Shown here in pieces: positions 1 to 64,000 of a DNA stretch of 64,000 nt. Each line of letters starts with the position of its first letter. Position 1 is the first letter of the stretch. Origin of the DNA: Thermoleophilia bacterium (GTDB lineage Bacteria > Actinomycetota > Thermoleophilia > BMS3ABIN01); NCBI GenBank assembly GCA_014859345.1, contig JACUUL010000004.1:2516-66515 (forward strand), given 5' to 3'. A model generated the notes under the pieces. It was not told the DNA's origin, searched no databases, and was given only the letters and a program-made list of their open reading frames with translations. The translations under genes were made by a program, and so were the position numbers.

Positions 1-564
1 GTTGCGATATTTGCCTGGCTCTGGCTGGGACGGGGGTTGAGCGGGCTGCCATGGCTGGGAATGGCCGGGGCGGCGCTATTCCTGTTCTATACAGCCCTGT
101 CGCTGAAACGGCGGGAGCGGGCTGCTCTCAGCGAATTTGCGGGCATTGCCCTGCTGACCTTTGCGGCGCCCCTGGGCTGCTACCTTGCGGCAGGAGACCT
201 TGATCTGGACCGAGCCGCCGGGATCTGGATACTGAATTCGCTTTACTTCGGTGTCAGCGTCTATTACGTGAAGATGAAGATGCGGGCGAAGGCCGGCCGG
301 CGGCATCTGTCCCTTATGGAAAAGCTGGCGCTGGCGCGCAGGACCTTGTTCTATCTTGCCTTCATGGTGCCGGCGCTGGTGCTGACCTTGTGGGCTGGCC
401 TGGCGCCTTATCTCTCCGCGCTGGCCTATTTGCCGATTTTTGTTTATACGGGTGTCAGCATCGCTACCCTGGGACCCGGAGGCAGGATAAGGCAGGAAGG
501 CTGGCGGCAGGCCGCCATCTCCCTGGCGTTTGCCATGCTGCTTGTCATCTCATACCGGTTCTAG
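1..564 (+). CDS. Hypothetical polytopic membrane protein; the reading frame is open to base 1, so it probably continues upstream of the window
   Basis: 175 aa ORF 37-564 with several hydrophobic helices. The in-frame upstream codons (1-36) encode VAIFAWLWLGRG with no stop. No recognisable catalytic motif. Confidence 0.4.
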   Translation, partial: VAIFAWLWLGRGLSGLPWLGMAGAALFLFYTALSLKRRERAALSEFAGIALLTFAAPLGCYLAAGDLDLDRAAGIWILNSLYFGVSVYYVKMKMRAKAGRRHLSLMEKLALARRTLFYLAFMVPALVLTLWAGLAPYLSALAYLPIFVYTGVSIATLGPGGRIRQEGWRQAAISLAFAMLLVISYRF

Positions 565-676
565 GGGTTAGATAAAGGTTGGCGCGAACTCTGAAAAAAT
601 GTCATCATGAAGAACCACCCATTCGGTCACGGCATCCTCCGGTCTCCCGTGATTACAGGGAAGCGCACGAGGAAAT

Positions 677-1885
677 GTGTTTATGGTCTCCCATTTCGAT
701 TCTGGTAAACGCTTCAGGCCTGAACAGACCACCCGGCTAAAAATGATCGCCGGGCGGCTGGCGCCCCATGCCGAGGATATCGTCAGCGGTTGGGTGGAGC
801 GGCAGCTGGCTTATGAAGCCTCGCCGAATATCCCCCGGGAAAAATTGGCCTCGTTGTTTACCACGCTCTTCTATGACGCTCTTGAAGCGCTGAGGACGGG
901 CAACATCGACCGGTATCTGGCAACCCAGCTTCCTGAGTTCGGGAGATCCCTTCCGGAGTCAGGGTTTGCCTACGAATCGCTGATCATCTCGGTGCATTTC
1001 CTCGAAGAAAGCTACCTGCCCTATCTGACCGGCATCAAATCGGGCGCGCAGCCGCAGACTTCTGATATCGATCTGATTCTTGTCATCGATGAGTTCTGGC
1101 ATTTCTGGATGGCCGAACTCGCCACCGCTTACTTTTACGAGGTCAGGCGTTCGCTCACCGAGGAGAGTGAGATCGTCAAGATGATCCAGGAGCAGATCAT
1201 GCCTCAGGTGCCGGAGAAAATTGGCTGTCTGGAAATTGCCACGGTCTACGATTCCGCCACCAAAGAAGCGAGACTTGGCGGCGATTTTTACGACATGGTC
1301 GACATCGACGGCATTATCCAGCATTTCATCATAAGCGACTTTTCCGGTAAAGGCTTGCGGGCGGCTTCGAAAGCGGCCAGCATCAGGGCGATGTTCCGGG
1401 GATTTGCGATCGAGGACAATTCGCCTGTGGTAGTGGCAAGGCGACTCAATCATGTGCTGGCAAACGAGCTGGAAGACAGCGAGTTCGATACCGCGTTCCT
1501 GGCCCGCTTCGATCAAAGAACGAGAACGTTCCGCTATGTCAACGCCGGCCATCCCGGTCCGGTACTCGTGCAGGGCGGGGAGATAACCGTGTTGCCCCAG
1601 GGTGAGAACGCCGCCTTGGGAATTATCGAGGAGCAGCATTTCTCCGAGAAGGCGATTGCCATAGCGCCGGGATCCACTCTGGTGATGTACACCGACGGGG
1701 TTATCGAATCGAGGAGCGAGAAAAATTTATTCGGCATCGAAGGGGTTGTGGCCTGCGTATCCGATAACCGCGGCAAGACGGCGTCCGAGCTCGCCGCGGC
1801 TCTCTGGCATGATTGCCGGAACTTCGGAGATGGCAGAGTGGCCGACGATGTCGCTATCCTGGTGCTGAAATGCCAGCCTGAATAG
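677..1885 (+). CDS. PP2C-type (SpoIIE/RsbU-like) serine phosphatase with an N-terminal sensor-like domain
   Basis: The C-terminal half carries the SpoIIE/PP2C signatures: GGDFYD, FIISDFSGKGLRAA, NAGHP and YTDGVIE. The N-terminal 180 aa has no obvious motif. Confidence 0.7.
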   Translation: MFMVSHFDSGKRFRPEQTTRLKMIAGRLAPHAEDIVSGWVERQLAYEASPNIPREKLASLFTTLFYDALEALRTGNIDRYLATQLPEFGRSLPESGFAYESLIISVHFLEESYLPYLTGIKSGAQPQTSDIDLILVIDEFWHFWMAELATAYFYEVRRSLTEESEIVKMIQEQIMPQVPEKIGCLEIATVYDSATKEARLGGDFYDMVDIDGIIQHFIISDFSGKGLRAASKAASIRAMFRGFAIEDNSPVVVARRLNHVLANELEDSEFDTAFLARFDQRTRTFRYVNAGHPGPVLVQGGEITVLPQGENAALGIIEEQHFSEKAIAIAPGSTLVMYTDGVIESRSEKNLFGIEGVVACVSDNRGKTASELAAALWHDCRNFGDGRVADDVAILVLKCQPE

Positions 1886-1927
1886 GTCGCGAGACATCCG
1901 CGATGATTGAGGAATCCGTCAAGCATT

Positions 1928-1971
1928 CGGGGACTCGACCTTATCTACGGTGGATAAACAGGTCGAGCCCC
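1928..1971. terminator. Imperfect GC-rich inverted repeat between the convergent PP2C phosphatase and dsrE-like genes; a possible bidirectional terminator
   Basis: GGGGACTCGACC (1928-1939) and GGTCGAGCCCC (1960-1970) form an 11-bp stem with one mismatch and a 20-nt loop. There is no clear U-tract. Confidence 0.25.
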
Positions 1972-2027
1972 CGAACAAGATCTGCCCCCAATGAATATTG
2001 AAATCGTATCCCTCCGGGCTGCCCTGC

Positions 2028-2495
2028 CTAGATGAACAAGGTAATATCGGCTTCCGCCGCGTAGTCCAGAAACATTGCGGCGCCGCAGCTCTTCTCGGCC
2101 TCGTCGATGAGGTCTTCGGCGCTGATGTTCATGATGTCCAGCGTCAGCTGGCAGGGCCACATCTTCACACCCAGCTCATGACAGGTCTTTATGAACTCAG
2201 GGATGGTCGGAGTATCCGTCTTCTTGATCATCCCTTTCATCATCTTCGTGGCCATGGCTGTCATGCCCGGAAGCATTCCGATCATATTCGGCATAGGCAC
2301 CGGCATGGCCGGGTTCGCGATCGGCGATACCTTCAGATTTGCATATTTCTTCTTGTTGACTATGTCCAGACCGTAGAAGGTGAAGAAGATCCCTACTTCC
2401 ATCTCCAGCGCGGCGGCGGTGCTCGCCAGAATCAGCGGCGGATAAGCCATGTCCAAGCTTCCCTTGGACGCAATGATAGCCATGCGAGTAGCCAT
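2028..2495 (-). CDS. DsrE/DsrF-like sulfur-relay protein
   Basis: 155 aa, starting MATRMAIIASKGSLDMAYPPLILASTAAAL. This has the size and N-terminal Rossmann-like signature of the DsrE/DsrF/YrkE family. It lies 12 nt downstream of tusA in the same operon, and has conserved Cys in WPCQ and KSCG. Confidence 0.6.
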   Translation of the reverse strand: MATRMAIIASKGSLDMAYPPLILASTAAALEMEVGIFFTFYGLDIVNKKKYANLKVSPIANPAMPVPMPNMIGMLPGMTAMATKMMKGMIKKTDTPTIPEFIKTCHELGVKMWPCQLTLDIMNISAEDLIDEAEKSCGAAMFLDYAAEADITLFI

Positions 2496-2506
2496 TTAGT
2501 TCGTCA

Positions 2507-2749
2507 CTATCCTTTCTTCACAAAGAAATGAAACTCATCCCCTGTCTCGGTCAACCCGAGGAATTCATGGCCGGCGCGATTGGCCCAGGCGGGCATGTCG
2601 CCCTTGGAGCCAGGGTCGGTGCCGATTATCTCCAACACCTTGCCGGACTCCAGAGCCTCGATGGCTTTCTTTGCTTTGACGACCGGCATCGGGCAGCAGA
2701 GCCCCTTGACGTCAAGAACTTCATCGGCTTTTAAATCGATGTCTCCCAT
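2507..2749 (-). CDS. tusA: TusA-family sulfur carrier protein
   Basis: 80 aa from an internal ATG at 2749, preceded by AGGAGG. MGDIDLKADEVLDVKGLCCPMPVVKAKKAIE carries the CPxP active-site motif of TusA. The longer ORF listed to 2824 has no SD. Confidence 0.75.
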   Translation of the reverse strand: MGDIDLKADEVLDVKGLCCPMPVVKAKKAIEALESGKVLEIIGTDPGSKGDMPAWANRAGHEFLGLTETGDEFHFFVKKG

Positions 2750-2824
2750 TTTCTCCTCCTTCTGTTTTGGTTTTTGTGCCACGACTCTAGATGGCGGCTT
2801 GCACGGGCGGGAGAGCTCCGCCAC

Positions 2825-3898
2825 CTAAGATTTGAAGGCTTCCTCCATGACCGTTTCCTGGTATGTAGCCAATTCCTTTCTTATCTGCCGGATGTCGGCC
2901 TCTTGCGGAGCGAACGGAAAGCTGCGGATATCACCGGGAGGCCCGTCTCCAAAAGGCCGGTTGCAGGCGCACTGCCTGTTCTTTCCCGGGCAGCCGCTGG
3001 TCATGAAGGGTGTGCCGGATCGTACCAGTTCGTCGAGCACATCCCCTTCCAGTCCATAGCCGGTGATGCGTCCATACTCATCGAACTCCATCACGCCAGC
3101 ATCGACCATATCATAGTCTATCAGGAACCGCGCCAATTGTATTCTCCGGAAATGACTTGCGGAGCATGGCCGTGCCTCAGCCAGCAGCGAGCCCTCCTCG
3201 GGATAGAAAGAGAACAGATGGCTGCGGCCGCCCAGCCGGCGCACCCGGGCGATAGCGCCCACCATCTCCCGCTCCGTCTCTCCCAGACCGGCTATCAGGT
3301 GGCAGCCGGCCCTGTTCCTGCCCAGTATGAGGGCCGCTTCATCCAGGGTTCTCCAGTAAAGATCCCATTTATGAGGACCGCCCACGCCGCCGCCTCGATG
3401 CCGGTCAAAAAGCCCGGCTGTAGCGGCGTCGATCGCCACCGAGACCATATCCGCTCCCGCCCGGCTGAGATCCTCGATCGATCCTTCCTCCATGGTGCTG
3501 GGATTAGCCAGCACGGAGACCGGCAGACCCAGTTTCTTCCTGAGGTGGCGGACAAGAAAGATGGTATCGTCATACGCCCGCGGATGCATGGTCATTGACA
3601 CGCAGATACGCTCGATAAGATTCAGCCGGCCTCTCGTCCGGCCTATGATCTCCTCCAGGGAAAAAACCGGCCATTCCACTCTGATAAAGCTGGGAGGGCG
3701 GCCGCCGTGGTCTTCCCGGGCCCTTCTCAGGCCGCAGTATGAGCAATTAGCGTAGCAGGCCTCGGGATATGTGAGGAGCAGATTCAAGCAGTAAAGACGG
3801 GCGTCACGGTAAAACACGCCCGGCCTCAGCCCCAGCGTCATCGCCGCCGCCAGGCTGATCCTAAGATGATGTGGACTCGTTTTATTGGACTTTTTCAC
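2825..3898 (-). CDS. Radical SAM protein, LipS1/LipS2-type (atypical lipoyl synthase component) candidate
   Basis: 357 aa with a CYANCSYC (CxxxCxxC) radical-SAM cluster motif near the N-terminus. It has a GTG start at 3898 that overlaps the upstream gene stop (GTGA), and a second Cys pair (CACNRP) near the C-terminus. Confidence 0.65.
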   Translation of the reverse strand: MKKSNKTSPHHLRISLAAAMTLGLRPGVFYRDARLYCLNLLLTYPEACYANCSYCGLRRAREDHGGRPPSFIRVEWPVFSLEEIIGRTRGRLNLIERICVSMTMHPRAYDDTIFLVRHLRKKLGLPVSVLANPSTMEEGSIEDLSRAGADMVSVAIDAATAGLFDRHRGGGVGGPHKWDLYWRTLDEAALILGRNRAGCHLIAGLGETEREMVGAIARVRRLGGRSHLFSFYPEEGSLLAEARPCSASHFRRIQLARFLIDYDMVDAGVMEFDEYGRITGYGLEGDVLDELVRSGTPFMTSGCPGKNRQCACNRPFGDGPPGDIRSFPFAPQEADIRQIRKELATYQETVMEEAFKS

Positions 3899-5064
3899 GT
3901 TTTATCAAGTATGTTCCGGGAAAATCCGAACCAGTATTGACGGACCGTCTCGCAAAATTCCGAAACGGAGCCCCCGGAATTCCTGTACATCTGCCTCCGG
4001 TTGAGGGTTGCTTCCCTTAAAGCATCCCCCATCATTGATTCGATCTCCCGTGAATAAAGCGTCAACGCTCCGGGGTTGCCGCGGATATGTGCGGCGGCCG
4101 CCTCACCGGCCAGCCTGCCGGACAGGAGCGCCGGGCCGATACCGGCGCCGGTCAGCGGATGGCACAGCCCGGCGGCGTCGCCGGCCAGCAACAGTTCTTT
4201 GCTTCTGTTTGCCAGAATGCCCCCGACTGGTATCAGCCCCGCCGTGGCGGAAATCGGATGCTTCCGTATCAATCCTTCCGCGGCCAGTCCGCTGACGAAC
4301 CATTTTAAGGCTCTGGATGGCTTTTCGCCAAATCTGGTTTCAACCCCTACTCCGGCGACGGCTTCCTTCCCCCTGGGAAAGAGCCATCCATATCCGCCCG
4401 GCAACCGCCGGTCGAAGTAAATCCTGATGGTGGTGGATTCATCGCGCAACGGGACAGTCCACTGAGCCGCAGTCAGAAACGCACTGTTGACATTGCCCGT
4501 CCATGCACCGGCTGCCGAAAGGGGGCCGTCAGCGCCGATGATGATCCCGGCCTCTATTTGCCGGGAGCCTCCGGCCAAGCCGACCCTGACATGACTCCTG
4601 ACGCCAGGAATGAGGTTTTGGACCGGCTCACGCGATATGGCTCGAACGCCTGTAAACACGCGGGCTCCCGCCGCGGAGGCGGCGGCAATCAGCGCCTGGT
4701 CCAGCCGCTCCCGGCGAACCATGAATCCGGGCGAGGAGCATTCTTCACTATGTCCGTCAGGAGTGATTGACAGCATTGAGCGGATCTTCTGCGAGATAAC
4801 GCCGTCCGGGAGCGAGGCAGCGCTGATGGCGGCCGCGGGCAGGAAACCGGCGCACCTGACGGGAATGCCGATGCGCTGGCGCCTGTCGATGACGATGACA
4901 TCCGCGCCCGCCTGCGCCGCCGCCAGGGCGGCGGCGCCGCCGGCGGGACCCGCGCCTATGACCAGCACCTCGCAGTTTGAGCGCCTGCCTTCCCCGTACA
5001 GGCCATGCCCGCGGTCCTGTGATCCAGCCGCTTTCAAGCGGCCTTCCAGAAGCTTTTTCCTCAA
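3895..5064 (-). CDS. FAD-dependent oxidoreductase, geranylgeranyl-reductase family (LipT-like)
   Basis: 389 aa. VLVIGAGPAGGAAALAAAQAGADVIVIDRR is the dinucleotide-binding fold, and the overall layout matches the geranylgeranyl reductase family. It sits in the lipoate-assembly operon. Confidence 0.65.
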   Translation of the reverse strand: MRKKLLEGRLKAAGSQDRGHGLYGEGRRSNCEVLVIGAGPAGGAAALAAAQAGADVIVIDRRQRIGIPVRCAGFLPAAAISAASLPDGVISQKIRSMLSITPDGHSEECSSPGFMVRRERLDQALIAAASAAGARVFTGVRAISREPVQNLIPGVRSHVRVGLAGGSRQIEAGIIIGADGPLSAAGAWTGNVNSAFLTAAQWTVPLRDESTTIRIYFDRRLPGGYGWLFPRGKEAVAGVGVETRFGEKPSRALKWFVSGLAAEGLIRKHPISATAGLIPVGGILANRSKELLLAGDAAGLCHPLTGAGIGPALLSGRLAGEAAAAHIRGNPGALTLYSREIESMMGDALREATLNRRQMYRNSGGSVSEFCETVRQYWFGFSRNILDKT

Positions 5065-5148
5065 CGGTCTCCCCCGAAATTGAAACCAGCCATCAGATAT
5101 TTGAAAAGGTCGTTGCGTGCAGGCGGACTACCCGATTAATGTCCGGGT

Positions 5149-6795
5149 CTACAAAAGTGCCTTTCCGCCCGATGATTCCCTCCTGGATTCAGGGATGTCG
5201 CTAACAGCCGGCGTCCGACGGCCGGGCACCAGGGCCAGCACCTGCTTCAGGAGGTCCAGCCGCAGGTGGGTCTGGTTCATGAAGCCACCTCTGTAAGCCT
5301 TCTCTTCCATCTCCAGGTCGTAACACGTTGTTGACTCTATATCAATGATTACGCCATCCAGGCCCGAGTTGCTAAAAGCACGGTGGCGGCGGGCCAGGAA
5401 AGCCCGGCAGCAGCAGCCTATAAACGATGAGATTCCAGCCCGTCGGCAGGCGGCGAAAGTCCTGAGCAAGTGTTCGTAATCCTGGATGGTGACCGGCTTC
5501 AGCCCCTTGGCCAGCGCCAGTTCGTATGCCTCCCCCACCGTGCAGCCGCCGCACAGGTCGCAGCCCTCCTGGTTCCGGCAATCGTGGTCAGGCAGTTTGG
5601 CGCAGTAGGGCAGCAGCAGGGCCTTGGCCGCGGCAGCGGCACGCGGCAGGCTCTGGGCTCCCACAACCGATACACGGTTGGCGTCATTCAGGCTGATGCC
5701 GTAACCGGGAAACTCCAGTTTGTCGAGACAGCCTTTCAGGCTCAGCCAGAATTCCTGGGCTCCCAGGCCCAATGCCTCCGCGCCGCTGTTTGAGAAAAAG
5801 CTGTGTATGGCAGCCTCGGCCCGGTCGAAGGTGACACCCCTGAGGCTTGCTTCCAGGTCCAGCGCCGCCCGCGCCGGCCTGATGAAGAAATCCCCGGTAA
5901 ACAGGACGCTTTTGATGCGGTTCCGTCGCAGGTCCACGGACAGGCAGCTCCGCACCAACCCGCCTTCCCCCCTGTGAATATTGGCCAGCATCGGGTGCGA
6001 GCCGGCTGCTTCCTCGCTGATCTGGTTGACCCAGGCTTCGGAGCGGTGAAAAGGCAGCTTTTTATCAAGCCCGGCCTCTTCCCGGGGCGTCAGTTCCCCG
6101 GGCGCCAGTTCCACGCCCAGTTCCCGGCTGAACCCCTGAGCCAGAGCCTGCTTGACATCGTTTGCGGAAGGGGTCCGAGGCAACAGTTCCTGGAGGCAAG
6201 TAACCCGGCCGCGGGCGGAATCCAGTTCCCGCGCCGAGAGCTTCTCGGCCGGGACCTTCAGGGCGCGAACCATGGTTTCGGGGTCGAATTCCATGAGCAG
6301 GGTGCCCTGGAAAAGGAAAGCATCTCCCTCATAGGCGCCTCCGGTGCCGCACAGCTTGCGGCCATCTACCTCGATGTCATTGCGAGGCCTGAAAGCGGCG
6401 GTTACCCCAAGAAGCTCGAGTCCGGAGACCACCCCGCGGCAGATGAACGCGGTGAGTTCCTGAAGACGCGGCCCGGCGCCGATATCCCGCCGGGAAGCAA
6501 TGACCTCCCACCCGATCTGCGTGGTGTCCAGATAGACTGCCCCTCCTCCGGTCAGGCGGCGGTTAACCTCCATGCCGCGACTGAGGCAATAGTCCTGGCG
6601 TATTTCCTGGGCCACGATCTGGTGCCGGCCGATCAGCGCCGCTGCGGGAACGAACTGGAGAAACCTGATCGTACCGGGGATCTCCCCCCGGGCGGCCATC
6701 TCCAGCAGCACCGAATCAAGGGCGATGTTGGCCGCGGCGCTGCGGGCTCCGGTATCCAGAAGCCGCCATGGGCCGGTTGGCTTCAAACGCCTCAC
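5149..6795 (-). CDS. Lipoate-protein ligase (LplA/sLpl(AB)-like) with an additional Cys-rich C-terminal domain
   Basis: 548 aa. The N-terminal 340 aa have LplA/BPL hallmarks (RRLTGGGAVYLD, the K-containing catalytic region). The C-terminal 200 aa carry CRNQEGCDLCGGC and GCCCRAF cysteine clusters. There is a 4-nt overlap with the upstream radical-SAM gene. Confidence 0.7.
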   Translation of the reverse strand: MRRLKPTGPWRLLDTGARSAAANIALDSVLLEMAARGEIPGTIRFLQFVPAAALIGRHQIVAQEIRQDYCLSRGMEVNRRLTGGGAVYLDTTQIGWEVIASRRDIGAGPRLQELTAFICRGVVSGLELLGVTAAFRPRNDIEVDGRKLCGTGGAYEGDAFLFQGTLLMEFDPETMVRALKVPAEKLSARELDSARGRVTCLQELLPRTPSANDVKQALAQGFSRELGVELAPGELTPREEAGLDKKLPFHRSEAWVNQISEEAAGSHPMLANIHRGEGGLVRSCLSVDLRRNRIKSVLFTGDFFIRPARAALDLEASLRGVTFDRAEAAIHSFFSNSGAEALGLGAQEFWLSLKGCLDKLEFPGYGISLNDANRVSVVGAQSLPRAAAAAKALLLPYCAKLPDHDCRNQEGCDLCGGCTVGEAYELALAKGLKPVTIQDYEHLLRTFAACRRAGISSFIGCCCRAFLARRHRAFSNSGLDGVIIDIESTTCYDLEMEEKAYRGGFMNQTHLRLDLLKQVLALVPGRRTPAVSDIPESRRESSGGKALL

Positions 6796-7859
6796 CCGCT
6801 TCCCTTTACCGCGTCGCCACCGCGCTTACCGGCGCTTGTCACGGCCGGGTCCGGACTTTGCCCCTCGGGATCCTTATCCTCAGGGCAAAAACCCAGGGCG
6901 CAGCACATGCCGGAGAACTCCGGCTCTAACCCCATCTTCCGGGCCAGGCCGATGATTCCCTCGGCTGGATAGGCGATGCCGTTCAGACCGGCCTTAAGCG
7001 CCAGCTGATCGGTCAAGAGGCGGTGCTCTCCGGCCGGCCGCTCGCAGCCCAGCTGAATCGGCTTATCAGGCACGAGTTCCCGCGCCGCCATGAAAATCTC
7101 AGCCATCTGCTCCGGGGAGGGCGGCATCACGTCCCGCATCGGAGTATCCTTCATGGGGAGCAGTCCCACCATGACCAGGCTGGCTATATCATGGCGGCTG
7201 ATGATCTCGAGCGCCTGGAGTTCGCCTCTGATACGGCCGCGGTCAAGGCCGATCACCACATGGGGAGATGCCGGCACTCCGGCATCGTTGAGATTGGCCA
7301 GGGACCTTTCGTAATCGGCCATGGTTGCCTGAGGCAGGTGGCACACATCACTGATGGTCCGGCCGCATCCGATGATGTCAATCAGGGCCGCATCCACACC
7401 GGCGGCGGCCATGCCCCGGGCCAGTGACCGTCCGGTAATGCCGGTGTGGACGATGACCCTGAGCCCGAACCGTTCCCTTACTTCACGGATAGCTTCCAGA
7501 AAGCCGGCCAGCGGCACCGCTCCGTCAGCGTCGGATCCGCCGCTAACCAGCAGCCCCCTGGCGCCCTGGCGCATAAAACGCGCGGCTTCCGCCGTTAGCG
7601 CTTCCGGAGTTACCGCCGGTTTCATCCATTTGAGGACATGGGCCCGGCAATGATCGCACATGAGACGGCATGAGGATCCGGTAATCGAAACTGCCGGGAA
7701 AGAACAGGCGCTGTCCTGCCTGAATTCAGAAGTCGAATAACGCCTGATTGATGGAGCGTGAAAATAGACGCGCCTGCCGAAATGCCGCCGGCCGATCTCC
7801 CAGCCCGGCCTGAGGCTCTCGGGCACTTCGGCGGAAAGGACGTGCCGGCGGCCAGCCAT
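6792..7859 (-). CDS. Radical SAM protein, LipS1/LipS2-type candidate; first gene of the operon
   Basis: 355 aa. CRLMCDHC is a CxxxCxxC motif, in TIM-barrel-like context (GGSD, VIVHTG). Its stop overlaps the ligase start. Confidence 0.65.
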   Translation of the reverse strand: MAGRRHVLSAEVPESLRPGWEIGRRHFGRRVYFHAPSIRRYSTSEFRQDSACSFPAVSITGSSCRLMCDHCRAHVLKWMKPAVTPEALTAEAARFMRQGARGLLVSGGSDADGAVPLAGFLEAIREVRERFGLRVIVHTGITGRSLARGMAAAGVDAALIDIIGCGRTISDVCHLPQATMADYERSLANLNDAGVPASPHVVIGLDRGRIRGELQALEIISRHDIASLVMVGLLPMKDTPMRDVMPPSPEQMAEIFMAARELVPDKPIQLGCERPAGEHRLLTDQLALKAGLNGIAYPAEGIIGLARKMGLEPEFSGMCCALGFCPEDKDPEGQSPDPAVTSAGKRGGDAVKGSG

Positions 7860-7870
7860 GCTGGACCTGC

Positions 7871-8524
7871 CTAGGCCGACGGCGTCTGGCCCTGGGGAAC
7901 AGGGCCCGACGGATCTCCGCCTTCTATGTCATAACTGGATTGGATTTTCGGGTGCGCGTAGTACGTCGTCGCCAGCCGGGGGGCGTTTCTGTCGGTGAAC
8001 TCAAACCAGTCCATCCCTGCCGCGACAGACCGGTCTACCACAATTCTGAGGGCTACTTCGTCATTGGGCGTATTTTCATCTGTGCCATAAACAACGGTCT
8101 CCACGCTGGCCACTTCAGGATACTTAAAGAGCCTGGCCATCATTTTCTGCGCGAAAGTAACGCCGATTCCCACCACGGCGCCGTCATGACAGGCGCTGGG
8201 GCGGCTGACGCTGATTACGATATCCTTGTCGTTGCCCTGTGAAGTGATCTGCACAGACCGGATCAGATTTTTCTCCCCGATCCTTCTGCCAGCCAGCTCG
8301 GCCACATCCGCCTCGGTGACTGAAAAAACCGGCTTGGCCTCAGTTGAAGCGGGGTCAGCTTCAGCGACAGCGCCATCATCAGAGGCAGAATCGCCGCCAC
8401 AGCCGGCAGCCGTGAATGACACAGCCAGCAATAAAATCGCGAGCGCCGGCAAGAACAGGACGCCGCGGAATCTTCCATGCGGCGTAACGTGTTTGATATT
8501 ACCTGTCGGCTGATTTGATTTCAT
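7871..8524 (-). CDS. Hypothetical lipoprotein
   Basis: From the internal ATG at 8524 the product reads MKSNQ...LPALAILLLAVSFTAAGCGGD: a signal peptide plus an LTAAGC-type lipobox. It has an Asp/Ala-rich linker and no catalytic motif. Confidence 0.45.
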   Translation of the reverse strand: MKSNQPTGNIKHVTPHGRFRGVLFLPALAILLLAVSFTAAGCGGDSASDDGAVAEADPASTEAKPVFSVTEADVAELAGRRIGEKNLIRSVQITSQGNDKDIVISVSRPSACHDGAVVGIGVTFAQKMMARLFKYPEVASVETVVYGTDENTPNDEVALRIVVDRSVAAGMDWFEFTDRNAPRLATTYYAHPKIQSSYDIEGGDPSGPVPQGQTPSA

Positions 8525-8725
8525 GGAGGATGGCCTTTCTGATGCAGGCTGCATAAAAGCCCTTTCGATCTCAACATGACGATAAACAAGAGTATACCAC
8601 AGCCCCTCTGACGACCGGCTTAATGGAAACACCTGTCTTCTCTGCGCCTCAATTTTGCCTAAAATCGACTTAGTGTCTATACTTACTTAACTTGCCCGCT
8701 TTTATGTAGAAAACAAGGAGTTGGA

Positions 8726-9727
8726 ATGATATCTGGATTCCGTGCGGTTTCGCTGATAATGGCCGGACTTTTCGGGACGATCGCGATAGCTGGTCTGGCA
8801 GGATGTGGCTCATTGCCGGATGACGCCGCCGCCAGCGTCAATGGGGAGATTATTACCAAAGCGGAAGTTGCGGACCGCATTGATAACCTCCGTAAGGTCT
8901 ACAGCGCCATGATCCCATCTGAGGAGGATGAAGCCGGTTACGGCGATTTAAGGCGGGAAGTGGCCGATCAGCTGGTCAGGGAGGAACTGGAGCGCCAGGA
9001 GACAGAGAAACGTGGCATCACCGTTTCCGAAGCCGAGATCGACGAGCGCATGGAGTATACCGCCGAAGAGAAGTTTCTTGGCGACACCGTGAGGATGATC
9101 GAGGAATTTGAGGGAATGGGCATCTCCGTGGAGCAGATGCGCGACGATATCAGGCGCACGATTCTCCATGAGAAAATGGAAGCTGACATCGGCAAGGATA
9201 TCCAGGTTACGGACGAGGACGCACGGGATTACTATGAACGTAACATAGGGCAGTACGTTCAGCCGGAGCGTCGCCAGGTGCGCCAGATAATCACAAGCGA
9301 CGAAGCTGACGCGGCTGCCGCAGTCAGCCGTCTGCGGGCCGGTGAGGACATGCTCCAGCTTGTTTCAGAAATATCCATAGATGAAACCGCGGCTGCCAGA
9401 AGAGGCGCCCTGGGCCTGGTTTCGCCAGGACAACTGGCTCCCGAGCTGGACCAGGCGATATCGGGATTGGGGAACGGCGAGATTTCCGATCCTGTCCGGC
9501 TGGGAGAACAGTGGTATGTGTTTAAGGTTGAGAACATAATTCCGGCCATGTTGCGTTCTTTCGAGGACGTCAGGAACGAAATTATTGTCATATACGGCGG
9601 ACAGCTTTATTCCCAGAAATGGCGCGAATTCGTGAGCGAGGTATATGACAATGCCTCAATCAAGTTCGACAAGGAGTATGACCCCGCGTTCAAGAAGTCC
9701 GATGTGCCTAACGCCCCGGTAAAGTAA
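8726..9727 (+). CDS. Parvulin-type peptidyl-prolyl isomerase lipoprotein (PrsA/SurA-like)
   Basis: Signal peptide plus lipobox (IAGLAGCGS), then SurA-N-like helices and a C-terminal PpiC domain (GALGLVSPGQLAPELDQAI...WYVFKVENI). Confidence 0.6.
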   Translation: MISGFRAVSLIMAGLFGTIAIAGLAGCGSLPDDAAASVNGEIITKAEVADRIDNLRKVYSAMIPSEEDEAGYGDLRREVADQLVREELERQETEKRGITVSEAEIDERMEYTAEEKFLGDTVRMIEEFEGMGISVEQMRDDIRRTILHEKMEADIGKDIQVTDEDARDYYERNIGQYVQPERRQVRQIITSDEADAAAAVSRLRAGEDMLQLVSEISIDETAAARRGALGLVSPGQLAPELDQAISGLGNGEISDPVRLGEQWYVFKVENIIPAMLRSFEDVRNEIIVIYGGQLYSQKWREFVSEVYDNASIKFDKEYDPAFKKSDVPNAPVK

Positions 9728-9765
9728 AGTGGCCCCTAATACTGCCGCGGGCGGGTCAAGGGCGA

Positions 9766-9793
9766 TTGACGACGGCTTCTGTCAACTTGACGG
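9766..9793. promoter_or_regulatory. Palindrome TTGAC-N10-GTCAA followed by a TTGACGG repeat, upstream of the ABC transporter genes; candidate operator or promoter element
   Basis: Seen directly: ttgacgacggcttctgtcaacttgacgg. An AT-rich stretch follows at 9880-9910. Confidence 0.25.
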
Positions 9794-9959
9794 CTGATGC
9801 TTGAACGCCCCTGTATAAGGGTGATACAATCGCTTTGATTGTCTTTCCAGTCAAGTTCCGTCGTACCAGTTCTTAATGTTGTGTAATTAAAATGTTGAGT
9901 AATACGGCGGTTTTGTCTTAATTTGGTGGGGCGTACATACATTATTCAAGGGGTAGCGG

Positions 9960-10889
9960 GTGAAGATGGCGGCAGCCGTCGAGATTGAAGGGCTCACAAA
10001 GTCGTACGGTTCATCTGATGGCGAGGTCAGGGCTGTTGACTGGTTGAGTTTCCGGGTGGAGCAGGGAGAGGTATTCGGATTCTTGGGGCCTAACGGCGCC
10101 GGCAAGACAACAACCGTCCAGATACTCATGCAGGTCATCTTCCCCACCTCCGGCAGCGCCAGGCTGCTGGGAAAACCGCTCGGCGACCTGGAATCTCGCT
10201 CCCAGATAGGATACCTGCCGGAGCTGTGCCAGTTCCATTCCCATCTTCGCGCCGACGAATTCCTGGACTTCCATGGACGTCTTTACGGCATGCCCGCTGG
10301 CGCGAGAAGAAAACGCATCGACGAGGTGCTGGAGCTTGTCGGGCTCAGCGAAAATCGCAAGTCCCGCATTCGTACGTTTTCCAAGGGCATGATGCAGCGC
10401 ATAGGCATCGGCCAGGCCATCATTAATAACCCCCGCCTCCTGTTTCTCGACGAACCTGCCTCAGCCCTTGACCCGATGGGGCGCCGGGATATGCGGGATC
10501 TCCTCATGTCCCTGAAAGACAGGGGAACCACGGTCTTCATGAATTCGCACCTTCTCTCGGAAGTGGAAATGACGTGCGCCCGGGTGGGGATCATGAACAG
10601 GGGAAAGCTGGTGCAGGTCTCGGACCTTAAGTCGATGATCAAACCGGGCCACACTGTGGAAATCCGGGCCGCCGGCATCACCGATCGCGTCATGGAACAG
10701 ATCCGCGATTTGGCCAAGCGCGTGCAGCAGGATGATGGCTGTCTGATGGTGACCGTTGACAAGGAGGAGTTGCTGAGCCACCTTGCCCGCATGATCATGG
10801 AAAGTGGCGCCAATCTGATGGAGTTCACACCGAGGCAGATGCCTCTTGAGGAAGCTTTTTTGCAGTTAATCCAGGAGTCCGACGCATGA
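9960..10889 (+). CDS. ABC transporter ATP-binding protein
   Basis: Walker A GPNGAGKTT, the Q-loop, the signature-like FSKGMMQR, and Walker B LLFLDEPASALD. The stop overlaps the permease start (ATGA). Confidence 0.85.
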   Translation: MKMAAAVEIEGLTKSYGSSDGEVRAVDWLSFRVEQGEVFGFLGPNGAGKTTTVQILMQVIFPTSGSARLLGKPLGDLESRSQIGYLPELCQFHSHLRADEFLDFHGRLYGMPAGARRKRIDEVLELVGLSENRKSRIRTFSKGMMQRIGIGQAIINNPRLLFLDEPASALDPMGRRDMRDLLMSLKDRGTTVFMNSHLLSEVEMTCARVGIMNRGKLVQVSDLKSMIKPGHTVEIRAAGITDRVMEQIRDLAKRVQQDDGCLMVTVDKEELLSHLARMIMESGANLMEFTPRQMPLEEAFLQLIQESDA

Positions 10890-11713
10890 AAACATGGGCT
10901 CTGGCAAGGTTCACCGTGAAGGAAGCCGTTCGGGGCAAAGCCATGATCGCCGGACTGGTGATCAGTTTGCTGTATTTGGCCCTGGTGCCCGCTTTCAGCT
11001 CACCCAGTGGCGGTAACGCCATAGTAGGCGATGAGCAGATGAGGATCGCGGCCAGCCGTGAATTTCTGAATTTCGCGCTGGGCGGCCTCAATTTCATCGG
11101 CATGTTTCTGGCAATCTTCACAACCCTGGGCACAATTTATTCGGAGATTGAGAGGGGGACCATCGTCACCCTGGTTACCAAGCCAATCAGCCGCGTCCAG
11201 TTAATTGCCGGAAAGTGGCTGGGGCACGTCATGCTCATGGCCGCCTATGTGATTATCATGGGGCTGGCTCTGTGGCTCTCGGTGGCGCTTGGCTCCGGCA
11301 TGCTGGTCTGGCGTTTCTTCCCCGCCCTGATGCTTGTTTGCCTTAATGTCATCACCATGGTCTCTCTGACGCTGGCTTTCTCCACAGTATTGCCGGTCGT
11401 GGCAAACGCTGTTTTTGTCTTCTTGATGATGGTGATCACATCCAACCTGCGGATAGTGCATGCCATCGGCGAAACTTCACAAAACGCGGTGATCATGGTG
11501 GCGGCCAACCTCTTCCGCATGGTGCTGCCGGTTGGCGAGGTCAATGATCTTGCCGGCCGGATTATGCTGGGTCAGACCCAGGCGTCGAATCTCATGGGCG
11601 TAAGCCCGTCGGCATTCACACCCCGGGCCTGGTCTTTTCTTTACGAACTGGTGTATCTTTCCGCGCTGTTGATGATTGCGGTGCTGTTGTTCCAGAAAAA
11701 AGACCTGAGCTAG
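10886..11713 (+). CDS. ABC-2 type transporter permease
   Basis: 275 aa with 6 predicted TM helices, translationally coupled to the ATPase. Confidence 0.6.
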   Translation: MKTWALARFTVKEAVRGKAMIAGLVISLLYLALVPAFSSPSGGNAIVGDEQMRIAASREFLNFALGGLNFIGMFLAIFTTLGTIYSEIERGTIVTLVTKPISRVQLIAGKWLGHVMLMAAYVIIMGLALWLSVALGSGMLVWRFFPALMLVCLNVITMVSLTLAFSTVLPVVANAVFVFLMMVITSNLRIVHAIGETSQNAVIMVAANLFRMVLPVGEVNDLAGRIMLGQTQASNLMGVSPSAFTPRAWSFLYELVYLSALLMIAVLLFQKKDLS

Positions 11714-12486
11714 ATGAGGATGGGCTCATCCCGGCCGCGCTCAATTCCCAGGCGTTCGGGATGGGAGTAGACGCGCAATTTGGCCGGACCCATGCTGCCC
11801 ACCAGGCTGATTCCCGTTTCGCCCGCCATGGACAGGGCCAGGGATGTGGGAACTCCCCGGGACAACATCAAAGGGATGCCAAAGCGGATCAGTTTCGCAA
11901 CGGCGTCAGCTGAAATGCGGCCGGTGGCAGCGATGAAGAGTTTCCCGGGGTCGAGACCGCGGGCAGCCGTAAAGCCCAGGATCTTGTCCAGCGCGTTATG
12001 ACGGCCGATATCCTCTCTCAGCGCCATGATTTCTCCGTTCGCGTCTGCGATGGCGGCGCTGTGAACTCCCCGGGTCTGCCGGTACAGCTCTCCTTTCCTC
12101 AAGACCCGCGACAGGACGGCCCGCACCATGGCCGGGCCGAAGATCGTGTCCCCCATATGACCGCGCCTGCCCGCCAGGTACGCGCGTTGAGCACAACCGC
12201 TGTAAATCACTAACGGTTTCGGATCCTGGTTTTTTGCTGTCATCGCTTCCGTTCCGGCCCGGGACCCGGCGACGTCATTTTCCGGCGGATGCCTGAGGGT
12301 AACGCTCACCCGGCGATTGCCTTGCTCCGCCCTTACGCATAATACATCCGTCTGCTCAGGTATCAGCTCCTGGCTCAAAAGATAACCAACCGCCAGCTCA
12401 TCGAGATTAAGAGGGGTGCAATGGATAACAGCCACCATCCGGCCGTCAACCAGCAGTTCGACAGGCTCCTCCGCTGGCACCGCCAC
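11710..12486 (-). CDS. fdhD: FdhD-like sulfurtransferase (formate dehydrogenase accessory protein family)
   Basis: The conserved Cys loop (SGCAQRAY) and the GRHNALDK motif near the C-terminal domain are typical of FdhD. Confidence 0.75.
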   Translation of the reverse strand: MAVPAEEPVELLVDGRMVAVIHCTPLNLDELAVGYLLSQELIPEQTDVLCVRAEQGNRRVSVTLRHPPENDVAGSRAGTEAMTAKNQDPKPLVIYSGCAQRAYLAGRRGHMGDTIFGPAMVRAVLSRVLRKGELYRQTRGVHSAAIADANGEIMALREDIGRHNALDKILGFTAARGLDPGKLFIAATGRISADAVAKLIRFGIPLMLSRGVPTSLALSMAGETGISLVGSMGPAKLRVYSHPERLGIERGRDEPILI

Positions 12487-12716
12487 GGTGGGCCAGGATA
12501 ATTCTCCGGCCTGCCAGAGCGTGACATCAGATTTTATTATCGGGGCGCTGTCTTCGCCGTGGTTCGAAATTGGTCTTCTCCCCCGCGTGGCGGTGTAAGC
12601 CCGCCTTTGTCAGGTAGTTACCTTGTCAATTTCTGATTGAATCCAGCTATCCGGCGCCGATTATACCAGTCCGGCAATCTTCCGGGCTTTCATTTTTCAG
12701 CCCCGATAGGCTAGAA

Positions 12717-13157
12717 TTGTTTTCGATGAAGAGATTTCTGTCCATTCCTCTGCTCATTCTGGGTTTCATTCTGCTTGCGGGCATGGTTCTGACTGCCGGT
12801 TGCGGAGAAGAAACGGAAACAGCCGCCCAGATCGAGTGCGACTTCGATGCCCCCAGCCTTATTCCTGCCCCCGGGGATCAGCCCCAGCTCGTGTACTTCT
12901 TCCGCGACACATGACCGGCCTGCCAGAAGCAGACGCCCATCGTCGATGAGCTGAATCAGGAATATACCGGGAAAATCGAAGTAATCAAATACGACCTGAC
13001 GGTGCCTGAAAACTCATGTGAGTTTGCCCGTTACAACCTGGAATACATTCCCGGAATGCTTTATATCTCCAAAGACGGCAGGATCATCGAGAAGACAAAC
13101 TCTCTCATGGAAAAAGAGCAGTTGAGAGCCAAGCTGGAGAATCTTCTCAAGCAATAG
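12717..13157 (+). CDS. Thioredoxin-fold lipoprotein with an in-frame TGA at 12912-12914; candidate selenoprotein (U-P-A-C redox motif), 146 aa if TGA is read as Sec
   Basis: Signal peptide plus lipobox (LTAGCGEE). The ORF stops at TGA after LVYFFRDT, but the same frame continues PACQKQTPIVDELNQEY... for 80 more codons to a TAG at 13155. The TGA sits exactly at the first Cys position of a thioredoxin WCxxC motif. Confidence 0.55.
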
Positions 13158-13217
13158 GCGCCAGGAGGTTGGCAGAATCATGATCCGCCTCGTTCGACCT
13201 CTCCCGATACCCTGATT

Positions 13218-13658
13218 CTAGCGGCTTCTCGATCGATTCGGCAATCTGATCACGTCGGATCTCAGGTCAGCGAAATTTACCGAATCCATGTCCCGGTGGA
13301 TGTCATCGACCATCTTCTCCCAGAAAACGTGCAATGAGCACACTTCTCCCCGGCCGTTGCCGCATTCACCCGGGCGGACCAGGCAGCGATTCAGAAGCAG
13401 CGGACCGTCGATGGCTTCTACGACCATCCTGATGGAGATATCCCCGGGCGGCATTGCCAGAGCGATGCCTCCGCGGCTGCCCCGGATCGTTCTCAACAAG
13501 CCGGCGCGGGCAAGAGTTCTCACAATCGTGGGCAGGTACTTCTCAGGCATGTTCTGGCGCCGGGCTATCTCGCGCGTCTGGGACAGTTCTCCATCGCCAT
13601 TTTCAGCCAGAGCCATCACCGTGCGAATGGCGTAATCTGCTTGCCGGCTTATCTCCAT
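13218..13658 (-). CDS. Rrf2-family transcriptional regulator (IscR/NsrR-like)
   Basis: N-terminal wHTH MEISRQADYAIRTVMALAENGDGELSQTREIARRQNMPEKYLPTIVRTLARAGLL, with three C-terminal Cys (CLVRPGECGNGRGEVC) typical of Fe-S-binding Rrf2 proteins. Confidence 0.75.
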   Translation of the reverse strand: MEISRQADYAIRTVMALAENGDGELSQTREIARRQNMPEKYLPTIVRTLARAGLLRTIRGSRGGIALAMPPGDISIRMVVEAIDGPLLLNRCLVRPGECGNGRGEVCSLHVFWEKMVDDIHRDMDSVNFADLRSDVIRLPNRSRSR

Positions 13659-13913
13659 AAATACCTCCCCGGCCTGATGGCCGGTATTTGTCTGTACCAG
13701 CGCTAAACGACGGGAAACAATGCGTTAAACATAATCATATTTATACACATTAACTAATCACATTAAATCAGGATGCGGTTTCTGTCAACAAGAAGATTAA
13801 CGGACGGGGAGATCCTTTTTCATGACCGGGTGGAAAGGGGCCACGATCCTGCCCGGAAAGAGCAATATGAAGCATGGCCTATTGGGGGAATCGCCGGCGA
13901 CAGGATGAAGGTT

Positions 13914-14186
13914 TCATCCGGAGACTGCCGGCATTATGGAGATGACATCCCCCTCGCGGACTGCTGTGTTGAGATCGTTCAGATAACGGATATCTTCACC
14001 GTTCAAAAAGATCCTGACATTCGGCCAGGCCTGTCTCCTGGCGTCTATCAGCTCGTCCTTGAGGCCTTCGAACATCATCCCCAGGCTCTCGATCACTCCG
14101 CTGATGTCCTCGCCATCAGCCACCACCGTGCCGCCATCGCCTCGGAAGCTTCCCAGCGAAACCGGCAAGCGCACTTCGACTTCCAT
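13914..14186 (-). CDS. MoaD/ThiS-like beta-grasp sulfur-carrier-type protein (ends in a single Gly)
   Basis: 90 aa. The pattern ...RIFLNGEDIRYLNDLNTAVREGDVISIMPAVSG matches the MoaD C-terminal region, but it terminates ...VSG-stop instead of the canonical GG. It lies 20 nt downstream of the HIT gene. Confidence 0.45.
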   Translation of the reverse strand: MEVEVRLPVSLGSFRGDGGTVVADGEDISGVIESLGMMFEGLKDELIDARRQAWPNVRIFLNGEDIRYLNDLNTAVREGDVISIMPAVSG

Positions 14187-14206
14187 GACCCTCCCGCTGC
14201 TTGATC

Positions 14207-14752
14207 TCAGCTGTTTCCGTAAACCTCGAACTGCGGCTCCAAAAATCTGTACGTCTCCGAAAGAGCCTGAGGTATTACTCTCATATCGGCAATCACCGGC
14301 ATGAAATTATTGTCGCCCTGCCAGCGGGGGACGATGTGCATGTGCAGATGCTCCTTGATCGAGGAGCCGGCTATCTCGCCCAGGTTTATGCCGGCGTTCA
14401 GGGCATCGGGCTTCATGGTTTTCTTGAGCACTCTGATGCACTCCTGTGTCAGCGACATGACTTCCGCAGCCGCCTCGGGGTCGAGCAGCTCCAGCTCGGA
14501 GACGTGCTCATACGGAGCAATCATCAGGTGGCCCGGATTGTAAGGATACAGATTCATGATCACGAACGCGCGCCGGCCGCGATAAAGCACCAGGTTCTTC
14601 TGGTCATCGGTTTCCTCGATGACCCGGCAAAAAAGGCATGTCTTCTCCCTCTCCCCAAGAATGTATTCGATTCTCCAGGGAGCCCAGATGGGACGGTTGT
14701 CATTCGGATTTTGGAAATTGGCCATCGGGTACTGAATTGCCTGTATTTTCAA
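14207..14752 (-). CDS. HIT-family (histidine triad) nucleotide hydrolase/transferase
   Basis: HLHMHIVPR is the histidine-triad motif, and CLFCRV is the zinc-binding CxxC typical of the HIT family. Confidence 0.8.
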   Translation of the reverse strand: MKIQAIQYPMANFQNPNDNRPIWAPWRIEYILGEREKTCLFCRVIEETDDQKNLVLYRGRRAFVIMNLYPYNPGHLMIAPYEHVSELELLDPEAAAEVMSLTQECIRVLKKTMKPDALNAGINLGEIAGSSIKEHLHMHIVPRWQGDNNFMPVIADMRVIPQALSETYRFLEPQFEVYGNS

Positions 14753-14805
14753 ACCGCCGGATTCCGGATCAATCTTCCAGGCCCGGCATCAAATGCCTGC
14801 CTTTT

Positions 14806-14882
14806 TGGCGCGCCCGACAGGATTCGAACCTGTGGCCTTCGGCTCCGGAGGCCGACGCTCTATCCGGCTGAGCTACGGGCGC
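14806..14882 (-). tRNA. tRNA-Arg (anticodon CCG)
   Basis: 77-nt cloverleaf read on the reverse strand: GCGCCCGTAGCTCAGCCGGATAGAGCGTCGGCCTCCGGAGCCGAAGG...TTCGAATCC...GCCA. The anticodon loop is CTCCGGA, and CCA is encoded. Confidence 0.85.
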
Positions 14883-14956
14883 GAGCAATCCGGTCAAGCA
14901 TACCAGACGCCGGGAAACGGCATTCAAAGGCGTCAGCCAACATCCAACCCGGTTTC

Positions 14957-15050
14957 TGGCGGAGAGGGAGGGATTCGAACCCTCGAGACGAGTTAACCCC
15001 GTCTACACGATTTCCAGTCGTGCTCCTTCGGCCAGCTCGGACACCTCTCC
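14957..15050 (-). tRNA. tRNA-Ser (anticodon GGA)
   Basis: 94-nt class II tRNA with a long variable arm: GGAGAGGTGTCCGAGCTGG...GACTGGAAATCGT...GGTTCGAATCC...GCCA. Confidence 0.85.
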
Positions 15051-15114
15051 ATGAAGCGGATGGATGCCGGGATGGCGGATGCTTAAGCCCGCGTCGACAT
15101 CCAACTTCTCTTTT

Positions 15115-15210
<96 letters not shown>

Positions 15211-15253
15211 ACGCAGAAATGGCGGACCGCTCATACCGGGATAGTTTAACGGA

Positions 15254-15292
15254 AGTATGCGTGGCGGGAAAGCCGCTTACGGCACGCATAAC
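15254..15292. other. Nested inverted repeat (TATGCGTG...CACGCATA enclosing GCGGG-AAA-GCCGC) between tadA and tRNA-Ser(CGA); possible processing or termination structure
   Basis: Seen directly as agtatgcgtggcgggaaagccgcttacggcacgcataact. No U-tract follows. Confidence 0.25.
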
Positions 15293-15336
15293 TGGACCTT
15301 TCGGGCCGCCGGGGCCGCCGCCCTTGCGGTCTCCGA

Positions 15337-15792
15337 TTATCGCCTGGCGGTGAAGAATACCCTGAGCGTCTCCGCGGCCATGCCGGCCATCACGCCGCCG
15401 GTAACCTCGACCCGATGGTTGAGACGCCCGTCGCGAACTATGTCCATGAGGGATCCGCAGGCCCCCGCTTTTAAGTCAGGGGCGCCAAAGACCAACCTGT
15501 CGATACGGGCCTGGTATATGGCGCCCGCGCACATGGGGCAAGGCTCGACGGTAACATATATGGTACAGCCCCTCAGGCGCCACCCGCCCAGCTTTTCAGC
15601 TGCCTGACGGATTGCCAGAATCTCCGCGTGAGCAGTGGGATCCTTGGCCGTCTCCCGCTTGTTGCCGGCCGCGGCGATCACTTCTCCCCGTTGCTCGATT
15701 ACCGCGCCCACCGGCACCTCTCCCCTGGCAGCCGCCATCCGGGCCTCTTTCAGGGCTCTGCGCATAAACTTCTGATCGTCTCTGTCTTTCAT
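15337..15792 (-). CDS. tadA: tRNA-specific adenosine deaminase
   Basis: CDA-fold zinc motifs HAEILAIR and TVEPCPMCAGAI. The start is taken at MKDRDDQ (ATG at 15792). It lies immediately downstream of tRNA-Arg(ACG), its substrate. Confidence 0.8.
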   Translation of the reverse strand: MKDRDDQKFMRRALKEARMAAARGEVPVGAVIEQRGEVIAAAGNKRETAKDPTAHAEILAIRQAAEKLGGWRLRGCTIYVTVEPCPMCAGAIYQARIDRLVFGAPDLKAGACGSLMDIVRDGRLNHRVEVTGGVMAGMAAETLRVFFTARR

Positions 15793-15941
15793 GAGAACTG
15801 GTTGGTTGACCTCGGCGGGGATGATGGCGTAAAGGCTTGCCAAAGCATGGATTTTTTGGTTTTAATTCCGGATATGCCGTTTAGGAAGCGAAGCGCCCCC
15901 TGCATTTTTGACCGGGGGATCCGCAGATATCGTTCATATTT

Positions 15942-16018
15942 TGGCGCGCCCGACAGGATTCGAACCTGTGACCTCTTGATTCGTAGTCAAACGCTCTATC
16001 CAGCTGAGCTACGGGCGC
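15942..16018 (-). tRNA. tRNA-Arg (anticodon ACG)
   Basis: 77 nt: GCGCCCGTAGCTCAGCTGGATAGAGCGTTTGACTACGAATCAAGAGGTCACAGGTTCGAATCCTGTCGGGCGCGCCA. Confidence 0.85.
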
Positions 16019-16075
16019 GCGAATGCGGATCGTGCATCCGGGCGTTGGATTATATCCATCCAATGTCCGGCTTTC

Positions 16076-16171
16076 TGGCGGAGAGGGAGGGATTCGAACC
16101 CTCGAAGGAGGCTTAAAACCCCCTTAATCGCTTAGCAGGCGATCGCCTTCAGCCGGCTCGGCCACCTCTCC
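16076..16171 (-). tRNA. tRNA-Ser (anticodon GCT)
   Basis: 96-nt class II tRNA with anticodon loop CTGCTAA. Confidence 0.85.
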
Positions 16172-16227
16172 ACAAGGTACGATTCTAGAGGCTTTGTATC
16201 AGGAAAGCCAGCGAACGAGGGGCTCGC

Positions 16228-17136
16228 CTATTCCTCCTGAGGAGGCTCTTTACCGGCCCTCACGGCAGCCTCCCGCTCAGCACGTTCCATATCCTCGCGG
16301 GCCCTTTTCTCCGCTATGAACCTTTCCTGCTCTTCCCGGACGTGCGGCTTTAAATTCAGCTCCGGCTGGATGCCGAGCAGATATTTGAGATACTTGACCG
16401 CAAAATGCATGAGCTCCACGTCATCGGCGCTGATCTTCTCGACCAGGACATCACCGACGTCAAAAAGCTCCAGGAAACGGCTCTCCAGCACATAACGGCG
16501 GAAGCTGTCCAGATCGTAGCTGGCCATGTAAAACATCTTTTGCCGCCGCTCCTCAATCTTGTCCCTGGGCAAGTCCTGCTTCATCATGATGTTTTTCCAT
16601 TCGCGGTTCATCTCGTCGTACAGGGAGGATTCCTGGTCGTCGCGCCACTGTGCTACGGACCACTCCCGGTTCTCGTCAAATCCAAGGCAGTGTTTCTCCC
16701 TGACCATGACATACCATTCATCGTGGACAGCGTTTTGATTGCTTTCGTCGGCGCGCCGGTGGGTGGTCTGGCCGATGGGATAGTACCGGCAGGCTGCGGG
16801 CCGGTCAGTGTATATGGTACATCCCTCTTTTTCTACCACGAAGGGGCAGAGACGCTCTTCGTCATCGTTGAGCTTGATAAAAAGTAAAGGCTGCGTTGTT
16901 TTTTCATCTATCCTGGACCACGTGTGCCTCTGCAGGAAGGTAGTGCTGTTCAAGCCCAGGCGATTCTTCATCCGGACCACGTCATAAGGTGTCAGGAGTA
17001 TCTCGATGCCGCTGCAGCAGCGGGTGAAACATGATATGCCGGGATAGCAGCGAAATCTGAATTTTGAATCAAGCTCCAACTTTTGAGGAACTATCGCCCT
17101 GTGGTTAAGTGATGCCATCTTTAAATTCTCCGCCAT
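16228..17136 (-). CDS. YkgJ-family CxxCxxCC (putative zinc/iron-chelating) domain protein, promoter-distal to qmoC
   Basis: CYPGISCFTRCCSG matches the CxxCxxCC (UPF0153) signature, and there is a second conserved Cys cluster (CPFVVEKEGCTIY...ACRYYP). A charged C-terminal tail follows. The start may be the second ATG at 17118, which has a GGAGA SD. Confidence 0.55.
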   Translation of the reverse strand: MAENLKMASLNHRAIVPQKLELDSKFRFRCYPGISCFTRCCSGIEILLTPYDVVRMKNRLGLNSTTFLQRHTWSRIDEKTTQPLLFIKLNDDEERLCPFVVEKEGCTIYTDRPAACRYYPIGQTTHRRADESNQNAVHDEWYVMVREKHCLGFDENREWSVAQWRDDQESSLYDEMNREWKNIMMKQDLPRDKIEERRQKMFYMASYDLDSFRRYVLESRFLELFDVGDVLVEKISADDVELMHFAVKYLKYLLGIQPELNLKPHVREEQERFIAEKRAREDMERAEREAAVRAGKEPPQEE

Positions 17137-17371
17137 GTAATTGATTTTGCCGACAGAATGTATTTTATCAGATTGATCATCCTCTTAATGGCCAGCCTGC
17201 CTGAGGTCCGCGACGCAGCAGGTTATCTGCTTTCCTGGAGAATGCATAAGGAGACTTTTCAGGGCGGATTGATCTCAGGCGTAGCGAGGGCCCTCCGGAC
17301 ATGCCTAACGATTCACACAAAATTCATACATCTTACATGCGCAAGGCGTAGATGCCGCCATGCCTCATAAC

Positions 17372-17400
17372 AGCGGCGCCCGGTGCATCCAGGCGCCGCT
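17372..17400. terminator. GC-rich hairpin (9-bp perfect stem AGCGGCGCC/GGCGCCGCT) between qmoC and the YkgJ-like gene
   Basis: On the plus strand it is followed by TTTAATAT. On the minus (qmo) strand it lies 25 nt after the qmoC stop and has only a weak U-run. It is a terminator or attenuator candidate. Confidence 0.4.
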
Positions 17401-17431
17401 TTAATATGACAACTCGTTTCAGCCTGTTTGC

Positions 17432-18781
17432 CTACATGGGCGTATCTCTGCCTGCCGCCCGGGCAAAGGCCATTGCCGTCCCCCGGTAGACCATGTGCGC
17501 CATTTTTGAGAACGGCGCGTACATGAACAGAAACAGCACGGCGACCAGATGCACAAAATAGGTCGGATATGCAAGCACACCGATGTCTAGCTTGCGGAAC
17601 GCCGCCGAGCCGATGCCGGTGAACATCAGTACTATTACCAGTACGATAAGCAGCCAGTCAAAATAGCTGCCCATGCCGGTTTTCTGCTGATGCTTGAACC
17701 GGTTGATCGTAATCAGTCCGATGCCGATGACGCCCGCTGCGGCTCCCGTGTAGCCGAAGAACTTGACGGGGTGGATCGTCGGAAACGGAGAATGCGTCCC
17801 CTCGCCGCCCCAAAGCAGCGGCCCGTAGGTATAAAGCACCGACACTGCGGTGGCAGCGAAAAGCAGGCCGAAGGAATAGAAAATGAACAGGTGTGACGTC
17901 TTTCTGTCCTTTGTCTCGTCGCACTTGCCGAATCGCTTGTGGGTGATTATCTCCGACAGGACCGGTCCCACCTGGGCCAGCCCTCCGGTTTTTAACCGGA
18001 TCCCTTCCCTGTCGGCATGAGCCTTCATCATTCCCCAATAGTTGCGCACCCCCAGGGCCAGAACCAAGATGCCCAGGATGAAAAAGGTGCTGAACACGAT
18101 GTCAATGGCGATGGTTTTCATGAAGTTGTTGTACACGATCTGCTCTACGCCGCCTAGTACTTCCCTTTCCGGTGTAAAGCTTCCGCCCCCCAGAACCCCG
18201 ATCACCAAAGCCAGTATGATCACCGGTATGGCGGTCATGAGCAGCAGCGCCGTGGGGCTGCCCACTCCCTTGGCCAGAAATCCCGGCTTGGACAGGCTGG
18301 GAATGCTCATCTTGGCCACGGCCTGCATCACCCGTCCCGGCTTGGCGTCCCGGGGGCATTGGGCCGTGCAGTCGTTGCACTGATGGCACAGCCAGATATC
18401 CGGATTGGCAATCAGCTTTTCCTTGAGCCCCCACTGGGCCCACATCATTTCCTTGCGGGGAAACGGATGGTCATCCGGAGTCACGTTGCATACAACCGAG
18501 CAGGAGGCGCACTGGAAGCATTTCTTCAGATCATTGCCGCCGCTGCCCATGACTTCACGAACGAACTTTATGTCGGGCTGAATCATCCTGGCCGGCGCTT
18601 CCTGAGCCGCCGGTTCCGCGGCAGGCGATTCGCCCTCCGGGGCGCCTTCTGCCCCGGGCTCTCCGGATTCAGGCTCCGGGTTCGCTGTGGCCACCACACT
18701 CTCTTCCGCGGCTGCCGCCTCAGCCTGAGCCTCTCCGGCGCCCGCTGTTTCTTCGCTCTTTTCTACATTTTCATCAGCCAT
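17432..18781 (-). CDS. qmoC: Quinone-interacting membrane-bound oxidoreductase subunit C (HdrC/HdrE-like fusion)
   Basis: Ferredoxin-like Cys motifs (CFQCASCSVVC, CHQCNDCTAQCP) followed by 6 TM helices of the HdrE/NarI-like haem-b domain. The start has a strong AGGAGGG SD. There is an unusual 65-aa acidic Ala/Glu/Pro-rich N-terminal extension. Confidence 0.75.
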   Translation of the reverse strand: MADENVEKSEETAGAGEAQAEAAAAEESVVATANPEPESGEPGAEGAPEGESPAAEPAAQEAPARMIQPDIKFVREVMGSGGNDLKKCFQCASCSVVCNVTPDDHPFPRKEMMWAQWGLKEKLIANPDIWLCHQCNDCTAQCPRDAKPGRVMQAVAKMSIPSLSKPGFLAKGVGSPTALLLMTAIPVIILALVIGVLGGGSFTPEREVLGGVEQIVYNNFMKTIAIDIVFSTFFILGILVLALGVRNYWGMMKAHADREGIRLKTGGLAQVGPVLSEIITHKRFGKCDETKDRKTSHLFIFYSFGLLFAATAVSVLYTYGPLLWGGEGTHSPFPTIHPVKFFGYTGAAAGVIGIGLITINRFKHQQKTGMGSYFDWLLIVLVIVLMFTGIGSAAFRKLDIGVLAYPTYFVHLVAVLFLFMYAPFSKMAHMVYRGTAMAFARAAGRDTPM

Positions 18782-18791
18782 ATCATCCCTC

Positions 18792-21191
18792 CTAGAAGCC
18801 CTTGAACGGATTGGGTCCGAATTCCTTAAGCTGCTCGGCGAAGTCCTCCATGATCTGCGGCAGCCTGTCCCATTCGTTCATGGCCAGCTCAACCTGTGTG
18901 ACCCGCTCGGATTCGAGCATGAGGCGGCTGAGCGTCTCCTGCACTTTGCCCAGCCGCTCGTTGGCCGCCTTGCTGCCTTTGATGAAATGGCACTGATATT
19001 CATCGTCGAACCTGCAGCCGATCAGAAGGAAGCCCTCGATGCCTGCAGACAGGGCGTCGGCGATCCAGACCAGGTTGGTGCCGCCCAGACATCTCATCGA
19101 GATGAACCTGTAGAATGGACTGATGTTCATCCGGTTCAGACCCGCGATGTCCAACGCCGGATAGGCGTCGTTCTCGCAGATGAGCGCCACGATCCGCGGC
19201 TTGTCGTCCTCTTCCGGCACCTTGATCGCCTTCATCTGGTCGGCGATCATGCCCACGCTGTAATTGTTGAACGAGATGATCCGCTGCGGACAAGCTCCCA
19301 TACAGGTGCCGCACCGGCGGCAGCGGAATGTGTTTGTCTTGGGCGTGCCTTTTTCATCTTCGTCAAGGACGCCGAAGGGACATTCCACGGTACAGCGGCG
19401 GCACTGCGTGCAGTTGGTGAAGTTGATCTCCGGGAATGACATGTCTCCCACCCGCGGATGCACGGACATGCCCTGCGCGGTCAGCTCCAGGCATTGGATC
19501 GCCTTGAGCGCCGCGCCACCGCCGTCATTTACCGACTGCATGGCCGTCATCGGAGCCCGGACAGCGCCGGCGGCGTAAATCCCGGTTCTGCGGGTCTCAT
19601 ACGGGAAGCAGATAAAGTGGGAGTCAGGAAAACCGTATTTCAGATAGGGCATCTCCGGTCCCTGGCGGTATTCGAGATTTAGCACCACCGGATCAGCTAT
19701 CACCTCTTTGATTATACCGTCCTGGGTTTCAGTCTCGCGCCATTGCCCCACGTACTCGGGCGTCAGGTCAGTGACGTCCTCGATGTGGGCCGGCAGGGCG
19801 TTGGTGACCATGCCGGTGGCCAGAACCAGCATGTCGGCCGCCACCATTACCTTCTCGCCGAGGATGGTGTTGTCTATCTCCAGGATGATATTGCCGGTCT
19901 CGTCCTCGCTGATGCTGGTGACTTCTCCTTTGGTGAGCATGACTCCGGGATTGTCCTGCGATGTCTTGTAGAACTCCTCGTACAGGCCTGGAGTGCGCAT
20001 GTCCTTGTAAATGATGAAGGCTGCCGCCTCGGGGTCGCTCTCGGTCACGTAGGTCGCCTGCTTCAGCGATGTCAGGCAACAAACGGTGGAGCAGTATGGC
20101 AGATGCTCCGGGTCACGCTGGCCGGCGCACTGAATGAAAGCGACACGGGTCGCCTGCTTGCCGTCGGATGGACGCGTTATCTGTCCTCCGCTGGCCGATG
20201 TCCTTTCCTCCATCTCCACATTGGTGATGACGTTCGGAAACTTGCCATAACCCATGTGCCCGAGCCTGTCAGCGTTATAGGGTTTCCAGCCAATCGCCAG
20301 CACGATGCTGCCGGCGTTGATAGTCTCGGAGCTGCTGTTGTGGCTGACAGTCACCTCGTATTTTCCGGGCTCGCCAGCGGTCTTCTTCACGTTTGCGCCG
20401 GTGATCACGCGAATTTTATCGTTGTCCTGGACTGACTTGATCTTCTCATCTATGTCGGGTTTCCGGGTCTGCTCAAAAGGCGGTTTGTCCGGGAGGATCT
20501 TGTACATCTTCCTGGCCCAGCCGCCCAGCTCGGCTTCCTTCTCGACAAGCACCACGTCGTAACCGGCCGCGGCCGATTCCAGGGCGCTTGAGATACCGGT
20601 GGCGCCGCCTCCGATGACCAGAATCGTCTTGTTTATCTCCTCGATCTGAGGCTTCGGAAGCTCTGATTTCTTGGCGCGCACCATGCCCATGCGCAGGTGG
20701 TCCTCAGCCATCTCCTGAGTGTTCTCATTCACCGCGGCGGAAGAGTCACCAGCGGATGCCTCCGCCTCACCGGCAGGCTCTGCCGCGCCGGCTTCGGTCT
20801 CGGCTTCCTCTCCCCCGGCCTGTGAATCGGCGGATTCTGCCTCAGCAGGCGCTGCTTCCTCTGCTTCAGAGGGTTGATCGGCCTTGGGGGTTTGCGTCCA
20901 TACGATGTGATCACGCAGATTTACCCGCTCGACGACAAACTTCAGCGGGTCGAAATCGAAGGCATCAGTGTTGAAACGGGCGGAACACCCGGCCACGATG
21001 ATCGTGTTTATGTCTTCGTTGTTGATATCATCCTTGATTATCTGCGAACCTTCCTGGCTGCAGAGGAACGGCGCTGTCTTCACCACGTCGGCGCGGTACT
21101 CGTTTCTGGCTATATTCTCCAGAGCCTCGAGGTTCAGCGCGTCGCCGATGCCGCAGTCAGAACAGACATATACTCCTACTTTCTGTTCCAT
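18792..21191 (-). CDS. qmoB: Qmo subunit B (HdrA-like flavoprotein with 4Fe-4S ferredoxin and MvhD-like domains)
   Basis: N-terminal MvhD-like Cys motif (VCSDCGI), the FAD fold ILVIGGGATG, HdrA-type ferredoxin Cys clusters (CTQCRRCTVECP, CRRCGTCMGACP), and the C-terminal CCG-like domain. The start is taken at the ATG at 21191 with a GGAGG SD, 1 nt after the qmoA stop. It contains a 50-aa acidic low-complexity insert. Confidence 0.8.
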   Translation of the reverse strand: MEQKVGVYVCSDCGIGDALNLEALENIARNEYRADVVKTAPFLCSQEGSQIIKDDINNEDINTIIVAGCSARFNTDAFDFDPLKFVVERVNLRDHIVWTQTPKADQPSEAEEAAPAEAESADSQAGGEEAETEAGAAEPAGEAEASAGDSSAAVNENTQEMAEDHLRMGMVRAKKSELPKPQIEEINKTILVIGGGATGISSALESAAAGYDVVLVEKEAELGGWARKMYKILPDKPPFEQTRKPDIDEKIKSVQDNDKIRVITGANVKKTAGEPGKYEVTVSHNSSSETINAGSIVLAIGWKPYNADRLGHMGYGKFPNVITNVEMEERTSASGGQITRPSDGKQATRVAFIQCAGQRDPEHLPYCSTVCCLTSLKQATYVTESDPEAAAFIIYKDMRTPGLYEEFYKTSQDNPGVMLTKGEVTSISEDETGNIILEIDNTILGEKVMVAADMLVLATGMVTNALPAHIEDVTDLTPEYVGQWRETETQDGIIKEVIADPVVLNLEYRQGPEMPYLKYGFPDSHFICFPYETRRTGIYAAGAVRAPMTAMQSVNDGGGAALKAIQCLELTAQGMSVHPRVGDMSFPEINFTNCTQCRRCTVECPFGVLDEDEKGTPKTNTFRCRRCGTCMGACPQRIISFNNYSVGMIADQMKAIKVPEEDDKPRIVALICENDAYPALDIAGLNRMNISPFYRFISMRCLGGTNLVWIADALSAGIEGFLLIGCRFDDEYQCHFIKGSKAANERLGKVQETLSRLMLESERVTQVELAMNEWDRLPQIMEDFAEQLKEFGPNPFKGF

Positions 21192-21192
21192 A

Positions 21193-22473
21193 TCAGTTAC
21201 CTCCAGCCTTCTCGCCGGCGACCGCTGGCGTTTTCGCGCTTGACTGCACGCTTCTGAGCGCCGCACCGGTCGCGTCCTGAACCGATGTGGCCACATCGTC
21301 GGGCCGCCTCGACACTCCCGCGGCGAAGATGCCCGGGGGCAGATTTTCAGCGTCTACGAAACCATTGGCCTCGTAGGCGGCGTCTACCGGGATACTGGCC
21401 GACTTGGCGGCGGGCTCCATTCCGGATGCCAGAACCACCATATCGAACTGCTTCTTGATCTTGCCGCCGCCCAGTATATCCTCCACAGTTACTACCGGGT
21501 CGCCGGTCGCCGCGTCTTCCTCGATTGCCGCGACTTTGCCCTTGGTCATTGTGACGTTTTCGTCTTCCTCGAGCTTCCTTAGAAAGTCTTCGTACTTGCC
21601 CGGAGCGCGCAGATCTATGTAGAAGATCTCTGCGGTGGAGTCCTCCGCTGTGTCCCTCAGATATGTCGCCTGCTTCAGGGAAGCCATGCAGCAGATAGAT
21701 GAGCAGTACGGAAGGTTGTTTTCGTCCCGGCTGCCGGCGCATTGCGCGAAAGCGATACTCTTCACTTCCTTGCCGTCAGACGGCCTGATGATTTTGCCTT
21801 TGGTGGGCCCGTTGGGTGCCGCCAGCCGTTCCATCATCACATTGGTGATGACATTGGGAATGGTGGCAAAGTTGATATTCTCGATCCTGGACGCATCATA
21901 CGGATTCCAGCCGGTCGCCATGACTATGCTGGAGGCATTGATCTCAACTGTCCTTGTCTGCATTTCTAGATCTATGGCGCCATAACCGCAGGCGTCGGCG
22001 CAGGCCTGGCAGCCGGAGCCGCAGGCGGCCCGGTCGAGTACGTACCTCATGGGATACGCCAGGTCGTGAGGCAGGTACACCGCTTTCGTGGTGTCCATGT
22101 TGAAATTGAAATCGTTGGGCCGTTCGGAGGGGCACGCTTCGGCGCATTCGCCGCAATTCGTGCACTTCTCGGTTACATACCGGGGGTTTACCTGAACTGC
22201 TGCGGTGAAGTCCCCCTCGCTGCCGGAGACGCTCTGGACCTCGGCCTGCGTGTAAAAACTGATTTTCGGATTCTGCTTGATACGCCGGAAGTTTATCTCC
22301 AGGCCGCAATAGGGAGGACAGAGCTTGGGGAAGTACTTGTAAAGCTGCGAAACCCGCCCGCCGAGATACGGGTTTCTTTCGACGATCACGGTTTCGAGAC
22401 CGGCTTCAGCGGCTTCTACCGCGCTGGTGATGCCGCTCATGCCTCCTCCGATTATCAAAACTTTATCTGCCAT
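21193..22473 (-). CDS. qmoA: Qmo subunit A (HdrA-like flavoprotein)
   Basis: MADKVLIIGGGMSG FAD fold, ferredoxin Cys clusters (CTNCGECAEACP, CGSGCQACADAC), and an AGGAGGG SD. Confidence 0.8.
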   Translation of the reverse strand: MADKVLIIGGGMSGITSAVEAAEAGLETVIVERNPYLGGRVSQLYKYFPKLCPPYCGLEINFRRIKQNPKISFYTQAEVQSVSGSEGDFTAAVQVNPRYVTEKCTNCGECAEACPSERPNDFNFNMDTTKAVYLPHDLAYPMRYVLDRAACGSGCQACADACGYGAIDLEMQTRTVEINASSIVMATGWNPYDASRIENINFATIPNVITNVMMERLAAPNGPTKGKIIRPSDGKEVKSIAFAQCAGSRDENNLPYCSSICCMASLKQATYLRDTAEDSTAEIFYIDLRAPGKYEDFLRKLEEDENVTMTKGKVAAIEEDAATGDPVVTVEDILGGGKIKKQFDMVVLASGMEPAAKSASIPVDAAYEANGFVDAENLPPGIFAAGVSRRPDDVATSVQDATGAALRSVQSSAKTPAVAGEKAGGN

Positions 22474-22673
22474 AGGGTCCCTCCTAAAAGCTGGATATTG
22501 GATTTTGGATATTGGATGTTGGAAAACAATTTTTTAACCTGATCAGGACATGCTTATCGCGGATGTATCCAATGTCCAATATCCAAGGTCCAAACAGCCG
22601 CTTATTTAAGGCGGGACAGGTCGATAGCGACCTGTCCCGCCCGGAATTGTCCAGCTCCTGTAGCCAGCCCGTA

Positions 22674-24671
22674 CTAGGCCGGAGTCGGGGCAGGAACGAG
22701 CTCGACGTACGGTACCTTCTTGTGCTCCCAGCCGCCTTCCTGAGTCCACCTGGAGTTGGTGAAGCACTTCCAGTTCGCATCATCGATGCCCGGGAAGTCG
22801 CCCCGGTAATAGTAACCGGGGTACCTGCTCTCCTCGCGGAAGTTGATGTGCCGCGCGTGGGCCTCGGCAGCCCAGATGCGGTGGTAATTCTCCCAGCAGC
22901 GGAGCAGCTCGTGCAGGTCGGAAGCCGCCATCCGGGCCGAATCCTCCTTGAGCACCTCAAGCTTCTTGAGGCCTTCGGCCAGCAACGTGGCGCTGGTTGT
23001 ATACCACGTGGAGACACCGCCCACATACTCGTCCATGATCTTCATCAGCCTGAACTGCAACATCCGCGGACGGATGTAATTCGGGTTGATGTCGACGTTT
23101 TCGGGAGCCGTTGTGTACGACTTGTACTTGGCGTAAAGCTCCATCGGCGCGTAGATCTCGGCGACGAGTTCATCGATGCTCTCTGATATGGCCGGAGAAT
23201 ACCCTTCGTGATCAAGGCACCAGGCGACCGCCATCTTGCCGGCGATGCGACCTTCGGCATGCGAGCCGGAAGAGAATTTGTGGCCGGAGGCGCCGACCAC
23301 GTCACCGGACATGAACAGGCCGTTGACGGTGGACATGCGGTTGTATCCCCATGACCATTCATCCGGAGTTCCCTCGATGTCGCCGGGGCCGCTTACCCAG
23401 AAACCGGCGCAACCGGCATGCGAGCCGAGCAGATAAGGCTCGGACGGCATCAGCTCGGACGGGACCTTGTTGGGCTCGACGTCATTGGCAGCCCAGAGAC
23501 CGGCCTGAGCGATGGTCATGTCGAGGAAGTCCTCCCATGCCTCGGCTTCGAGATGCTTGATCTGCTTGGCGTCCATGGACTCTTCCAGAGCCTGCATTGC
23601 CTTGTCGGTATGCATCATGATGGGGCCGAGGCCGGCCTTCATGTCGACCATGGCCGCGTGGTTACGCAGCGCGGTGCCCATCGGTTCGTCGTACGGGGCG
23701 AACTGCTCGTGGATCTCGTCGGCATGGGTGTCGCAGTAGTCCTCGCCGATTGCATTGGTCGCCTTGGCCTTGAAGAACAGGAACCAGGCGCCGACCGGAC
23801 CGTAGCCATCCTTGAAGCGCATGGGGACGAAGCGGTTTTCCATCAGGGTCAGCTCGGCGCCTGCCTGGATGCCCATGGCATATCCGGAGCCGCTGTTCCA
23901 CACCGGGAACCAGGCGCGGCCCAGACCCTCGCCCACGGACCGCGGACGGAAGACATTCACTGCGCCTCCGGAACCGTTGATGACGGCGTTGGCCTTGAAG
24001 ACATAGACCTTGTTCTCGCGGGTGCTGAAGCCGATGGCGCCGGCAATGCGGTTGGGCTCATTGGCGTCCATGAGCAGCCGGGTGCAGAAGACGCGCTCAT
24101 AGAGGTTCTGTTCCTGGCCGGTGGCCTGGGCGTTGTACTCGAGCGACTTCTTGGCCACGTCGCCGACGATTGCCTTGTAGGACTCGCCGTTGATCATGAT
24201 CTGCCATTTGCCGGAGCGCACCGGGGTGCCGCCGTCTTTCAGAAGCGCCTTGCCGGAGTCTCGCGCCTGGAATCCGTCCATCGAATGGCCTTCGTCATCC
24301 TTCTTCCAGATCGGCAGGCCCCACTGCTCAAAAAGGTGGACGGAGTCGTCGACCATGCGGCCCAGGTCTTTGACCAGGTCCTCGCGGATGATGCCCATCA
24401 GGTCAGCCCGGACATATCGGACATAGTCGTCAATATCGTTCTCGCCGATATAGGTGTTGATGGCGGAAAGACCCTGGGCCACGGCGCCGGAGCGCTCGAC
24501 GGCTGCCTTGTCTGCCATGACGACTTTCAGATTCTTTGGAGTTGCCCAGCGGCAGGCCTCGAAAGCGGCGCCGGCGCCGGACATGCCACCGCCGATGATG
24601 AGGATGTCGCAATTGACCTCCTCAACCTCCGGCTTCTCGGTAAACCGGAATTCGTTTTTTTCTTGTTCCAT
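22674..24671 (-). CDS. aprA: Adenylylsulfate (APS) reductase alpha subunit
   Basis: 665 aa flavoprotein. ILIIGGGMSGAGAA is the FAD fold, and the length and layout are typical of AprA. The start is taken at the ATG at 24671 with AAGGAG, 9 nt upstream. It lies immediately downstream of aprB. Confidence 0.9.
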   Translation of the reverse strand: MEQEKNEFRFTEKPEVEEVNCDILIIGGGMSGAGAAFEACRWATPKNLKVVMADKAAVERSGAVAQGLSAINTYIGENDIDDYVRYVRADLMGIIREDLVKDLGRMVDDSVHLFEQWGLPIWKKDDEGHSMDGFQARDSGKALLKDGGTPVRSGKWQIMINGESYKAIVGDVAKKSLEYNAQATGQEQNLYERVFCTRLLMDANEPNRIAGAIGFSTRENKVYVFKANAVINGSGGAVNVFRPRSVGEGLGRAWFPVWNSGSGYAMGIQAGAELTLMENRFVPMRFKDGYGPVGAWFLFFKAKATNAIGEDYCDTHADEIHEQFAPYDEPMGTALRNHAAMVDMKAGLGPIMMHTDKAMQALEESMDAKQIKHLEAEAWEDFLDMTIAQAGLWAANDVEPNKVPSELMPSEPYLLGSHAGCAGFWVSGPGDIEGTPDEWSWGYNRMSTVNGLFMSGDVVGASGHKFSSGSHAEGRIAGKMAVAWCLDHEGYSPAISESIDELVAEIYAPMELYAKYKSYTTAPENVDINPNYIRPRMLQFRLMKIMDEYVGGVSTWYTTSATLLAEGLKKLEVLKEDSARMAASDLHELLRCWENYHRIWAAEAHARHINFREESRYPGYYYRGDFPGIDDANWKCFTNSRWTQEGGWEHKKVPYVELVPAPTPA

Positions 24672-24699
24672 GTTCAAATCTCCTTATCTACCAGGTTAT

Positions 24700-25107
24700 T
24701 TAAGCCTGAGTGAAGAGCTTGGAGCTCTTGATGTCGTCGAAATTCGGCTCCGGTAGACCCTCATAAGGGTCGCTGACGCCGTCCGGACGCAAATTGATCG
24801 GGAATTTGAAACGTTTCAGCGCCCCGTTGCGGAACTTGATGGTCCACATGATGGAGTCGGTGCTCCGCATGGGTATGACCGACGCGCCCAGCGGCGCGAA
24901 GTCGGCGTAGGCGCGAACCTCGATGGCCTGCTGCGGGCAGATCTTCACACAGTTGTAGCACTCCCAGCACTGCTCCGGCTCCTGGTTGAAAGCCTTCATC
25001 CTCTCTTTATCGAGGATCATGAGGTCGTGCGGGCAGATGTACATGCAAGCGGTCTTGTCCTGACCCTTGCAGCCATCGCACTTTTCTGTCATCACAAAAC
25101 TAGGCAT
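24700..25107 (-). CDS. aprB: APS reductase beta subunit (two 4Fe-4S clusters)
   Basis: MPSFVMTEKCDGCKGQDKTACMYICPHD...CWECYNCVKICPQQAIEVR: the characteristic AprB N-terminal ferredoxin motifs plus the C-terminal tail. Confidence 0.9.
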   Translation of the reverse strand: MPSFVMTEKCDGCKGQDKTACMYICPHDLMILDKERMKAFNQEPEQCWECYNCVKICPQQAIEVRAYADFAPLGASVIPMRSTDSIMWTIKFRNGALKRFKFPINLRPDGVSDPYEGLPEPNFDDIKSSKLFTQA

Positions 25108-25335
25108 TTAGCTTGTTACCTCCTTGACGTTGACGTTAATGCCTAAATCAGTTTATTGGCTGCTGTCCTGCACCCCCTCTCCGGGATTAGTTTATTGCCA
25201 AATCCATGCCTCAGGCTTCTGTCGCTCCCAAGCGTGAAGCTTGACGGACTCCATTCATATGAGTATCCCGCGCTTTGCTCGGGATGACAGCTCATCATGA
25301 GATCGCGTTTGCTCATGAAGTCAGGCCCGGCAGGA

Positions 25336-26550
25336 TTAGACGCCCTCGGAGTACTTGTGCGTCTTGATCTCCACTTTCTCGGTGAGGCTTTCGTAATAGT
25401 CGCGCAGGATGGCCAGTACCTCCGGGCGGCTGAAATGATCGGGCACCTCATCGCCCTCAGAAAGCATCTTGCGCAGCTTTGTGCCGCTTAGCAGGAGCCG
25501 GTCCTCCTTGCCGTGGGGACAAGTCTTCATGGAAGCCATGCCGTCACAGGAAGTGCAATAGAATGTCCAGTCGATCTTTAGTGGCTCAGTCTCCATTGCG
25601 TCATTCGGAATCTCGTCGAAGATGTGGTGAGCGTCGAAGGGACCATAATACTCGCCGACGCCGGCGTGATCGCGGCCGATGATCATGTGGCTGCAGCCAT
25701 AGTTCTGTCTGAAGAGGGCGTGCAGCAGGGCTTCCCTTGGTCCGGCGTAGCGCATATCCAGAGGGTATCCCGCCTGAACGCAAGTGTCCTTGACGAAGTA
25801 GTGCTCAACGAGGGTATCGATGGCTTTCACTCTGGTATCCGCAGGAATGTCCCCCGGCTTGAGTTTTCCCAGCAGTTGATGGATGAGCACGCCATCGCAG
25901 GTCTCGATGGCGATCTTGGCCAGGTATTCGTGAGAGCGGTGCATGGGGTTCCTGAGCTGGAGAGCGGCCACCTTGCTCCATCCCTTGTCATCAAAAAGCT
26001 TCCGGGTTTCGGTGGGGGTCATGTAGATGCCCTTGTACTCGGTCGGGAAGCTTCCCTGGCTCAGGACCTTCACCGGTCCCGCGAGGTTTACGTCTTCCTG
26101 GTTCATAACCATGGCTACCCCGGGATGGTCGAGCTCCGTGGTCTTGTACACGTTCTGGCACTCGAATTCCTTGTCGATCTTGTACTTCTCGTTGACCTTC
26201 ATGGTCGCCATGATCTCACCGGTCTCTTCGGAGAACAGGGCAATTTCCTCACCATTGCTGATGCTGTCCGCCTGTCCCTCGGTGGTGGAAACGGTGATCG
26301 GGATAGGCCAGAAAGTTCCGTCCGACAAGGTGTAATCAGCGCAGACGCCCTTCCAGTCGGCCTCGCCCATAAAGCCCTCCAGCGGCGTGAAGCCGCCGAT
26401 GCCCATCATGATCAGGTCCCCCGCTTCCCTTGAGGAGATCCTCACTTCGGTCAGGCCCTTCGCCTTTTCTTTCTCCTCCTCGAGCTCCACCCCGGTGAGC
26501 AGCAGGGGCTTTAAAACCTTGTCCTTGCCATGCGGATTGACTAATGCCAT
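25336..26550 (-). CDS. sat: Sulfate adenylyltransferase (ATP sulfurylase)
   Basis: 404 aa with [13 protein letters not shown] (QxRN motif), GRDHAGVG and the HH-containing loop. It has an AGGAGG SD. Confidence 0.9.
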
Positions 26551-26581
26551 GCTGTGAGCCTCCTGTTAGATATTTTTCCTG

Positions 26582-27229
26582 TCAGTCGAGCCCGAGAGTT
26601 TCGCACACTGTCGCGAAGATCTCGTCAATCGCGCCGGTGCCATCAACAGATCTGCAGATGCCCTTGCCCGTGTAATATTCGATGAGAGGAGCAGTCTGGG
26701 ATTCATATACTTCAAGCCGCTTGGTGATAGTCTCTTCCCTGTCGTCGTCCCGCTGGTACAGTTCGCTGCCGCATTTGTCGCACTTGTTTTCCTCGGCGGG
26801 CGCGCTGAAATAAATGTTGTACATCTGGCCACATTTCTGGCAGGTGCGGCGTCCCGTCAGGCGTTTCATCAGGTCTTCCATTGGCACGTCCACAGAAAGG
26901 GCAGCGTCCAGGGCCATGTCCATCTCCGCCAGCATCCCGTCCAGCGCTTCGGCCTGGGCAGTATTGCGGGGGAAGCCATCAAGGATGTACCCGCTCAGGC
27001 AGTCGTCATGGGCTATTCTTTCCTTAACCATTCCCAGTACAACCCTGTCGGGCACCAGGTCGCCCCTGTCCATGTACGATTTGGCCTCTTTTCCCAGATC
27101 GGATTCGGCGGCGACTGCTGCTCTGAGAAGATCGCCGGTGGAAATTTGGGGGGTGTTGTATTTCTCGATAAGCAGCTTGGCCTGGGTCCCCTTGCCCGCG
27201 CCGGGCGCACCTAGAAGTACTAATCTCAC
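26582..27229 (-). CDS. adk: Adenylate kinase
   Basis: GTG start at 27229 (VRLVLLGAPGAGKGTQA, a P-loop) with a GGAGG SD. It has the zinc-lid Cys4 (CQKCG...CDKCG). It sits 31 nt upstream of sat on the same strand. Confidence 0.85.
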   Translation of the reverse strand: MRLVLLGAPGAGKGTQAKLLIEKYNTPQISTGDLLRAAVAAESDLGKEAKSYMDRGDLVPDRVVLGMVKERIAHDDCLSGYILDGFPRNTAQAEALDGMLAEMDMALDAALSVDVPMEDLMKRLTGRRTCQKCGQMYNIYFSAPAEENKCDKCGSELYQRDDDREETITKRLEVYESQTAPLIEYYTGKGICRSVDGTGAIDEIFATVCETLGLD

Positions 27230-27741
27230 ACTTGCCTCCGTTGGATCAGAGTTGGCAACTGTTGGATCTGCTTCTCGGACTTTATGCCGTTTGTAAACCG
27301 GCATGCCCTTTTACCGGGCATCTTTACCGGCCCAAAACGGCTTCCACTTCAGGTTGCTTAAAGATGAATGCAGCGCCGTGATGATTTGGCGGCCCGCAAA
27401 TTAGACGATTCGATGCCCCCGCTTCCGGGGAGTTCGGTGCTTCAGGGAAATCTGCTCTTTGAATTGGTACTGTGGCGCTATCGCACCGAGCAGCTCCACG
27501 CCCGGTTTTAAGTCAACTTACGACCAGCTTCCGCGCTGCCACATATACCAGCGGAGGTATTTTATACCGGGATGAAGGAGTTATTCAACCCCCAAACCCT
27601 GCAAGATCATTAGTCTTTCTTATCGTTATGATTAGAGTCGATATTTGCCTACATTTGCAGGATATTTTTAATCATGAAGGGAGTGGTTGACAACTTGCCG
27701 AAAGAAACAGTCCACAGTTTTTCCAAAAGTTTGTGCACACG
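27230..27741 (-). promoter_or_regulatory. 510-bp non-coding leader/promoter region upstream of adk-sat-apr-qmo, including an AT-rich segment (27590-27740)
   Basis: No credible ORF. GC drops sharply, and there are TTGACA-like and TATTTT elements (e.g. ttgacaacttgcc, ttgcctacatttgcaggatattttta). Which strand the promoter lies on is not resolved. Confidence 0.35.
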
Positions 27742-28506
27742 TTATTCAGCCCACGCCGGAACATATCTGCCGGCCTGGTCAAGCTGCCTGTCGAGTTTCT
27801 CATAGTCCGGCTCTTTCATGCCCATTAGCGACCAGAATAGCCGGGAGTGATTGAGCTCCACAGTGTGACAAATCTCGTGCAGAAGCACGTATCGAGCCAG
27901 CTTCCGGGGCAGAAACAGTATTTTCTGATTAATGCTGATGGTTCCCGATGATGAACAGCTGGCCCACCGGGTGCGTTGATTGCCTATCATGGCTCTCTGG
28001 TAACGAAGACCGGCCGCGAGGGCCACGTCGTCCAGCAACGGCACCATGCGGTTGCGCGCCTTGCATGCCAGCCAGTCTTTGAGAGCCTTGACGCACGCGG
28101 CTTTATCATGGATGGGACCGGTGACGGCCAGCACATCCGGCGGATACTCGTGCGCCCTGAGCGAAGGCTTCGCCGCGTATTTATAGGCTACTTGCCAGGC
28201 CTCGCCAATAGACCTGAGAGAGATTTTTTCGGGCAGCTTGCCCTTGCCGGTTAATCCCGGGGAGCGCTGGCCTCCTGCCCAAATCATCGCGTTTTCGATC
28301 CAGGCCCGCTTGTCCGCGAGAATGGCCGGCAGACGGTCCAGGTCGAAGCCTGGCGGCACAGATATAACCAGGCCATCCGCTGGGGTGACCTTGAGGCCGA
28401 CTTTGCTGGCGCGGCGGCTTTCCCGCAGCGTGTAAAGCGGCAACGTCAGCTGAAGTGTATTCGCTGGTCGAGTTACAGACATCTGTTGGGCGCGATTATA
28501 CCTCAT
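27742..28506 (-). CDS. M48/WLM-like zinc metallohydrolase (DUF45/YgjP family)
   Basis: A C-terminal HEICH (HExxH) motif followed by the conserved ELNHS region. About 250 aa, typical of the family. Confidence 0.65.
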   Translation of the reverse strand: MRYNRAQQMSVTRPANTLQLTLPLYTLRESRRASKVGLKVTPADGLVISVPPGFDLDRLPAILADKRAWIENAMIWAGGQRSPGLTGKGKLPEKISLRSIGEAWQVAYKYAAKPSLRAHEYPPDVLAVTGPIHDKAACVKALKDWLACKARNRMVPLLDDVALAAGLRYQRAMIGNQRTRWASCSSSGTISINQKILFLPRKLARYVLLHEICHTVELNHSRLFWSLMGMKEPDYEKLDRQLDQAGRYVPAWAE

Positions 28507-28554
28507 GCTGCAGTTTAATTGCCGGAATGCCGGGAATGCACCTATTAAAGGACA

Positions 28555-28606
28555 TTAGGCGTTGCCTGTTTTCTTTTTAATTAGGCGTTGCCTGTTTTCT
28601 TTTTAA
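28555..28606. repeat. Perfect tandem duplication of a 26-bp unit (TTAGGCGTTGCCTGTTTTCTTTTTAA x2) in a divergent intergenic region
   Basis: Seen directly. It is preceded by the near-repeat GCCGGAATGC/CGGGAATGC. There are no further copies or spacers, so it is not a CRISPR array. Confidence 0.8.
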
Positions 28607-28664
28607 AGTCACTGATAACAGGGAGCCGCAGGTATTTTTTTGGAGACGGACCTCAGGAGGAAAG

Positions 28665-29075
28665 ATGGAGCCTCACGAACGGCACGAACATGTAGAGATC
28701 GACGAGGGCGGCGAAAGATACGAGGAAGAAGATCTTGTAGCCAAGCGTAATAACGAGATAAACAGGATTAACGGGATAATCTGGCTGGTATTCGGCGCTA
28801 TCGAGGCCATCATAGGCATCAGGGTGATTCTGAGGGTGCTGGCGGCGGACCCGGATAATGCCTTCGCCAATTTCATATATCAGATATCAAGGCTTTTTTT
28901 GATGCCGTTCTTCGGCTTGGTGGGCGAGCCGGTGGCCGATGGCAGCGTTCTGGAGCTGTCCTCCCTGATAGGCATGCTTATCTACCTTCTGGTGGCATGG
29001 GGAATCACCCGGCTGGTCTATCTGATCATGATGCCTTCATCGGCACGGCGTTTGAAGACCATCCAGCGCCACTGA
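28665..29075 (+). CDS. Small integral membrane protein (YggT-like?), hypothetical
   Basis: 136 aa with an acidic N-terminus and two or three TM helices. No further motif. Confidence 0.4.
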   Translation: MEPHERHEHVEIDEGGERYEEEDLVAKRNNEINRINGIIWLVFGAIEAIIGIRVILRVLAADPDNAFANFIYQISRLFLMPFFGLVGEPVADGSVLELSSLIGMLIYLLVAWGITRLVYLIMMPSSARRLKTIQRH

Positions 29076-31196
29076 TCAGGGAACCTTTATCACGACGACC
29101 GCGATATCGTCCCGCAAAACGCCGCCGGAATACAGAATGGCCCCTTCCAGCAGGGTTTCGGCCAGTTCCTGTGACGTGCCCGAGAACGTGCCAATGCGTT
29201 TCGCCAGGCGACCCATGCCAAATGTCTTTCCTCCCGGGGCGCGCGCTTCCATCAGCCCGTCGGTGAAAAGGACCATGGTGGAGTCCGCGTCGAGGTACCG
29301 CTCATGGGTGATGAATTCATGATCGTCTACGATCCCCAGGGGCAGAGCTGCCGAGACTTCCATGGGCGCCGCCTCCTGCCGGGAAACGCATATCAGTGGC
29401 GACGGGTGTCCGGCTGACGCGAAGGCGATCTTTCGCATTGACGCATCGATTTTTACCAGGAAGAGGGTCACAAAGATGTCGATGTCGAGCTCACGGCTCA
29501 CGGCGGCATTGAGCCTGGTCAAGCATTCTCCCGGCTCGTATCCCTCGCTGAGGAACGCCTTGAGCATGTACTTGACCATCGCCGTGTAAGTTGCAGCCTT
29601 CAACCCCTTGCCGCATACATCGCCCACTACCGTCAGCAGCGAACCGTCCTCCAGGGCATGGAAATCATAAAAATCTCCGCCAACGCGGCCCTCGCTGCTG
29701 GGAGACTGGTATACAAATCCCACATCCAGATCTTCGCGCACCGGGGCGCCGGTAAGCAGCGAGTTCTGGAGAGCGTCGGATATGATTTTTTCCCGCTTCA
29801 GATTCTCGGCGCTGGTGATCGCCACCGAGCTCTGGGTTGCCAAAACCGAGATAATCTCCTCGTCCTCGGCGGTAAAAGTCTGGCCGTCGGCTTTTGAGCT
29901 GAGCATGAAGTGACCTCGCGTCATGCCTTTGTGGTCGCGGATAGTTCCGATGAGCAGGCCTCTCAAGGGCGGATGCCCCTCGGGAAAATTCAGCCTGTCC
30001 TGCAGATCTCCGAGATCGTCGATGCGCACCGCGTCCCGTACGGGGCCCACCAGCCGGACAATCCGGTGATGCAGGCCCGAAACGTCTCTTTCGCTTGTCC
30101 GGCAGCTGCCGCCGTACCAGGGCGCATAGTATTCAGCGATGACCGATGTCCTGTCTTCTTTCACCATGGTCATGACCCCCACGCCGGCATTGGTTACCCT
30201 GGCCGCCGCCTCGAGGATCATGTTAAAAAGCCTGGGGACAGCCGTCTCACTGTTCAGCAACAGGCTGATATCGTGTAGCGCCGCCAGCCGCCTGGCATGG
30301 TTTTCCATGTTTTTCCGGGCTTCTATCTCGTTCTGATACAGCCTGGCGTTCTCCATGGCCATCGAAACGGCGTTGGCAACGCCGCCGCAGAAATGCAGAA
30401 GATCCTCGCCAAAATCAAGACCTTCGCTGTTGTACATGAAGCACATTATCCCGACCACCTCAGTCCTGAGAATGATCGGAATGGCCAGGATGGATTTGAT
30501 TCCTTCCTCACAAAACGAGGCACACTCCTCGCCGGCGGCCTGACAGGAATCTGCTATGACCACCGGTTTTTTCGTGGCCGACACCGTGTCGGCGATACGG
30601 GCGGCGCCTACGCCAAAAGGATAGCCCTTCCTCGACGTCGACGGGCCGTGGGCATATGTGGTGACCCATCCTTCACCATCGTGAATGCCGATATTCGCGG
30701 AATCCGCCTTAAGAGCAAATGCCGCCCTGGTCATGGCTATCCTGGTTATCTCCTCGAGATCAAGGGAAGAGTTGACGGCGGTGTTGATATCGATAAGCGA
30801 ACGGTTCAGGCTCTCGGCGCGCCGTTTTGAGGTCACGTCCCGAAAGACACAATGCAGAGCCCGCTTACCATTTTTCTCGATTGGCTTGATCATGACGAAC
30901 ACATCGCGCAGCTCCCCGTTCCTGACGCGGTGGCGCGTGGAAAAACTGTCCTCGCCCTCGCTCAGGACTTTTTCAATATGGGAATCGATCGCATCCCCGT
31001 CATGGTCAACCTCATAATCATCTATGCGGACATGATGGAACTGCTTTCGGGAATAACCCAGCTGCTGGCAGGCGGCATCGTTGAATTCCAGAGGCAGCCT
31101 GGTCTCGGGATCAATTATCAGGATCCCGTCAGGAGCCTGCTCGAACAGCGTCCTGTAGTGCCGCTCGTCTTCGCGGATGGTCTCCCGGGATTCCAC
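29076..31196 (-). CDS. Multi-sensor (PAS-GAF-GAF) PP2C/SpoIIE serine phosphatase
   Basis: 706 aa. The N-terminal PAS-like region (LFEQAPDGILIID) is followed by two GAF-like segments and a C-terminal SpoIIE domain (GGDFYDF, GDVCGKGL, AGHP, FTDGL). Confidence 0.75.
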   Translation of the reverse strand: MESRETIREDERHYRTLFEQAPDGILIIDPETRLPLEFNDAACQQLGYSRKQFHHVRIDDYEVDHDGDAIDSHIEKVLSEGEDSFSTRHRVRNGELRDVFVMIKPIEKNGKRALHCVFRDVTSKRRAESLNRSLIDINTAVNSSLDLEEITRIAMTRAAFALKADSANIGIHDGEGWVTTYAHGPSTSRKGYPFGVGAARIADTVSATKKPVVIADSCQAAGEECASFCEEGIKSILAIPIILRTEVVGIMCFMYNSEGLDFGEDLLHFCGGVANAVSMAMENARLYQNEIEARKNMENHARRLAALHDISLLLNSETAVPRLFNMILEAAARVTNAGVGVMTMVKEDRTSVIAEYYAPWYGGSCRTSERDVSGLHHRIVRLVGPVRDAVRIDDLGDLQDRLNFPEGHPPLRGLLIGTIRDHKGMTRGHFMLSSKADGQTFTAEDEEIISVLATQSSVAITSAENLKREKIISDALQNSLLTGAPVREDLDVGFVYQSPSSEGRVGGDFYDFHALEDGSLLTVVGDVCGKGLKAATYTAMVKYMLKAFLSEGYEPGECLTRLNAAVSRELDIDIFVTLFLVKIDASMRKIAFASAGHPSPLICVSRQEAAPMEVSAALPLGIVDDHEFITHERYLDADSTMVLFTDGLMEARAPGGKTFGMGRLAKRIGTFSGTSQELAETLLEGAILYSGGVLRDDIAVVVIKVP

Positions 31197-31412
31197 TCTG
31201 AGGCCGGGTCCCTGGCAGAGATAACGATTGTTGTCTAGTTGTCGGGCGATGACTTGCCTCTTTGGGGTTTATTTTTCGAGCTTGCAGTATGGCACATCGT
31301 TTTATGTGAATATATGGGGGAATCCCACCAAATGCATTCAGGGTTTGTACGAGGGGATAAATAGGATAAATAGTTGCCTTTCACTTCGTGGTGATGACAC
31401 TGAAAGGTTATT

Positions 31413-32243
31413 TTGGCCCTTACATATGATCAATTTCTCAAGGCCGCCGGTCAGCTACTGGAGCTGGATTGGCGCAAGTACCGGCGCCGCTCGGCCCGTC
31501 GGCACCTGCGGGAACGGCTCAACGAGCTCGGCATCGAGGATTACGAAGGTTATCTTCAAAGACTGCGTTCGGACGCCGGGGAAGCCCAGCGGTTGCCGGA
31601 TCTGATGAGGGTAACTGTCAGCCGCTTTTTCCGTGAGCGGGATCAGTGGCTGGAACTGGCCGGGATTCTTCCGGAGTTCATTAATAAGAGAAATGAGGGA
31701 GCTCCACTTATGGCATGGTCCGCCGGCAGCTGTAACGGGGAAGAGGCTTACAGCCTGGCGATCCTGTACCTGGACCTTCTCGGCCATCCGCCGAATGACG
31801 ACGCCGCGATAGACATACTTGGCACAGACATAGATAAAGAAGTCCTGGCCCGGGCCCGTTCGGGCTGTTACGAAGAAGGAGCGCTGCGCGAAGTGCCCGG
31901 CGAGTTGCGGACCCGCTACTTCCACCGGACGGGACAAAGGTTTTGCGTAAATGAGCCAGTCAGGAGGCTGGTGAGATTCGAGCGTCACAATCTCATGGAA
32001 GATCCGCTTCCGAAGGAGATGGATCTCGTTCTCTGCCGGTACCTTGCGTTCACCTACTACCGGGGGCGGCGCCGGCGCCGGGCCGCCGAAAGGCTATGGC
32101 AGGCCATGAGGCCCGGCGCCATCCTCATGATCGGCCGCAAGGACAGCCTGGGTCCGCAGGACGACCTGTTCGAGCGCTGGCCGGAGTCCACAGTTTTGTT
32201 CCGAAGAAGAAACCGGTCTGAGGAGCATAGCGGGAGGGGCTGA
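31413..32243 (+). CDS. CheR-type SAM-dependent protein methyltransferase
   Basis: TTG start. It has the CheR N-terminal helical region and the MTase motifs WSAGSCNGEEAYSLAI and ILGTDID. Confidence 0.65.
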   Translation: MALTYDQFLKAAGQLLELDWRKYRRRSARRHLRERLNELGIEDYEGYLQRLRSDAGEAQRLPDLMRVTVSRFFRERDQWLELAGILPEFINKRNEGAPLMAWSAGSCNGEEAYSLAILYLDLLGHPPNDDAAIDILGTDIDKEVLARARSGCYEEGALREVPGELRTRYFHRTGQRFCVNEPVRRLVRFERHNLMEDPLPKEMDLVLCRYLAFTYYRGRRRRRAAERLWQAMRPGAILMIGRKDSLGPQDDLFERWPESTVLFRRRNRSEEHSGRG

Positions 32244-32275
32244 ACTTCTCCTGGGGTGGCAATGTTTTGCAGTTC

Positions 32276-33127
32276 TTAAAGGCGTCCGGTGATGACGCGT
32301 GTATACCGCATCGAGCCGTGAGTGCTGCGGATGTCCGTGTAACCGGCGCTTTTAAGCAAGGTACGGATGGCTCTGAACTCGCTGGGGGTTACCTCGATAA
32401 GCAGCCATCCGCCCGGGCGTATCCAGTCAACACCCTCTTCGGCAACGCGGCGAACCAGGCCCAGCCCGTCTTCAGAGCCATCGGTAAGCGTCTGCCGCGG
32501 CTCGTATTCCCTGATCTCCTCAACCAGGCTGCCAAGCTCACCGGCGGCCACATATGGCGGATGAATCGTGACCACGTCAACCAGGCCACGCAGACTGCGA
32601 GGGGCCCCCGAGAAGAGATCGCTTTTCATAAAGGTGAGGTTGCCGAGCCCCAGCGCCGCGGCATTCATTCTGGCCAGGCTGAGCGCCCTTCGCGAAAGAT
32701 CGAGGCCCAACACCCTGGCATGCGGCAGGCTGCGGGCGGAGGCTACCGCCACCGGGCCGATGCCGGTTGCCAGGTCAAGATGCACGGGAGCCCGGCGGGC
32801 ACGCAGGCGGCGGATCGCCTGCTCCGCCAAAAATTCGCTGGTCGCGCGAGGCACGAATACGCCGGGCTTGATAGCCAGGCGGAAATCGCGAAAATCAATC
32901 CAACCCACGATGTAGGCCATCGGTTCTCCCTTGGCCCGGCGTGCCACCAGCCGTTTGAACCTTTGCCTGACCCGTGGCGGAACCAAGTCATCATATCCGG
33001 GTTCCTGTCCCCAGGCATGGATGAGCAGGTCCCAAGCCTGATCCTCCTCCCCGCCCTTGTAGCCAAACCGCTCATTGGCCGCCACCAGGGAGGCTTTGGC
33101 CTGCTTTATCAGTTCACCGGCATTCAT
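32276..33127 (-). CDS. HemK/PrmC-like protein N5-glutamine methyltransferase family protein
   Basis: SAM-binding DLATGIGPVA, and IHPPY (an NPPY-type motif). Confidence 0.65.
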   Translation of the reverse strand: MNAGELIKQAKASLVAANERFGYKGGEEDQAWDLLIHAWGQEPGYDDLVPPRVRQRFKRLVARRAKGEPMAYIVGWIDFRDFRLAIKPGVFVPRATSEFLAEQAIRRLRARRAPVHLDLATGIGPVAVASARSLPHARVLGLDLSRRALSLARMNAAALGLGNLTFMKSDLFSGAPRSLRGLVDVVTIHPPYVAAGELGSLVEEIREYEPRQTLTDGSEDGLGLVRRVAEEGVDWIRPGGWLLIEVTPSEFRAIRTLLKSAGYTDIRSTHGSMRYTRVITGRL

Positions 33128-33377
33128 GATCGATATCTCCGAAAAATGATTTGAACTATCGGATCATAAGTCATCAATTCGCTCGGGCGCGGCCCGGTTC
33201 TTGGTTTCCGGGTGAATTGAAAGGTCGTTACGGGTTATTGTAACAGCAAAGATCAGCCACACGCCGATGTCATGTCATGGGCGGGCTCAGATCATCGATG
33301 ATAAAAAAGTATAAACCGGGGTACTTAAAAAGCGATTCCGGGACTGCTGAATCTTTCGCTCATCGGGAGGGCCAGAC

Positions 33378-34193
33378 ATGGATGATCCAGTGAAGCCGCG
33401 GGAGGACAAATATTACCAGGCTGTCCTCCTGGATCTGGACGGAGTTATCACGCGGACGGCGCATATCCACGCCAAGGCATGGAAACTGATGTTCGACAGC
33501 TATCTCAGGCAGCTGTCCGAACGCGAAGGAAAGACACGGGCGCCATTCGACATCGGGGCTGACTATCTGAAATATGTGGATGGCAAGCCGCGTTACGACG
33601 GAGTGCGCAGCTTCCTGGCCTCCCGCAACATCAAGCTTCCCGAGGGAACTCCGGACGATCCTCCAGACAGGGAGACTGTGTCCGGGCTCGGCAATCACAA
33701 GAATGACATTTTCCACCAGATGCTCCGCGAAGGCGGCGTGGAGACATACGCGGACGCGGTCGAGCAGATCCACCGCTGGCTGGCCAAAGGAATGAAAACC
33801 GCCGTCATAACATCCAGCCGCAATGGCGGGGAGATTCTCAGGTCCGCGGGCCTGCAGGATCTCTTCACCGTGAAAATCGACGGCGTTGATGCAGCCGAAC
33901 TCGGGCTCAGGGGCAAGCCCGCGCCTGACACGTTTCTGAAGGCGGCCAGCCTTCTTGACGTCGAGCCGCGCCTTGCGGTCGTGGTCGAGGACGCCATTTC
34001 GGGCGTCAAAGCGGGGCGGGCAGGTGGCTTTGGCCTGGTGGTAGGAGTGGCCCGCGACGGCCCTGACGTGGTCGAAGCGCTGCGGGAAAATGGCGCCGAT
34101 ATCGTAGTTCGGGATCTCCGTGACGCCGATTCGCTGTCATCCGCATCGAAGCGGTCCAGGCGGGCAGGCGGCCCTGATCCACCCCGTGAATGA
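33378..34193 (+). CDS. HAD-superfamily hydrolase, beta-phosphoglucomutase-like subfamily
   Basis: DLDGVIT motif I, the motif II T/S, and K...GVxAG...D of HAD-IA. Confidence 0.7.
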   Translation: MDDPVKPREDKYYQAVLLDLDGVITRTAHIHAKAWKLMFDSYLRQLSEREGKTRAPFDIGADYLKYVDGKPRYDGVRSFLASRNIKLPEGTPDDPPDRETVSGLGNHKNDIFHQMLREGGVETYADAVEQIHRWLAKGMKTAVITSSRNGGEILRSAGLQDLFTVKIDGVDAAELGLRGKPAPDTFLKAASLLDVEPRLAVVVEDAISGVKAGRAGGFGLVVGVARDGPDVVEALRENGADIVVRDLRDADSLSSASKRSRRAGGPDPPRE

Positions 34194-34338
34194 GCGTTTT
34201 ATGCCCTGACTGACTCGCCGGGTCGCAGCCTGGTTTGATCAAGAACCAATGATTGATGCCGCGCGCATCCCAATAATTTGAAAAAACACTGCGCGTGGTC
34301 CGGGCGCTGCTGGCATCACGCCCTCGAACACATATGAT

Positions 34339-35100
34339 CTACGACGAAGTCTGGTCCTCGGCCGCGTCTTCATGGCTGCTTTCAAAACGAAATGTCACTT
34401 CTTCGTGATGGCCGGCCATATAGGACAGCAGCGCCCAGATGAAGACGATAACACCCGCCATCTCGAGACTTTCCTCAACGGTTGCAGTCAGGCCATACCT
34501 CAATCCAGCCTGTCCGTACAATTCCGCGACGTAGGCGCCGACCAGCTCGAAACCCATGACTCCCCCCAGGTAGATGACGGCTGAAATCAAGAAAGCCAGT
34601 CTCGTTCTCGCGGGCAGGCGCCACCAGAATCTCAGGAAGAACAGGACCAGGACGAAAACAAGCGCGGCGGCGGGAATCAACCAGGTGATATGCTTGCTCA
34701 ACCTCTCATGAAATGACCATGCCTCATCGAATGCCATGAAAAGGAATCCGAATGAAAGGATCCCCCATTTCGAGGCGGGTGAACCGGCTTGCTTCCTTTC
34801 AAGAACGGTGATGACCGCCAGTAGCAGAGCCGCGAAAAGGAGCAGAAGCGAAGAGAAGGCGGTAGGGATGTTTCTCTCGACATCGACGTAAAAGAGGCGG
34901 AAAATCGTTTCTACCAGAGTAAGCCCAAAAATCTCGACCAGCTCTTGATGAAACAGGCGCAGCGCCACGCGCATGGCTGTGCTGATCAGAACCAGTGTGA
35001 AAGCTGCCGACCCCAATGCGATCGCGACCGACGACGGATTCAGCAGTATCCGGTTTCTTATCATCTTGTGCGGTTGTAACCGGTTGTCTGGCTTGGTCAT
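34339..35100 (-). CDS. Hypothetical polytopic membrane protein
   Basis: 253 aa with about 7 TM helices and no motif. Confidence 0.4.
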   Translation of the reverse strand: MTKPDNRLQPHKMIRNRILLNPSSVAIALGSAAFTLVLISTAMRVALRLFHQELVEIFGLTLVETIFRLFYVDVERNIPTAFSSLLLLFAALLLAVITVLERKQAGSPASKWGILSFGFLFMAFDEAWSFHERLSKHITWLIPAAALVFVLVLFFLRFWWRLPARTRLAFLISAVIYLGGVMGFELVGAYVAELYGQAGLRYGLTATVEESLEMAGVIVFIWALLSYMAGHHEEVTFRFESSHEDAAEDQTSS

Positions 35101-35272
35101 TTACAGCTCTATGTCTTCAGTGCTGGCGCTTCTACAATAAAAACCCCCGGATCCAGCAATTTGACAAGAAGAAAACATCATGAGCAGCACGCTCATGATG
35201 CGCAAGAACAGCCTGTTGATTCTCCACCGCCGGAAGCAGTTTGTCAAAAGGGCGCCGACCTCGCGGGCAGTC

Positions 35273-35364
35273 TGGCGGAGGGGGTGGGATTCGAACCCAC
35301 GAGGGACTTGCGCCCCTGCCGGTTTTCAAGACCGGTGCGTTCAGCCAGGCTCCGCCACCCCTCC
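35273..35364 (-). tRNA. tRNA-Ser (anticodon TGA)
   Basis: 92-nt class II tRNA: GGAGGGGTGGCGGAGCCTGG...GGTCTTGAAAACCG...GGTTCGAATCCCACC...GCCA. Confidence 0.85.
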
Positions 35365-35418
35365 GGCTTAGCAGTCTGGCAATTATATCGCAGATGCGAA
35401 AGCGGCCGCGCCGCAGCG

Positions 35419-36120
35419 TCAGAGCTCCAGCAGCCGCCAGGCGCGGCGGCCTTCCTGCGGCACGAAGCGGCAGACGTTATATACCGGCACGCAGTCGGCG
35501 GTGGCGCCGGCGGCCGAGCCGTTGTGGGCATGGCCGTGAATTATCATGTCCGCGCCCTGGCGGTCAATGGCCTCCGCCAGCCTCGAAGTGCCTAAGAACG
35601 GATATAGCTCAACTGACTCGCCTGTCAGCGTATCGATGACCGGCGAGTAATGCAGGATCACCAACCGCGGCCCCTCGCTGGTACGGGCCAGGGCGTTTTC
35701 CAGCCGGTTGGCTTCGGCGGCGCTTTCCTCTGTGAACCGCTTGATAGCCTGCTCGCCGAACGGCTGGATCAGGTGTTCGCCGAACCCGCCGCAAAAGCCC
35801 TTTGTCCCCACGAAGTTCACGCCGGATATCTCCACGGCGTTGTCCTCCAGAACCATTACTCCGCTCCGGGTCAGCATCTCGGTCAGCAACTCGTGCTGCC
35901 CGCCCTCATGATCGTGGTTGCCCAGCACCGTGACGATTGGCAGTTCAATCCGGCGAAGATCCTCGATCAGCACTTCCATCTCAGCTTCCAGACCGGTGTC
36001 GGTAAGATCGCCTCCGATCATCAGCGCTTCGACTTCGCGCTCCGCTCCCGCCAGCAGTTCATGAAGCAGGCCGGCGGAGCTGATGCGGTAATGCAGGTCG
36101 GCAATTGCGGCGAGTTTCAT
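35419..36120 (-). CDS. Calcineurin-like metallophosphoesterase
   Basis: Start at MKLAAIADLHY (ATG 36120, ATGA overlap with the upstream gene). Motifs DLH, GDLTD, GNHD and IHGHAH. Confidence 0.7.
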   Translation of the reverse strand: MKLAAIADLHYRISSAGLLHELLAGAEREVEALMIGGDLTDTGLEAEMEVLIEDLRRIELPIVTVLGNHDHEGGQHELLTEMLTRSGVMVLEDNAVEISGVNFVGTKGFCGGFGEHLIQPFGEQAIKRFTEESAAEANRLENALARTSEGPRLVILHYSPVIDTLTGESVELYPFLGTSRLAEAIDRQGADMIIHGHAHNGSAAGATADCVPVYNVCRFVPQEGRRAWRLLEL

Positions 36121-36899
36121 ATCAGCTCTCCTCCCGGCGTGATTCGAGGGGATTTGTTGGACTGATCCCGGTAACCCCATTCTTCGATATCCACGCTGAA
36201 GCTGTAAGGATCCAAAACGCTGCCACGAAAGGCGAACTCATCCTCGGGCGCCGAGGACCAGCCTTCCCGCATCTCCTGATAAAGGCTCTCTACCAGGTCC
36301 CGGGGCAGATAGGCGCTGTGTCCGGGATACACATAATCAAACAGGATGAAATGCCAGAGCAAAAGCGGGCGGTTTCCTCCCAGCCGTTTCAGGACCCGTT
36401 GCCAGTCTATGTTCCCGCGGGCGCTGCGTATGAGGTGAACGATGTCGGCGCCGTCGAAGCGCAGCCTCAGGGCGATATAGACCTTGGCTGCTATGAGCTC
36501 CTCCAGGGAGATGAGCCGGGTTTCCACCCCGGCAATCTCAGCCGCGTTGCCTGTCTCGAACCAGTCATCGGTAACCGGCATGAGGCCGTTTCTCATGTCG
36601 AATATAAGGTCGACCAGAAAGCCGTTCCAGAAAGCCTTGGCGATCCAGATGCCGTTTTCCACCCGGGTTTCAAATCCGGCATCAGCCATAGCATCCAGGG
36701 CCGTTTTGACGTCCCTCGCCCTCAGGAAAATGTCAAGATCGTTCGTGTCGCGCCAAATGCCGGTGTAGGCGTGGTGAGCTATGGCGCCGGCCACCAGATA
36801 CCTCGGTATCGCAGAGTTGAGAACCCGGAGCGCGCGCCCGAAGGCCTCCCGCTGGGGAACCTTCAGACGGGGTGCGTAAGAAAAATGTGAATCTTTCAA
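36117..36899 (-). CDS. Hypothetical protein with a nucleotidyltransferase-fold-like N-terminal motif
   Basis: 260 aa. AGAIAHHAYTGIWRDTNDLDIFL resembles the G[GS]x(9-13)DxD signature of Pol-beta-superfamily NTases. It is translationally coupled to the phosphoesterase. Confidence 0.35.
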   Translation of the reverse strand: MKDSHFSYAPRLKVPQREAFGRALRVLNSAIPRYLVAGAIAHHAYTGIWRDTNDLDIFLRARDVKTALDAMADAGFETRVENGIWIAKAFWNGFLVDLIFDMRNGLMPVTDDWFETGNAAEIAGVETRLISLEELIAAKVYIALRLRFDGADIVHLIRSARGNIDWQRVLKRLGGNRPLLLWHFILFDYVYPGHSAYLPRDLVESLYQEMREGWSSAPEDEFAFRGSVLDPYSFSVDIEEWGYRDQSNKSPRITPGGELI

Positions 36900-37029
36900 T
36901 CCGTATTCTGCCCCTTGCCGGCGTCATCCGCGCCAGGTTAACCCGTCCGCGATTACTCTCTGTTACCCTGTTTCGTGCTTGGTAAACGGGTTTTTTCCTG
37001 TAATTGGCGCACGGAATCTTATCCGGGGG

Positions 37030-38301
37030 CTATTCGATCATATCTGCGCCCATGTAATGACGGAGCGCCTCGGGAACGGTAACAGTGCCTTCCTCGTTCT
37101 GATAGTTTTCGATGATGGCCGCGAATGTCCGTCCCACGGCCAGGCCGCTGCCGTTCAGGGTGTGGACGAAACGGGGCCTGCCTCCGCTGGCCGGCCGGTA
37201 GCGGATGCTCAGCCTCCGCGCCTGAAAATCCAGGAAATTGGAACAGGAAGAGATTTCCTTGTAGTCATTGTATGAAGGCAGCCAGACCTCGAGGTCATAG
37301 GTCTTGGCCGAGGCGAAACCCAGGTCGCCGGTGCAGAGGGCCACCGTGCGGAAGGGAAGCTCCAGACGTTTCAGGACCTCCTCCGCGTCAGCAGTCAGTC
37401 TTTCCAGCTCGGCCCCGGAATTCTCGGGCTTAACGAACTTGACCAGCTCCACCTTGTTGAACTGGTGCTGGCGTATAAGTCCCCGGGTATCACGGCCTGC
37501 CGCGCCTGCCTCTCGCCGGAAGCTGGGAAGATAAGCTGTCACGCTGATGGGCAGCTCCTCTTCGGCCAGCATCTCGTCACGGTAAATGTTCGTCACCGGC
37601 ACCTCGGCGGTTGGATTCAGATAGAGGTCGTCGTCGCGCAGCCTGTACATCTCCTGATGCGCGAATTTCGATAGCTGGCCTGTCCCTTGCATGCTGTCGC
37701 TGTTTACCAGGATCGGCGGAAACAGCTCGGTGTAGCCATGTTCCTGGGTATGGAGATTGAGGAAGAAGCTTATCAGCGAGCGTTCCAGCCTGGCGCCCGG
37801 CCCCTTGAGCAGCGTGAAGCGTGATTCGGCCACCTTGGCCCCCCGCTCCTGGTCGATGATATCCAGCCGGGCGCCAAGCTCCCAGTGCGGCCTGGGCTCG
37901 TAGTCAAACCGGCGAGGTTCACCCCAGGTTCGGATCAACCGGTTTTCAGTCTCATCGCAGCCATCCGGAACGTCCGCCAACGGGGGGTTGGGCAGCTCGA
38001 GCACGATCGCGTCCAGCTCCCGTTCGATATCCCGAAGCAGGGTGTCCAGCGCCTTGATCCTCTCTCCCACCTTTTTCATCTCCTGGATCTTGCCGCTGGC
38101 GTCTTCGCCCGACCTTTTGGCCGCGGCGATCTCATCGGAAACCCGGTTGCGCAGAGCTTTCTTCTCCTCCGCCTCCACAATGAGCTCGCGGCGTTTGGCG
38201 TCCAGTTCAATAAACTCGTCAAGCGGCACCTCTATGCCGCGCCGCTCCAGAGATCTCCTTATCTCGTCCGGCTCACTGCGAAGCCGCTTGATGTCCAACA
38301 T
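37030..38301 (-). CDS. serS: Seryl-tRNA synthetase
   Basis: Start at MLDIKRLRSE (ATG 38301, AGGAGAG SD). It has the N-terminal coiled coil and the class II motifs (FRREAG..., GLAVGRT). Confidence 0.9.
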   Translation of the reverse strand: MLDIKRLRSEPDEIRRSLERRGIEVPLDEFIELDAKRRELIVEAEEKKALRNRVSDEIAAAKRSGEDASGKIQEMKKVGERIKALDTLLRDIERELDAIVLELPNPPLADVPDGCDETENRLIRTWGEPRRFDYEPRPHWELGARLDIIDQERGAKVAESRFTLLKGPGARLERSLISFFLNLHTQEHGYTELFPPILVNSDSMQGTGQLSKFAHQEMYRLRDDDLYLNPTAEVPVTNIYRDEMLAEEELPISVTAYLPSFRREAGAAGRDTRGLIRQHQFNKVELVKFVKPENSGAELERLTADAEEVLKRLELPFRTVALCTGDLGFASAKTYDLEVWLPSYNDYKEISSCSNFLDFQARRLSIRYRPASGGRPRFVHTLNGSGLAVGRTFAAIIENYQNEEGTVTVPEALRHYMGADMIE

Positions 38302-38466
38302 CGATTCTCTCCTAAAAACCGTTTGAGCTGAGCTAAGTCTATCGGAATTGCCACCACAGGCAAAAACCCTGGGGTTTTTATTGCCTGCCAGGCCGGAGAC
38401 CGGACATCGTCCCGAATATCGTTTACAATGTAAATGGATTAGCCGAACGTAATCCTGGAGGTTTTT

Positions 38467-38796
38467 TTGAACAACGAATCCGTATTCGAGCTTCTGCGAC
38501 GCGGCGAGGATTTCCTGAAGACCAGGAATCCGGCCCAGGCGGCTATCGTGCTGGAACGCGCCCGGCGCCAGGAGCCTGGGCGCACCTCTATCCGGGAGGC
38601 GCTGGGACGTGCCTACTTCAACAGCGGCCGGTTCGATAAGGCAGCCCATGAATTCAGAGTGGTCATCAACCTGTATCCCACCAACAGCTACGCACATTAC
38701 TGCATGGGCAGGTGCGCTGAAAAGCTGGGCGATATGCTGCTGCCCCGGCGGCACATGCACCTGGCGCAGGCGATGGGATATGAAACCAATCGCTGA
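38467..38796 (+). CDS. Small tetratricopeptide-repeat protein
   Basis: TTG start; two TPR-like helices (ALGRAYFNSGRFDKAAHEF, AHYCMGRCAEKLGD). Confidence 0.45.
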   Translation: MNNESVFELLRRGEDFLKTRNPAQAAIVLERARRQEPGRTSIREALGRAYFNSGRFDKAAHEFRVVINLYPTNSYAHYCMGRCAEKLGDMLLPRRHMHLAQAMGYETNR

Positions 38797-38850
38797 CGCC
38801 CGGACCCCGGTTTTCTGATAGATCCGTGCGGATTCCCCGTAAGCCGATCC

Positions 38851-39321
38851 ATGCCGGCTGAGCATCTGACATTCTTCTTGGACACCATGCTGGGCCGCCT
38901 GGCGAGGTGGCTGCGCCTGCTGGGATATGACGCAGCCTACGAAAACGAGATCGGCGACTGGGAGCTAATCAGGCGGTCCGGCAGTGAAGACCGGATCCTG
39001 TTGACACGAGACAGGGATGTCATGAGACGATGGCAGATCGCCCGGGGCCGGGTCGTCGCCTTCCTTGTCTCAAGCAGCGATATCATGGAACAAATCGTGG
39101 AGGTCGCGACGGAGTTCGGCCTTCAGCCTCGACCGGAAGCCCGCTGTCCCCAGGACAACTCCGACCTGAACACGATTTCGCGGGAAGAAGCCCGAGGCCG
39201 CGTCCCGCCTTATGTTTTTAAGACCCAGAAGGACTTCCACTTCTGCCCGGCCTGCGGCCGGATCTTCTGGAAGGCAACCCACTGGGAGCGCATAGAGCAG
39301 ATCCGCGGCCGGCTAGCCTGA
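38851..39321 (+). CDS. Mut7-C RNase-domain (DUF82) protein
   Basis: The N-terminal layout FLDTMLGRLARWLRLLGYD and a C-terminal CPxCG zinc ribbon (FCPACGRIFW) are typical of the Mut7-C family. Confidence 0.5.
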   Translation: MPAEHLTFFLDTMLGRLARWLRLLGYDAAYENEIGDWELIRRSGSEDRILLTRDRDVMRRWQIARGRVVAFLVSSSDIMEQIVEVATEFGLQPRPEARCPQDNSDLNTISREEARGRVPPYVFKTQKDFHFCPACGRIFWKATHWERIEQIRGRLA

Positions 39322-40299
39322 TCTCCAGCCGTATCCATCCGGATAGGTACGGTGCCACTCCCAGGCGCTGGCCACGATCTCCTCAAGGCCCGGATGCTCA
39401 GGCCGCCACCCCAGTTCTTCGGATATGCGCTCGGAGCTGGCCACCAGGACTGCCGGGTCGCCGGCGCGGCGTCCGGTTTCCCTGACCTCGAAATCAATGC
39501 CCGTGACTTCCCTGGCTGTCTCGATCACCTGCCGCACGGAGTAGCCGAGGCCGTTTCCCAGGTTGAAATGGAAGCTTTCTTCCTCCAGGCGCCCGAGAGC
39601 CAGCAGGTGCGCCTGCGCCAGATCCCGTACATGGATGTAGTCCCGGATGCAAGTGCCGTCAGGGGTGGGATAATCGGTGCCATATATCTCCGCGCACTCT
39701 CTCCGGCCCAGCGCCGCCTGAAGCACCAAAGGGATGAGATGGCTTTCCGGCCGGTGGTCTTCTCCCCTTCCTCCATAAGCTCCGGCGGCGTTGAAGTAGC
39801 GCAGCGCGGCGTGCCTGATGCCAAAAATCGCGTCATACCAGTCAAGCTGTTTCTCAAACAAGAGCTTGGATTCTCCATAGGCGTTTGCCGGATTTTGGGG
39901 ATGGTCCTCCTTGATCAGATCCGTTACCGGATTCCCGTATACGGCGGCAGTTGAGGAGAACAGTATCTTTCGCACGCCTTCCTGCCGCATGGCTTCCAGC
40001 AGTCCCAGCGGCCGGCAGGAGTTGTTGAGGAAGTACTTGCCAGGGTTCCGCATGGACTCGCCTGCCTCTATGAATCCGGCCATGTGGATAACCGCCTCAG
40101 TGCGATGACTTCGAAAAGTTGCGGCCAGCAGTTCGGCATCGCCCACATCGCCGGCAACCAGCCGCGCCCGAGGATCAACCGCCTCCCGGTGGCCGGTGGA
40201 AAAATCATCGAAGATGACAACATCGTCACCCGTATCGATGCACATCTCCGTGACCACGCTGCCGATATATCCGGCGCCGCCTGTGATAAGGATCTTCAT
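39313..40299 (-). CDS. galE: UDP-glucose 4-epimerase
   Basis: Start at MKILITGGAGYIGS (ATG 40299). It has YGESK catalytic motifs and the SDR-extended fold. Confidence 0.85.
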   Translation of the reverse strand: MKILITGGAGYIGSVVTEMCIDTGDDVVIFDDFSTGHREAVDPRARLVAGDVGDAELLAATFRSHRTEAVIHMAGFIEAGESMRNPGKYFLNNSCRPLGLLEAMRQEGVRKILFSSTAAVYGNPVTDLIKEDHPQNPANAYGESKLLFEKQLDWYDAIFGIRHAALRYFNAAGAYGGRGEDHRPESHLIPLVLQAALGRRECAEIYGTDYPTPDGTCIRDYIHVRDLAQAHLLALGRLEEESFHFNLGNGLGYSVRQVIETAREVTGIDFEVRETGRRAGDPAVLVASSERISEELGWRPEHPGLEEIVASAWEWHRTYPDGYGWRSG

Positions 40300-40444
40300 A
40301 CAGACCGGATGATACACCAACCGCCGCGTCCGCGGTAACCGCATGACCCGGGGCCGGACCTCTGCCTCGGCGGGCCAAACCCGAACACCGGGGGAAGCGA
40401 CGCCAGGCCTAGATATGGCGTCCTGATGCGCTATACTTGCACGC

Positions 40445-41218
40445 ATGCGCATCCTCTTCATCAGCGACGTATTCGGCCGGCCAGGCCGCGAAGCTCTCAT
40501 GGCGAGGCTCCCGGACCTGCAGGAAAGGTACTCTCCTGATTTCCTGGTGGCCAACGGCGAGAACGCCGCCGGCGGCGCCGGCATCACCCGCAAGATCTCC
40601 AATAAACTGCTGGGGGCCGGCGTGGACGTGATAACAACCGGAAACCATGTGTGGAAACAGAAGGATATCTATCCGTTCATGGACGAGAACGACCGGATCG
40701 TCAGGCCCGCAAATTACCTCCCTGCCAACCCCGGCCGGGGCTGGACGGTCAGGGAGAAGCACGATCAGAAACTGGCCGTGGTCAATCTCTGCGGCAACCT
40801 GTACATCGGCGCGCCGCGGGGAGCCTTCCAGACCGTAGATGAGGTCTTGAGAGAGATCCCAGCCGATGTCAGGCACATCCTGGTGGACATGCACGCCGAG
40901 GCTACCAGCGAGAAAGTTGCGATGGGATATTACCTTGACGGCCGGGTAACCGCGGTGATCGGCACCCACACCCACGTGCAGACCGCCGACGAAAAGCTTC
41001 TGCCGGGCGGGACCGCGTACATCACGGACGCCGGCATGACCGGACCGTTCGATTCCGTGATCGGAGTAAAGAAGGATATCATCCTGAAACGTTTCCTGAC
41101 GCAGATGCCGGTCCGTTTCGAGGTGGCTGAGGAGGATGTCCGGATAGAAGGCGTGTTTGTGGAGGCGGATGCCAGAGGACGCGCCACGGTCATCGAACGC
41201 GTGCGGCTGCCAGCCTAG
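40445..41218 (+). CDS. YmdB-family metallophosphoesterase (2',3'-cyclic-nucleotide phosphodiesterase-like)
   Basis: MRILFISDVFGRPGR, GENAAGG and GNHVWK are hallmarks of the YmdB family (TIGR00282-like). Confidence 0.8.
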   Translation: MRILFISDVFGRPGREALMARLPDLQERYSPDFLVANGENAAGGAGITRKISNKLLGAGVDVITTGNHVWKQKDIYPFMDENDRIVRPANYLPANPGRGWTVREKHDQKLAVVNLCGNLYIGAPRGAFQTVDEVLREIPADVRHILVDMHAEATSEKVAMGYYLDGRVTAVIGTHTHVQTADEKLLPGGTAYITDAGMTGPFDSVIGVKKDIILKRFLTQMPVRFEVAEEDVRIEGVFVEADARGRATVIERVRLPA

Positions 41219-41312
41219 AACCCAGGCTGTTCATGTCCATCCGGCGTGACAATCCTCTCTCCATTGCGGCTCGGCCGGGCACGCTTTCAAAATTGCCGCA
41301 TGCCAACAGCGT

Positions 41313-42683
41313 CTAGCGTGAATCCGCGCATACCTCCGTCAGCCTGAGCTTTTTCGGGGCTGCGGCTCTTCTGCCGGCAGCCAGCAGGGAAAACACCATC
41401 ACGCCCAGCAACAGATTCCTGAGCGTAACCACGATAATCATGTCTGTTTGCATCATGTACAGGCCCCAGTACCGCGTGGGGAACTCCCAGTGGGTGATCA
41501 GCAGGATCGCCGTGAATAAGCCCAGCAACAGCCGGCGCTGGCGGCAGGCAATCAGCGGCATCAGCGGCAGCAGCCATATCATGAACTGGGGAGACAGCAC
41601 CTTTCCTCCAAAGATGAAAGACGCGATGGCCAGCGTGGAAAAAAGAGTAACCTGACTTTGCCGGTATCTTTGCTGTTCGGCGCCGTCATGCCCGCCCAAC
41701 ATGCCCGCAGATTCATCCCTCGGCGCCCGGCTGCCGCGCCAGAAAACCAGATAACCCGCCACCAGCAGCGCCAGCGTCACCGGGCCGGAAAGCGTCGCCA
41801 GCGCGTCCGACCCGGCCGAGAAAACATTGTGAGAACCGTAGGAAGGCATTACCTTGAGTTCAAAGTCGACGAAGACGGATAAAAGCAGCAGTGGCGAGGC
41901 CCAGCTGCTCTCCAGCTGCAGGGGGCGCTCGACATGGTACGTGAACGCAGTCGCCAGCCCTGATGGCGAGGCCAGCAGGAATGGAAGAGCAATCAACAGA
42001 GCCACCAGCAGAGCCAGGACAGGACCGGTCAACATCTCCCGGTACTGGCGGCGCCGGAAATGGACGATAAGGAACACCGGCGCCATGAGCACCGGCACGA
42101 CCTTGGTCATGATCCCGACTCCGATCAGCAGCCAAGCCAGGCGGCGGCGATCGGAAGTAAAGGCGGCCAGGCAGGCCAGCATGACAAAAGCGGCCGCGAG
42201 GTCGTAGCGCAGTTTGACAATCGAACCCAGCGCCAGGATGAAGAATGAATAAAGAGCCAGCACCTGCGCCATCTTCCGGACACTTTGCCATTGCCGCCAG
42301 GCCATCCCGGAGAGCATGACCACAATGCCGCAGCTCATCGCCAGCAGCTCCGCCTGAAACCAGAATACGTAGGCCCCGTAACCAGGCCCGGAGATCAGCC
42401 GGGGCAGCAAAAGAAGCATCATGCCCACCGGCGGATATTCCAGGGCGAAATCCCGGTACGGCAGCATGCCTCCGGCGATGCGTCCGGCATAGTTGTAGTA
42501 AAGAGGCAGGTCCGTGATGTTGCGGTTTCCGTACCAGAGTATCTCCAGAAAAACGGTCCAGATTAGAACTTGCGCCATCACAAAAGCCATTGTCACCAGC
42601 AGGCGCTGCCGGGAAACTGGAAGCGCCTCAAATCGGTCACGCGTATAGCTCAGCCAGGTTCTCAATTCCTCTCCTGTTTTCAC
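41313..42683 (-). CDS. Polytopic membrane protein; putative GT-C-type glycosyltransferase (DUF2029/mannosyltransferase-like)
   Basis: 456 aa with at least 11 TM helices. It lies next to a second GT-C-like gene and gtrA. Confidence 0.4.
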   Translation of the reverse strand: MKTGEELRTWLSYTRDRFEALPVSRQRLLVTMAFVMAQVLIWTVFLEILWYGNRNITDLPLYYNYAGRIAGGMLPYRDFALEYPPVGMMLLLLPRLISGPGYGAYVFWFQAELLAMSCGIVVMLSGMAWRQWQSVRKMAQVLALYSFFILALGSIVKLRYDLAAAFVMLACLAAFTSDRRRLAWLLIGVGIMTKVVPVLMAPVFLIVHFRRRQYREMLTGPVLALLVALLIALPFLLASPSGLATAFTYHVERPLQLESSWASPLLLLSVFVDFELKVMPSYGSHNVFSAGSDALATLSGPVTLALLVAGYLVFWRGSRAPRDESAGMLGGHDGAEQQRYRQSQVTLFSTLAIASFIFGGKVLSPQFMIWLLPLMPLIACRQRRLLLGLFTAILLITHWEFPTRYWGLYMMQTDMIIVVTLRNLLLGVMVFSLLAAGRRAAAPKKLRLTEVCADSR

Positions 42684-42713
42684 CGGTCCGTGATCCCCGG
42701 AAGTGATCCTACA

Positions 42714-44828
42714 TTATCCCGGCCCGGTAACGCATCCTTGCACGCCGCCGGCATGATTCATGCCAGCCCCGCTACGGACTTCTCTGACTGGCGCCGGCGG
42801 CGGATATCCCGTCTTGGCCCCGATGTCCCTTTGGGCCGATCCCGCCGGCCGGGTAAGCAACGCGATCAGAGCCAACGGGAAGAACCAGGGAATATAAAGG
42901 TAGAACCAGTGGGTCTGCATAATCTCGAAGCCGACCAGCAGAGCCGCTGATCCCGCCGCCATTTGTACCAGTGTCTTGCGAGGCGGCCAGAAATAAGCAG
43001 CCAGTGCCAGCGCCACCAGCATATACTGACCCAGGCGCTGAACCAGCGCAAGACGCTCCGGATACTGACCCCATATGCTGAAAGGCGAATCCCGGTTGAT
43101 CTGCCACATAATCGACCGTTCCCAGAACGTGGCCAGGGTGCCGTCTCCCAGGAATATCACCGGCAGGGTCACGGATATTGCCAGCAAGAAGCCAGCCGCG
43201 AAAAGAAACCGCCTGCTCCAGTTCTTAAAAGCCAGGGGAAACGAAGCCCAAAACGGCGCAAGAATGAGTGGGAAGAACTTTATCTGGGTGGCGAAACCGA
43301 GAAGCGCGCCCCCCACCGGAGCCTTCCTTATGAGGACAAACCCCCAGATAAGAAACGCCGCCACGATGGTGTCATTGACGTTGCAGTTTTGAACGAAAGT
43401 GGTGTAGGGATAAGCTACCCAGCCATATGCCAGCGCCAGTCCCAGGCGGTTGCCGCTGCCGCGGTTCTCCATCAGCAGCCGCCCGGCCATGAACATGCCG
43501 GCCACGGCCGCCAGGTCGAAAAAAATGGCGGCGGCATGAGCGGCGGGCAGGCTGTCCCACTCGCCGGACCACGGCATCGCTCTTTCGAAAGGGACATAAA
43601 GCAGATAATTCATGGGGCCGTACGTGTCGCCGTTGCGGTTATTCTCGGGCATGTTGCCGTAGGGCGTCTGCCCCTCCCGGATAAGGTGGGCTCCGGCCAC
43701 GCCGGAATAACCCACATCTACCACGTTGGAATCTGCGATGTTGATGAAGAGCCGGAGGGCGACAAGGATGGCGATGCCCGCCAGCAGGATCAGGGGCCGG
43801 AAATTAAGGTGCGGCATGACCGCCCCGGATTCCGGCTGGCGCGGCTTTCTGGAATCCGGCCCGGGCAGGCCGCCCGCCGGCAATAATTGACGGCGGCTAT
43901 TCCTGACCGCCAGCCAGCCCAGCCTGAAAAAAAGGTATGCCAGGGGCGGATAGGCCAGGGGCACCGAAACCGTTATCTCGCCGCGGTTGAAAAAGAAATG
44001 CGAGACCGTGAAAGACAGCAGCACCAGCAGGTCCAGGTGCAACATCCTGAAAGGCGCGCGGATGTTGATGAACGGCAGCAGAAACAACGCGCACAGGGGC
44101 AGCCAGACATAGGGCTCGTTGATGACGCGGCCAAAAGCTCCCGGATAACCCCTGGCCATCTGCCATGCCACCTGGGAACCCGTCATCACCTCTGATACCG
44201 TGCCGGTGCCGTCATGGATAAGCACCTGCGCCGCATAATCGGAACCTTCGCGGAAGCTCACGGTCCATGTCATGTCATTGCCGAATACCGCGCTTTCCTC
44301 CAGATCGCGGCTTCCGGCCTGCCAACGCTCGATCTCTGCCGCCACCCGCGGATCCCGGCGGGCCAGTTCTTTGGCTTCTTCCTCGCTCAGCGATGGAAGG
44401 ACGTCATAAGACGTCTCGGGCTCAACAGTACTGGCCAGAACCGATCCGTCCCGGTCGGAAATGTCTGCGCTCAACAAGGGCCTGTAGCTGCCGGGTGCAG
44501 TCCAGTGGACTGTCCAGACGCGCCTCCCGGTGTCATAAACTGCGTATCTTTCCAGCTCAGGATGTCTTGTGAGGACCGCCGCGATGCCGGGAACAGCCGC
44601 CGCGATCTCCCTGGCTTTCTCTTCGCTGAGGCGGGGGATCTCCGATTGCGCCGCATTGCCGGAAGGGTTCGCCTGCAGGCCGTAAACCTCTCCATACGGC
44701 ATCCTTGTATCCGGCGCCCTCGCCATGGCGCCGGATACTTGCCAGAAAGCCAGCACCAGAATTACGGCCGCCCACATGGCCAGGATAGAAAAGAAAACGC
44801 GAAGTTTTAGTCTGATTACCGGAAACAC
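42714..44828 (-). CDS. Large membrane glycosyltransferase (GT-C fold, ArnT/PMT-like) with two N-terminal PepSY-like extracytoplasmic repeats
   Basis: At least 12 TM helices in the C-terminal 450 aa. Two repeats of about 80 aa (EKAREIAAAVPG...WTVHW and EEAKELARRDPR...WTVSF) follow a signal anchor. The ORF-track start at 44933 overlaps gtrA by 86 nt, so a GTG at 44828 is preferred. The start is uncertain. Confidence 0.4.
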   Translation of the reverse strand: MFPVIRLKLRVFFSILAMWAAVILVLAFWQVSGAMARAPDTRMPYGEVYGLQANPSGNAAQSEIPRLSEEKAREIAAAVPGIAAVLTRHPELERYAVYDTGRRVWTVHWTAPGSYRPLLSADISDRDGSVLASTVEPETSYDVLPSLSEEEAKELARRDPRVAAEIERWQAGSRDLEESAVFGNDMTWTVSFREGSDYAAQVLIHDGTGTVSEVMTGSQVAWQMARGYPGAFGRVINEPYVWLPLCALFLLPFINIRAPFRMLHLDLLVLLSFTVSHFFFNRGEITVSVPLAYPPLAYLFFRLGWLAVRNSRRQLLPAGGLPGPDSRKPRQPESGAVMPHLNFRPLILLAGIAILVALRLFINIADSNVVDVGYSGVAGAHLIREGQTPYGNMPENNRNGDTYGPMNYLLYVPFERAMPWSGEWDSLPAAHAAAIFFDLAAVAGMFMAGRLLMENRGSGNRLGLALAYGWVAYPYTTFVQNCNVNDTIVAAFLIWGFVLIRKAPVGGALLGFATQIKFFPLILAPFWASFPLAFKNWSRRFLFAAGFLLAISVTLPVIFLGDGTLATFWERSIMWQINRDSPFSIWGQYPERLALVQRLGQYMLVALALAAYFWPPRKTLVQMAAGSAALLVGFEIMQTHWFYLYIPWFFPLALIALLTRPAGSAQRDIGAKTGYPPPAPVREVRSGAGMNHAGGVQGCVTGPG

Positions 44829-44847
44829 CGGTGAAGATTCAGGCCCA

Positions 44848-45276
44848 TCAAGCGGTGGGCTGGCGGAAACTCCATAGCTTGTTTCCCAAGAAATTGAGTC
44901 CCGTGACCATGGATATGGCAAAGATCTGTGCAAGATACTGGTTCATGTGCGCTTCTTCGATAAGGAGTCGCAGCATCGCCATATTAAGTGCCCAGCTGGA
45001 TATGCTGATTATCAGGAAGCGTCTGGCCTGGGAGAAAATCGCGCCATCGGCTCTGCCGAAGGTCCAGTGTCGGTTGAGGATAAAATTATTTGTGACGGCC
45101 ACACTGAAGGAAACCGTGCCCGCTATCCAGTAGTGAGCGCCGGTGCCCGAGATCATCAGCCAGAAAACCAACATATTTACCAAAAAGCCGGATGTCCCTA
45201 CCAGGCAGTACTTCCAAAATTGACTTACGGCCCTCCGGATGCGGTCATATCCTATGTAATCAATCATCCTTTTCAA
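44848..45276 (-). CDS. gtrA: GtrA-family polysaccharide-synthesis membrane protein
   Basis: 142 aa with 4 TM helices. FWKYCLVGTSGFLVNMLVFWLM and NRHWTF are typical of GtrA. Confidence 0.7.
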   Translation of the reverse strand: MKRMIDYIGYDRIRRAVSQFWKYCLVGTSGFLVNMLVFWLMISGTGAHYWIAGTVSFSVAVTNNFILNRHWTFGRADGAIFSQARRFLIISISSWALNMAMLRLLIEEAHMNQYLAQIFAISMVTGLNFLGNKLWSFRQPTA

Positions 45277-45353
45277 CAGAATCTCCGCGGCCTGCCGCAG
45301 GTAACCGGTCTATATTTCTTCCCGATTTCCTGTTTCCCAAGCCGGCGATTAGC

Positions 45354-46415
45354 TTAACATATTCGATCCCGCAAGACACTTGAGATGCTGCCGGTCAGAG
45401 AGAAGCAGCGCTCGGCCAGGTCAAGGCTCAGCGAGCCCACTCCGCACGCTTCAGAGACGAAAGAGCGTTTTAGAACCTCGTCGGAACCGAGGTCTGCCGG
45501 GCCGAACGCCGCCACTTTCTCCGCTCCTCTTAAAACCTGCTCAGCCAGAAGCTCCGCACTGGACTTGAAAGCTGTCTCGTCATTGGGAACAATCCCCCAG
45601 GCCAGCATTCCTCCCCGCTCCATGAACGCCGCAATCTCCTTCTCGTATAAAAAGAATTCCCGGGCATGTCCGGCGGCGTCAAAATGAAGGATGTCAACGT
45701 CCGTCGCAGCCAGCAGCCCCCAGTCGGTGCCCCCGCATACGTGGGTGCCGGTCATGCCGGCACCGTGAACGGCTGCGTAGCATTCGTTCAGGTAGCCGGC
45801 CACCTGCTCCGGCGAAAGGCTGATGAGCGCCGAGCCCACCTGGGTCAGATACGGCTCGTCGAAAAAGACTACCGGCGTCAGAAGTGGCGCTTTTTCCTTG
45901 AACCGGATCGCCTGCCAGCGCCCTTTGAGGGACAGCGCCTTCACCACCGCCTCGAACAGGTCCCCGTGATAGAGAACAGGCTTGCCACCAGAGTCAGCTA
46001 CGGTCAGGCCAAAACTTGACGGCCCTGTGACTTGTCCCTTGATGAACTCGGCCTCATCCGGCAGACGTCTGGTCATAAGCTCATGCAACCCCCGGGCATA
46101 ATCAGGGCCCAGCTCACAGAAGTCGACGTCGCCGGTGAGATAGCTCTCGTAAAAGACGGCCATTTCTTCCGGAGCCCGGCCTTCGTCGAAGTAAATGCGC
46201 CGGTTTGCTGTTTCGATGACAGCCGCGGGCATGCACTCGGTAAACTGGGTATACATGTTCTCGCGGAAATCAGCGTTAGGCATCTGCGGCCAGGCAGGGC
46301 AAACGGGCTTGTGGCCCAGCATGAAATCCACGGCGGCGGCGGCGTCTTCATGTGGCACCGAACCGATGGCCAAAGCGGCGCAGTTCGGATGGCGCGGACC
46401 GCATCCGGACATCAT
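45354..46415 (-). CDS. Hypothetical protein (possibly URO-D/MtaA-like TIM-barrel); function unknown
   Basis: 353 aa. Its stop overlaps the downstream gene start by 1 nt, and it is co-directional with the cysteine desulfurase. No secure motif. Confidence 0.3.
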   Translation of the reverse strand: MMSGCGPRHPNCAALAIGSVPHEDAAAAVDFMLGHKPVCPAWPQMPNADFRENMYTQFTECMPAAVIETANRRIYFDEGRAPEEMAVFYESYLTGDVDFCELGPDYARGLHELMTRRLPDEAEFIKGQVTGPSSFGLTVADSGGKPVLYHGDLFEAVVKALSLKGRWQAIRFKEKAPLLTPVVFFDEPYLTQVGSALISLSPEQVAGYLNECYAAVHGAGMTGTHVCGGTDWGLLAATDVDILHFDAAGHAREFFLYEKEIAAFMERGGMLAWGIVPNDETAFKSSAELLAEQVLRGAEKVAAFGPADLGSDEVLKRSFVSEACGVGSLSLDLAERCFSLTGSISSVLRDRIC

Positions 46416-47560
46416 CTCGCTCCAGCGCCTATTTCGGCCACGGCCTTTACGGTGGCCTGGATATCTTCCCGCGTGTTGAAAGGCCCGATGCTAAGCCGCA
46501 CGGCGCCCCGCCCGCGCGTACCCATGGCGTCATGGGCGCCCGGCGCGCAGTGCAGGCCGGCCCTGGAAGCGATGTCGTATTCCCGGTCCAAAGTGGCGGC
46601 CACCGACGACGGCGGCAGTTCCCCCACATTGAAGCTGAGCAGCGGACCTCGCTGCTGCCCCGCTCCCGGTCCATAAAGGTCGACGCCCGCGATCGCGTCC
46701 AGACCGTCATATAGCTCGACGGCCAGCTGGTCCTTGTGGGCGGCCAGAGACTCAGGGCCAGCCTCCATGATGAAATCGATACCGGCTCCCAGGCCGGCGA
46801 TTCCCGGAGTGTTGAGCGTCCCCGGCTCATACCGGTCAGGCCGGGCCAGCTCATCCTGGGACACTTCGGAGCGGGTGCCGGTGCCGCCCTGCCTGATGGA
46901 CAGCAGCTCGATTTCGGGGGAGATGTACAGAAACCCGATCCCTTGCGGTCCCATCAGGCTTTTATGTCCGGTGCAGGCGATCATACCAATGGGGGTCTCC
47001 CTCAGGTCGTAGGCGATCGAGCCCGCGCTCTGGGCTGCGTCAACCAGGAGGGGCACATCCCTTTCGGCCAGGGCTGCCGCGATCTCTTCGACCGGCTGGA
47101 TGGCTCCGGTAACGTTGGATGCGTGAGTCAGCACAACCAACCTGGTTTCAGGCTTTAAAGCACCGATCACGTCGCCCGGTTCGATCCGTCCGGCATTGTC
47201 AGAAGCAACCAGAAAGACCTCCACACCGGACTGGGCCAGCACCCACAACGGCCTGATCACCGCATTATGCTCCACGGTGGTGCTGACCACGTGGTCGCCG
47301 GGACCCAGCAGCCCGTACATGGCCAGATTCAAAGCGTCAGTGGCGTTCTGGGTGAAAATGATATTGGCGCTGTCTTCTGCGCCCAGCAGTTTCGCGGCTT
47401 TCTCCCGGGACCTGTAGATGATCCGGGCCGCGGCCACCGCTATCCTGTGAGCGCCCCTCCCCGGGTTGGCGCAATATTCGCGCAGACACTCATCGACAGC
47501 CTTGATGACCTCTGGCGGCTTGGGGCAGGAACTGGCGGCATTGTCCAGATAAATCGTCAA
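46412..47560 (-). CDS. Class V aminotransferase-fold PLP enzyme, cysteine desulfurase family
   Basis: The PLP-Lys context TGHKSLMGPQG, a conserved His and the Cys-loop region GLHCAP. About 380 aa, typical of the NifS/SufS/CsdA group. Confidence 0.75.
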   Translation of the reverse strand: MTIYLDNAASSCPKPPEVIKAVDECLREYCANPGRGAHRIAVAAARIIYRSREKAAKLLGAEDSANIIFTQNATDALNLAMYGLLGPGDHVVSTTVEHNAVIRPLWVLAQSGVEVFLVASDNAGRIEPGDVIGALKPETRLVVLTHASNVTGAIQPVEEIAAALAERDVPLLVDAAQSAGSIAYDLRETPIGMIACTGHKSLMGPQGIGFLYISPEIELLSIRQGGTGTRSEVSQDELARPDRYEPGTLNTPGIAGLGAGIDFIMEAGPESLAAHKDQLAVELYDGLDAIAGVDLYGPGAGQQRGPLLSFNVGELPPSSVAATLDREYDIASRAGLHCAPGAHDAMGTRGRGAVRLSIGPFNTREDIQATVKAVAEIGAGAR

Positions 47561-47573
47561 GGTCTGCGGGCTT

Positions 47574-48059
47574 TCAGCTGAATTTCAGTTCCAGGTCCAC
47601 AATGAGCGGAGCCAGATCAGCAGCCGGCTGGTAAGCCTGATCGTTCAGCATAATCAGGTTATGCTCCGCTGAATACGGCAAATCCAGCGTGTCCCCCTGT
47701 CCGAAAGCGAAGATGATCAGATTTTCAAACGATTCATCGGAGACCCCCGCGACCGGCTTGGCAGAGGCGCAGACGCGGGCCAGCCTCTCGAATTCCGGCG
47801 TACCCGCTCCCACCATATACGACGCGCCCGTCTGGCCGTCAGGCCTGTATGTGATGACGCTTAAAAACCGGGCGTCCCCAGCTTCAGACAAGGACCGCAG
47901 GCGCTCCGGCGCCTCTACGGTCCCGGGCCCGCCGGGAACCATCCTGTCTTCTTCCCTCTGGCTTAGCTCGCGCGTTCCCAGGACAGTAATCAGCGTAAGC
48001 GCGAGCACCAGAAGCGCCAGCATGCCATGCCTGAGCGTTATTTTTTCGGAGGGTTTCAT
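47574..48059 (-). CDS. Hypothetical exported/membrane-anchored protein
   Basis: N-terminal signal anchor (MLALLVLALTLITVLG). No motif. Confidence 0.35.
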   Translation of the reverse strand: MKPSEKITLRHGMLALLVLALTLITVLGTRELSQREEDRMVPGGPGTVEAPERLRSLSEAGDARFLSVITYRPDGQTGASYMVGAGTPEFERLARVCASAKPVAGVSDESFENLIIFAFGQGDTLDLPYSAEHNLIMLNDQAYQPAADLAPLIVDLELKFS

Positions 48060-48327
48060 CGCCGCTATGATAGCGTATTTACGGTTTCTTGGCTAAATTG
48101 CGATAGCGTAATCATTTGTTTAGCCTGACTTTTTTCTTAAAGCCGGTGTCCGCGCGTGTTTTCCGGTCTTATCAAACGTCTAGCGCGTGTCCTGCTAACC
48201 GGCGAAAAACCAAATCGAAAACGTATACCCGGAAAGCGGCGGGGGCACAACTTATTGTTTGCAAAAAGCCCGGTTTAATTCATATATTGTAGTGTCCCGG
48301 ATCGTCAGCGCGATTCCCGAGATTCCG

Positions 48328-51300
48328 ATGAGCCAGGAAAACAAAGAGAAAAAACTCATATATCGCCCGGTTTCGCCACGAGTGGACCTGCCCTCCCTCG
48401 AGGAATCCATCCTTGAATTCTGGCGGGAAAATGACATATTCAAAAAAAGTCTCGAAGCGCGGGAGGGCCAGCGGGAGTACGTATTTTATGAAGGGCCGCC
48501 CACCGCCAACGGCAAGCCTGGCTCGCATCACGTGCTCTCCCGTATCTTCAAGGATATCTTTCCCAGGTACCGGACCATGTGCGGCTACTATGTACCCCGC
48601 AAGGCCGGCTGGGACACTCACGGGCTGCCCGTCGAGCTGGAGGTGGAAAAGGAGCTGGGCATCAGCGGCAAGCAGGACATCGAAAAGGTGGGCATCGCGG
48701 AGTTCAACCGCCTCTGCCGCGAGAGCATCTACCGCTACCTGGAGGACTGGGAGAAGCTCACGGAACGCATCGGCTTCTGGATCGACACCGCCGACGCTTA
48801 CTTCACCCTGGACAACGGCTACATCGAGAGTGTCTGGTGGCTGCTCAAGGAGATTTGGAAAAAGGGCCTGCTATTTCACGACTACAAGGTGGTACCATAT
48901 TGTTCACGTTGCGGCACCGCCCTTTCCAGCCATGAGGTGGACCAGGGCTACCGGATCATCGAAGAGCCGTCTGTGTTTGTCAGGTTCCCTCTCGCCGATG
49001 ACCCGGACCTGGCCCTGCTGGTCTGGACCACCACCCCGTGGACCCTGATAAGCAACGTCGCGGCGGCCATCAGCCCGGAGATCGAGTATGTCGAAACCGC
49101 CTCCAGCGCCGGCCGGCTGGTCATGGCCGAGCCACTGGTCGAGAAGGTGCTCGGCGCCGAGGCCCGTATCGTCCGCTGGATTCCCCGGGATGAGCTGATC
49201 GGCAGGTCCTATATAGCGCCATACGGATTTATCGAGCCGGACGGCAAGGCCCATACCGTGGTACCTGCGGATTTCATCTCATCGGCTGAAGGCACCGGCA
49301 TCGTTCACATAGCCCCCGCCTTCGGGGCTGACGATATGGCGGTGGCCCGCGCCCACGAGCTGCCGATAATCAATGCCGTAACGGAAGAGGGCGTTTTTGA
49401 CGCGCGTATCACACCGTGGGCCGGCCAGTTTGTCAAAGAAGCGGATCCGGGCATTATCGAGGACCTGGACAACCGCGGGCTGCTTGTTTCGCGTATTTCC
49501 TACGAGCACTCCTATCCCCATTGCTGGCGCTGCGACACGCCGCTCATCTATTACGCCAAGGTAAGCTGGTACATCAGGACCACCGCTATCAAGGACGAGC
49601 TGCTGGCGGCCAACGAGTCTGTCAACTGGTATCCGCACAGCATCAAGTACGGGCGTTTTGGAAACTGGCTCGAGAATAACATAGACTGGGCCCTCTCCCG
49701 CGAGCGCTACTGGGGCACCCCCCTGCCGGTATGGCGATGCGAGCAGGGGCACGAGGTCTGCATCGGCAGCATTGAGGAACTGGGCAGCCTGGCCACCTCG
49801 CCGCTACCTGGCGATCTTGACCTGCACCGGCCGTTCATCGACGAGCTCCGATTGAGATGCCCGGACTGCGGCCGGGACATGAGCCGGGTCACCGAGGTCA
49901 TCGATGCCTGGTTTGATTCCGGCAGCATGCCCATGGCGCAGTGGCATTACCCCTTCGAGAACAAGGAGATATTCGAAAAACGGTTTCCAGCGGATTTCAT
50001 CTGCGAGGCGATTGATCAGACCCGCGGCTGGTTTTACAGCCTGATGGCTGTCAGCACGCTCCTTTTTGGCAAGTCAAGCTATAAGAATGTGATCTGCCTG
50101 GGGCACATTCTGGATCGCGAAGGCCAGAAGATGAGCAAGTCCAAAGGCAACGTGGTCGAGCCGTGGCAGATCCTTGACAGGCAGGGAGCCGACGCCTTCC
50201 GCTGGTATCTCTTTACGGCCAGTTCTCCCTGGTTTCCCCGCCGCTTCTTCCCCGAGGCCGTGGACGAGGTGGTCCGCAAGTTTCTTCTCACCCTATGGAA
50301 CACATATTCCTTTTTCACTGTTTACGCCAACATCGACGGGTTTGACCCCACAAAGCGGCGACTGGCGGTTGCCGAGCGTCCGCTGCTGGACCGGTGGGTA
50401 ATCGCTTCGCTCAACCGCCTGGTGACCGCTGTCCGGGAGGGGCTGGACAATTACGACGTCACCGGCAGCGGCCGCCAGATCCAGGAGTTCGTGGACGACC
50501 TCTCCAACTGGTACGTGCGTCGCAGCCGGCGCCGCTTCTGGAAAAGTGAAGAAGACACTGACAAGCTGAGCGCCTACCTTACCCTGTACGAGTGCCTGAT
50601 CACCGTCGCCAAACTGCTGGCGCCCTATACTCCTTTTATCTCCGAGGAGATCTATCGCAACCTGGCCTGTTCCGTGGATCCGGGGGCGCCTGAAGCCGTG
50701 CACCTGTGCGACTTTCCCGAGTCTGACCCGGAGCTTGTTGATGAAGATCTCCTTTTTGCCATGGACATTGTGCGCCGGGTTATCAGTCTGGGACGCGCCG
50801 CCCGCAACAAGGCCGCGATAAAGACCAGGCAGCCATTGCGGCAGGCTGTGGTAACAGCCGCCGGCAAAGAGCGGCGGGCAGTGGAAAACCTCTCGCACCT
50901 GGTGCTGGATGAGCTCAATGTAAAAGGCGTGTCATTCGTGGCCGACCCTTCGGACCTGGCGGGCGTCAGGCTCAAGCCGGATCTGAAAAAGCTGGGGCCC
51001 CGCTTCGGTCCCCGAAGGCCGCAGGTGGACGCTGCTATTGCCGCCATGGATCCGCGCCGCGCCGTCGACGAACTTCAGGCGGATGGCCGGATCGGCATCG
51101 TCGTGGAGGGCCGGGAGGAGATTCTCACAAGCGATGAACTACTGGTTGAAGAGGTGGAAAAGGAAGGATTCTCGGTGGAGCGGCATGGCGGACGGGCTGT
51201 TGGGATAACCACGGAAATCACACCGGAGCTCAAGCGCGAGGGCATCGCGCGTGAACTTGTTCACAAGGTCCAGATCCAGCGCAAGGAGGCAGGCTTCGAG

Positions 51301-51504
51301 ATTGAGGATCATATCGATTGTGACATGTCCGGCTCCCCTTTGCTCATCGACGTAATTCGCGAATACCAGGATTTCTTCAAGGCAGAAACACTCTGCCGCG
51401 GTCTGACGTTCGGGAAGGGTCCCCTTAAGGGCGGCACGACCTCCCCGGCCCTTGCCGAAAACGAAACGGTTGTAATATCGATAACAAAAACGGGTCCCGC
51501 TTAA
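48328..51504 (+). CDS. ileS: Isoleucyl-tRNA synthetase (type 2, no C-terminal zinc-finger extension)
   Basis: Start at the ATG at 48328 (MSQENKEKK). It has the class I HIGH-region (PTANGKPGSHH), the CP1 editing domain and KMSKS. Length 1058 aa. Confidence 0.95.
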   Translation: MSQENKEKKLIYRPVSPRVDLPSLEESILEFWRENDIFKKSLEAREGQREYVFYEGPPTANGKPGSHHVLSRIFKDIFPRYRTMCGYYVPRKAGWDTHGLPVELEVEKELGISGKQDIEKVGIAEFNRLCRESIYRYLEDWEKLTERIGFWIDTADAYFTLDNGYIESVWWLLKEIWKKGLLFHDYKVVPYCSRCGTALSSHEVDQGYRIIEEPSVFVRFPLADDPDLALLVWTTTPWTLISNVAAAISPEIEYVETASSAGRLVMAEPLVEKVLGAEARIVRWIPRDELIGRSYIAPYGFIEPDGKAHTVVPADFISSAEGTGIVHIAPAFGADDMAVARAHELPIINAVTEEGVFDARITPWAGQFVKEADPGIIEDLDNRGLLVSRISYEHSYPHCWRCDTPLIYYAKVSWYIRTTAIKDELLAANESVNWYPHSIKYGRFGNWLENNIDWALSRERYWGTPLPVWRCEQGHEVCIGSIEELGSLATSPLPGDLDLHRPFIDELRLRCPDCGRDMSRVTEVIDAWFDSGSMPMAQWHYPFENKEIFEKRFPADFICEAIDQTRGWFYSLMAVSTLLFGKSSYKNVICLGHILDREGQKMSKSKGNVVEPWQILDRQGADAFRWYLFTASSPWFPRRFFPEAVDEVVRKFLLTLWNTYSFFTVYANIDGFDPTKRRLAVAERPLLDRWVIASLNRLVTAVREGLDNYDVTGSGRQIQEFVDDLSNWYVRRSRRRFWKSEEDTDKLSAYLTLYECLITVAKLLAPYTPFISEEIYRNLACSVDPGAPEAVHLCDFPESDPELVDEDLLFAMDIVRRVISLGRAARNKAAIKTRQPLRQAVVTAAGKERRAVENLSHLVLDELNVKGVSFVADPSDLAGVRLKPDLKKLGPRFGPRRPQVDAAIAAMDPRRAVDELQADGRIGIVVEGREEILTSDELLVEEVEKEGFSVERHGGRAVGITTEITPELKREGIARELVHKVQIQRKEAGFEIEDHIDCDMSGSPLLIDVIREYQDFFKAETLCRGLTFGKGPLKGGTTSPALAENETVVISITKTGPA

Positions 51505-51523
51505 CCAAGCACAGGAGGAAGCG

Positions 51524-51955
51524 ATGTTCGACAGGATGATAGTAGCCACGGACGGCTCGGCCTCGGCCAGGACAGCGGTAAAGCACGCATCAGAACTCGC
51601 CCGCCTGGCGGGCACGAGCGAGGTGCTGATTATCCATGTTTGCCCGGCCTGCAGTGTTGATTTAGATCCTGATGAAGTGAACCGGCGGCTGGCCAGTGGA
51701 ATTGTCGACGAAGCGGCAAAGGCCTTCGAGGGCGCTGAGGCCGGCGTCCGCACGATGATCGATGTCGATTATCCGCCGGAGTCCCTGGGTTCCGCCATAG
51801 TCGAAATAGCAAAGAGGGAAAATGCCGACCTCATAGTCCTTGGGAGCAGAGGCTTGAGCGAGTTCCGGGGCATGCTGCTGGGAAGTGTCAGCAGCAAGGT
51901 CGTTCAGCACGCCTCCTGCCCGGTGCTCATAGTCAAACAACCTGAAGCTTCCTGA
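51524..51955 (+). CDS. Universal stress protein (UspA family)
   Basis: MFDRMIVATDGS...ADLIVLGSRGLSEFRGMLLGSVSSKVVQHASCPVLIV contains the ATP-binding G-x2-G-x9-G(S/T) motif. Confidence 0.8.
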   Translation: MFDRMIVATDGSASARTAVKHASELARLAGTSEVLIIHVCPACSVDLDPDEVNRRLASGIVDEAAKAFEGAEAGVRTMIDVDYPPESLGSAIVEIAKRENADLIVLGSRGLSEFRGMLLGSVSSKVVQHASCPVLIVKQPEAS

Positions 51956-52511
51956 CGGACTGAGCCACCCCCGCCTCCGCCAGGCACGATTCGCTAATGG
52001 TCGATCACAAGCAGATCAGCAAGATATCTTCAGGCTTGTTTCAACGCCCCCGGCTCCAACCATCCAATGAGGCCTGAAAGTGGGACAGATCTCCTTCTTG
52101 GGCAGCGAGCACAGCCGGTTCACACTGAAAAAGCATGCCTCGCAGGACACCTCCGACATGGTGCTCTTATCACCCTTATAGGCACCGCACCGCTTTCCTG
52201 ATACGGCTACTTGAGTGGGCACAAGGCCGTCATCCTTCGCTCGGTGGCAATCCTGTAACTGGCAGGAAAATAATATGAACTGCGCAAGCGGCTGGCAATA
52301 CCTGTCCTGACAACTTGTCCGCAAATTGGTGGATTTATTTTTTCCGGAAGCATTCATGTTTCCTCTTCGCGTCTGTTGCCTGAGGTTTGGAAATTTTCTT
52401 TGGCCGATCCCTCTGTTATGATGGAAATCGTCCGCCGCGGCTTCGGACGGATGGCTCCGGAAGCCGTCACTCGCGGCGGAGTAGGCATGCCAATACTGGT
52501 GGAAGGCAGCG

Positions 52512-53246
52512 TTGCGGAGTAGATCGCGTTTGAAAATTTTCACGGCGATGCTGGTGATCATCATGGGTATTTCAGCCGCGGGCTGCATGGAAGAGGAACG
52601 GCCCGAACCTGTCAGGACCTCCACCCGTCCCCAGCTTATCCCGGTGGATCCTTCCGACGGGGAGGCCGCCGCAGCGCAACCCCTGCAACCCGGGATCCAG
52701 CTGGATCCGGCGCTGACAAGCGCCACCGGCACCCCGGCGCCGGAGGAGATGCCGGTGCTGATCGCCCTGCAGGCAAAGGTTTCTTACCCGGTACTGGTCC
52801 CTACCCAGCTGCCCGGCGGCTACCGGCTTGACGCCGATCTTGCCAGCGCCCGGGGACCCACGGCCAGCGACCCGGTCGGCTATCACAGCTTCAGATTCTC
52901 AGATCCTTCAAATCCAAGCCGGGTTTTTACGTTTAACCAGACGCCTGCCAATTCCAAGCCTCTGGGCGGCTATTATCTAACTGAGGAGCAGATCAACGGC
53001 GTCGACTACCAGATATACTGGCACAGAAGCCTCGAATACCTGTCGGAATCTGCACCGGTGCGCACCTATGCCATTGAAGAAGCCGAAACCTTCGTGGTGA
53101 TGTGGAAGGGTCTTTTTATAAACGCCGCCGGAGAGCAGCAGGAAGTTCACTACGGCCTCAGCACGGGCAGCTACACCGGCCACGGCTGGGGAGACATCAA
53201 GGCTATCCTTCGGAGCCTGAAGCCGCTGGAATCAATCAACCAGTAA
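52512..53246 (+). CDS. Hypothetical lipoprotein
   Basis: TTG start. Signal peptide plus lipobox (IIMGISAAGCMEE) and a Pro/Ala-rich linker. No motif. Confidence 0.45.
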   Translation: MRSRSRLKIFTAMLVIIMGISAAGCMEEERPEPVRTSTRPQLIPVDPSDGEAAAAQPLQPGIQLDPALTSATGTPAPEEMPVLIALQAKVSYPVLVPTQLPGGYRLDADLASARGPTASDPVGYHSFRFSDPSNPSRVFTFNQTPANSKPLGGYYLTEEQINGVDYQIYWHRSLEYLSESAPVRTYAIEEAETFVVMWKGLFINAAGEQQEVHYGLSTGSYTGHGWGDIKAILRSLKPLESINQ

Positions 53247-53259
53247 GCGGGACCGATCC

Positions 53260-54273
53260 TTAGTCGCCGTCAGCCATCGCTTCGATGACAGCGTTCGCAT
53301 AGCCGGAGGTACCAGCCTCGCCACCCAGATCGTAGGTTACGTTCTTTCCCTCGCCTATCACAGCGCGAACAGCCGCGGTGACTCTGGCCGCCGCTCCGGA
53401 TTCTCCCAGATGACTCAGCATCAGCGCCGCCGAAAGGATTGTGGCGGTGGGATTGGACTTGTCCTTGCCGGCATACTTTGGAGCGCTGCCGTGGACCGGC
53501 TCGAAAACAGCCATCTCATCTCCGATGTTGGCGCCCGGAGCCACCCCCAGACCGCCCACAAGACCGGCGCAAAGATCCGAAAGGATGTCCCCATAGAGGT
53601 TGGGCATCACCATCACATCATAAAGCTCAGGCTTCTGCACCAGCTGCATGCACATGTTATCGACGATGCGGTCCTCGAATTCTATGTCGCTGTAACCGCC
53701 GGCAATGTGGCGGACTGACTCGAGAAACAGGCCGTCACTGCACTTTAGGATGTTGGCCTTGTGCACGGCGGTGACTTTCCTCCGCCTCTCGCGGCGGGCA
53801 TATTCAAACGCATATCTGGCCACGCGCTCCGACGCCCGGCGGGTGATGATCTTGATGCTCTCAGCGGCATCCTCGCCTACCATGTGCTCCACGCCCGCGT
53901 ACAGGTCCTCGGTGTTTTCCCTGACCACAACCAGGTCAATGTCTTCGTAGCGCGATTTGACGCCCGGCATCGAAAGCGCCGGCCGCAGGTTGACATAAAG
54001 GTCAAGCGCCTGTCTCAGCGCGACATTGACGCTCCTGAAACCGCTCCCCACCGGGGTGGTCACAGGCCCCTTGAGCGCCGTACCGGTCTCCTTGATGGAT
54101 TCCAGAACGTGATCCGGCAGCGGCGTTCCATGCTCCTTGATGGCGTTCTCGCCCGCATTCACGGTAACCCACTCCATCTCGGCGCCCGAAGCATCCACGA
54201 CCCGGCGGGCCGCATCCACGATCTCCGGGCCGATCCCGTCCCCGGGTATCAGAGTGACTCGATGCGCCATCAT
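53260..54273 (-). CDS. leuB: 3-isopropylmalate dehydrogenase (isocitrate/isopropylmalate dehydrogenase family)
   Basis: Start at [18 protein letters not shown] (ATG 54273, AAGGAG SD). It has the NLRP...ENTEDLY and NLYGDILSD motifs, and the last gene of the leu operon. Confidence 0.7.
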
Positions 54274-54346
54274 AGCTCCTTTATTTTCTTCCGGCTCGAA
54301 AACACAGCCGATATATTTGACAGTTACCGCAAAAAACCGGCCGCGG

Positions 54347-54847
54347 CTATCCCAGGTTGAAATCTCCGTACTTCTTAAAGTGCTCAACCAGGCCCCCGTC
54401 GCCCAGTATCTTCACCATCACCGGCGGCAGCGGCGTGAATGTCATGGTTTCATCCCTTGTCGCATTCCGGACGGTGCCTGTGCCCAGATCGACCTCGAGC
54501 ATATCTCCATGCCGGATGCCCGAGGTATCTATCTCCAGCACCGGCAGACCCACGTTGATGGCATTTCGAAAGAAAATGCGGGCAAAGGATTTGGCCAGCA
54601 CGGCGTTCACCCCGGCAATCTTGATAATGCGGGGGGCGTGCTCGCGGCTGGATCCCAGACCGAAGTTCCGGCCGGCCACCACAAAATCTCCCGGCTGCAT
54701 CTGTGCCGCAAAATCCGGGTTGGCATCCTCCAGCACGTTCTTGGCCAGCTCCGGCAGATTTGTTCGCAGGTGAAAGTAACGCCCCGGGGCGATGTGATCG
54801 GTGGATATCGAGTCCCCGAATATCCAGGCTTTTCCCTTTAAAAGCAT
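54347..54847 (-). CDS. leuD: 3-isopropylmalate dehydratase small subunit (LeuD, aconitase swivel domain)
   Basis: Start taken at [12 protein letters not shown]. It has the [13 protein letters not shown] and [14 protein letters not shown] motifs. Confidence 0.8.
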
Positions 54848-54935
54848 CTGGTGAGTGTTTTCTTCTTTATTATCTTTTTCATTCGATCTCACATTTTCAT
54901 CCGGCACCTGGCCTCCGATGATGAGAACAGAGGCC

Positions 54936-56192
54936 CTATTTCAGATAATCCCTTGGATCCGCTATCACTCCCGCAATCGCCGTGGCGGCCGCAGTGGCCG
55001 GCGAGGCCAGGTAGATAAAGGCCTCCGCGTTTCCCATCCGGCCCTGGAAGTTGCGGTTCTGAGTTGCCAGGCATACCTCTCCATCGCCCAGAATTCCTCC
55101 ATGCACGCCCACGCAGGCGCCGCAGCCAGGGCCGGTTACCGTCGCCCCGGCTTCGGCGAATATCCGGAGCAGTCCTTCGGCCGCCGCTTTGACATACGTG
55201 GATCGCGAGGCCGGCGTGATTATCAACCGTGTGCCCGGATGGCGCCTGCGTCTCTCCAGGATCTCCGCCGCGACGCGCAGGTCTTCGATGCGACCGTTTG
55301 TGCAGGTGCCGATGAAGACCTGGTCTACCCGGGTTCCAGCGGCTTCGCTCACTGTCCGGGTGTTCTCCACGGCGTGCGGCGCGGACACGTTGGGTTCGAC
55401 TTCGCCGGCGTCTATTTCGACGGTCCTGGCATGCTCGGCGCCCGCGTCCGCCGCCAGCTCCCGGTAATCGCTGCCCCGCCCCTGTTCATCGAGATACCGG
55501 CGCGTCTCCTCATCGGCCGCGAACAACCCTGTCTTGGCGCCTGCCTCAACGGCCATGTTGGACAGGGTGAATCGCTCCGGCATGGACATGGCCTCAGCGC
55601 CCGGCCCGACGAACTCAAGGGCCATGTAGGTAGCGCCGTCGGCCCCGATCATTCCAATCAGATGCAACATCAGATCCTTGGCGTAAACGCCTGTCGCGAA
55701 CCTGCCGGCAATAACTACCCGCAGCGTCTCGGGAACCCTCAGCCAGGTCTTGCCGGTGGCTATGCCTATCCCTACGTCGGTTGAGCCCATGCCTGTGGCA
55801 AACGCCGCCAGGGCGCCTGACGTGCATGTATGGGAATCGGCCCCGATGAGGATGTCGCCGGGAGATACGTATTCCTCAACCAGCCTCTGATGGCAAATAC
55901 CCTCGCTGATTTCCGAGAGCACGGCGCCGGTTCGGGCGGCGAATTCCCGTAGTGACATATGCGCGTTGGAAAGCTCCTTGCGCGGGCTGGGCGCGGCGTG
56001 GTCTAAAAAAAGGATGGTTTTTTCCGGATTATGAGCCCTGACCATATCCAACTCCTGCAGTTGCATAATAGCCAGGGGTCCCGTTCCGTCCTGCAGCGCG
56101 GCCACGTCGACGCCGGTAACTACGATCTCACCCGGCTCGACGCTTCTGCCCACATGGGAAGCGATGATCTTTTCGGCCAGCGTGCTAGCCAC
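54936..56192 (-). CDS. leuC: 3-isopropylmalate dehydratase large subunit (LeuC, archaeal-type HACN-like)
   Basis: Aconitase-family Cys ligands (GADSHTCT..., CTNGRIED, GPGCGACVG). 418 aa, the short archaeal-type form. Confidence 0.85.
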   Translation of the reverse strand: MASTLAEKIIASHVGRSVEPGEIVVTGVDVAALQDGTGPLAIMQLQELDMVRAHNPEKTILFLDHAAPSPRKELSNAHMSLREFAARTGAVLSEISEGICHQRLVEEYVSPGDILIGADSHTCTSGALAAFATGMGSTDVGIGIATGKTWLRVPETLRVVIAGRFATGVYAKDLMLHLIGMIGADGATYMALEFVGPGAEAMSMPERFTLSNMAVEAGAKTGLFAADEETRRYLDEQGRGSDYRELAADAGAEHARTVEIDAGEVEPNVSAPHAVENTRTVSEAAGTRVDQVFIGTCTNGRIEDLRVAAEILERRRRHPGTRLIITPASRSTYVKAAAEGLLRIFAEAGATVTGPGCGACVGVHGGILGDGEVCLATQNRNFQGRMGNAEAFIYLASPATAAATAIAGVIADPRDYLK

Positions 56193-57390
56193 TGGTTGAC
56201 TTGCTGGCCTCCTTGTGGGCCAGGTAATCCTTGTATATGTACATGAGCTCTTTTTCGAAGAGTCCGCGCTTGAGCTCGACGGCGTGCCTGCGCACGATCT
56301 TGAGAATTGCTTCGCATTCCTCGTCGGACAAATCGATAAGAAATTCCTCGAACTTGATCTTGATCGCCTTGGTGCCAGAGTGCTTGCCGATAACCAGCTG
56401 CCGTTCCAGACCCACCTCTTCCGGGGTAAAAACCTCGTAATTTATCGGATTCTTGATGACCCCGTCGGCGTGAATGCCCGACTCGTGCGCGAATACGTTA
56501 GATCCCACGATTGGCTTCCAGACCGGAATTGAGCGCGCCGAAGCATTGGCCACGAACTCGGAAAGCTCCCGGAACAGCTCTGTCTTGAACCCCAGATCCA
56601 CCTTGGAGATGTACTTGAGCGCCATTACCACTTCCTCAAGGGCCGCATTGCCGGCTCTCTCGCCCAGGCCGTTCACAGTTGTGTTCACATGAGTGGCCCC
56701 GGCCTTGATGCCGGCGATTGCGTTGGCGGTGGCCAGGCCGAAATCATTGTGGGTGTGCATCTCCAGATCGATTTTGACCTTCTTGCGCAGGTAAGAGATG
56801 ACGTTGTAGGTGTCAAAAGGATCGAGTATGCCCACGGTATCGCAGAAGCGGAGACGGTCGGCGCCGCACTCCTTGGCGGCGTGGACGAAGCGCACCAGGA
56901 ATTCCAGATCAGCACGGGAGGCATCCTCCGCGTTGACTGAAACATAGAGATCATGCTTCTTCGCGAAGTCCACGGCCTCCCTGACGCTTTCTATCACCCA
57001 GTTGCGGGATTTCTTGAGTTTGTGCTCGATGTGAATGTCGGAAGCCGACATGGAGATGGCCACGGCGTTGACGCCGCAATCAATTGAATGCTGGATGTCT
57101 TCCTTGACCGCCCGGTTCCAGGCAAGGATGCTGGCGTTCAAGCCGAGCCCGGCGATATGCCTGATTGTCTTCTTCTCGTCCCCGAGCATGGCAGGAATGC
57201 CAACCTCGATCTGGTGCACACCTACCTCGTCCAGGAGGCGGGCGATCCGTACTTTTTCCTGATTGGCAAAAACCACGCCGGCGGTCTGTTCGCCATCGCG
57301 CAGGGTAGTGTCGTCAATCCGTATCTCACATGCCGGATCACTATCAGTGCCCTGTAGAATAAAGCTATGCAAATGACCTTCCGGATGCAT
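56185..57390 (-). CDS. leuA: 2-isopropylmalate/(R)-citramalate/homocitrate synthase family, short form lacking the regulatory domain
   Basis: DTTLRDGEQ, HTHNDFGLATANA and NGLGERAGNAALEE are the DRE-TIM metallolyase motifs. There is an 8-nt overlap with leuC. Confidence 0.75.
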   Translation of the reverse strand: MHPEGHLHSFILQGTDSDPACEIRIDDTTLRDGEQTAGVVFANQEKVRIARLLDEVGVHQIEVGIPAMLGDEKKTIRHIAGLGLNASILAWNRAVKEDIQHSIDCGVNAVAISMSASDIHIEHKLKKSRNWVIESVREAVDFAKKHDLYVSVNAEDASRADLEFLVRFVHAAKECGADRLRFCDTVGILDPFDTYNVISYLRKKVKIDLEMHTHNDFGLATANAIAGIKAGATHVNTTVNGLGERAGNAALEEVVMALKYISKVDLGFKTELFRELSEFVANASARSIPVWKPIVGSNVFAHESGIHADGVIKNPINYEVFTPEEVGLERQLVIGKHSGTKAIKIKFEEFLIDLSDEECEAILKIVRRHAVELKRGLFEKELMYIYKDYLAHKEASKSTSG

Positions 57391-57575
57391 CGTTCTTCCT
57401 CAGTTTTCGGGGGAAGCAGGATCTTGCCAGAGTTCAGAGCTACCAATATAGCTTAAGACGGTTGATTGTACCAGCCGGTGGCAGCCAGCAAAAAGGGAGC
57501 TTTCCACATATGCCGCCAACCGGACCAGAACCCGCTCGATTCCCCACCAGTTAATAATGTAACAGATCTACCGGT

Positions 57576-59183
57576 TTATCCCAAGCTGCCTCTCAGCCTG
57601 CCCAGCCGGCAGAGCCATTCGGTGACCAGATCACGGTCTGTGGTGTCGGCGTCCTCCTCGCCGCCCATGCCGCTTTTAACAAACTGCCTCAGCATCGGCT
57701 GCACGGTCTCCAGCAGCACGTGATAACGCCTGTCTTCGGAGGTCGCCGGACCGATCTCGACTCCCAGATGCCGGGAAACCTCCTCCATGTCGGTGAAAAT
57801 CTGCGCTTTCAGCGCCTCATTCAGATGCATTGAAGCCGTTTCGTAATTGGCGAAACGGCCCGCTTTTGCCATGTCTGTCCTCATGCCCGGATAAAGCTGA
57901 AGCAGCCGGCTGATCCCTTCGTCGCCGCGCTGACTGTAGATCTCGGCCAGACCGCGGCCGGTGCCAATGAATTCGGGAGGCAGTCCGATGGAATAAAGAG
58001 CTCCGGTGAAGCTTATGGCGCGGGGAAGGTTTGTTGCTCCTGTCGGTGGAATTGCTTCTATGCGCTGGGCGATGTTCGAGTCCGCCACCAAAGCGGACAG
58101 CTTCTGGGGGTCTGCGGCGGCGCGGGCGTAACCAACAGCGCTCTTCCTGGCCAGGCGGTCGCGCTGGCGGGGTATCAAATCCGACAGAGCAACTGCCGCC
58201 GGCAAAAGCTGGGCAAAGCTGTCCTGGTAGTACCCCGTGAAGATGCCGATCATCGCCGTCAACTCATTCCTTTGGGCATCGCCATAGAAAAGCGGCGGCA
58301 CTCCCGCCAGCATGTCCCGGGCCTTGATGGCCACCTGCCTGGATGCTTCTCTGCCGCAGTCATAACGCAGGCCGGACTGAAGGGTCACGGTCCGTATACC
58401 GGCATAGTCAGGCACCAGCCTCTCGAAATTGTCCAGGCTCACATGGCCCCTGAAAGGCAACACTCCGCCGCCGAAGACGGGAAAGATCTCAACACCTTCT
58501 TCCCGGCCCATGGCAAAACAGTCCGAAATGGCCACCTTCACCGCCAGCACGGACGGCACCATGCCGTAGACCATGGCGGAGTCGCTGCGGCCAAGCATCA
58601 TTCTCAAGCTGCCCACTTCAAAACCGGCCTTTCTGGCGGCGCTTATGTATTCCCGGAGGATCAGCCCGGCCCCCAGCAGTTCCGGCACCTCCTCCACCAG
58701 CGGGATCACCTGAACGGCGTTCGGGTCCCGGGAAATACCGAACTCCTTGTGCCCCAGCTCGATGACATCCTGGATCCGCTGCCTGACATCCACGAGCTCG
58801 GCTGCGGACTCCACCATGGGCACAACCACTTCCCGGATGGCGCCGCCCTCGCCGCTCGAGCTCATCTGGTAATTTGATTCGATGACGCTCATCAACGCCA
58901 TCAGCTGGTGGAAGACCGTCTCCTTGGTGGCGCTGGGGATGCGAGGCGTCACCATGACGTCCTGCCCGGGTATCATCCCCCTTTCCATGAGCCCCAGAGC
59001 AATCTCCGCGGTCTGGTGATACGGCGTCATCTTGCCCTCGTAATCAATCATCGCCTCTTCCAGCCCCAGTCCGATCGGCTGAGGTGTGAGAGCCTCGATG
59101 GCCTCCTTGGGCTCATCTCGCACCGAAACATAGCGCGAGGCGCTATCCGGGTGCTGCGTCATCATTGTGGCTGGAATAAACAT
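57576..59183 (-). CDS. Archaeal-type phosphoenolpyruvate carboxylase (PpcA-like)
   Basis: N-terminal MFIPATMMTQHPDSAS, compared with the PpcA consensus MxIPRxMSTQHPDN. About 535 aa, much shorter than bacterial PEPC. Confidence 0.7.
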   Translation of the reverse strand: MFIPATMMTQHPDSASRYVSVRDEPKEAIEALTPQPIGLGLEEAMIDYEGKMTPYHQTAEIALGLMERGMIPGQDVMVTPRIPSATKETVFHQLMALMSVIESNYQMSSSGEGGAIREVVVPMVESAAELVDVRQRIQDVIELGHKEFGISRDPNAVQVIPLVEEVPELLGAGLILREYISAARKAGFEVGSLRMMLGRSDSAMVYGMVPSVLAVKVAISDCFAMGREEGVEIFPVFGGGVLPFRGHVSLDNFERLVPDYAGIRTVTLQSGLRYDCGREASRQVAIKARDMLAGVPPLFYGDAQRNELTAMIGIFTGYYQDSFAQLLPAAVALSDLIPRQRDRLARKSAVGYARAAADPQKLSALVADSNIAQRIEAIPPTGATNLPRAISFTGALYSIGLPPEFIGTGRGLAEIYSQRGDEGISRLLQLYPGMRTDMAKAGRFANYETASMHLNEALKAQIFTDMEEVSRHLGVEIGPATSEDRRYHVLLETVQPMLRQFVKSGMGGEEDADTTDRDLVTEWLCRLGRLRGSLG

Positions 59184-59244
59184 TATGTTTCAGGTCTTCA
59201 GGGCGCAGGCTGTCACCGATAACAGCAAGGACAATTGGCGCCTT

Positions 59245-60741
59245 TTAGAGTTTTTCCCTGAGAATCTCATTTACGGTCCTGGGGTTTGCCCGCCCCCCGC
59301 TTTCCTTCATGACTTGTCCCACAAAATATCCCAGCACCTGCTTTTTACCGGATTTATACTGCTCCCGCTGCTCCGGATTTGCCTCGATAACGCGGTCGAT
59401 GAGCGCCTCGATCCTGGCGGTGTCCGATATCTGCGCCAGGCCCTTTTCCTCCACGATTTCCCGCGCGGTTTTTCCGGTTTCGCACATCTCAGGAAGTACT
59501 GCCTTGCCGCTGGCGGCGGCGATTTCACCGTCCTTTATCATGGCCAGGAATTCGCCAAATCCCGCCGGCGACAACCAGCACAACTGATCCGCCTGCCCGG
59601 GAGATACAGTTTCGATCGATAGCTTTTTCCCGGATGCGTTCAGATAAGCGCCCAAATCTCCCATGACCCAGTTGCTAAGCATTTTTTGGTCATCAAAATA
59701 ATTGAGAGTTTCATCAAAGAAATCGGAGGTATCGCGGTTCGAGGTCAGTACCTCCGCATCATATTCAGGCAGGTTCAACTCAGTGACATACCGCGCGGCC
59801 CTCACCGACGGCAGCTCGGGCATGCCCGTCCGCACGTCATCCACAAAATCCTGCGAGATTTCAAGGGGCGACAGGTCGGGTTCCGGGAAATAACGGTAAT
59901 CGTGCGCGTATTCCTTGCTCCTCATCGGATGCACCTCGCCACTGGCCACCTCATAATGCACTGTCTGCTGCACCACCGGCCGCCCGGCTTCAAGCAGTCC
60001 GATTTGCCGCTCGATCTCCTTGGCCAGGCCTTTCTCCAGGTGTTTGAAACTGTTCATGTTCTTCAGTTCGGTCTTGACGCCCAGTAAATCAGAACCTGCC
60101 GGACGAACCGATACGTTGGCATCGCATCTCAAAGAGCCTTCCTCCATGTTGCAGTCCGAGACATCCAGATACTGCAGTGTATTCTTCAGCTTGTTCAGAA
60201 AGGACCTGGCCACCTGGGGAGAATGGATGTCGGGTTTGGTGACAATTTCCACCAGCGGGATGCCGCAGCGGTTGAAATCGATGAGTGAATATATCGCTCC
60301 CGCGATGCGCCCGCTCTCGCCCGCGTGGATGTTTTTGCCCGTGTCCTCCTCCTGATGGACCCGTTCGATACCCACCCGGTGCTGCTCCCCATCCATTGTG
60401 ACGTCCAGATGTCCCTCCACCGCGAAAGGCATATCGTACTGAGAGATCTGATATCCCTTTGGCAGGTCTGGATAAAAATAATTTTTTCTGTGGAAGATGC
60501 TCCCGGGCGCTATCCGGCAGTCCAGCGCCAGCGCGATCCGGGCAATATGCCTGATGGCTTCCCTGTTTATGACCGGCAGCGCTCCCGGCTGGGCCGAGCA
60601 CACCGGGCACGTCCTGGTATTTGGTATGCCTCCGAAGCGGGCCTCGCAGCCACAGAACATCTTGCTTTTGGTGGAGAGCTCCACGTGGATTTCCAGACCG
60701 ATAACAGGCTCATATGCCGTGCCGGCAGCCATGTCAGACAT
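59245..60741 (-). CDS. gatB: Asp/Glu-tRNA amidotransferase subunit B
   Basis: GLEIHVELSTKSKMFCGC and the C-terminal YqeY-like domain. It overlaps gatA by 8 nt. Confidence 0.9.
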   Translation of the reverse strand: MSDMAAGTAYEPVIGLEIHVELSTKSKMFCGCEARFGGIPNTRTCPVCSAQPGALPVINREAIRHIARIALALDCRIAPGSIFHRKNYFYPDLPKGYQISQYDMPFAVEGHLDVTMDGEQHRVGIERVHQEEDTGKNIHAGESGRIAGAIYSLIDFNRCGIPLVEIVTKPDIHSPQVARSFLNKLKNTLQYLDVSDCNMEEGSLRCDANVSVRPAGSDLLGVKTELKNMNSFKHLEKGLAKEIERQIGLLEAGRPVVQQTVHYEVASGEVHPMRSKEYAHDYRYFPEPDLSPLEISQDFVDDVRTGMPELPSVRAARYVTELNLPEYDAEVLTSNRDTSDFFDETLNYFDDQKMLSNWVMGDLGAYLNASGKKLSIETVSPGQADQLCWLSPAGFGEFLAMIKDGEIAAASGKAVLPEMCETGKTAREIVEEKGLAQISDTARIEALIDRVIEANPEQREQYKSGKKQVLGYFVGQVMKESGGRANPRTVNEILREKL

Positions 60742-62188
60742 CCTCTTCGATCAGCGGGGAGACCTTGTCGAAACCGATAGCGATCTCGGCGCTGCGGGCC
60801 GCCTGCAACACACGTTTGCCGCTGAAAGCCGGTCCGATTATCTGCAGCCCCACCGGCAATCCCTGTAAAGTCACCCCGCAGGGGATGGAGATCGCAGGCA
60901 CTCCCGCCAGACTCACAGGTATGGTACAAATATCCGAAAGGTACATGGAAAGAGGGTCATCCGCCTTCTCACCGAGCTCGAAAGCCGGGGTGGGCGTGGT
61001 AGGCGAAATCAGAAAATCAAACTCGGCGAACGCCCTTTCGAAATCCTGAAAGATGAGGCTCCGGACTTTCTGCGCCTGGCCGTAGTAAGCCTCGTAGTAG
61101 CCGGAGGAGAGCGCAAAGGTGCCCAGCATGATGCGGCGCTTTACTTCGTCGCCAAACCCCTGGCTGCGCGTCTCTTCGTACATTTGCGTTATACCCTCGG
61201 CTCCGGCCGCCCTGAAACCGTAACGCACGCCGTCGAACCTGGCCAAATTGGAGCTGGCCTCTGCCGGCGCCAGAATGTAGTAGGCCGGCAGCGCGTAATC
61301 CAGATGTTGTAGAGTGGCTTCCCCGATCTGCGCCCCCGCGGCTGACATGGCCTCCACCGCAGTCTCGAAAGCGGACTCCACATCCGGATCAGTGCCCTCG
61401 CGCACCAGCTTCGTGATGACTCCGATTTTGGCACCGGCAAGATCCTGGTCCACCGGAATGCTGAACCCGTGAGGATGCTCAACCGAGGTCGAGTCGAGGG
61501 GATCCTTGCCAGTCAGATACTGCATCATGAGGGCTGCATCATTCACCGTCCTGGTGATTGGCCCCGCCTGGTCGAAAGAGGACGCGAAGGCTATCATCCC
61601 GTAGCGAGAGACGCTGCCGTACGTGGGCTTGAACCCCACCACGCCGCAGAGAGCCGCCGGCTGCCTGATGGAGCCGCCGGTGTCGGAACCCAGCGCCCAG
61701 ATGGCCTCACCACCCGCCACCGCGGCCGCCGACCCGCCGCTGGAGCCGCCGGGGACTCTCTGCAGATCCCACGGGTTGCGTGTGGGTCCGAAGGCTGAAT
61801 TCTCAGTGGATGAACCCATGGCAAACTCGTCCATGTTGGTCTTGCCCAAGATGACGATCCCGGCGTCGATCAACTGCTGGACGCAGGTGGCGGTATAGAC
61901 CGGATCGTAATGTTCCAGCATCTTCGAGGCGCAGGTTGTCACGATCCCCCGGGTGCAAAAAACATCCTTGATGCCTGTGGGCAGGCCCGCCAGCGGCGGG
62001 CCGCCATCCGCGCCCGGGCGGGCAGCATCGTCGAGAGCCCTCTCCCGGGAAATTTCTAGATATGCATGGAGGTCTCCCTCGCGACGGTCCATTTGCTCAA
62101 GATACGCGCGGGTGAGCTCGTCCGCCGAGATCTCGCCCCTTTTCATAAGCTCCAGAGCCTCTATCGCCGTCAACTTGATCAGGCTCAT
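60734..62188 (-). CDS. gatA: Asp/Glu-tRNA amidotransferase subunit A (amidase signature family)
   Basis: Amidase signature GGSSGGSAAAVA...GSDTGGSIRQPA with the Ser-cisSer-Lys triad context. Confidence 0.9.
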   Translation of the reverse strand: MSLIKLTAIEALELMKRGEISADELTRAYLEQMDRREGDLHAYLEISRERALDDAARPGADGGPPLAGLPTGIKDVFCTRGIVTTCASKMLEHYDPVYTATCVQQLIDAGIVILGKTNMDEFAMGSSTENSAFGPTRNPWDLQRVPGGSSGGSAAAVAGGEAIWALGSDTGGSIRQPAALCGVVGFKPTYGSVSRYGMIAFASSFDQAGPITRTVNDAALMMQYLTGKDPLDSTSVEHPHGFSIPVDQDLAGAKIGVITKLVREGTDPDVESAFETAVEAMSAAGAQIGEATLQHLDYALPAYYILAPAEASSNLARFDGVRYGFRAAGAEGITQMYEETRSQGFGDEVKRRIMLGTFALSSGYYEAYYGQAQKVRSLIFQDFERAFAEFDFLISPTTPTPAFELGEKADDPLSMYLSDICTIPVSLAGVPAISIPCGVTLQGLPVGLQIIGPAFSGKRVLQAARSAEIAIGFDKVSPLIEEDV

Positions 62189-62490
62189 GCTTCCGGCTCC
62201 TCGGCTTCGAGAATGGGCGGTACCTTGAAAGCGCCCTCCTCGACCTCGGGGGCGTTGGCAAGCACTTCATCTTGTGAAAGGCATGGCCTGACCTCGTCAT
62301 CGCGGAAAACATTGCTGAGTTTGAGGACGTGCGAAGTCGGTTCGATTTCACTCAGATCCAGTTCGGAAATCTTGTCTATGTGGTCCAGGATGCCGGAAAG
62401 CTGCTCCACGTAGCGGTCCAGCTCCCGCGAATCGAACTTAAGCCGGGCCAGGCGGGCTACATAGATTACATCATCATGGGTAAGCGACAA
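62185..62490 (-). CDS. gatC: Asp/Glu-tRNA amidotransferase subunit C
   Basis: About 100 aa, reading MSLTHDDVIYVARLARLKFDSRELD...; a 4-nt overlap with gatA. Confidence 0.85.
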   Translation of the reverse strand: MSLTHDDVIYVARLARLKFDSRELDRYVEQLSGILDHIDKISELDLSEIEPTSHVLKLSNVFRDDEVRPCLSQDEVLANAPEVEEGAFKVPPILEAEEPEA

Positions 62491-62687
62491 CCCTGCTCCT
62501 TTAACTATCTCGATAGCGGGCCTTTTTTTAGCTGCCCCCGCCTATGATCCGCATCAGGTCTCTTATCTCCAACAAGGGCAAATAATATCATGAAGCGCGG
62601 GCATCTTCTTTCACGGCGCGACCCTTTACGGCCGGGCCTCCGTCATCCTCCTTGTTAAAGCTCCCGGCCTTGATTATGCTATAAACG

Positions 62688-63506
62688 ATGCCATCCTTTT
62701 TAACGAAGACCTTTAATTCCTTCCGGACCCTCAAACTGCTCGACGGCGCGGTGATGTTCGCCGTCTTCGCGGCCGTAATCAGCGTGGGGATCTTCTTCCC
62801 GCGAATGTGGCTCCTGTATATAGGCGCGTCGCTGTTGGCCGTCCTCTATTCGCAGCTTTTTGGCCGCGGGCAGAAAAAGACCGGTTACATCCTGATCGTG
62901 GCGGGCCTGGCGATGCTGCTTGCCTTGCCTGCCAACTGGGCTTATTGGGTGAAGTGGGATCAGCGGAACCTGCCTGCGGCTTTCGAGCAGGAGTCGGCTG
63001 CGGCACTGGTGCTCAATCAATCTGTCCTTGCGGATCTGCAAGGAGCCGCCGAGAAGGAGAAACTCAGGGCGATGGCCACCGCGTTCAAGGCAGGTCTCGT
63101 TAACGGCCAGACGATCGCCCGCATCGAGATACCCAGAATCGGCATGACAGGCATAATCGTGGAAGGAACAGATGATAACTCGCTGAGCAAGGGCATCGGC
63201 CATTTGGAGGAAACACCGTTGCCGGGCATGCAGGGCAACTTCTCCATCGCGGGCGACCGGGTCCTCTACGGAGCTCCGTTTCTCAAGCTTAACGAGCTGG
63301 AAGCCGGCGACGAGATCATAGTCCAAACCACCTACGGGCTCTTTACTTATTCTGTCTACGACAAAAAAATCGTCACGCCCGAAGATGTCAGCGTCGTCAG
63401 ATCTACCGGCGAGGAGATCATAACCCTCATTACCTGCGACCCGCCATGGAGCACCTCCCGCCGCCTTATCGTCCATGGAGCGGTCACCTCGGCGTCCCTG
63501 CTTTAG
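62688..63506 (+). CDS. Sortase-family transpeptidase (class E-like)
   Basis: N-terminal membrane anchor, and the catalytic TLITC motif near the C-terminus with a conserved His upstream (IGHLEETPLPG). Confidence 0.65.
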   Translation: MPSFLTKTFNSFRTLKLLDGAVMFAVFAAVISVGIFFPRMWLLYIGASLLAVLYSQLFGRGQKKTGYILIVAGLAMLLALPANWAYWVKWDQRNLPAAFEQESAAALVLNQSVLADLQGAAEKEKLRAMATAFKAGLVNGQTIARIEIPRIGMTGIIVEGTDDNSLSKGIGHLEETPLPGMQGNFSIAGDRVLYGAPFLKLNELEAGDEIIVQTTYGLFTYSVYDKKIVTPEDVSVVRSTGEEIITLITCDPPWSTSRRLIVHGAVTSASLL

Positions 63507-63643
63507 GAAGTCCAGTTTTTCACCGCCGGCGGCCCGCCAATCGCGGACTGTCGAGAGCGGAAAAAAAGACAGCGGAAAAAAAAGGGCCCCCTTGGGGACC
63601 CGTTGATCGGTTTTATTCCGTGGCGTGGACAGCCTGGCGTTCT

Positions 63644-64000
63644 CTAAAAACTCCGCATCATGCCGCCCATAGATCCGCCGCCCATGGGTCCCGCTGACGC
63701 GGGCGGAGTTCCGGGTGTGCCGTTGCTCCCTGGTTGGGAGCCCTGGTAGGTCTGGCAGGTCTCTTGCATCTGCTGCCAATCACCGTTCTGCATCGCCTGG
63801 CTCATTGCGTCGTGCATCTGCTGCATGCCCTCGGGCACATACTCGCTCATGCCGTCATGCATCTGCTGCATCTGCTCCCAGTCGCCGCCGCCCATCATGC
63901 CCGGGCCCATGGTCCCGGTACCGGGTGTGACAGTGGTTCCACCGTTATCGCCGGCAGGCGGCGCTGGAGTTCCGGGAGGCGTGGCGCCTGCGCCAGGGGC
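63644..64000 (-). CDS. Partial (N-terminus beyond the window end) Gly/Met/Gln/His-rich repetitive protein, possibly a SilE/PcoE-like metal-binding periplasmic protein
   Basis: The frame is open to the window edge. There are repeats of DW[EQ]QMQ(E/Q), MQQMHD[GA]MS and GMM. There is no catalytic motif, and the coding strand is inferred from the repeat periodicity only. Confidence 0.3.
   Translation of the reverse strand, partial: APGAGATPPGTPAPPAGDNGGTTVTPGTGTMGPGMMGGGDWEQMQQMHDGMSEYVPEGMQQMHDAMSQAMQNGDWQQMQETCQTYQGSQPGSNGTPGTPPASAGPMGGGSMGGMMRSF

What the first reader, a model, noticed from the sequence alone, without database searches (positions are those of the whole stretch)
12717..13157. 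In-frame TGA at the CxxC position of a thioredoxin-fold lipoprotein: likely an unannotated selenoprotein (UxxC)
The called ORF ends at TGA (12912-12914) after ...LVYFFRDT, but the same frame continues PACQKQTPIVDELNQEYTGKIEVIKYD... for 80 more codons. The TGA falls exactly where thioredoxins carry the first Cys of WCxxC (compare VVDFWAEWCGPCKMIAP). Reading TGA as Sec gives a 146-aa signal-peptide/lipobox protein with a U-P-A-C redox centre. Cys-to-Sec replacement at the CxxC position is the classic signature of redox selenoproteins, which gene callers truncate or miss. It is flanked by an FdhD-like gene and an Fe-S-type Rrf2 regulator.
Basis: partly seen in the sequence, partly recalled or inferred. 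Interest (0 to 1): 0.75.

Follow-up and report, generated by a model that had tools for sequence, protein, structure and literature searches.

The report
Unannotated thioredoxin-like lipoprotein selenoprotein gene
A small gene that gene callers cut in two at an internal TGA very probably encodes one membrane-anchored thioredoxin-like protein with selenocysteine in its active site, a well-known kind of protein but a family not listed in the curated catalogue we could check (NCBIfam), found so far only in uncultured Thermoleophilia (Actinomycetota).

Summary
One reading frame (ATG 12726 to TAG 13157) is interrupted only by TGA at 12912-12914, which aligns with the nucleophilic Cys of the thioredoxin WCGPC motif.

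Evidence for selenocysteine:
- 20 related loci, 16 distinct sequences with the window, all have TGA at this codon, never TAA or TAG. The real terminal stops of the same genes drift freely.
- Both halves are under purifying selection.
- The only Cys form found has CPSC at this position.
- A hairpin 23-41 nt after the UGA (loop C-G-U-N-R) fits three of the four published bacterial SECIS criteria; stability is inconclusive. It is nucleotide-invariant, including synonymous sites (p about 1e-5).
- The same peptide is encoded with hairpin-breaking codons in the Cys form and in distant Cys homologs.

An independent assembly reproduces the TGA. TGA is otherwise an ordinary stop in this window.

The product is a 143-aa lipoprotein with a U-P-A-C centre and two further conserved Cys. 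It sits in conserved synteny (FdhD | gene | Rrf2/ThiS/HIT) in Thermoleophilia MAGs.

Not shown: selA/selB/selC/selD (absent from the window; the genome is unavailable), selenium incorporation, and the substrate.

No curated NCBIfam selenoprotein model matches. Verdict: a real, unannotated selenoprotein and a new member of a known kind.

The parts
12726..13157 (+). Complete selenoprotein coding sequence (143 codons plus stop): ATG 12726, in-frame TGA 12912-12914 (residue 63), true stop TAG 13155-13157. Gene callers split it into a 65-aa call (12717-12914) and nothing, or a GTG-started fragment, downstream.
   Evidence: Orthologous read-through ORFs occur in 20 loci. dN/dS is about 0.21 upstream and about 0.31 downstream of the TGA.
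12726..12803 (+). Lipoprotein signal peptide: MKR, a hydrophobic core, and lipobox L-T-A-G-C. The lipidated Cys26 is codon 12801-12803.
   Evidence: Read directly from the sequence. A lipobox [LVIMA..][AGS]C is present in all 19 loci that include the N-terminus. The one Cys-form relative has a transmembrane anchor instead, so the domain is extracytoplasmic in both.
12912..12914 (+). UGA codon predicted to encode selenocysteine (U63), the attacking residue of the U-P-A-C redox centre. The resolving Cys66 is 12921-12923.
   Evidence: Aligns to the first Cys of thioredoxin CGPC and to Cys in P0003. TGA in 21/21 loci, against terminal stops TAG 7 / TAA 6 / TGA 2 in the same genes.
12935..12951 (+). 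Candidate bacterial SECIS hairpin GC-C-CAU-[CGUCG]-AUG-A-GC. The apical G-U is at 12942-12943. In the window C12941 and G12945 can close a 3-nt GUC loop. In relatives an extra A-U pair (nt 23/41) extends the stem.
   Evidence: RNAalifold consensus. 93.8% of cells paired, and the one stem change is G-C to G-U. Zero synonymous variation in the stem codons (5/5 against 5/70 elsewhere, p=1.5e-5). The hairpin is destroyed by synonymous changes in the Cys form and not kept in distant Cys homologs. Loop pattern and 26-27 nt spacing fit the bSECIS model of PMC13188914. The motif is unique in the window.
12915..12970 (+). Possible lower stem enclosing the hairpin. In the window this is CCGG 12915-12918 with CCGG 12967-12970. 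In relatives nt 8-13 pairs with nt 58-63 or nearby registers. Not established.
   Evidence: Constrained folds give -6.7 to -18.9 kcal/mol, but in varying registers. The fixed-register helix is 72.9% paired with weak covariation (11/500 shuffles as high). Window z-score is only -1.07.
12837..12839 (+). Conserved extra cysteine Cys38 (E-C-D) in the N-terminal extension of the mature protein.
   Evidence: Invariant in all 15 distinct aligned Sec-form sequences and also present in the Cys form P0003.
13017..13019 (+). Invariant extra cysteine Cys98 (C-E-F). It is followed by the thioredoxin cis-Pro109 (13050-13052).
   Evidence: Invariant columns C98, E99 and P109 in alignment A3. Codon use at this Cys is free (TGT 9 / TGC 6), so the constraint is on the protein.
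11710..12486 (-). FdhD/NarQ-family gene, divergently transcribed. A conserved neighbour, not a demonstrated functional partner.
   Evidence: PF02634 E=9.4e-55. The same neighbour is present in L002, L004, L007 and L009.
13218..13658 (-). Rrf2-family regulator, convergent with the selenoprotein gene. A conserved neighbour.
   Evidence: PF02082 E=7.1e-34. The same neighbour is present in L002, L006 and L009.

Best explanation
Window 12726-13157 is one gene for a 143-aa extracytoplasmic lipoprotein with a thioredoxin fold. Its active site is Sec63-Pro-Ala-Cys66.

Translation does not stop at UGA 12912-12914. A short hairpin in the coding sequence 23-41 nt downstream, with a G-U in its apical loop, acts as a bacterial SECIS element that recruits SelB carrying Sec-tRNA(Sec), so selenocysteine is inserted (inferred).

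After export and lipidation at Cys26, the domain sits on the outer face of the cytoplasmic membrane of a Thermoleophilia actinobacterium. There it works as a thiol/selenol-disulfide oxidoreductase. The selenolate of U63 attacks a substrate disulfide or another oxidised sulfur species, and Cys66 resolves the selenenylsulfide. This resembles ResA/TlpA/DsbE-type extracytoplasmic thioredoxins, but with the faster Sec nucleophile (inferred from family knowledge).

Two further conserved cysteines (Cys38, Cys98) probably form a structural or second redox pair (speculative).

Shown: one continuous conserved ORF, a conserved UGA at the Cys position, the thioredoxin domain, the lipobox, and an RNA-level constraint specific to the UGA forms.
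Inferred: SelB dependence, selenium incorporation, direction of electron flow, and substrate.
For: - Fold and position. Pfam Thioredoxin E=2.9e-11. The TGA aligns with the first Cys of CGPC in solved thioredoxins.
- Conservation of the UGA. An exhaustive HMMER search with the C-terminal 80 aa gave as best hits 57-78-aa truncated calls starting about 10 residues after the TGA position. Reading their DNA showed an in-frame TGA at the same codon in every case. An unbiased back-translated metagenome scan added 11 more. In total 21/21 loci and 16 distinct sequences have TGA. The true terminal stops of the same genes are TAG 7 / TAA 6 / TGA 2.
- Selection. dN/dS is 0.21 and 0.31 on the two sides, with dS about 1.1. 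Codon +10 is GTC or GTT in 9/21 loci, including the window, so the C-terminal half has no conserved start codon.
- Cys counterpart. P0003 has CPSC.
- SECIS. A conserved hairpin. Synonymous variation is absent at codons +3, +4, +7, +8, +9, +11 and +12 (7/12 columns against 3/63 elsewhere, p=3.9e-5; stem codons 5/5 against 5/70, p=1.5e-5). The variable Val third position lies in the loop. The Cys form encodes PIVDEL with CCA..GAC GAA, which breaks three stem pairs, and distant Cys homologs use varied codons. The loop N1-G-U-N-N2 and the 26-27 nt spacing satisfy the published bSECIS model (PMC13188914).
- Not an artefact or alternative code. An identical independent assembly. TGA ends 17 of 45 long ORFs in the window.
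- Lipoprotein. A lipobox in all full-length members.
- Prior. Sec decoding is documented in some Actinobacteria, including Rubrobacter (PMC1794560).
Against: - No selA, selB, selD or tRNA-Sec is present in the 64-kb window, in about 4.8 kb beyond its right end, or in the related loci. The rest of the genome could not be searched.
- The conserved hairpin is short and weak on its own (-1.0 to -3.6 kcal/mol; -2.2 in the window). This is above the -7.5 kcal/mol limit of the bSECIS model unless variable lower stems are counted.
- The window's unconstrained MFE fold uses a different, non-conserved hairpin, and its z-score is only -1.07.
- The stem is invariant, so there are no compensatory changes. 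Evidence for pairing rests on one G-C to G-U change and on synonymous-site conservation.
- No Rfam model matches.
- There is no experimental evidence of selenium incorporation.
- The structure prediction was too poor to test the geometry.
Confidence: 0.88

Rival explanations
1. The UGA is recoded, but not to selenocysteine. Cys (or Trp) is inserted, either by a SelB-compatible non-canonical tRNA-Cys reading UGA or by hairpin-stimulated near-cognate read-through. The product would then be an ordinary CxxC thioredoxin-like lipoprotein made at reduced yield.
For: All the sequence evidence (conserved UGA, downstream hairpin, coding on both sides) shows recoding, not the identity of the inserted residue. 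The Sec machinery was not found in the available sequence. From my own knowledge, SECIS-dependent insertion of Cys by tRNA-Sec-like tRNA-Cys species has been proposed for some anaerobes.
Against: A UGA kept in 16 distinct sequences, with only one Cys-codon relative in 5.8 billion proteins, argues that something other than Cys is wanted at this site. A TGA-to-TGY change is a single step that would otherwise be favoured. The site is the catalytic nucleophile, where Sec gives a known advantage. The hairpin loop fits the SelB-type consensus.
Confidence: 0.05
2. The TGA is a genuine stop. The locus makes a 62-residue lipopeptide, and the downstream thioredoxin-like sequence is either a separately initiated small protein or untranslated.
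For: This is how gene callers annotate it (65-aa call in L039; split calls in L002, L003, L007 and L009). In 12/21 loci a GTG lies at codon +10.
Against: The stop would cut a thioredoxin fold between beta-1 and its active-site helix, exactly at the catalytic Cys position. The 9 codons between the TGA and the supposed start are the most conserved part of the gene, including the resolving Cys. Codon +10 is not a start codon in 9/21 loci, including the window. A C-terminal fragment would lack the signal peptide. A stop codon fixed as TGA contrasts with the drifting terminal stops.
Confidence: 0.03
3. Pseudogene, sequencing or assembly error (TGA for TGC/TGT), or an alternative genetic code in which TGA is a sense codon.
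For: A single-base difference separates TGA from TGC or TGT. The source is a metagenome-assembled genome.
Against: An independent assembly is identical over 13.7 kb. The same TGA occurs in 20 other loci from many samples. There is purifying selection on both sides. TGA terminates 17 of 45 long ORFs in the window, and normal-length proteins with full Pfam coverage are obtained with table 11.
Confidence: 0.01

Closest known systems
Thioredoxin selenoproteins (Trx, PF00085, UxxC), listed as experimentally verified in the prokaryotic selenoprotein table of PMC13188914
   Same: A thioredoxin-fold domain matching PF00085 above threshold. Sec replaces the N-terminal Cys of CxxC. The SECIS lies inside the coding sequence just after the UGA. 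The gene is truncated in annotation.
   Different: It is not a canonical cytoplasmic thioredoxin (TIGR01068 41.3 bits against a cutoff of 96.8). It carries a lipoprotein signal peptide, a roughly 35-residue N-terminal extension with a conserved Cys, an invariant extra Cys (CE[FY]), and the motif DT-U-P-x-C-Q instead of W-U-G-P-C. It is restricted, so far, to Thermoleophilia MAGs.
[quoted passage not shown]
   Same: Predicted extracytoplasmic thiol-disulfide oxidoreductases with UxxC. The same logic of Cys-to-Sec replacement at the nucleophile applies.
   Different: Pfam Thioredoxin_2 (22.7 against 27) and Redoxin (18 against 26.6) are below threshold. It is a minimal thioredoxin domain without the TlpA/ResA insertion. 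Anchoring is by lipid.
ResA / StoA / TlpA / DsbE-type membrane-anchored or lipoprotein thioredoxins of monoderm bacteria
   Same: Extracytoplasmic, membrane-tethered, single thioredoxin domain with CxxC and cis-Pro. There are weak NCBIfam similarities to StoA and ResA. This is the likely mode of action.
   Different: Scores are far below the family cutoffs (StoA 24 against 210; ResA 23.7 against 170). Those proteins use Cys, not Sec. No CcdA/DsbD or cytochrome-c maturation genes lie next to it.
Curated Trx-like selenoprotein families with NCBIfam models (SaoT NF040730, TUGYCR NF053656, PDO_seleno_TRX TIGR02187)
   Same: Small thioredoxin-like proteins with Sec in the redox motif, discovered as truncated ORFs.
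   Different: No membership: 17 against 65, 14 against 100 and 11.7 against 185 bits. The motifs and gene neighbourhoods differ.

Membership tests
Bacterial selenoprotein (SECIS/SelB-dependent UGA recoding) | In-frame UGA aligned with Cys in homologs | tested here: met
   P0003 has CPSC. Distant homologs L022-L036 have CxxC. Solved thioredoxins have CGPC.
Bacterial selenoprotein (SECIS/SelB-dependent UGA recoding) | UGA (not UAA/UAG) conserved among orthologs, with coding conservation on both sides | tested here: met
   TGA in 21/21 loci and 16 distinct sequences. Terminal stops vary. dN/dS is 0.21 and 0.31 on the two sides.
Bacterial selenoprotein (SECIS/SelB-dependent UGA recoding) | bSECIS: apical loop of 3-9 nt on an upper stem of 4-16 bp | tested here: met
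   A 6-7 bp stem with one C.A mismatch, and a loop of 5 nt (or 3 nt when C30-G34 pairs). Criteria from PMC13188914.
Bacterial selenoprotein (SECIS/SelB-dependent UGA recoding) | bSECIS: G in the first two loop positions (N1-G-[G/U]-N-N2) | tested here: met
   The loop is C-G-U-N-R in all 16 sequences. In the window it is C-G-U-C-G, with C and G able to pair.
Bacterial selenoprotein (SECIS/SelB-dependent UGA recoding) | bSECIS: 16-37 nt between the UGA and the apical loop | tested here: met
   26-27 nt.
Bacterial selenoprotein (SECIS/SelB-dependent UGA recoding) | bSECIS: folding energy of -7.5 kcal/mol or lower | tested here: inconclusive
   The hairpin alone gives -1.0 to -3.6 kcal/mol. With the hairpin enforced over 66 nt, 15 of 16 sequences give -8.0 to -18.9 and L018 gives -6.7, but through lower stems in varying registers. 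The lower helix is only 72.9% paired.
Bacterial selenoprotein (SECIS/SelB-dependent UGA recoding) | RNA-level selection on the SECIS that is absent from Cys homologs | tested here: met
   Zero synonymous variation in stem codons, p=1.5e-5. The hairpin is broken by synonymous changes in P0003 and not kept in distant Cys homologs.
Bacterial selenoprotein (SECIS/SelB-dependent UGA recoding) | selA, selB, selC (tRNA-Sec) and selD present in the genome | not testable with these tools
   None in the window, its flank or the related loci. The rest of the MAG cannot be reached.
Bacterial selenoprotein (SECIS/SelB-dependent UGA recoding) | Selenium actually incorporated | not testable with these tools
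   Needs 75Se labelling or mass spectrometry.
Thioredoxin-fold domain (Pfam PF00085) | Profile match above the gathering score, with CxxC and cis-Pro aligned | tested here: met
   43.7 bits against 23.5, profile positions 18-102 of 103. Alignment to 4ulx/2yj7. The AlphaFold model was too poor to add anything.
Canonical thioredoxin TrxA (TIGR01068 / NF006898) | Score above the equivalog cutoff | tested here: not met
   41.3 against 96.8 and 36.7 against 138.
ResA/StoA/TlpA-type extracytoplasmic thiol-disulfide oxidoreductases | Score above the family cutoff (NF002854, NF041202, PF08534) | tested here: not met
   23.7 against 170, 24 against 210 and 18 against 26.6. It may work like these proteins but is not a member.
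Curated Trx-like selenoprotein families (SaoT, TUGYCR, PDO_seleno_TRX) | Score above the NCBIfam cutoff | tested here: not met
   17 against 65, 14.2 against 100 and 11.7 against 185.
Bacterial lipoprotein | N-terminal signal peptide ending in a lipobox with an invariant Cys | tested here: met
   MKR + hydrophobic core + LTAG|C. A lipobox is found in all 19 loci that include the N-terminus. Processing by Lgt/Lsp was not tested.

The most novel reading that the evidence does not exclude
This is a previously uncatalogued selenoprotein family. It is specific to an uncultured Thermoleophilia lineage that carries sulfate-reduction-type genes, and it is almost obligately Sec (16 distinct Sec forms against one Cys form). 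It is displayed on the cell surface as a lipoprotein, has a four-residue C...U-x-x-C...C redox layout, and uses an unusually small, sequence-invariant SECIS. Its fixed position beside FdhD, an Rrf2 regulator and a ThiS/CysO-like sulfur carrier would tie it to extracytoplasmic sulfur or selenium redox chemistry rather than to generic disulfide exchange.
Probability: 0.4. Interest if true: 0.5.

Novelty: new member of a known kind. Interest (0 to 1): 0.4.

Why it matters
It corrects an annotation. A 65-aa "hypothetical protein" and orphan 57-78-aa fragments in at least 16 sequence variants across public MAGs and metagenomes are halves of one redox enzyme.

It extends the selenoproteome to Thermoleophilia, a class for which a full-text search found no selenoprotein literature. 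It implies that these organisms keep the whole Sec machinery.

The family is nearly always Sec and has a compact, invariant SECIS. That makes it a convenient model for actinobacterial SECIS/SelB recognition and for asking why a surface-exposed thioredoxin needs selenium in a sulfide-rich habitat.

It does not change any concept. UxxC thioredoxin-fold selenoproteins are the commonest class of bacterial selenoprotein.

Tried and rejected
- A plain MFE fold of 12912-12975 gave a window-specific structure with z=-1.07. The SECIS only became visible by comparison across relatives.
- The word-indexed homolog search with the read-through protein found nothing. The single-protein scans of genome contigs and metagenome contigs found only one weak Bacilli locus (L001) and nothing, respectively.
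I used the exact C-terminal 80 aa instead.
- A 15-row alignment was too divergent for the locus scan. A 6-row alignment worked.
- AlphaFold2 on the Cys form with a 3-row alignment gave mean pLDDT 54. That is unusable for testing a Cys38-Cys98 disulfide, so no fold search was run.
- A fixed-register lower SECIS helix (nt 8-13 with 58-63) was tested and found inconclusive. A first hairpin, CUGC-CAGAA-GCAG, right after the UGA is not conserved.
- A search for a second selenoprotein gene in the window, as independent proof of Sec decoding, found none.
- There were no tRNA-Sec or sel genes in the window, in the flank (L037) or in 16 related loci.
- Rfam at permissive thresholds gave only chance-level hits.
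- The mud-volcano paper that produced the reads does not discuss this MAG. No paper links Thermoleophilia to selenocysteine.
- My initial guess of a deltaproteobacterial origin was rejected by the NCBI names of the window's own proteins.
Full report
**1. The observation**

The sequence is as described. An ORF opens at TTG 12717 / ATG 12726 and reaches TGA at 12912-12914 after ...LVYFFRDT. The same frame then continues PACQKQTPIVDELNQEYTGKIEVIKYD... for 80 codons to TAG 13155-13157. From the ATG the read-through product is 143 aa.

With the TGA read as Cys, the product matches Pfam Thioredoxin (PF00085, E=2.9e-11, 43.7 bits against a cutoff of 23.5, covering profile positions 18-102 of 103). 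Residue-by-residue alignments to solved thioredoxins (4ulx_A and 2yj7_A, E=3.8e-12) place the TGA on the first, nucleophilic Cys of W-C-G-P-C. The same alignments place IPG on the cis-Pro motif IPT. The neighbours are FdhD (11710-12486, minus strand) and an Rrf2 regulator (13218-13658, minus strand).

A systematic scan of every stop-TGA-stop configuration in the window found no other credible candidate.

**2. Not an artefact and not another genetic code**

A separate Logan assembly of the same read set (L039) is identical to window 1085-14832, with 0 mismatches in 13,748 nt, including the TGA. Of 45 long ORFs in the window (a few may not be real genes), 17 end in TGA, 18 in TAG and 10 in TAA. 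Table 11 gives full-length Pfam matches throughout. TGA is therefore a normal stop in this organism.

**3. Relatives**

The word-indexed search found no relative of the read-through protein. An exhaustive HMMER search with the exact C-terminal 80 aa did. Its best hits were 57-78-aa proteins that begin about 10 residues after the TGA position, which is the signature of truncated gene calls. There was also one 194-aa protein, P0003, with ...VYFYDES-C-PSC-QQLQPIVDEL....

Fetching the DNA encoding six of the fragments showed a short upstream ORF ending in TGA, in frame, 27 nt before each fragment. The read-through translation was ...YFY[KR]DT*P[AYS]CQ.... A back-translated scan of JGI metagenomes with a family alignment added 11 more close relatives. 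All have a stop at that codon. The distant thioredoxin-like hits in the same scan have Cys there.

In total 21 of 21 loci, 16 distinct sequences, carry TGA and never TAA or TAG. The true terminal stops of the same genes are TAG 7, TAA 6 and TGA 2.

Pairwise dN/dS is about 0.21 for the 20 codons before the TGA and about 0.31 for the 31 codons after it, with dS about 1.1 (a crude Nei-Gojobori estimate near saturation). Codon +10, which gene callers use as a GTG start, is GTC or GTT in 9 of 21 loci, including the window. The C-terminal half therefore has no conserved start of its own.

P0003 is the only Cys form in the 5.8-billion-protein collection.

**4. The recoding signal**

Aligning the DNA after the UGA shows that AGCCCAUCGUnnAUGAGCU (nt 23-41, counting the U of UGA as 1) is nearly invariant. 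RNAalifold predicts a hairpin AGC-C-CAU-[CGUNR]-AUG-A-GCU. On 16 sequences, 93.8% of cells are paired and the single stem substitution turns G-C into G-U.

The stem does not vary, so compensatory changes cannot be counted. I tested for RNA-level selection in two other ways.

- Synonymous-site test. Across 15 distinct codon-aligned genes, synonymous variation is zero at codons +3, +4, +7, +8, +9, +11 and +12. Other invariant residues (Cys98, Glu99, Pro109, Gly) use their codons freely. That is 7 of 12 scorable columns in +2..+13 against 3 of 63 elsewhere (Fisher p=3.9e-5), and 5 of 5 stem codons against 5 of 70 (p=1.5e-5). The freely varying third position of Val+10 lies in the loop.
- Cys-form control. 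P0003 encodes the same PIVDEL peptide as CCA AUC GUA GAC GAA CUC. Three of its synonymous differences break three stem pairs. Eight distant Cys homologs encoding KPIV[DEQ][EAR]L use assorted codons.

The nucleotide constraint therefore exists only where there is a UGA.

Measured against the published bSECIS model (PMC13188914), the element meets three of the four criteria.

| bSECIS criterion | Result here |
|---|---|
| Loop of 3-9 nt on a stem of 4-16 bp | Met |
| G in the first two loop positions (N1-G-[G/U]-N-N2) | Met (C-G-U-N-R) |
| 16-37 nt between UGA and loop | Met (26-27 nt) |
| Energy of -7.5 kcal/mol or lower | Inconclusive |

On the energy criterion, the hairpin alone is only -1.0 to -3.6 kcal/mol. 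The criterion is reached (-8.0 to -18.9) in 15 of 16 sequences, the exception being L018 at -6.7, only if lower stems of varying register are included. A fixed-register lower helix is 72.9% paired with weak covariation. In the window the hairpin is 12935-12951, with the G-U at 12942-12943.

No Rfam family matches. The motif is unique in the window.

**5. The protein**

Every full-length member starts with a basic n-region, a hydrophobic core and a lipobox ending in an invariant Cys (LTAG|C in the window, Cys26). The lone Cys form instead has a zinc-ribbon-like N-terminus and a transmembrane helix. In both designs the thioredoxin domain faces outward.

The family signature is an N-terminal x-C-[DN] (Cys38), PS[LI]IP, GKPQ, YF[YF]-x-DT-U-P-x-C-Q, PIV[DN]EL, an invariant C-E-[FY] (Cys98) and the cis-Pro. 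An AlphaFold2 model of P0003 was too uncertain (mean pLDDT 54) to tell whether Cys38 and Cys98 can bond.

**6. Organism and context**

The window's ATP sulfurylase is MBE0428487.1, "MAG: Thermoleophilia bacterium", on a 71.7-kb contig. Fragments P0002 and P0005 are also from Thermoleophilia MAGs. The reads come from a terrestrial mud volcano (PMC7565565), whose authors do not discuss this MAG.

The window also carries the following:

- an ATP sulfurylase,
- an AprA-like flavoprotein,
- two HdrA-like proteins, one with an MvhD/FlpD domain (QmoA/B-like), and a ferredoxin-domain protein (QmoC-like),
- an archaeal-type PEP carboxylase.

A sortase gene is seen in the Logan contig L037, which overlaps the window's right end.

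Synteny around the gene is conserved: SurA-like, ABC transporter, (DUF1786), FdhD, then the selenoprotein gene, then Rrf2 and/or ThiS-like (+PALP) and HIT, then a tRNA cluster.

No selA, selB, selD or tRNA-Sec lies in the window, in 4.8 kb beyond its right end, or in the related loci. The rest of the genome could not be reached with the tools. Sec decoding is known in some Actinobacteria, such as Rubrobacter (PMC1794560). A full-text search found no paper that discusses Sec use in Thermoleophilia.

**7. Mechanism**

The best explanation is SelB/SECIS-dependent insertion of selenocysteine at codon 63. This gives a surface-anchored thiol/selenol-disulfide oxidoreductase with a U-P-A-C centre.

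What is shown:
- one conserved continuous ORF,
- a UGA fixed at the catalytic Cys position,
- a thioredoxin domain,
- a lipobox,
- a UGA-specific RNA constraint at the right distance and with the right loop.

What is inferred:
- SelB dependence and actual selenium incorporation,
- the reaction: selenolate attack on a substrate disulfide or polysulfide, then resolution by Cys66,
- the electron partner and the physiological substrate.

FdhD is cytoplasmic, so the conserved divergent arrangement more likely reflects shared regulation than a direct interaction.

Rivals:
- recoding to Cys or another residue rather than Sec (about 0.05),
- a genuine stop giving two products (about 0.03),
- an artefact, a pseudogene or an alternative code (about 0.01).

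**8. Comparison with what is known**

UxxC thioredoxin-fold proteins are the commonest class of bacterial selenoprotein. Thioredoxin, thiol:disulfide interchange protein, DsbA/DsbG-like, Redoxin/TlpA-like, SaoT and others are catalogued in PMC13188914.

This protein is in the PF00085 superfamily. It falls far below the cutoffs of canonical TrxA, of ResA/StoA, and of every curated Trx-like selenoprotein model in NCBIfam release 20. It is therefore a new member, at the level of a family, of a known kind. I could not check BSepDB or deep-Sep predictions directly; the BSepDB paper's text mentions none of the relevant terms.

**9. Verdict**

Confidence that this is a genuine selenoprotein gene is about 0.88. 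Interest is moderate (0.4). The result is a solid annotation correction and extends the taxonomic range of Sec use, and the compact SECIS is convenient for study. It is not conceptually surprising.

Noticed in passing
window 17432-26550 (minus strand): A sulfate-reduction-type gene set lies on a contig attributed to a Thermoleophilia (Actinomycetota) MAG. It comprises ATP sulfurylase (25336-26550), an AprA-like flavoprotein (22674-24677), two HdrA-like proteins of which one has a C-terminal MvhD/FlpD domain (QmoA/QmoB-like, 18792-22473), and a ferredoxin-domain protein (QmoC-like, 17432-18781). Dissimilatory sulfur metabolism is unusual for this class. The assignments are at Pfam level only.
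   Followed up: partly
window 13914-14186 (minus strand): The ThiS/MoaD-like ORF ends ...IMPAVSG followed directly by TGA. Orthologs in L002, L004 and L006 end ...ILPAVAGG plus a short tail. A TGA therefore sits where the second Gly of the essential Gly-Gly end is expected. It could be a truncated carrier or a point mutation of GGA. Nothing suggests Sec here.
   Followed up: partly
window 2028-2749 (minus strand); L007 992-1715; L039 12084-12805: DsrE-like (2028-2495) and TusA (2507-2749) sulfur-trafficking genes sit about 10 kb from the selenoprotein gene and recur in relatives. I had first scanned the overlapping plus-strand ORF 1998-2531, which has no Pfam match.
   Followed up: no
window 14806-16171 (minus strand); L002, L011, L014, L016, L019: A cluster of tRNA-Arg(CCG), Ser(GGA), Ser(CGA), Arg(ACG) and Ser(GCU) lies just downstream of the locus and is conserved in relatives. 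None is tRNA-Sec.
   Followed up: yes
19 hits P0023, P0036 (also P0069, P0088, P0092, P0117): Other roughly 74-aa database proteins start at M-x-P-[IV]-V-D, which is right after where CGPC-K would be in a canonical thioredoxin. They look like C-terminal halves of other, unrelated truncated thioredoxin selenoproteins.
   Followed up: no
window 57576-59183 (-), 41313-42683 (-), 62688-63506 (+): An archaeal-type PEP carboxylase (PF14010), a GT87-family glycosyltransferase and a sortase (PF04203, seen in L037) are present. This fits a monoderm actinobacterial host rather than a proteobacterium.
   Followed up: no
cluster of P0005: The 90%-identity cluster of the 57-aa fragment P0005 also lists a 431-aa Streptomyces AroA (P0153). 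This is almost certainly a clustering artefact of the database, not biology.
   Followed up: no
L002 7842-8894, L007 3801-4865, L009 2918-3970: In several relatives a DUF1786 gene lies between the ABC transporter and FdhD. It is absent from the window, where FdhD directly abuts the ABC-2 permease gene.
   Followed up: no
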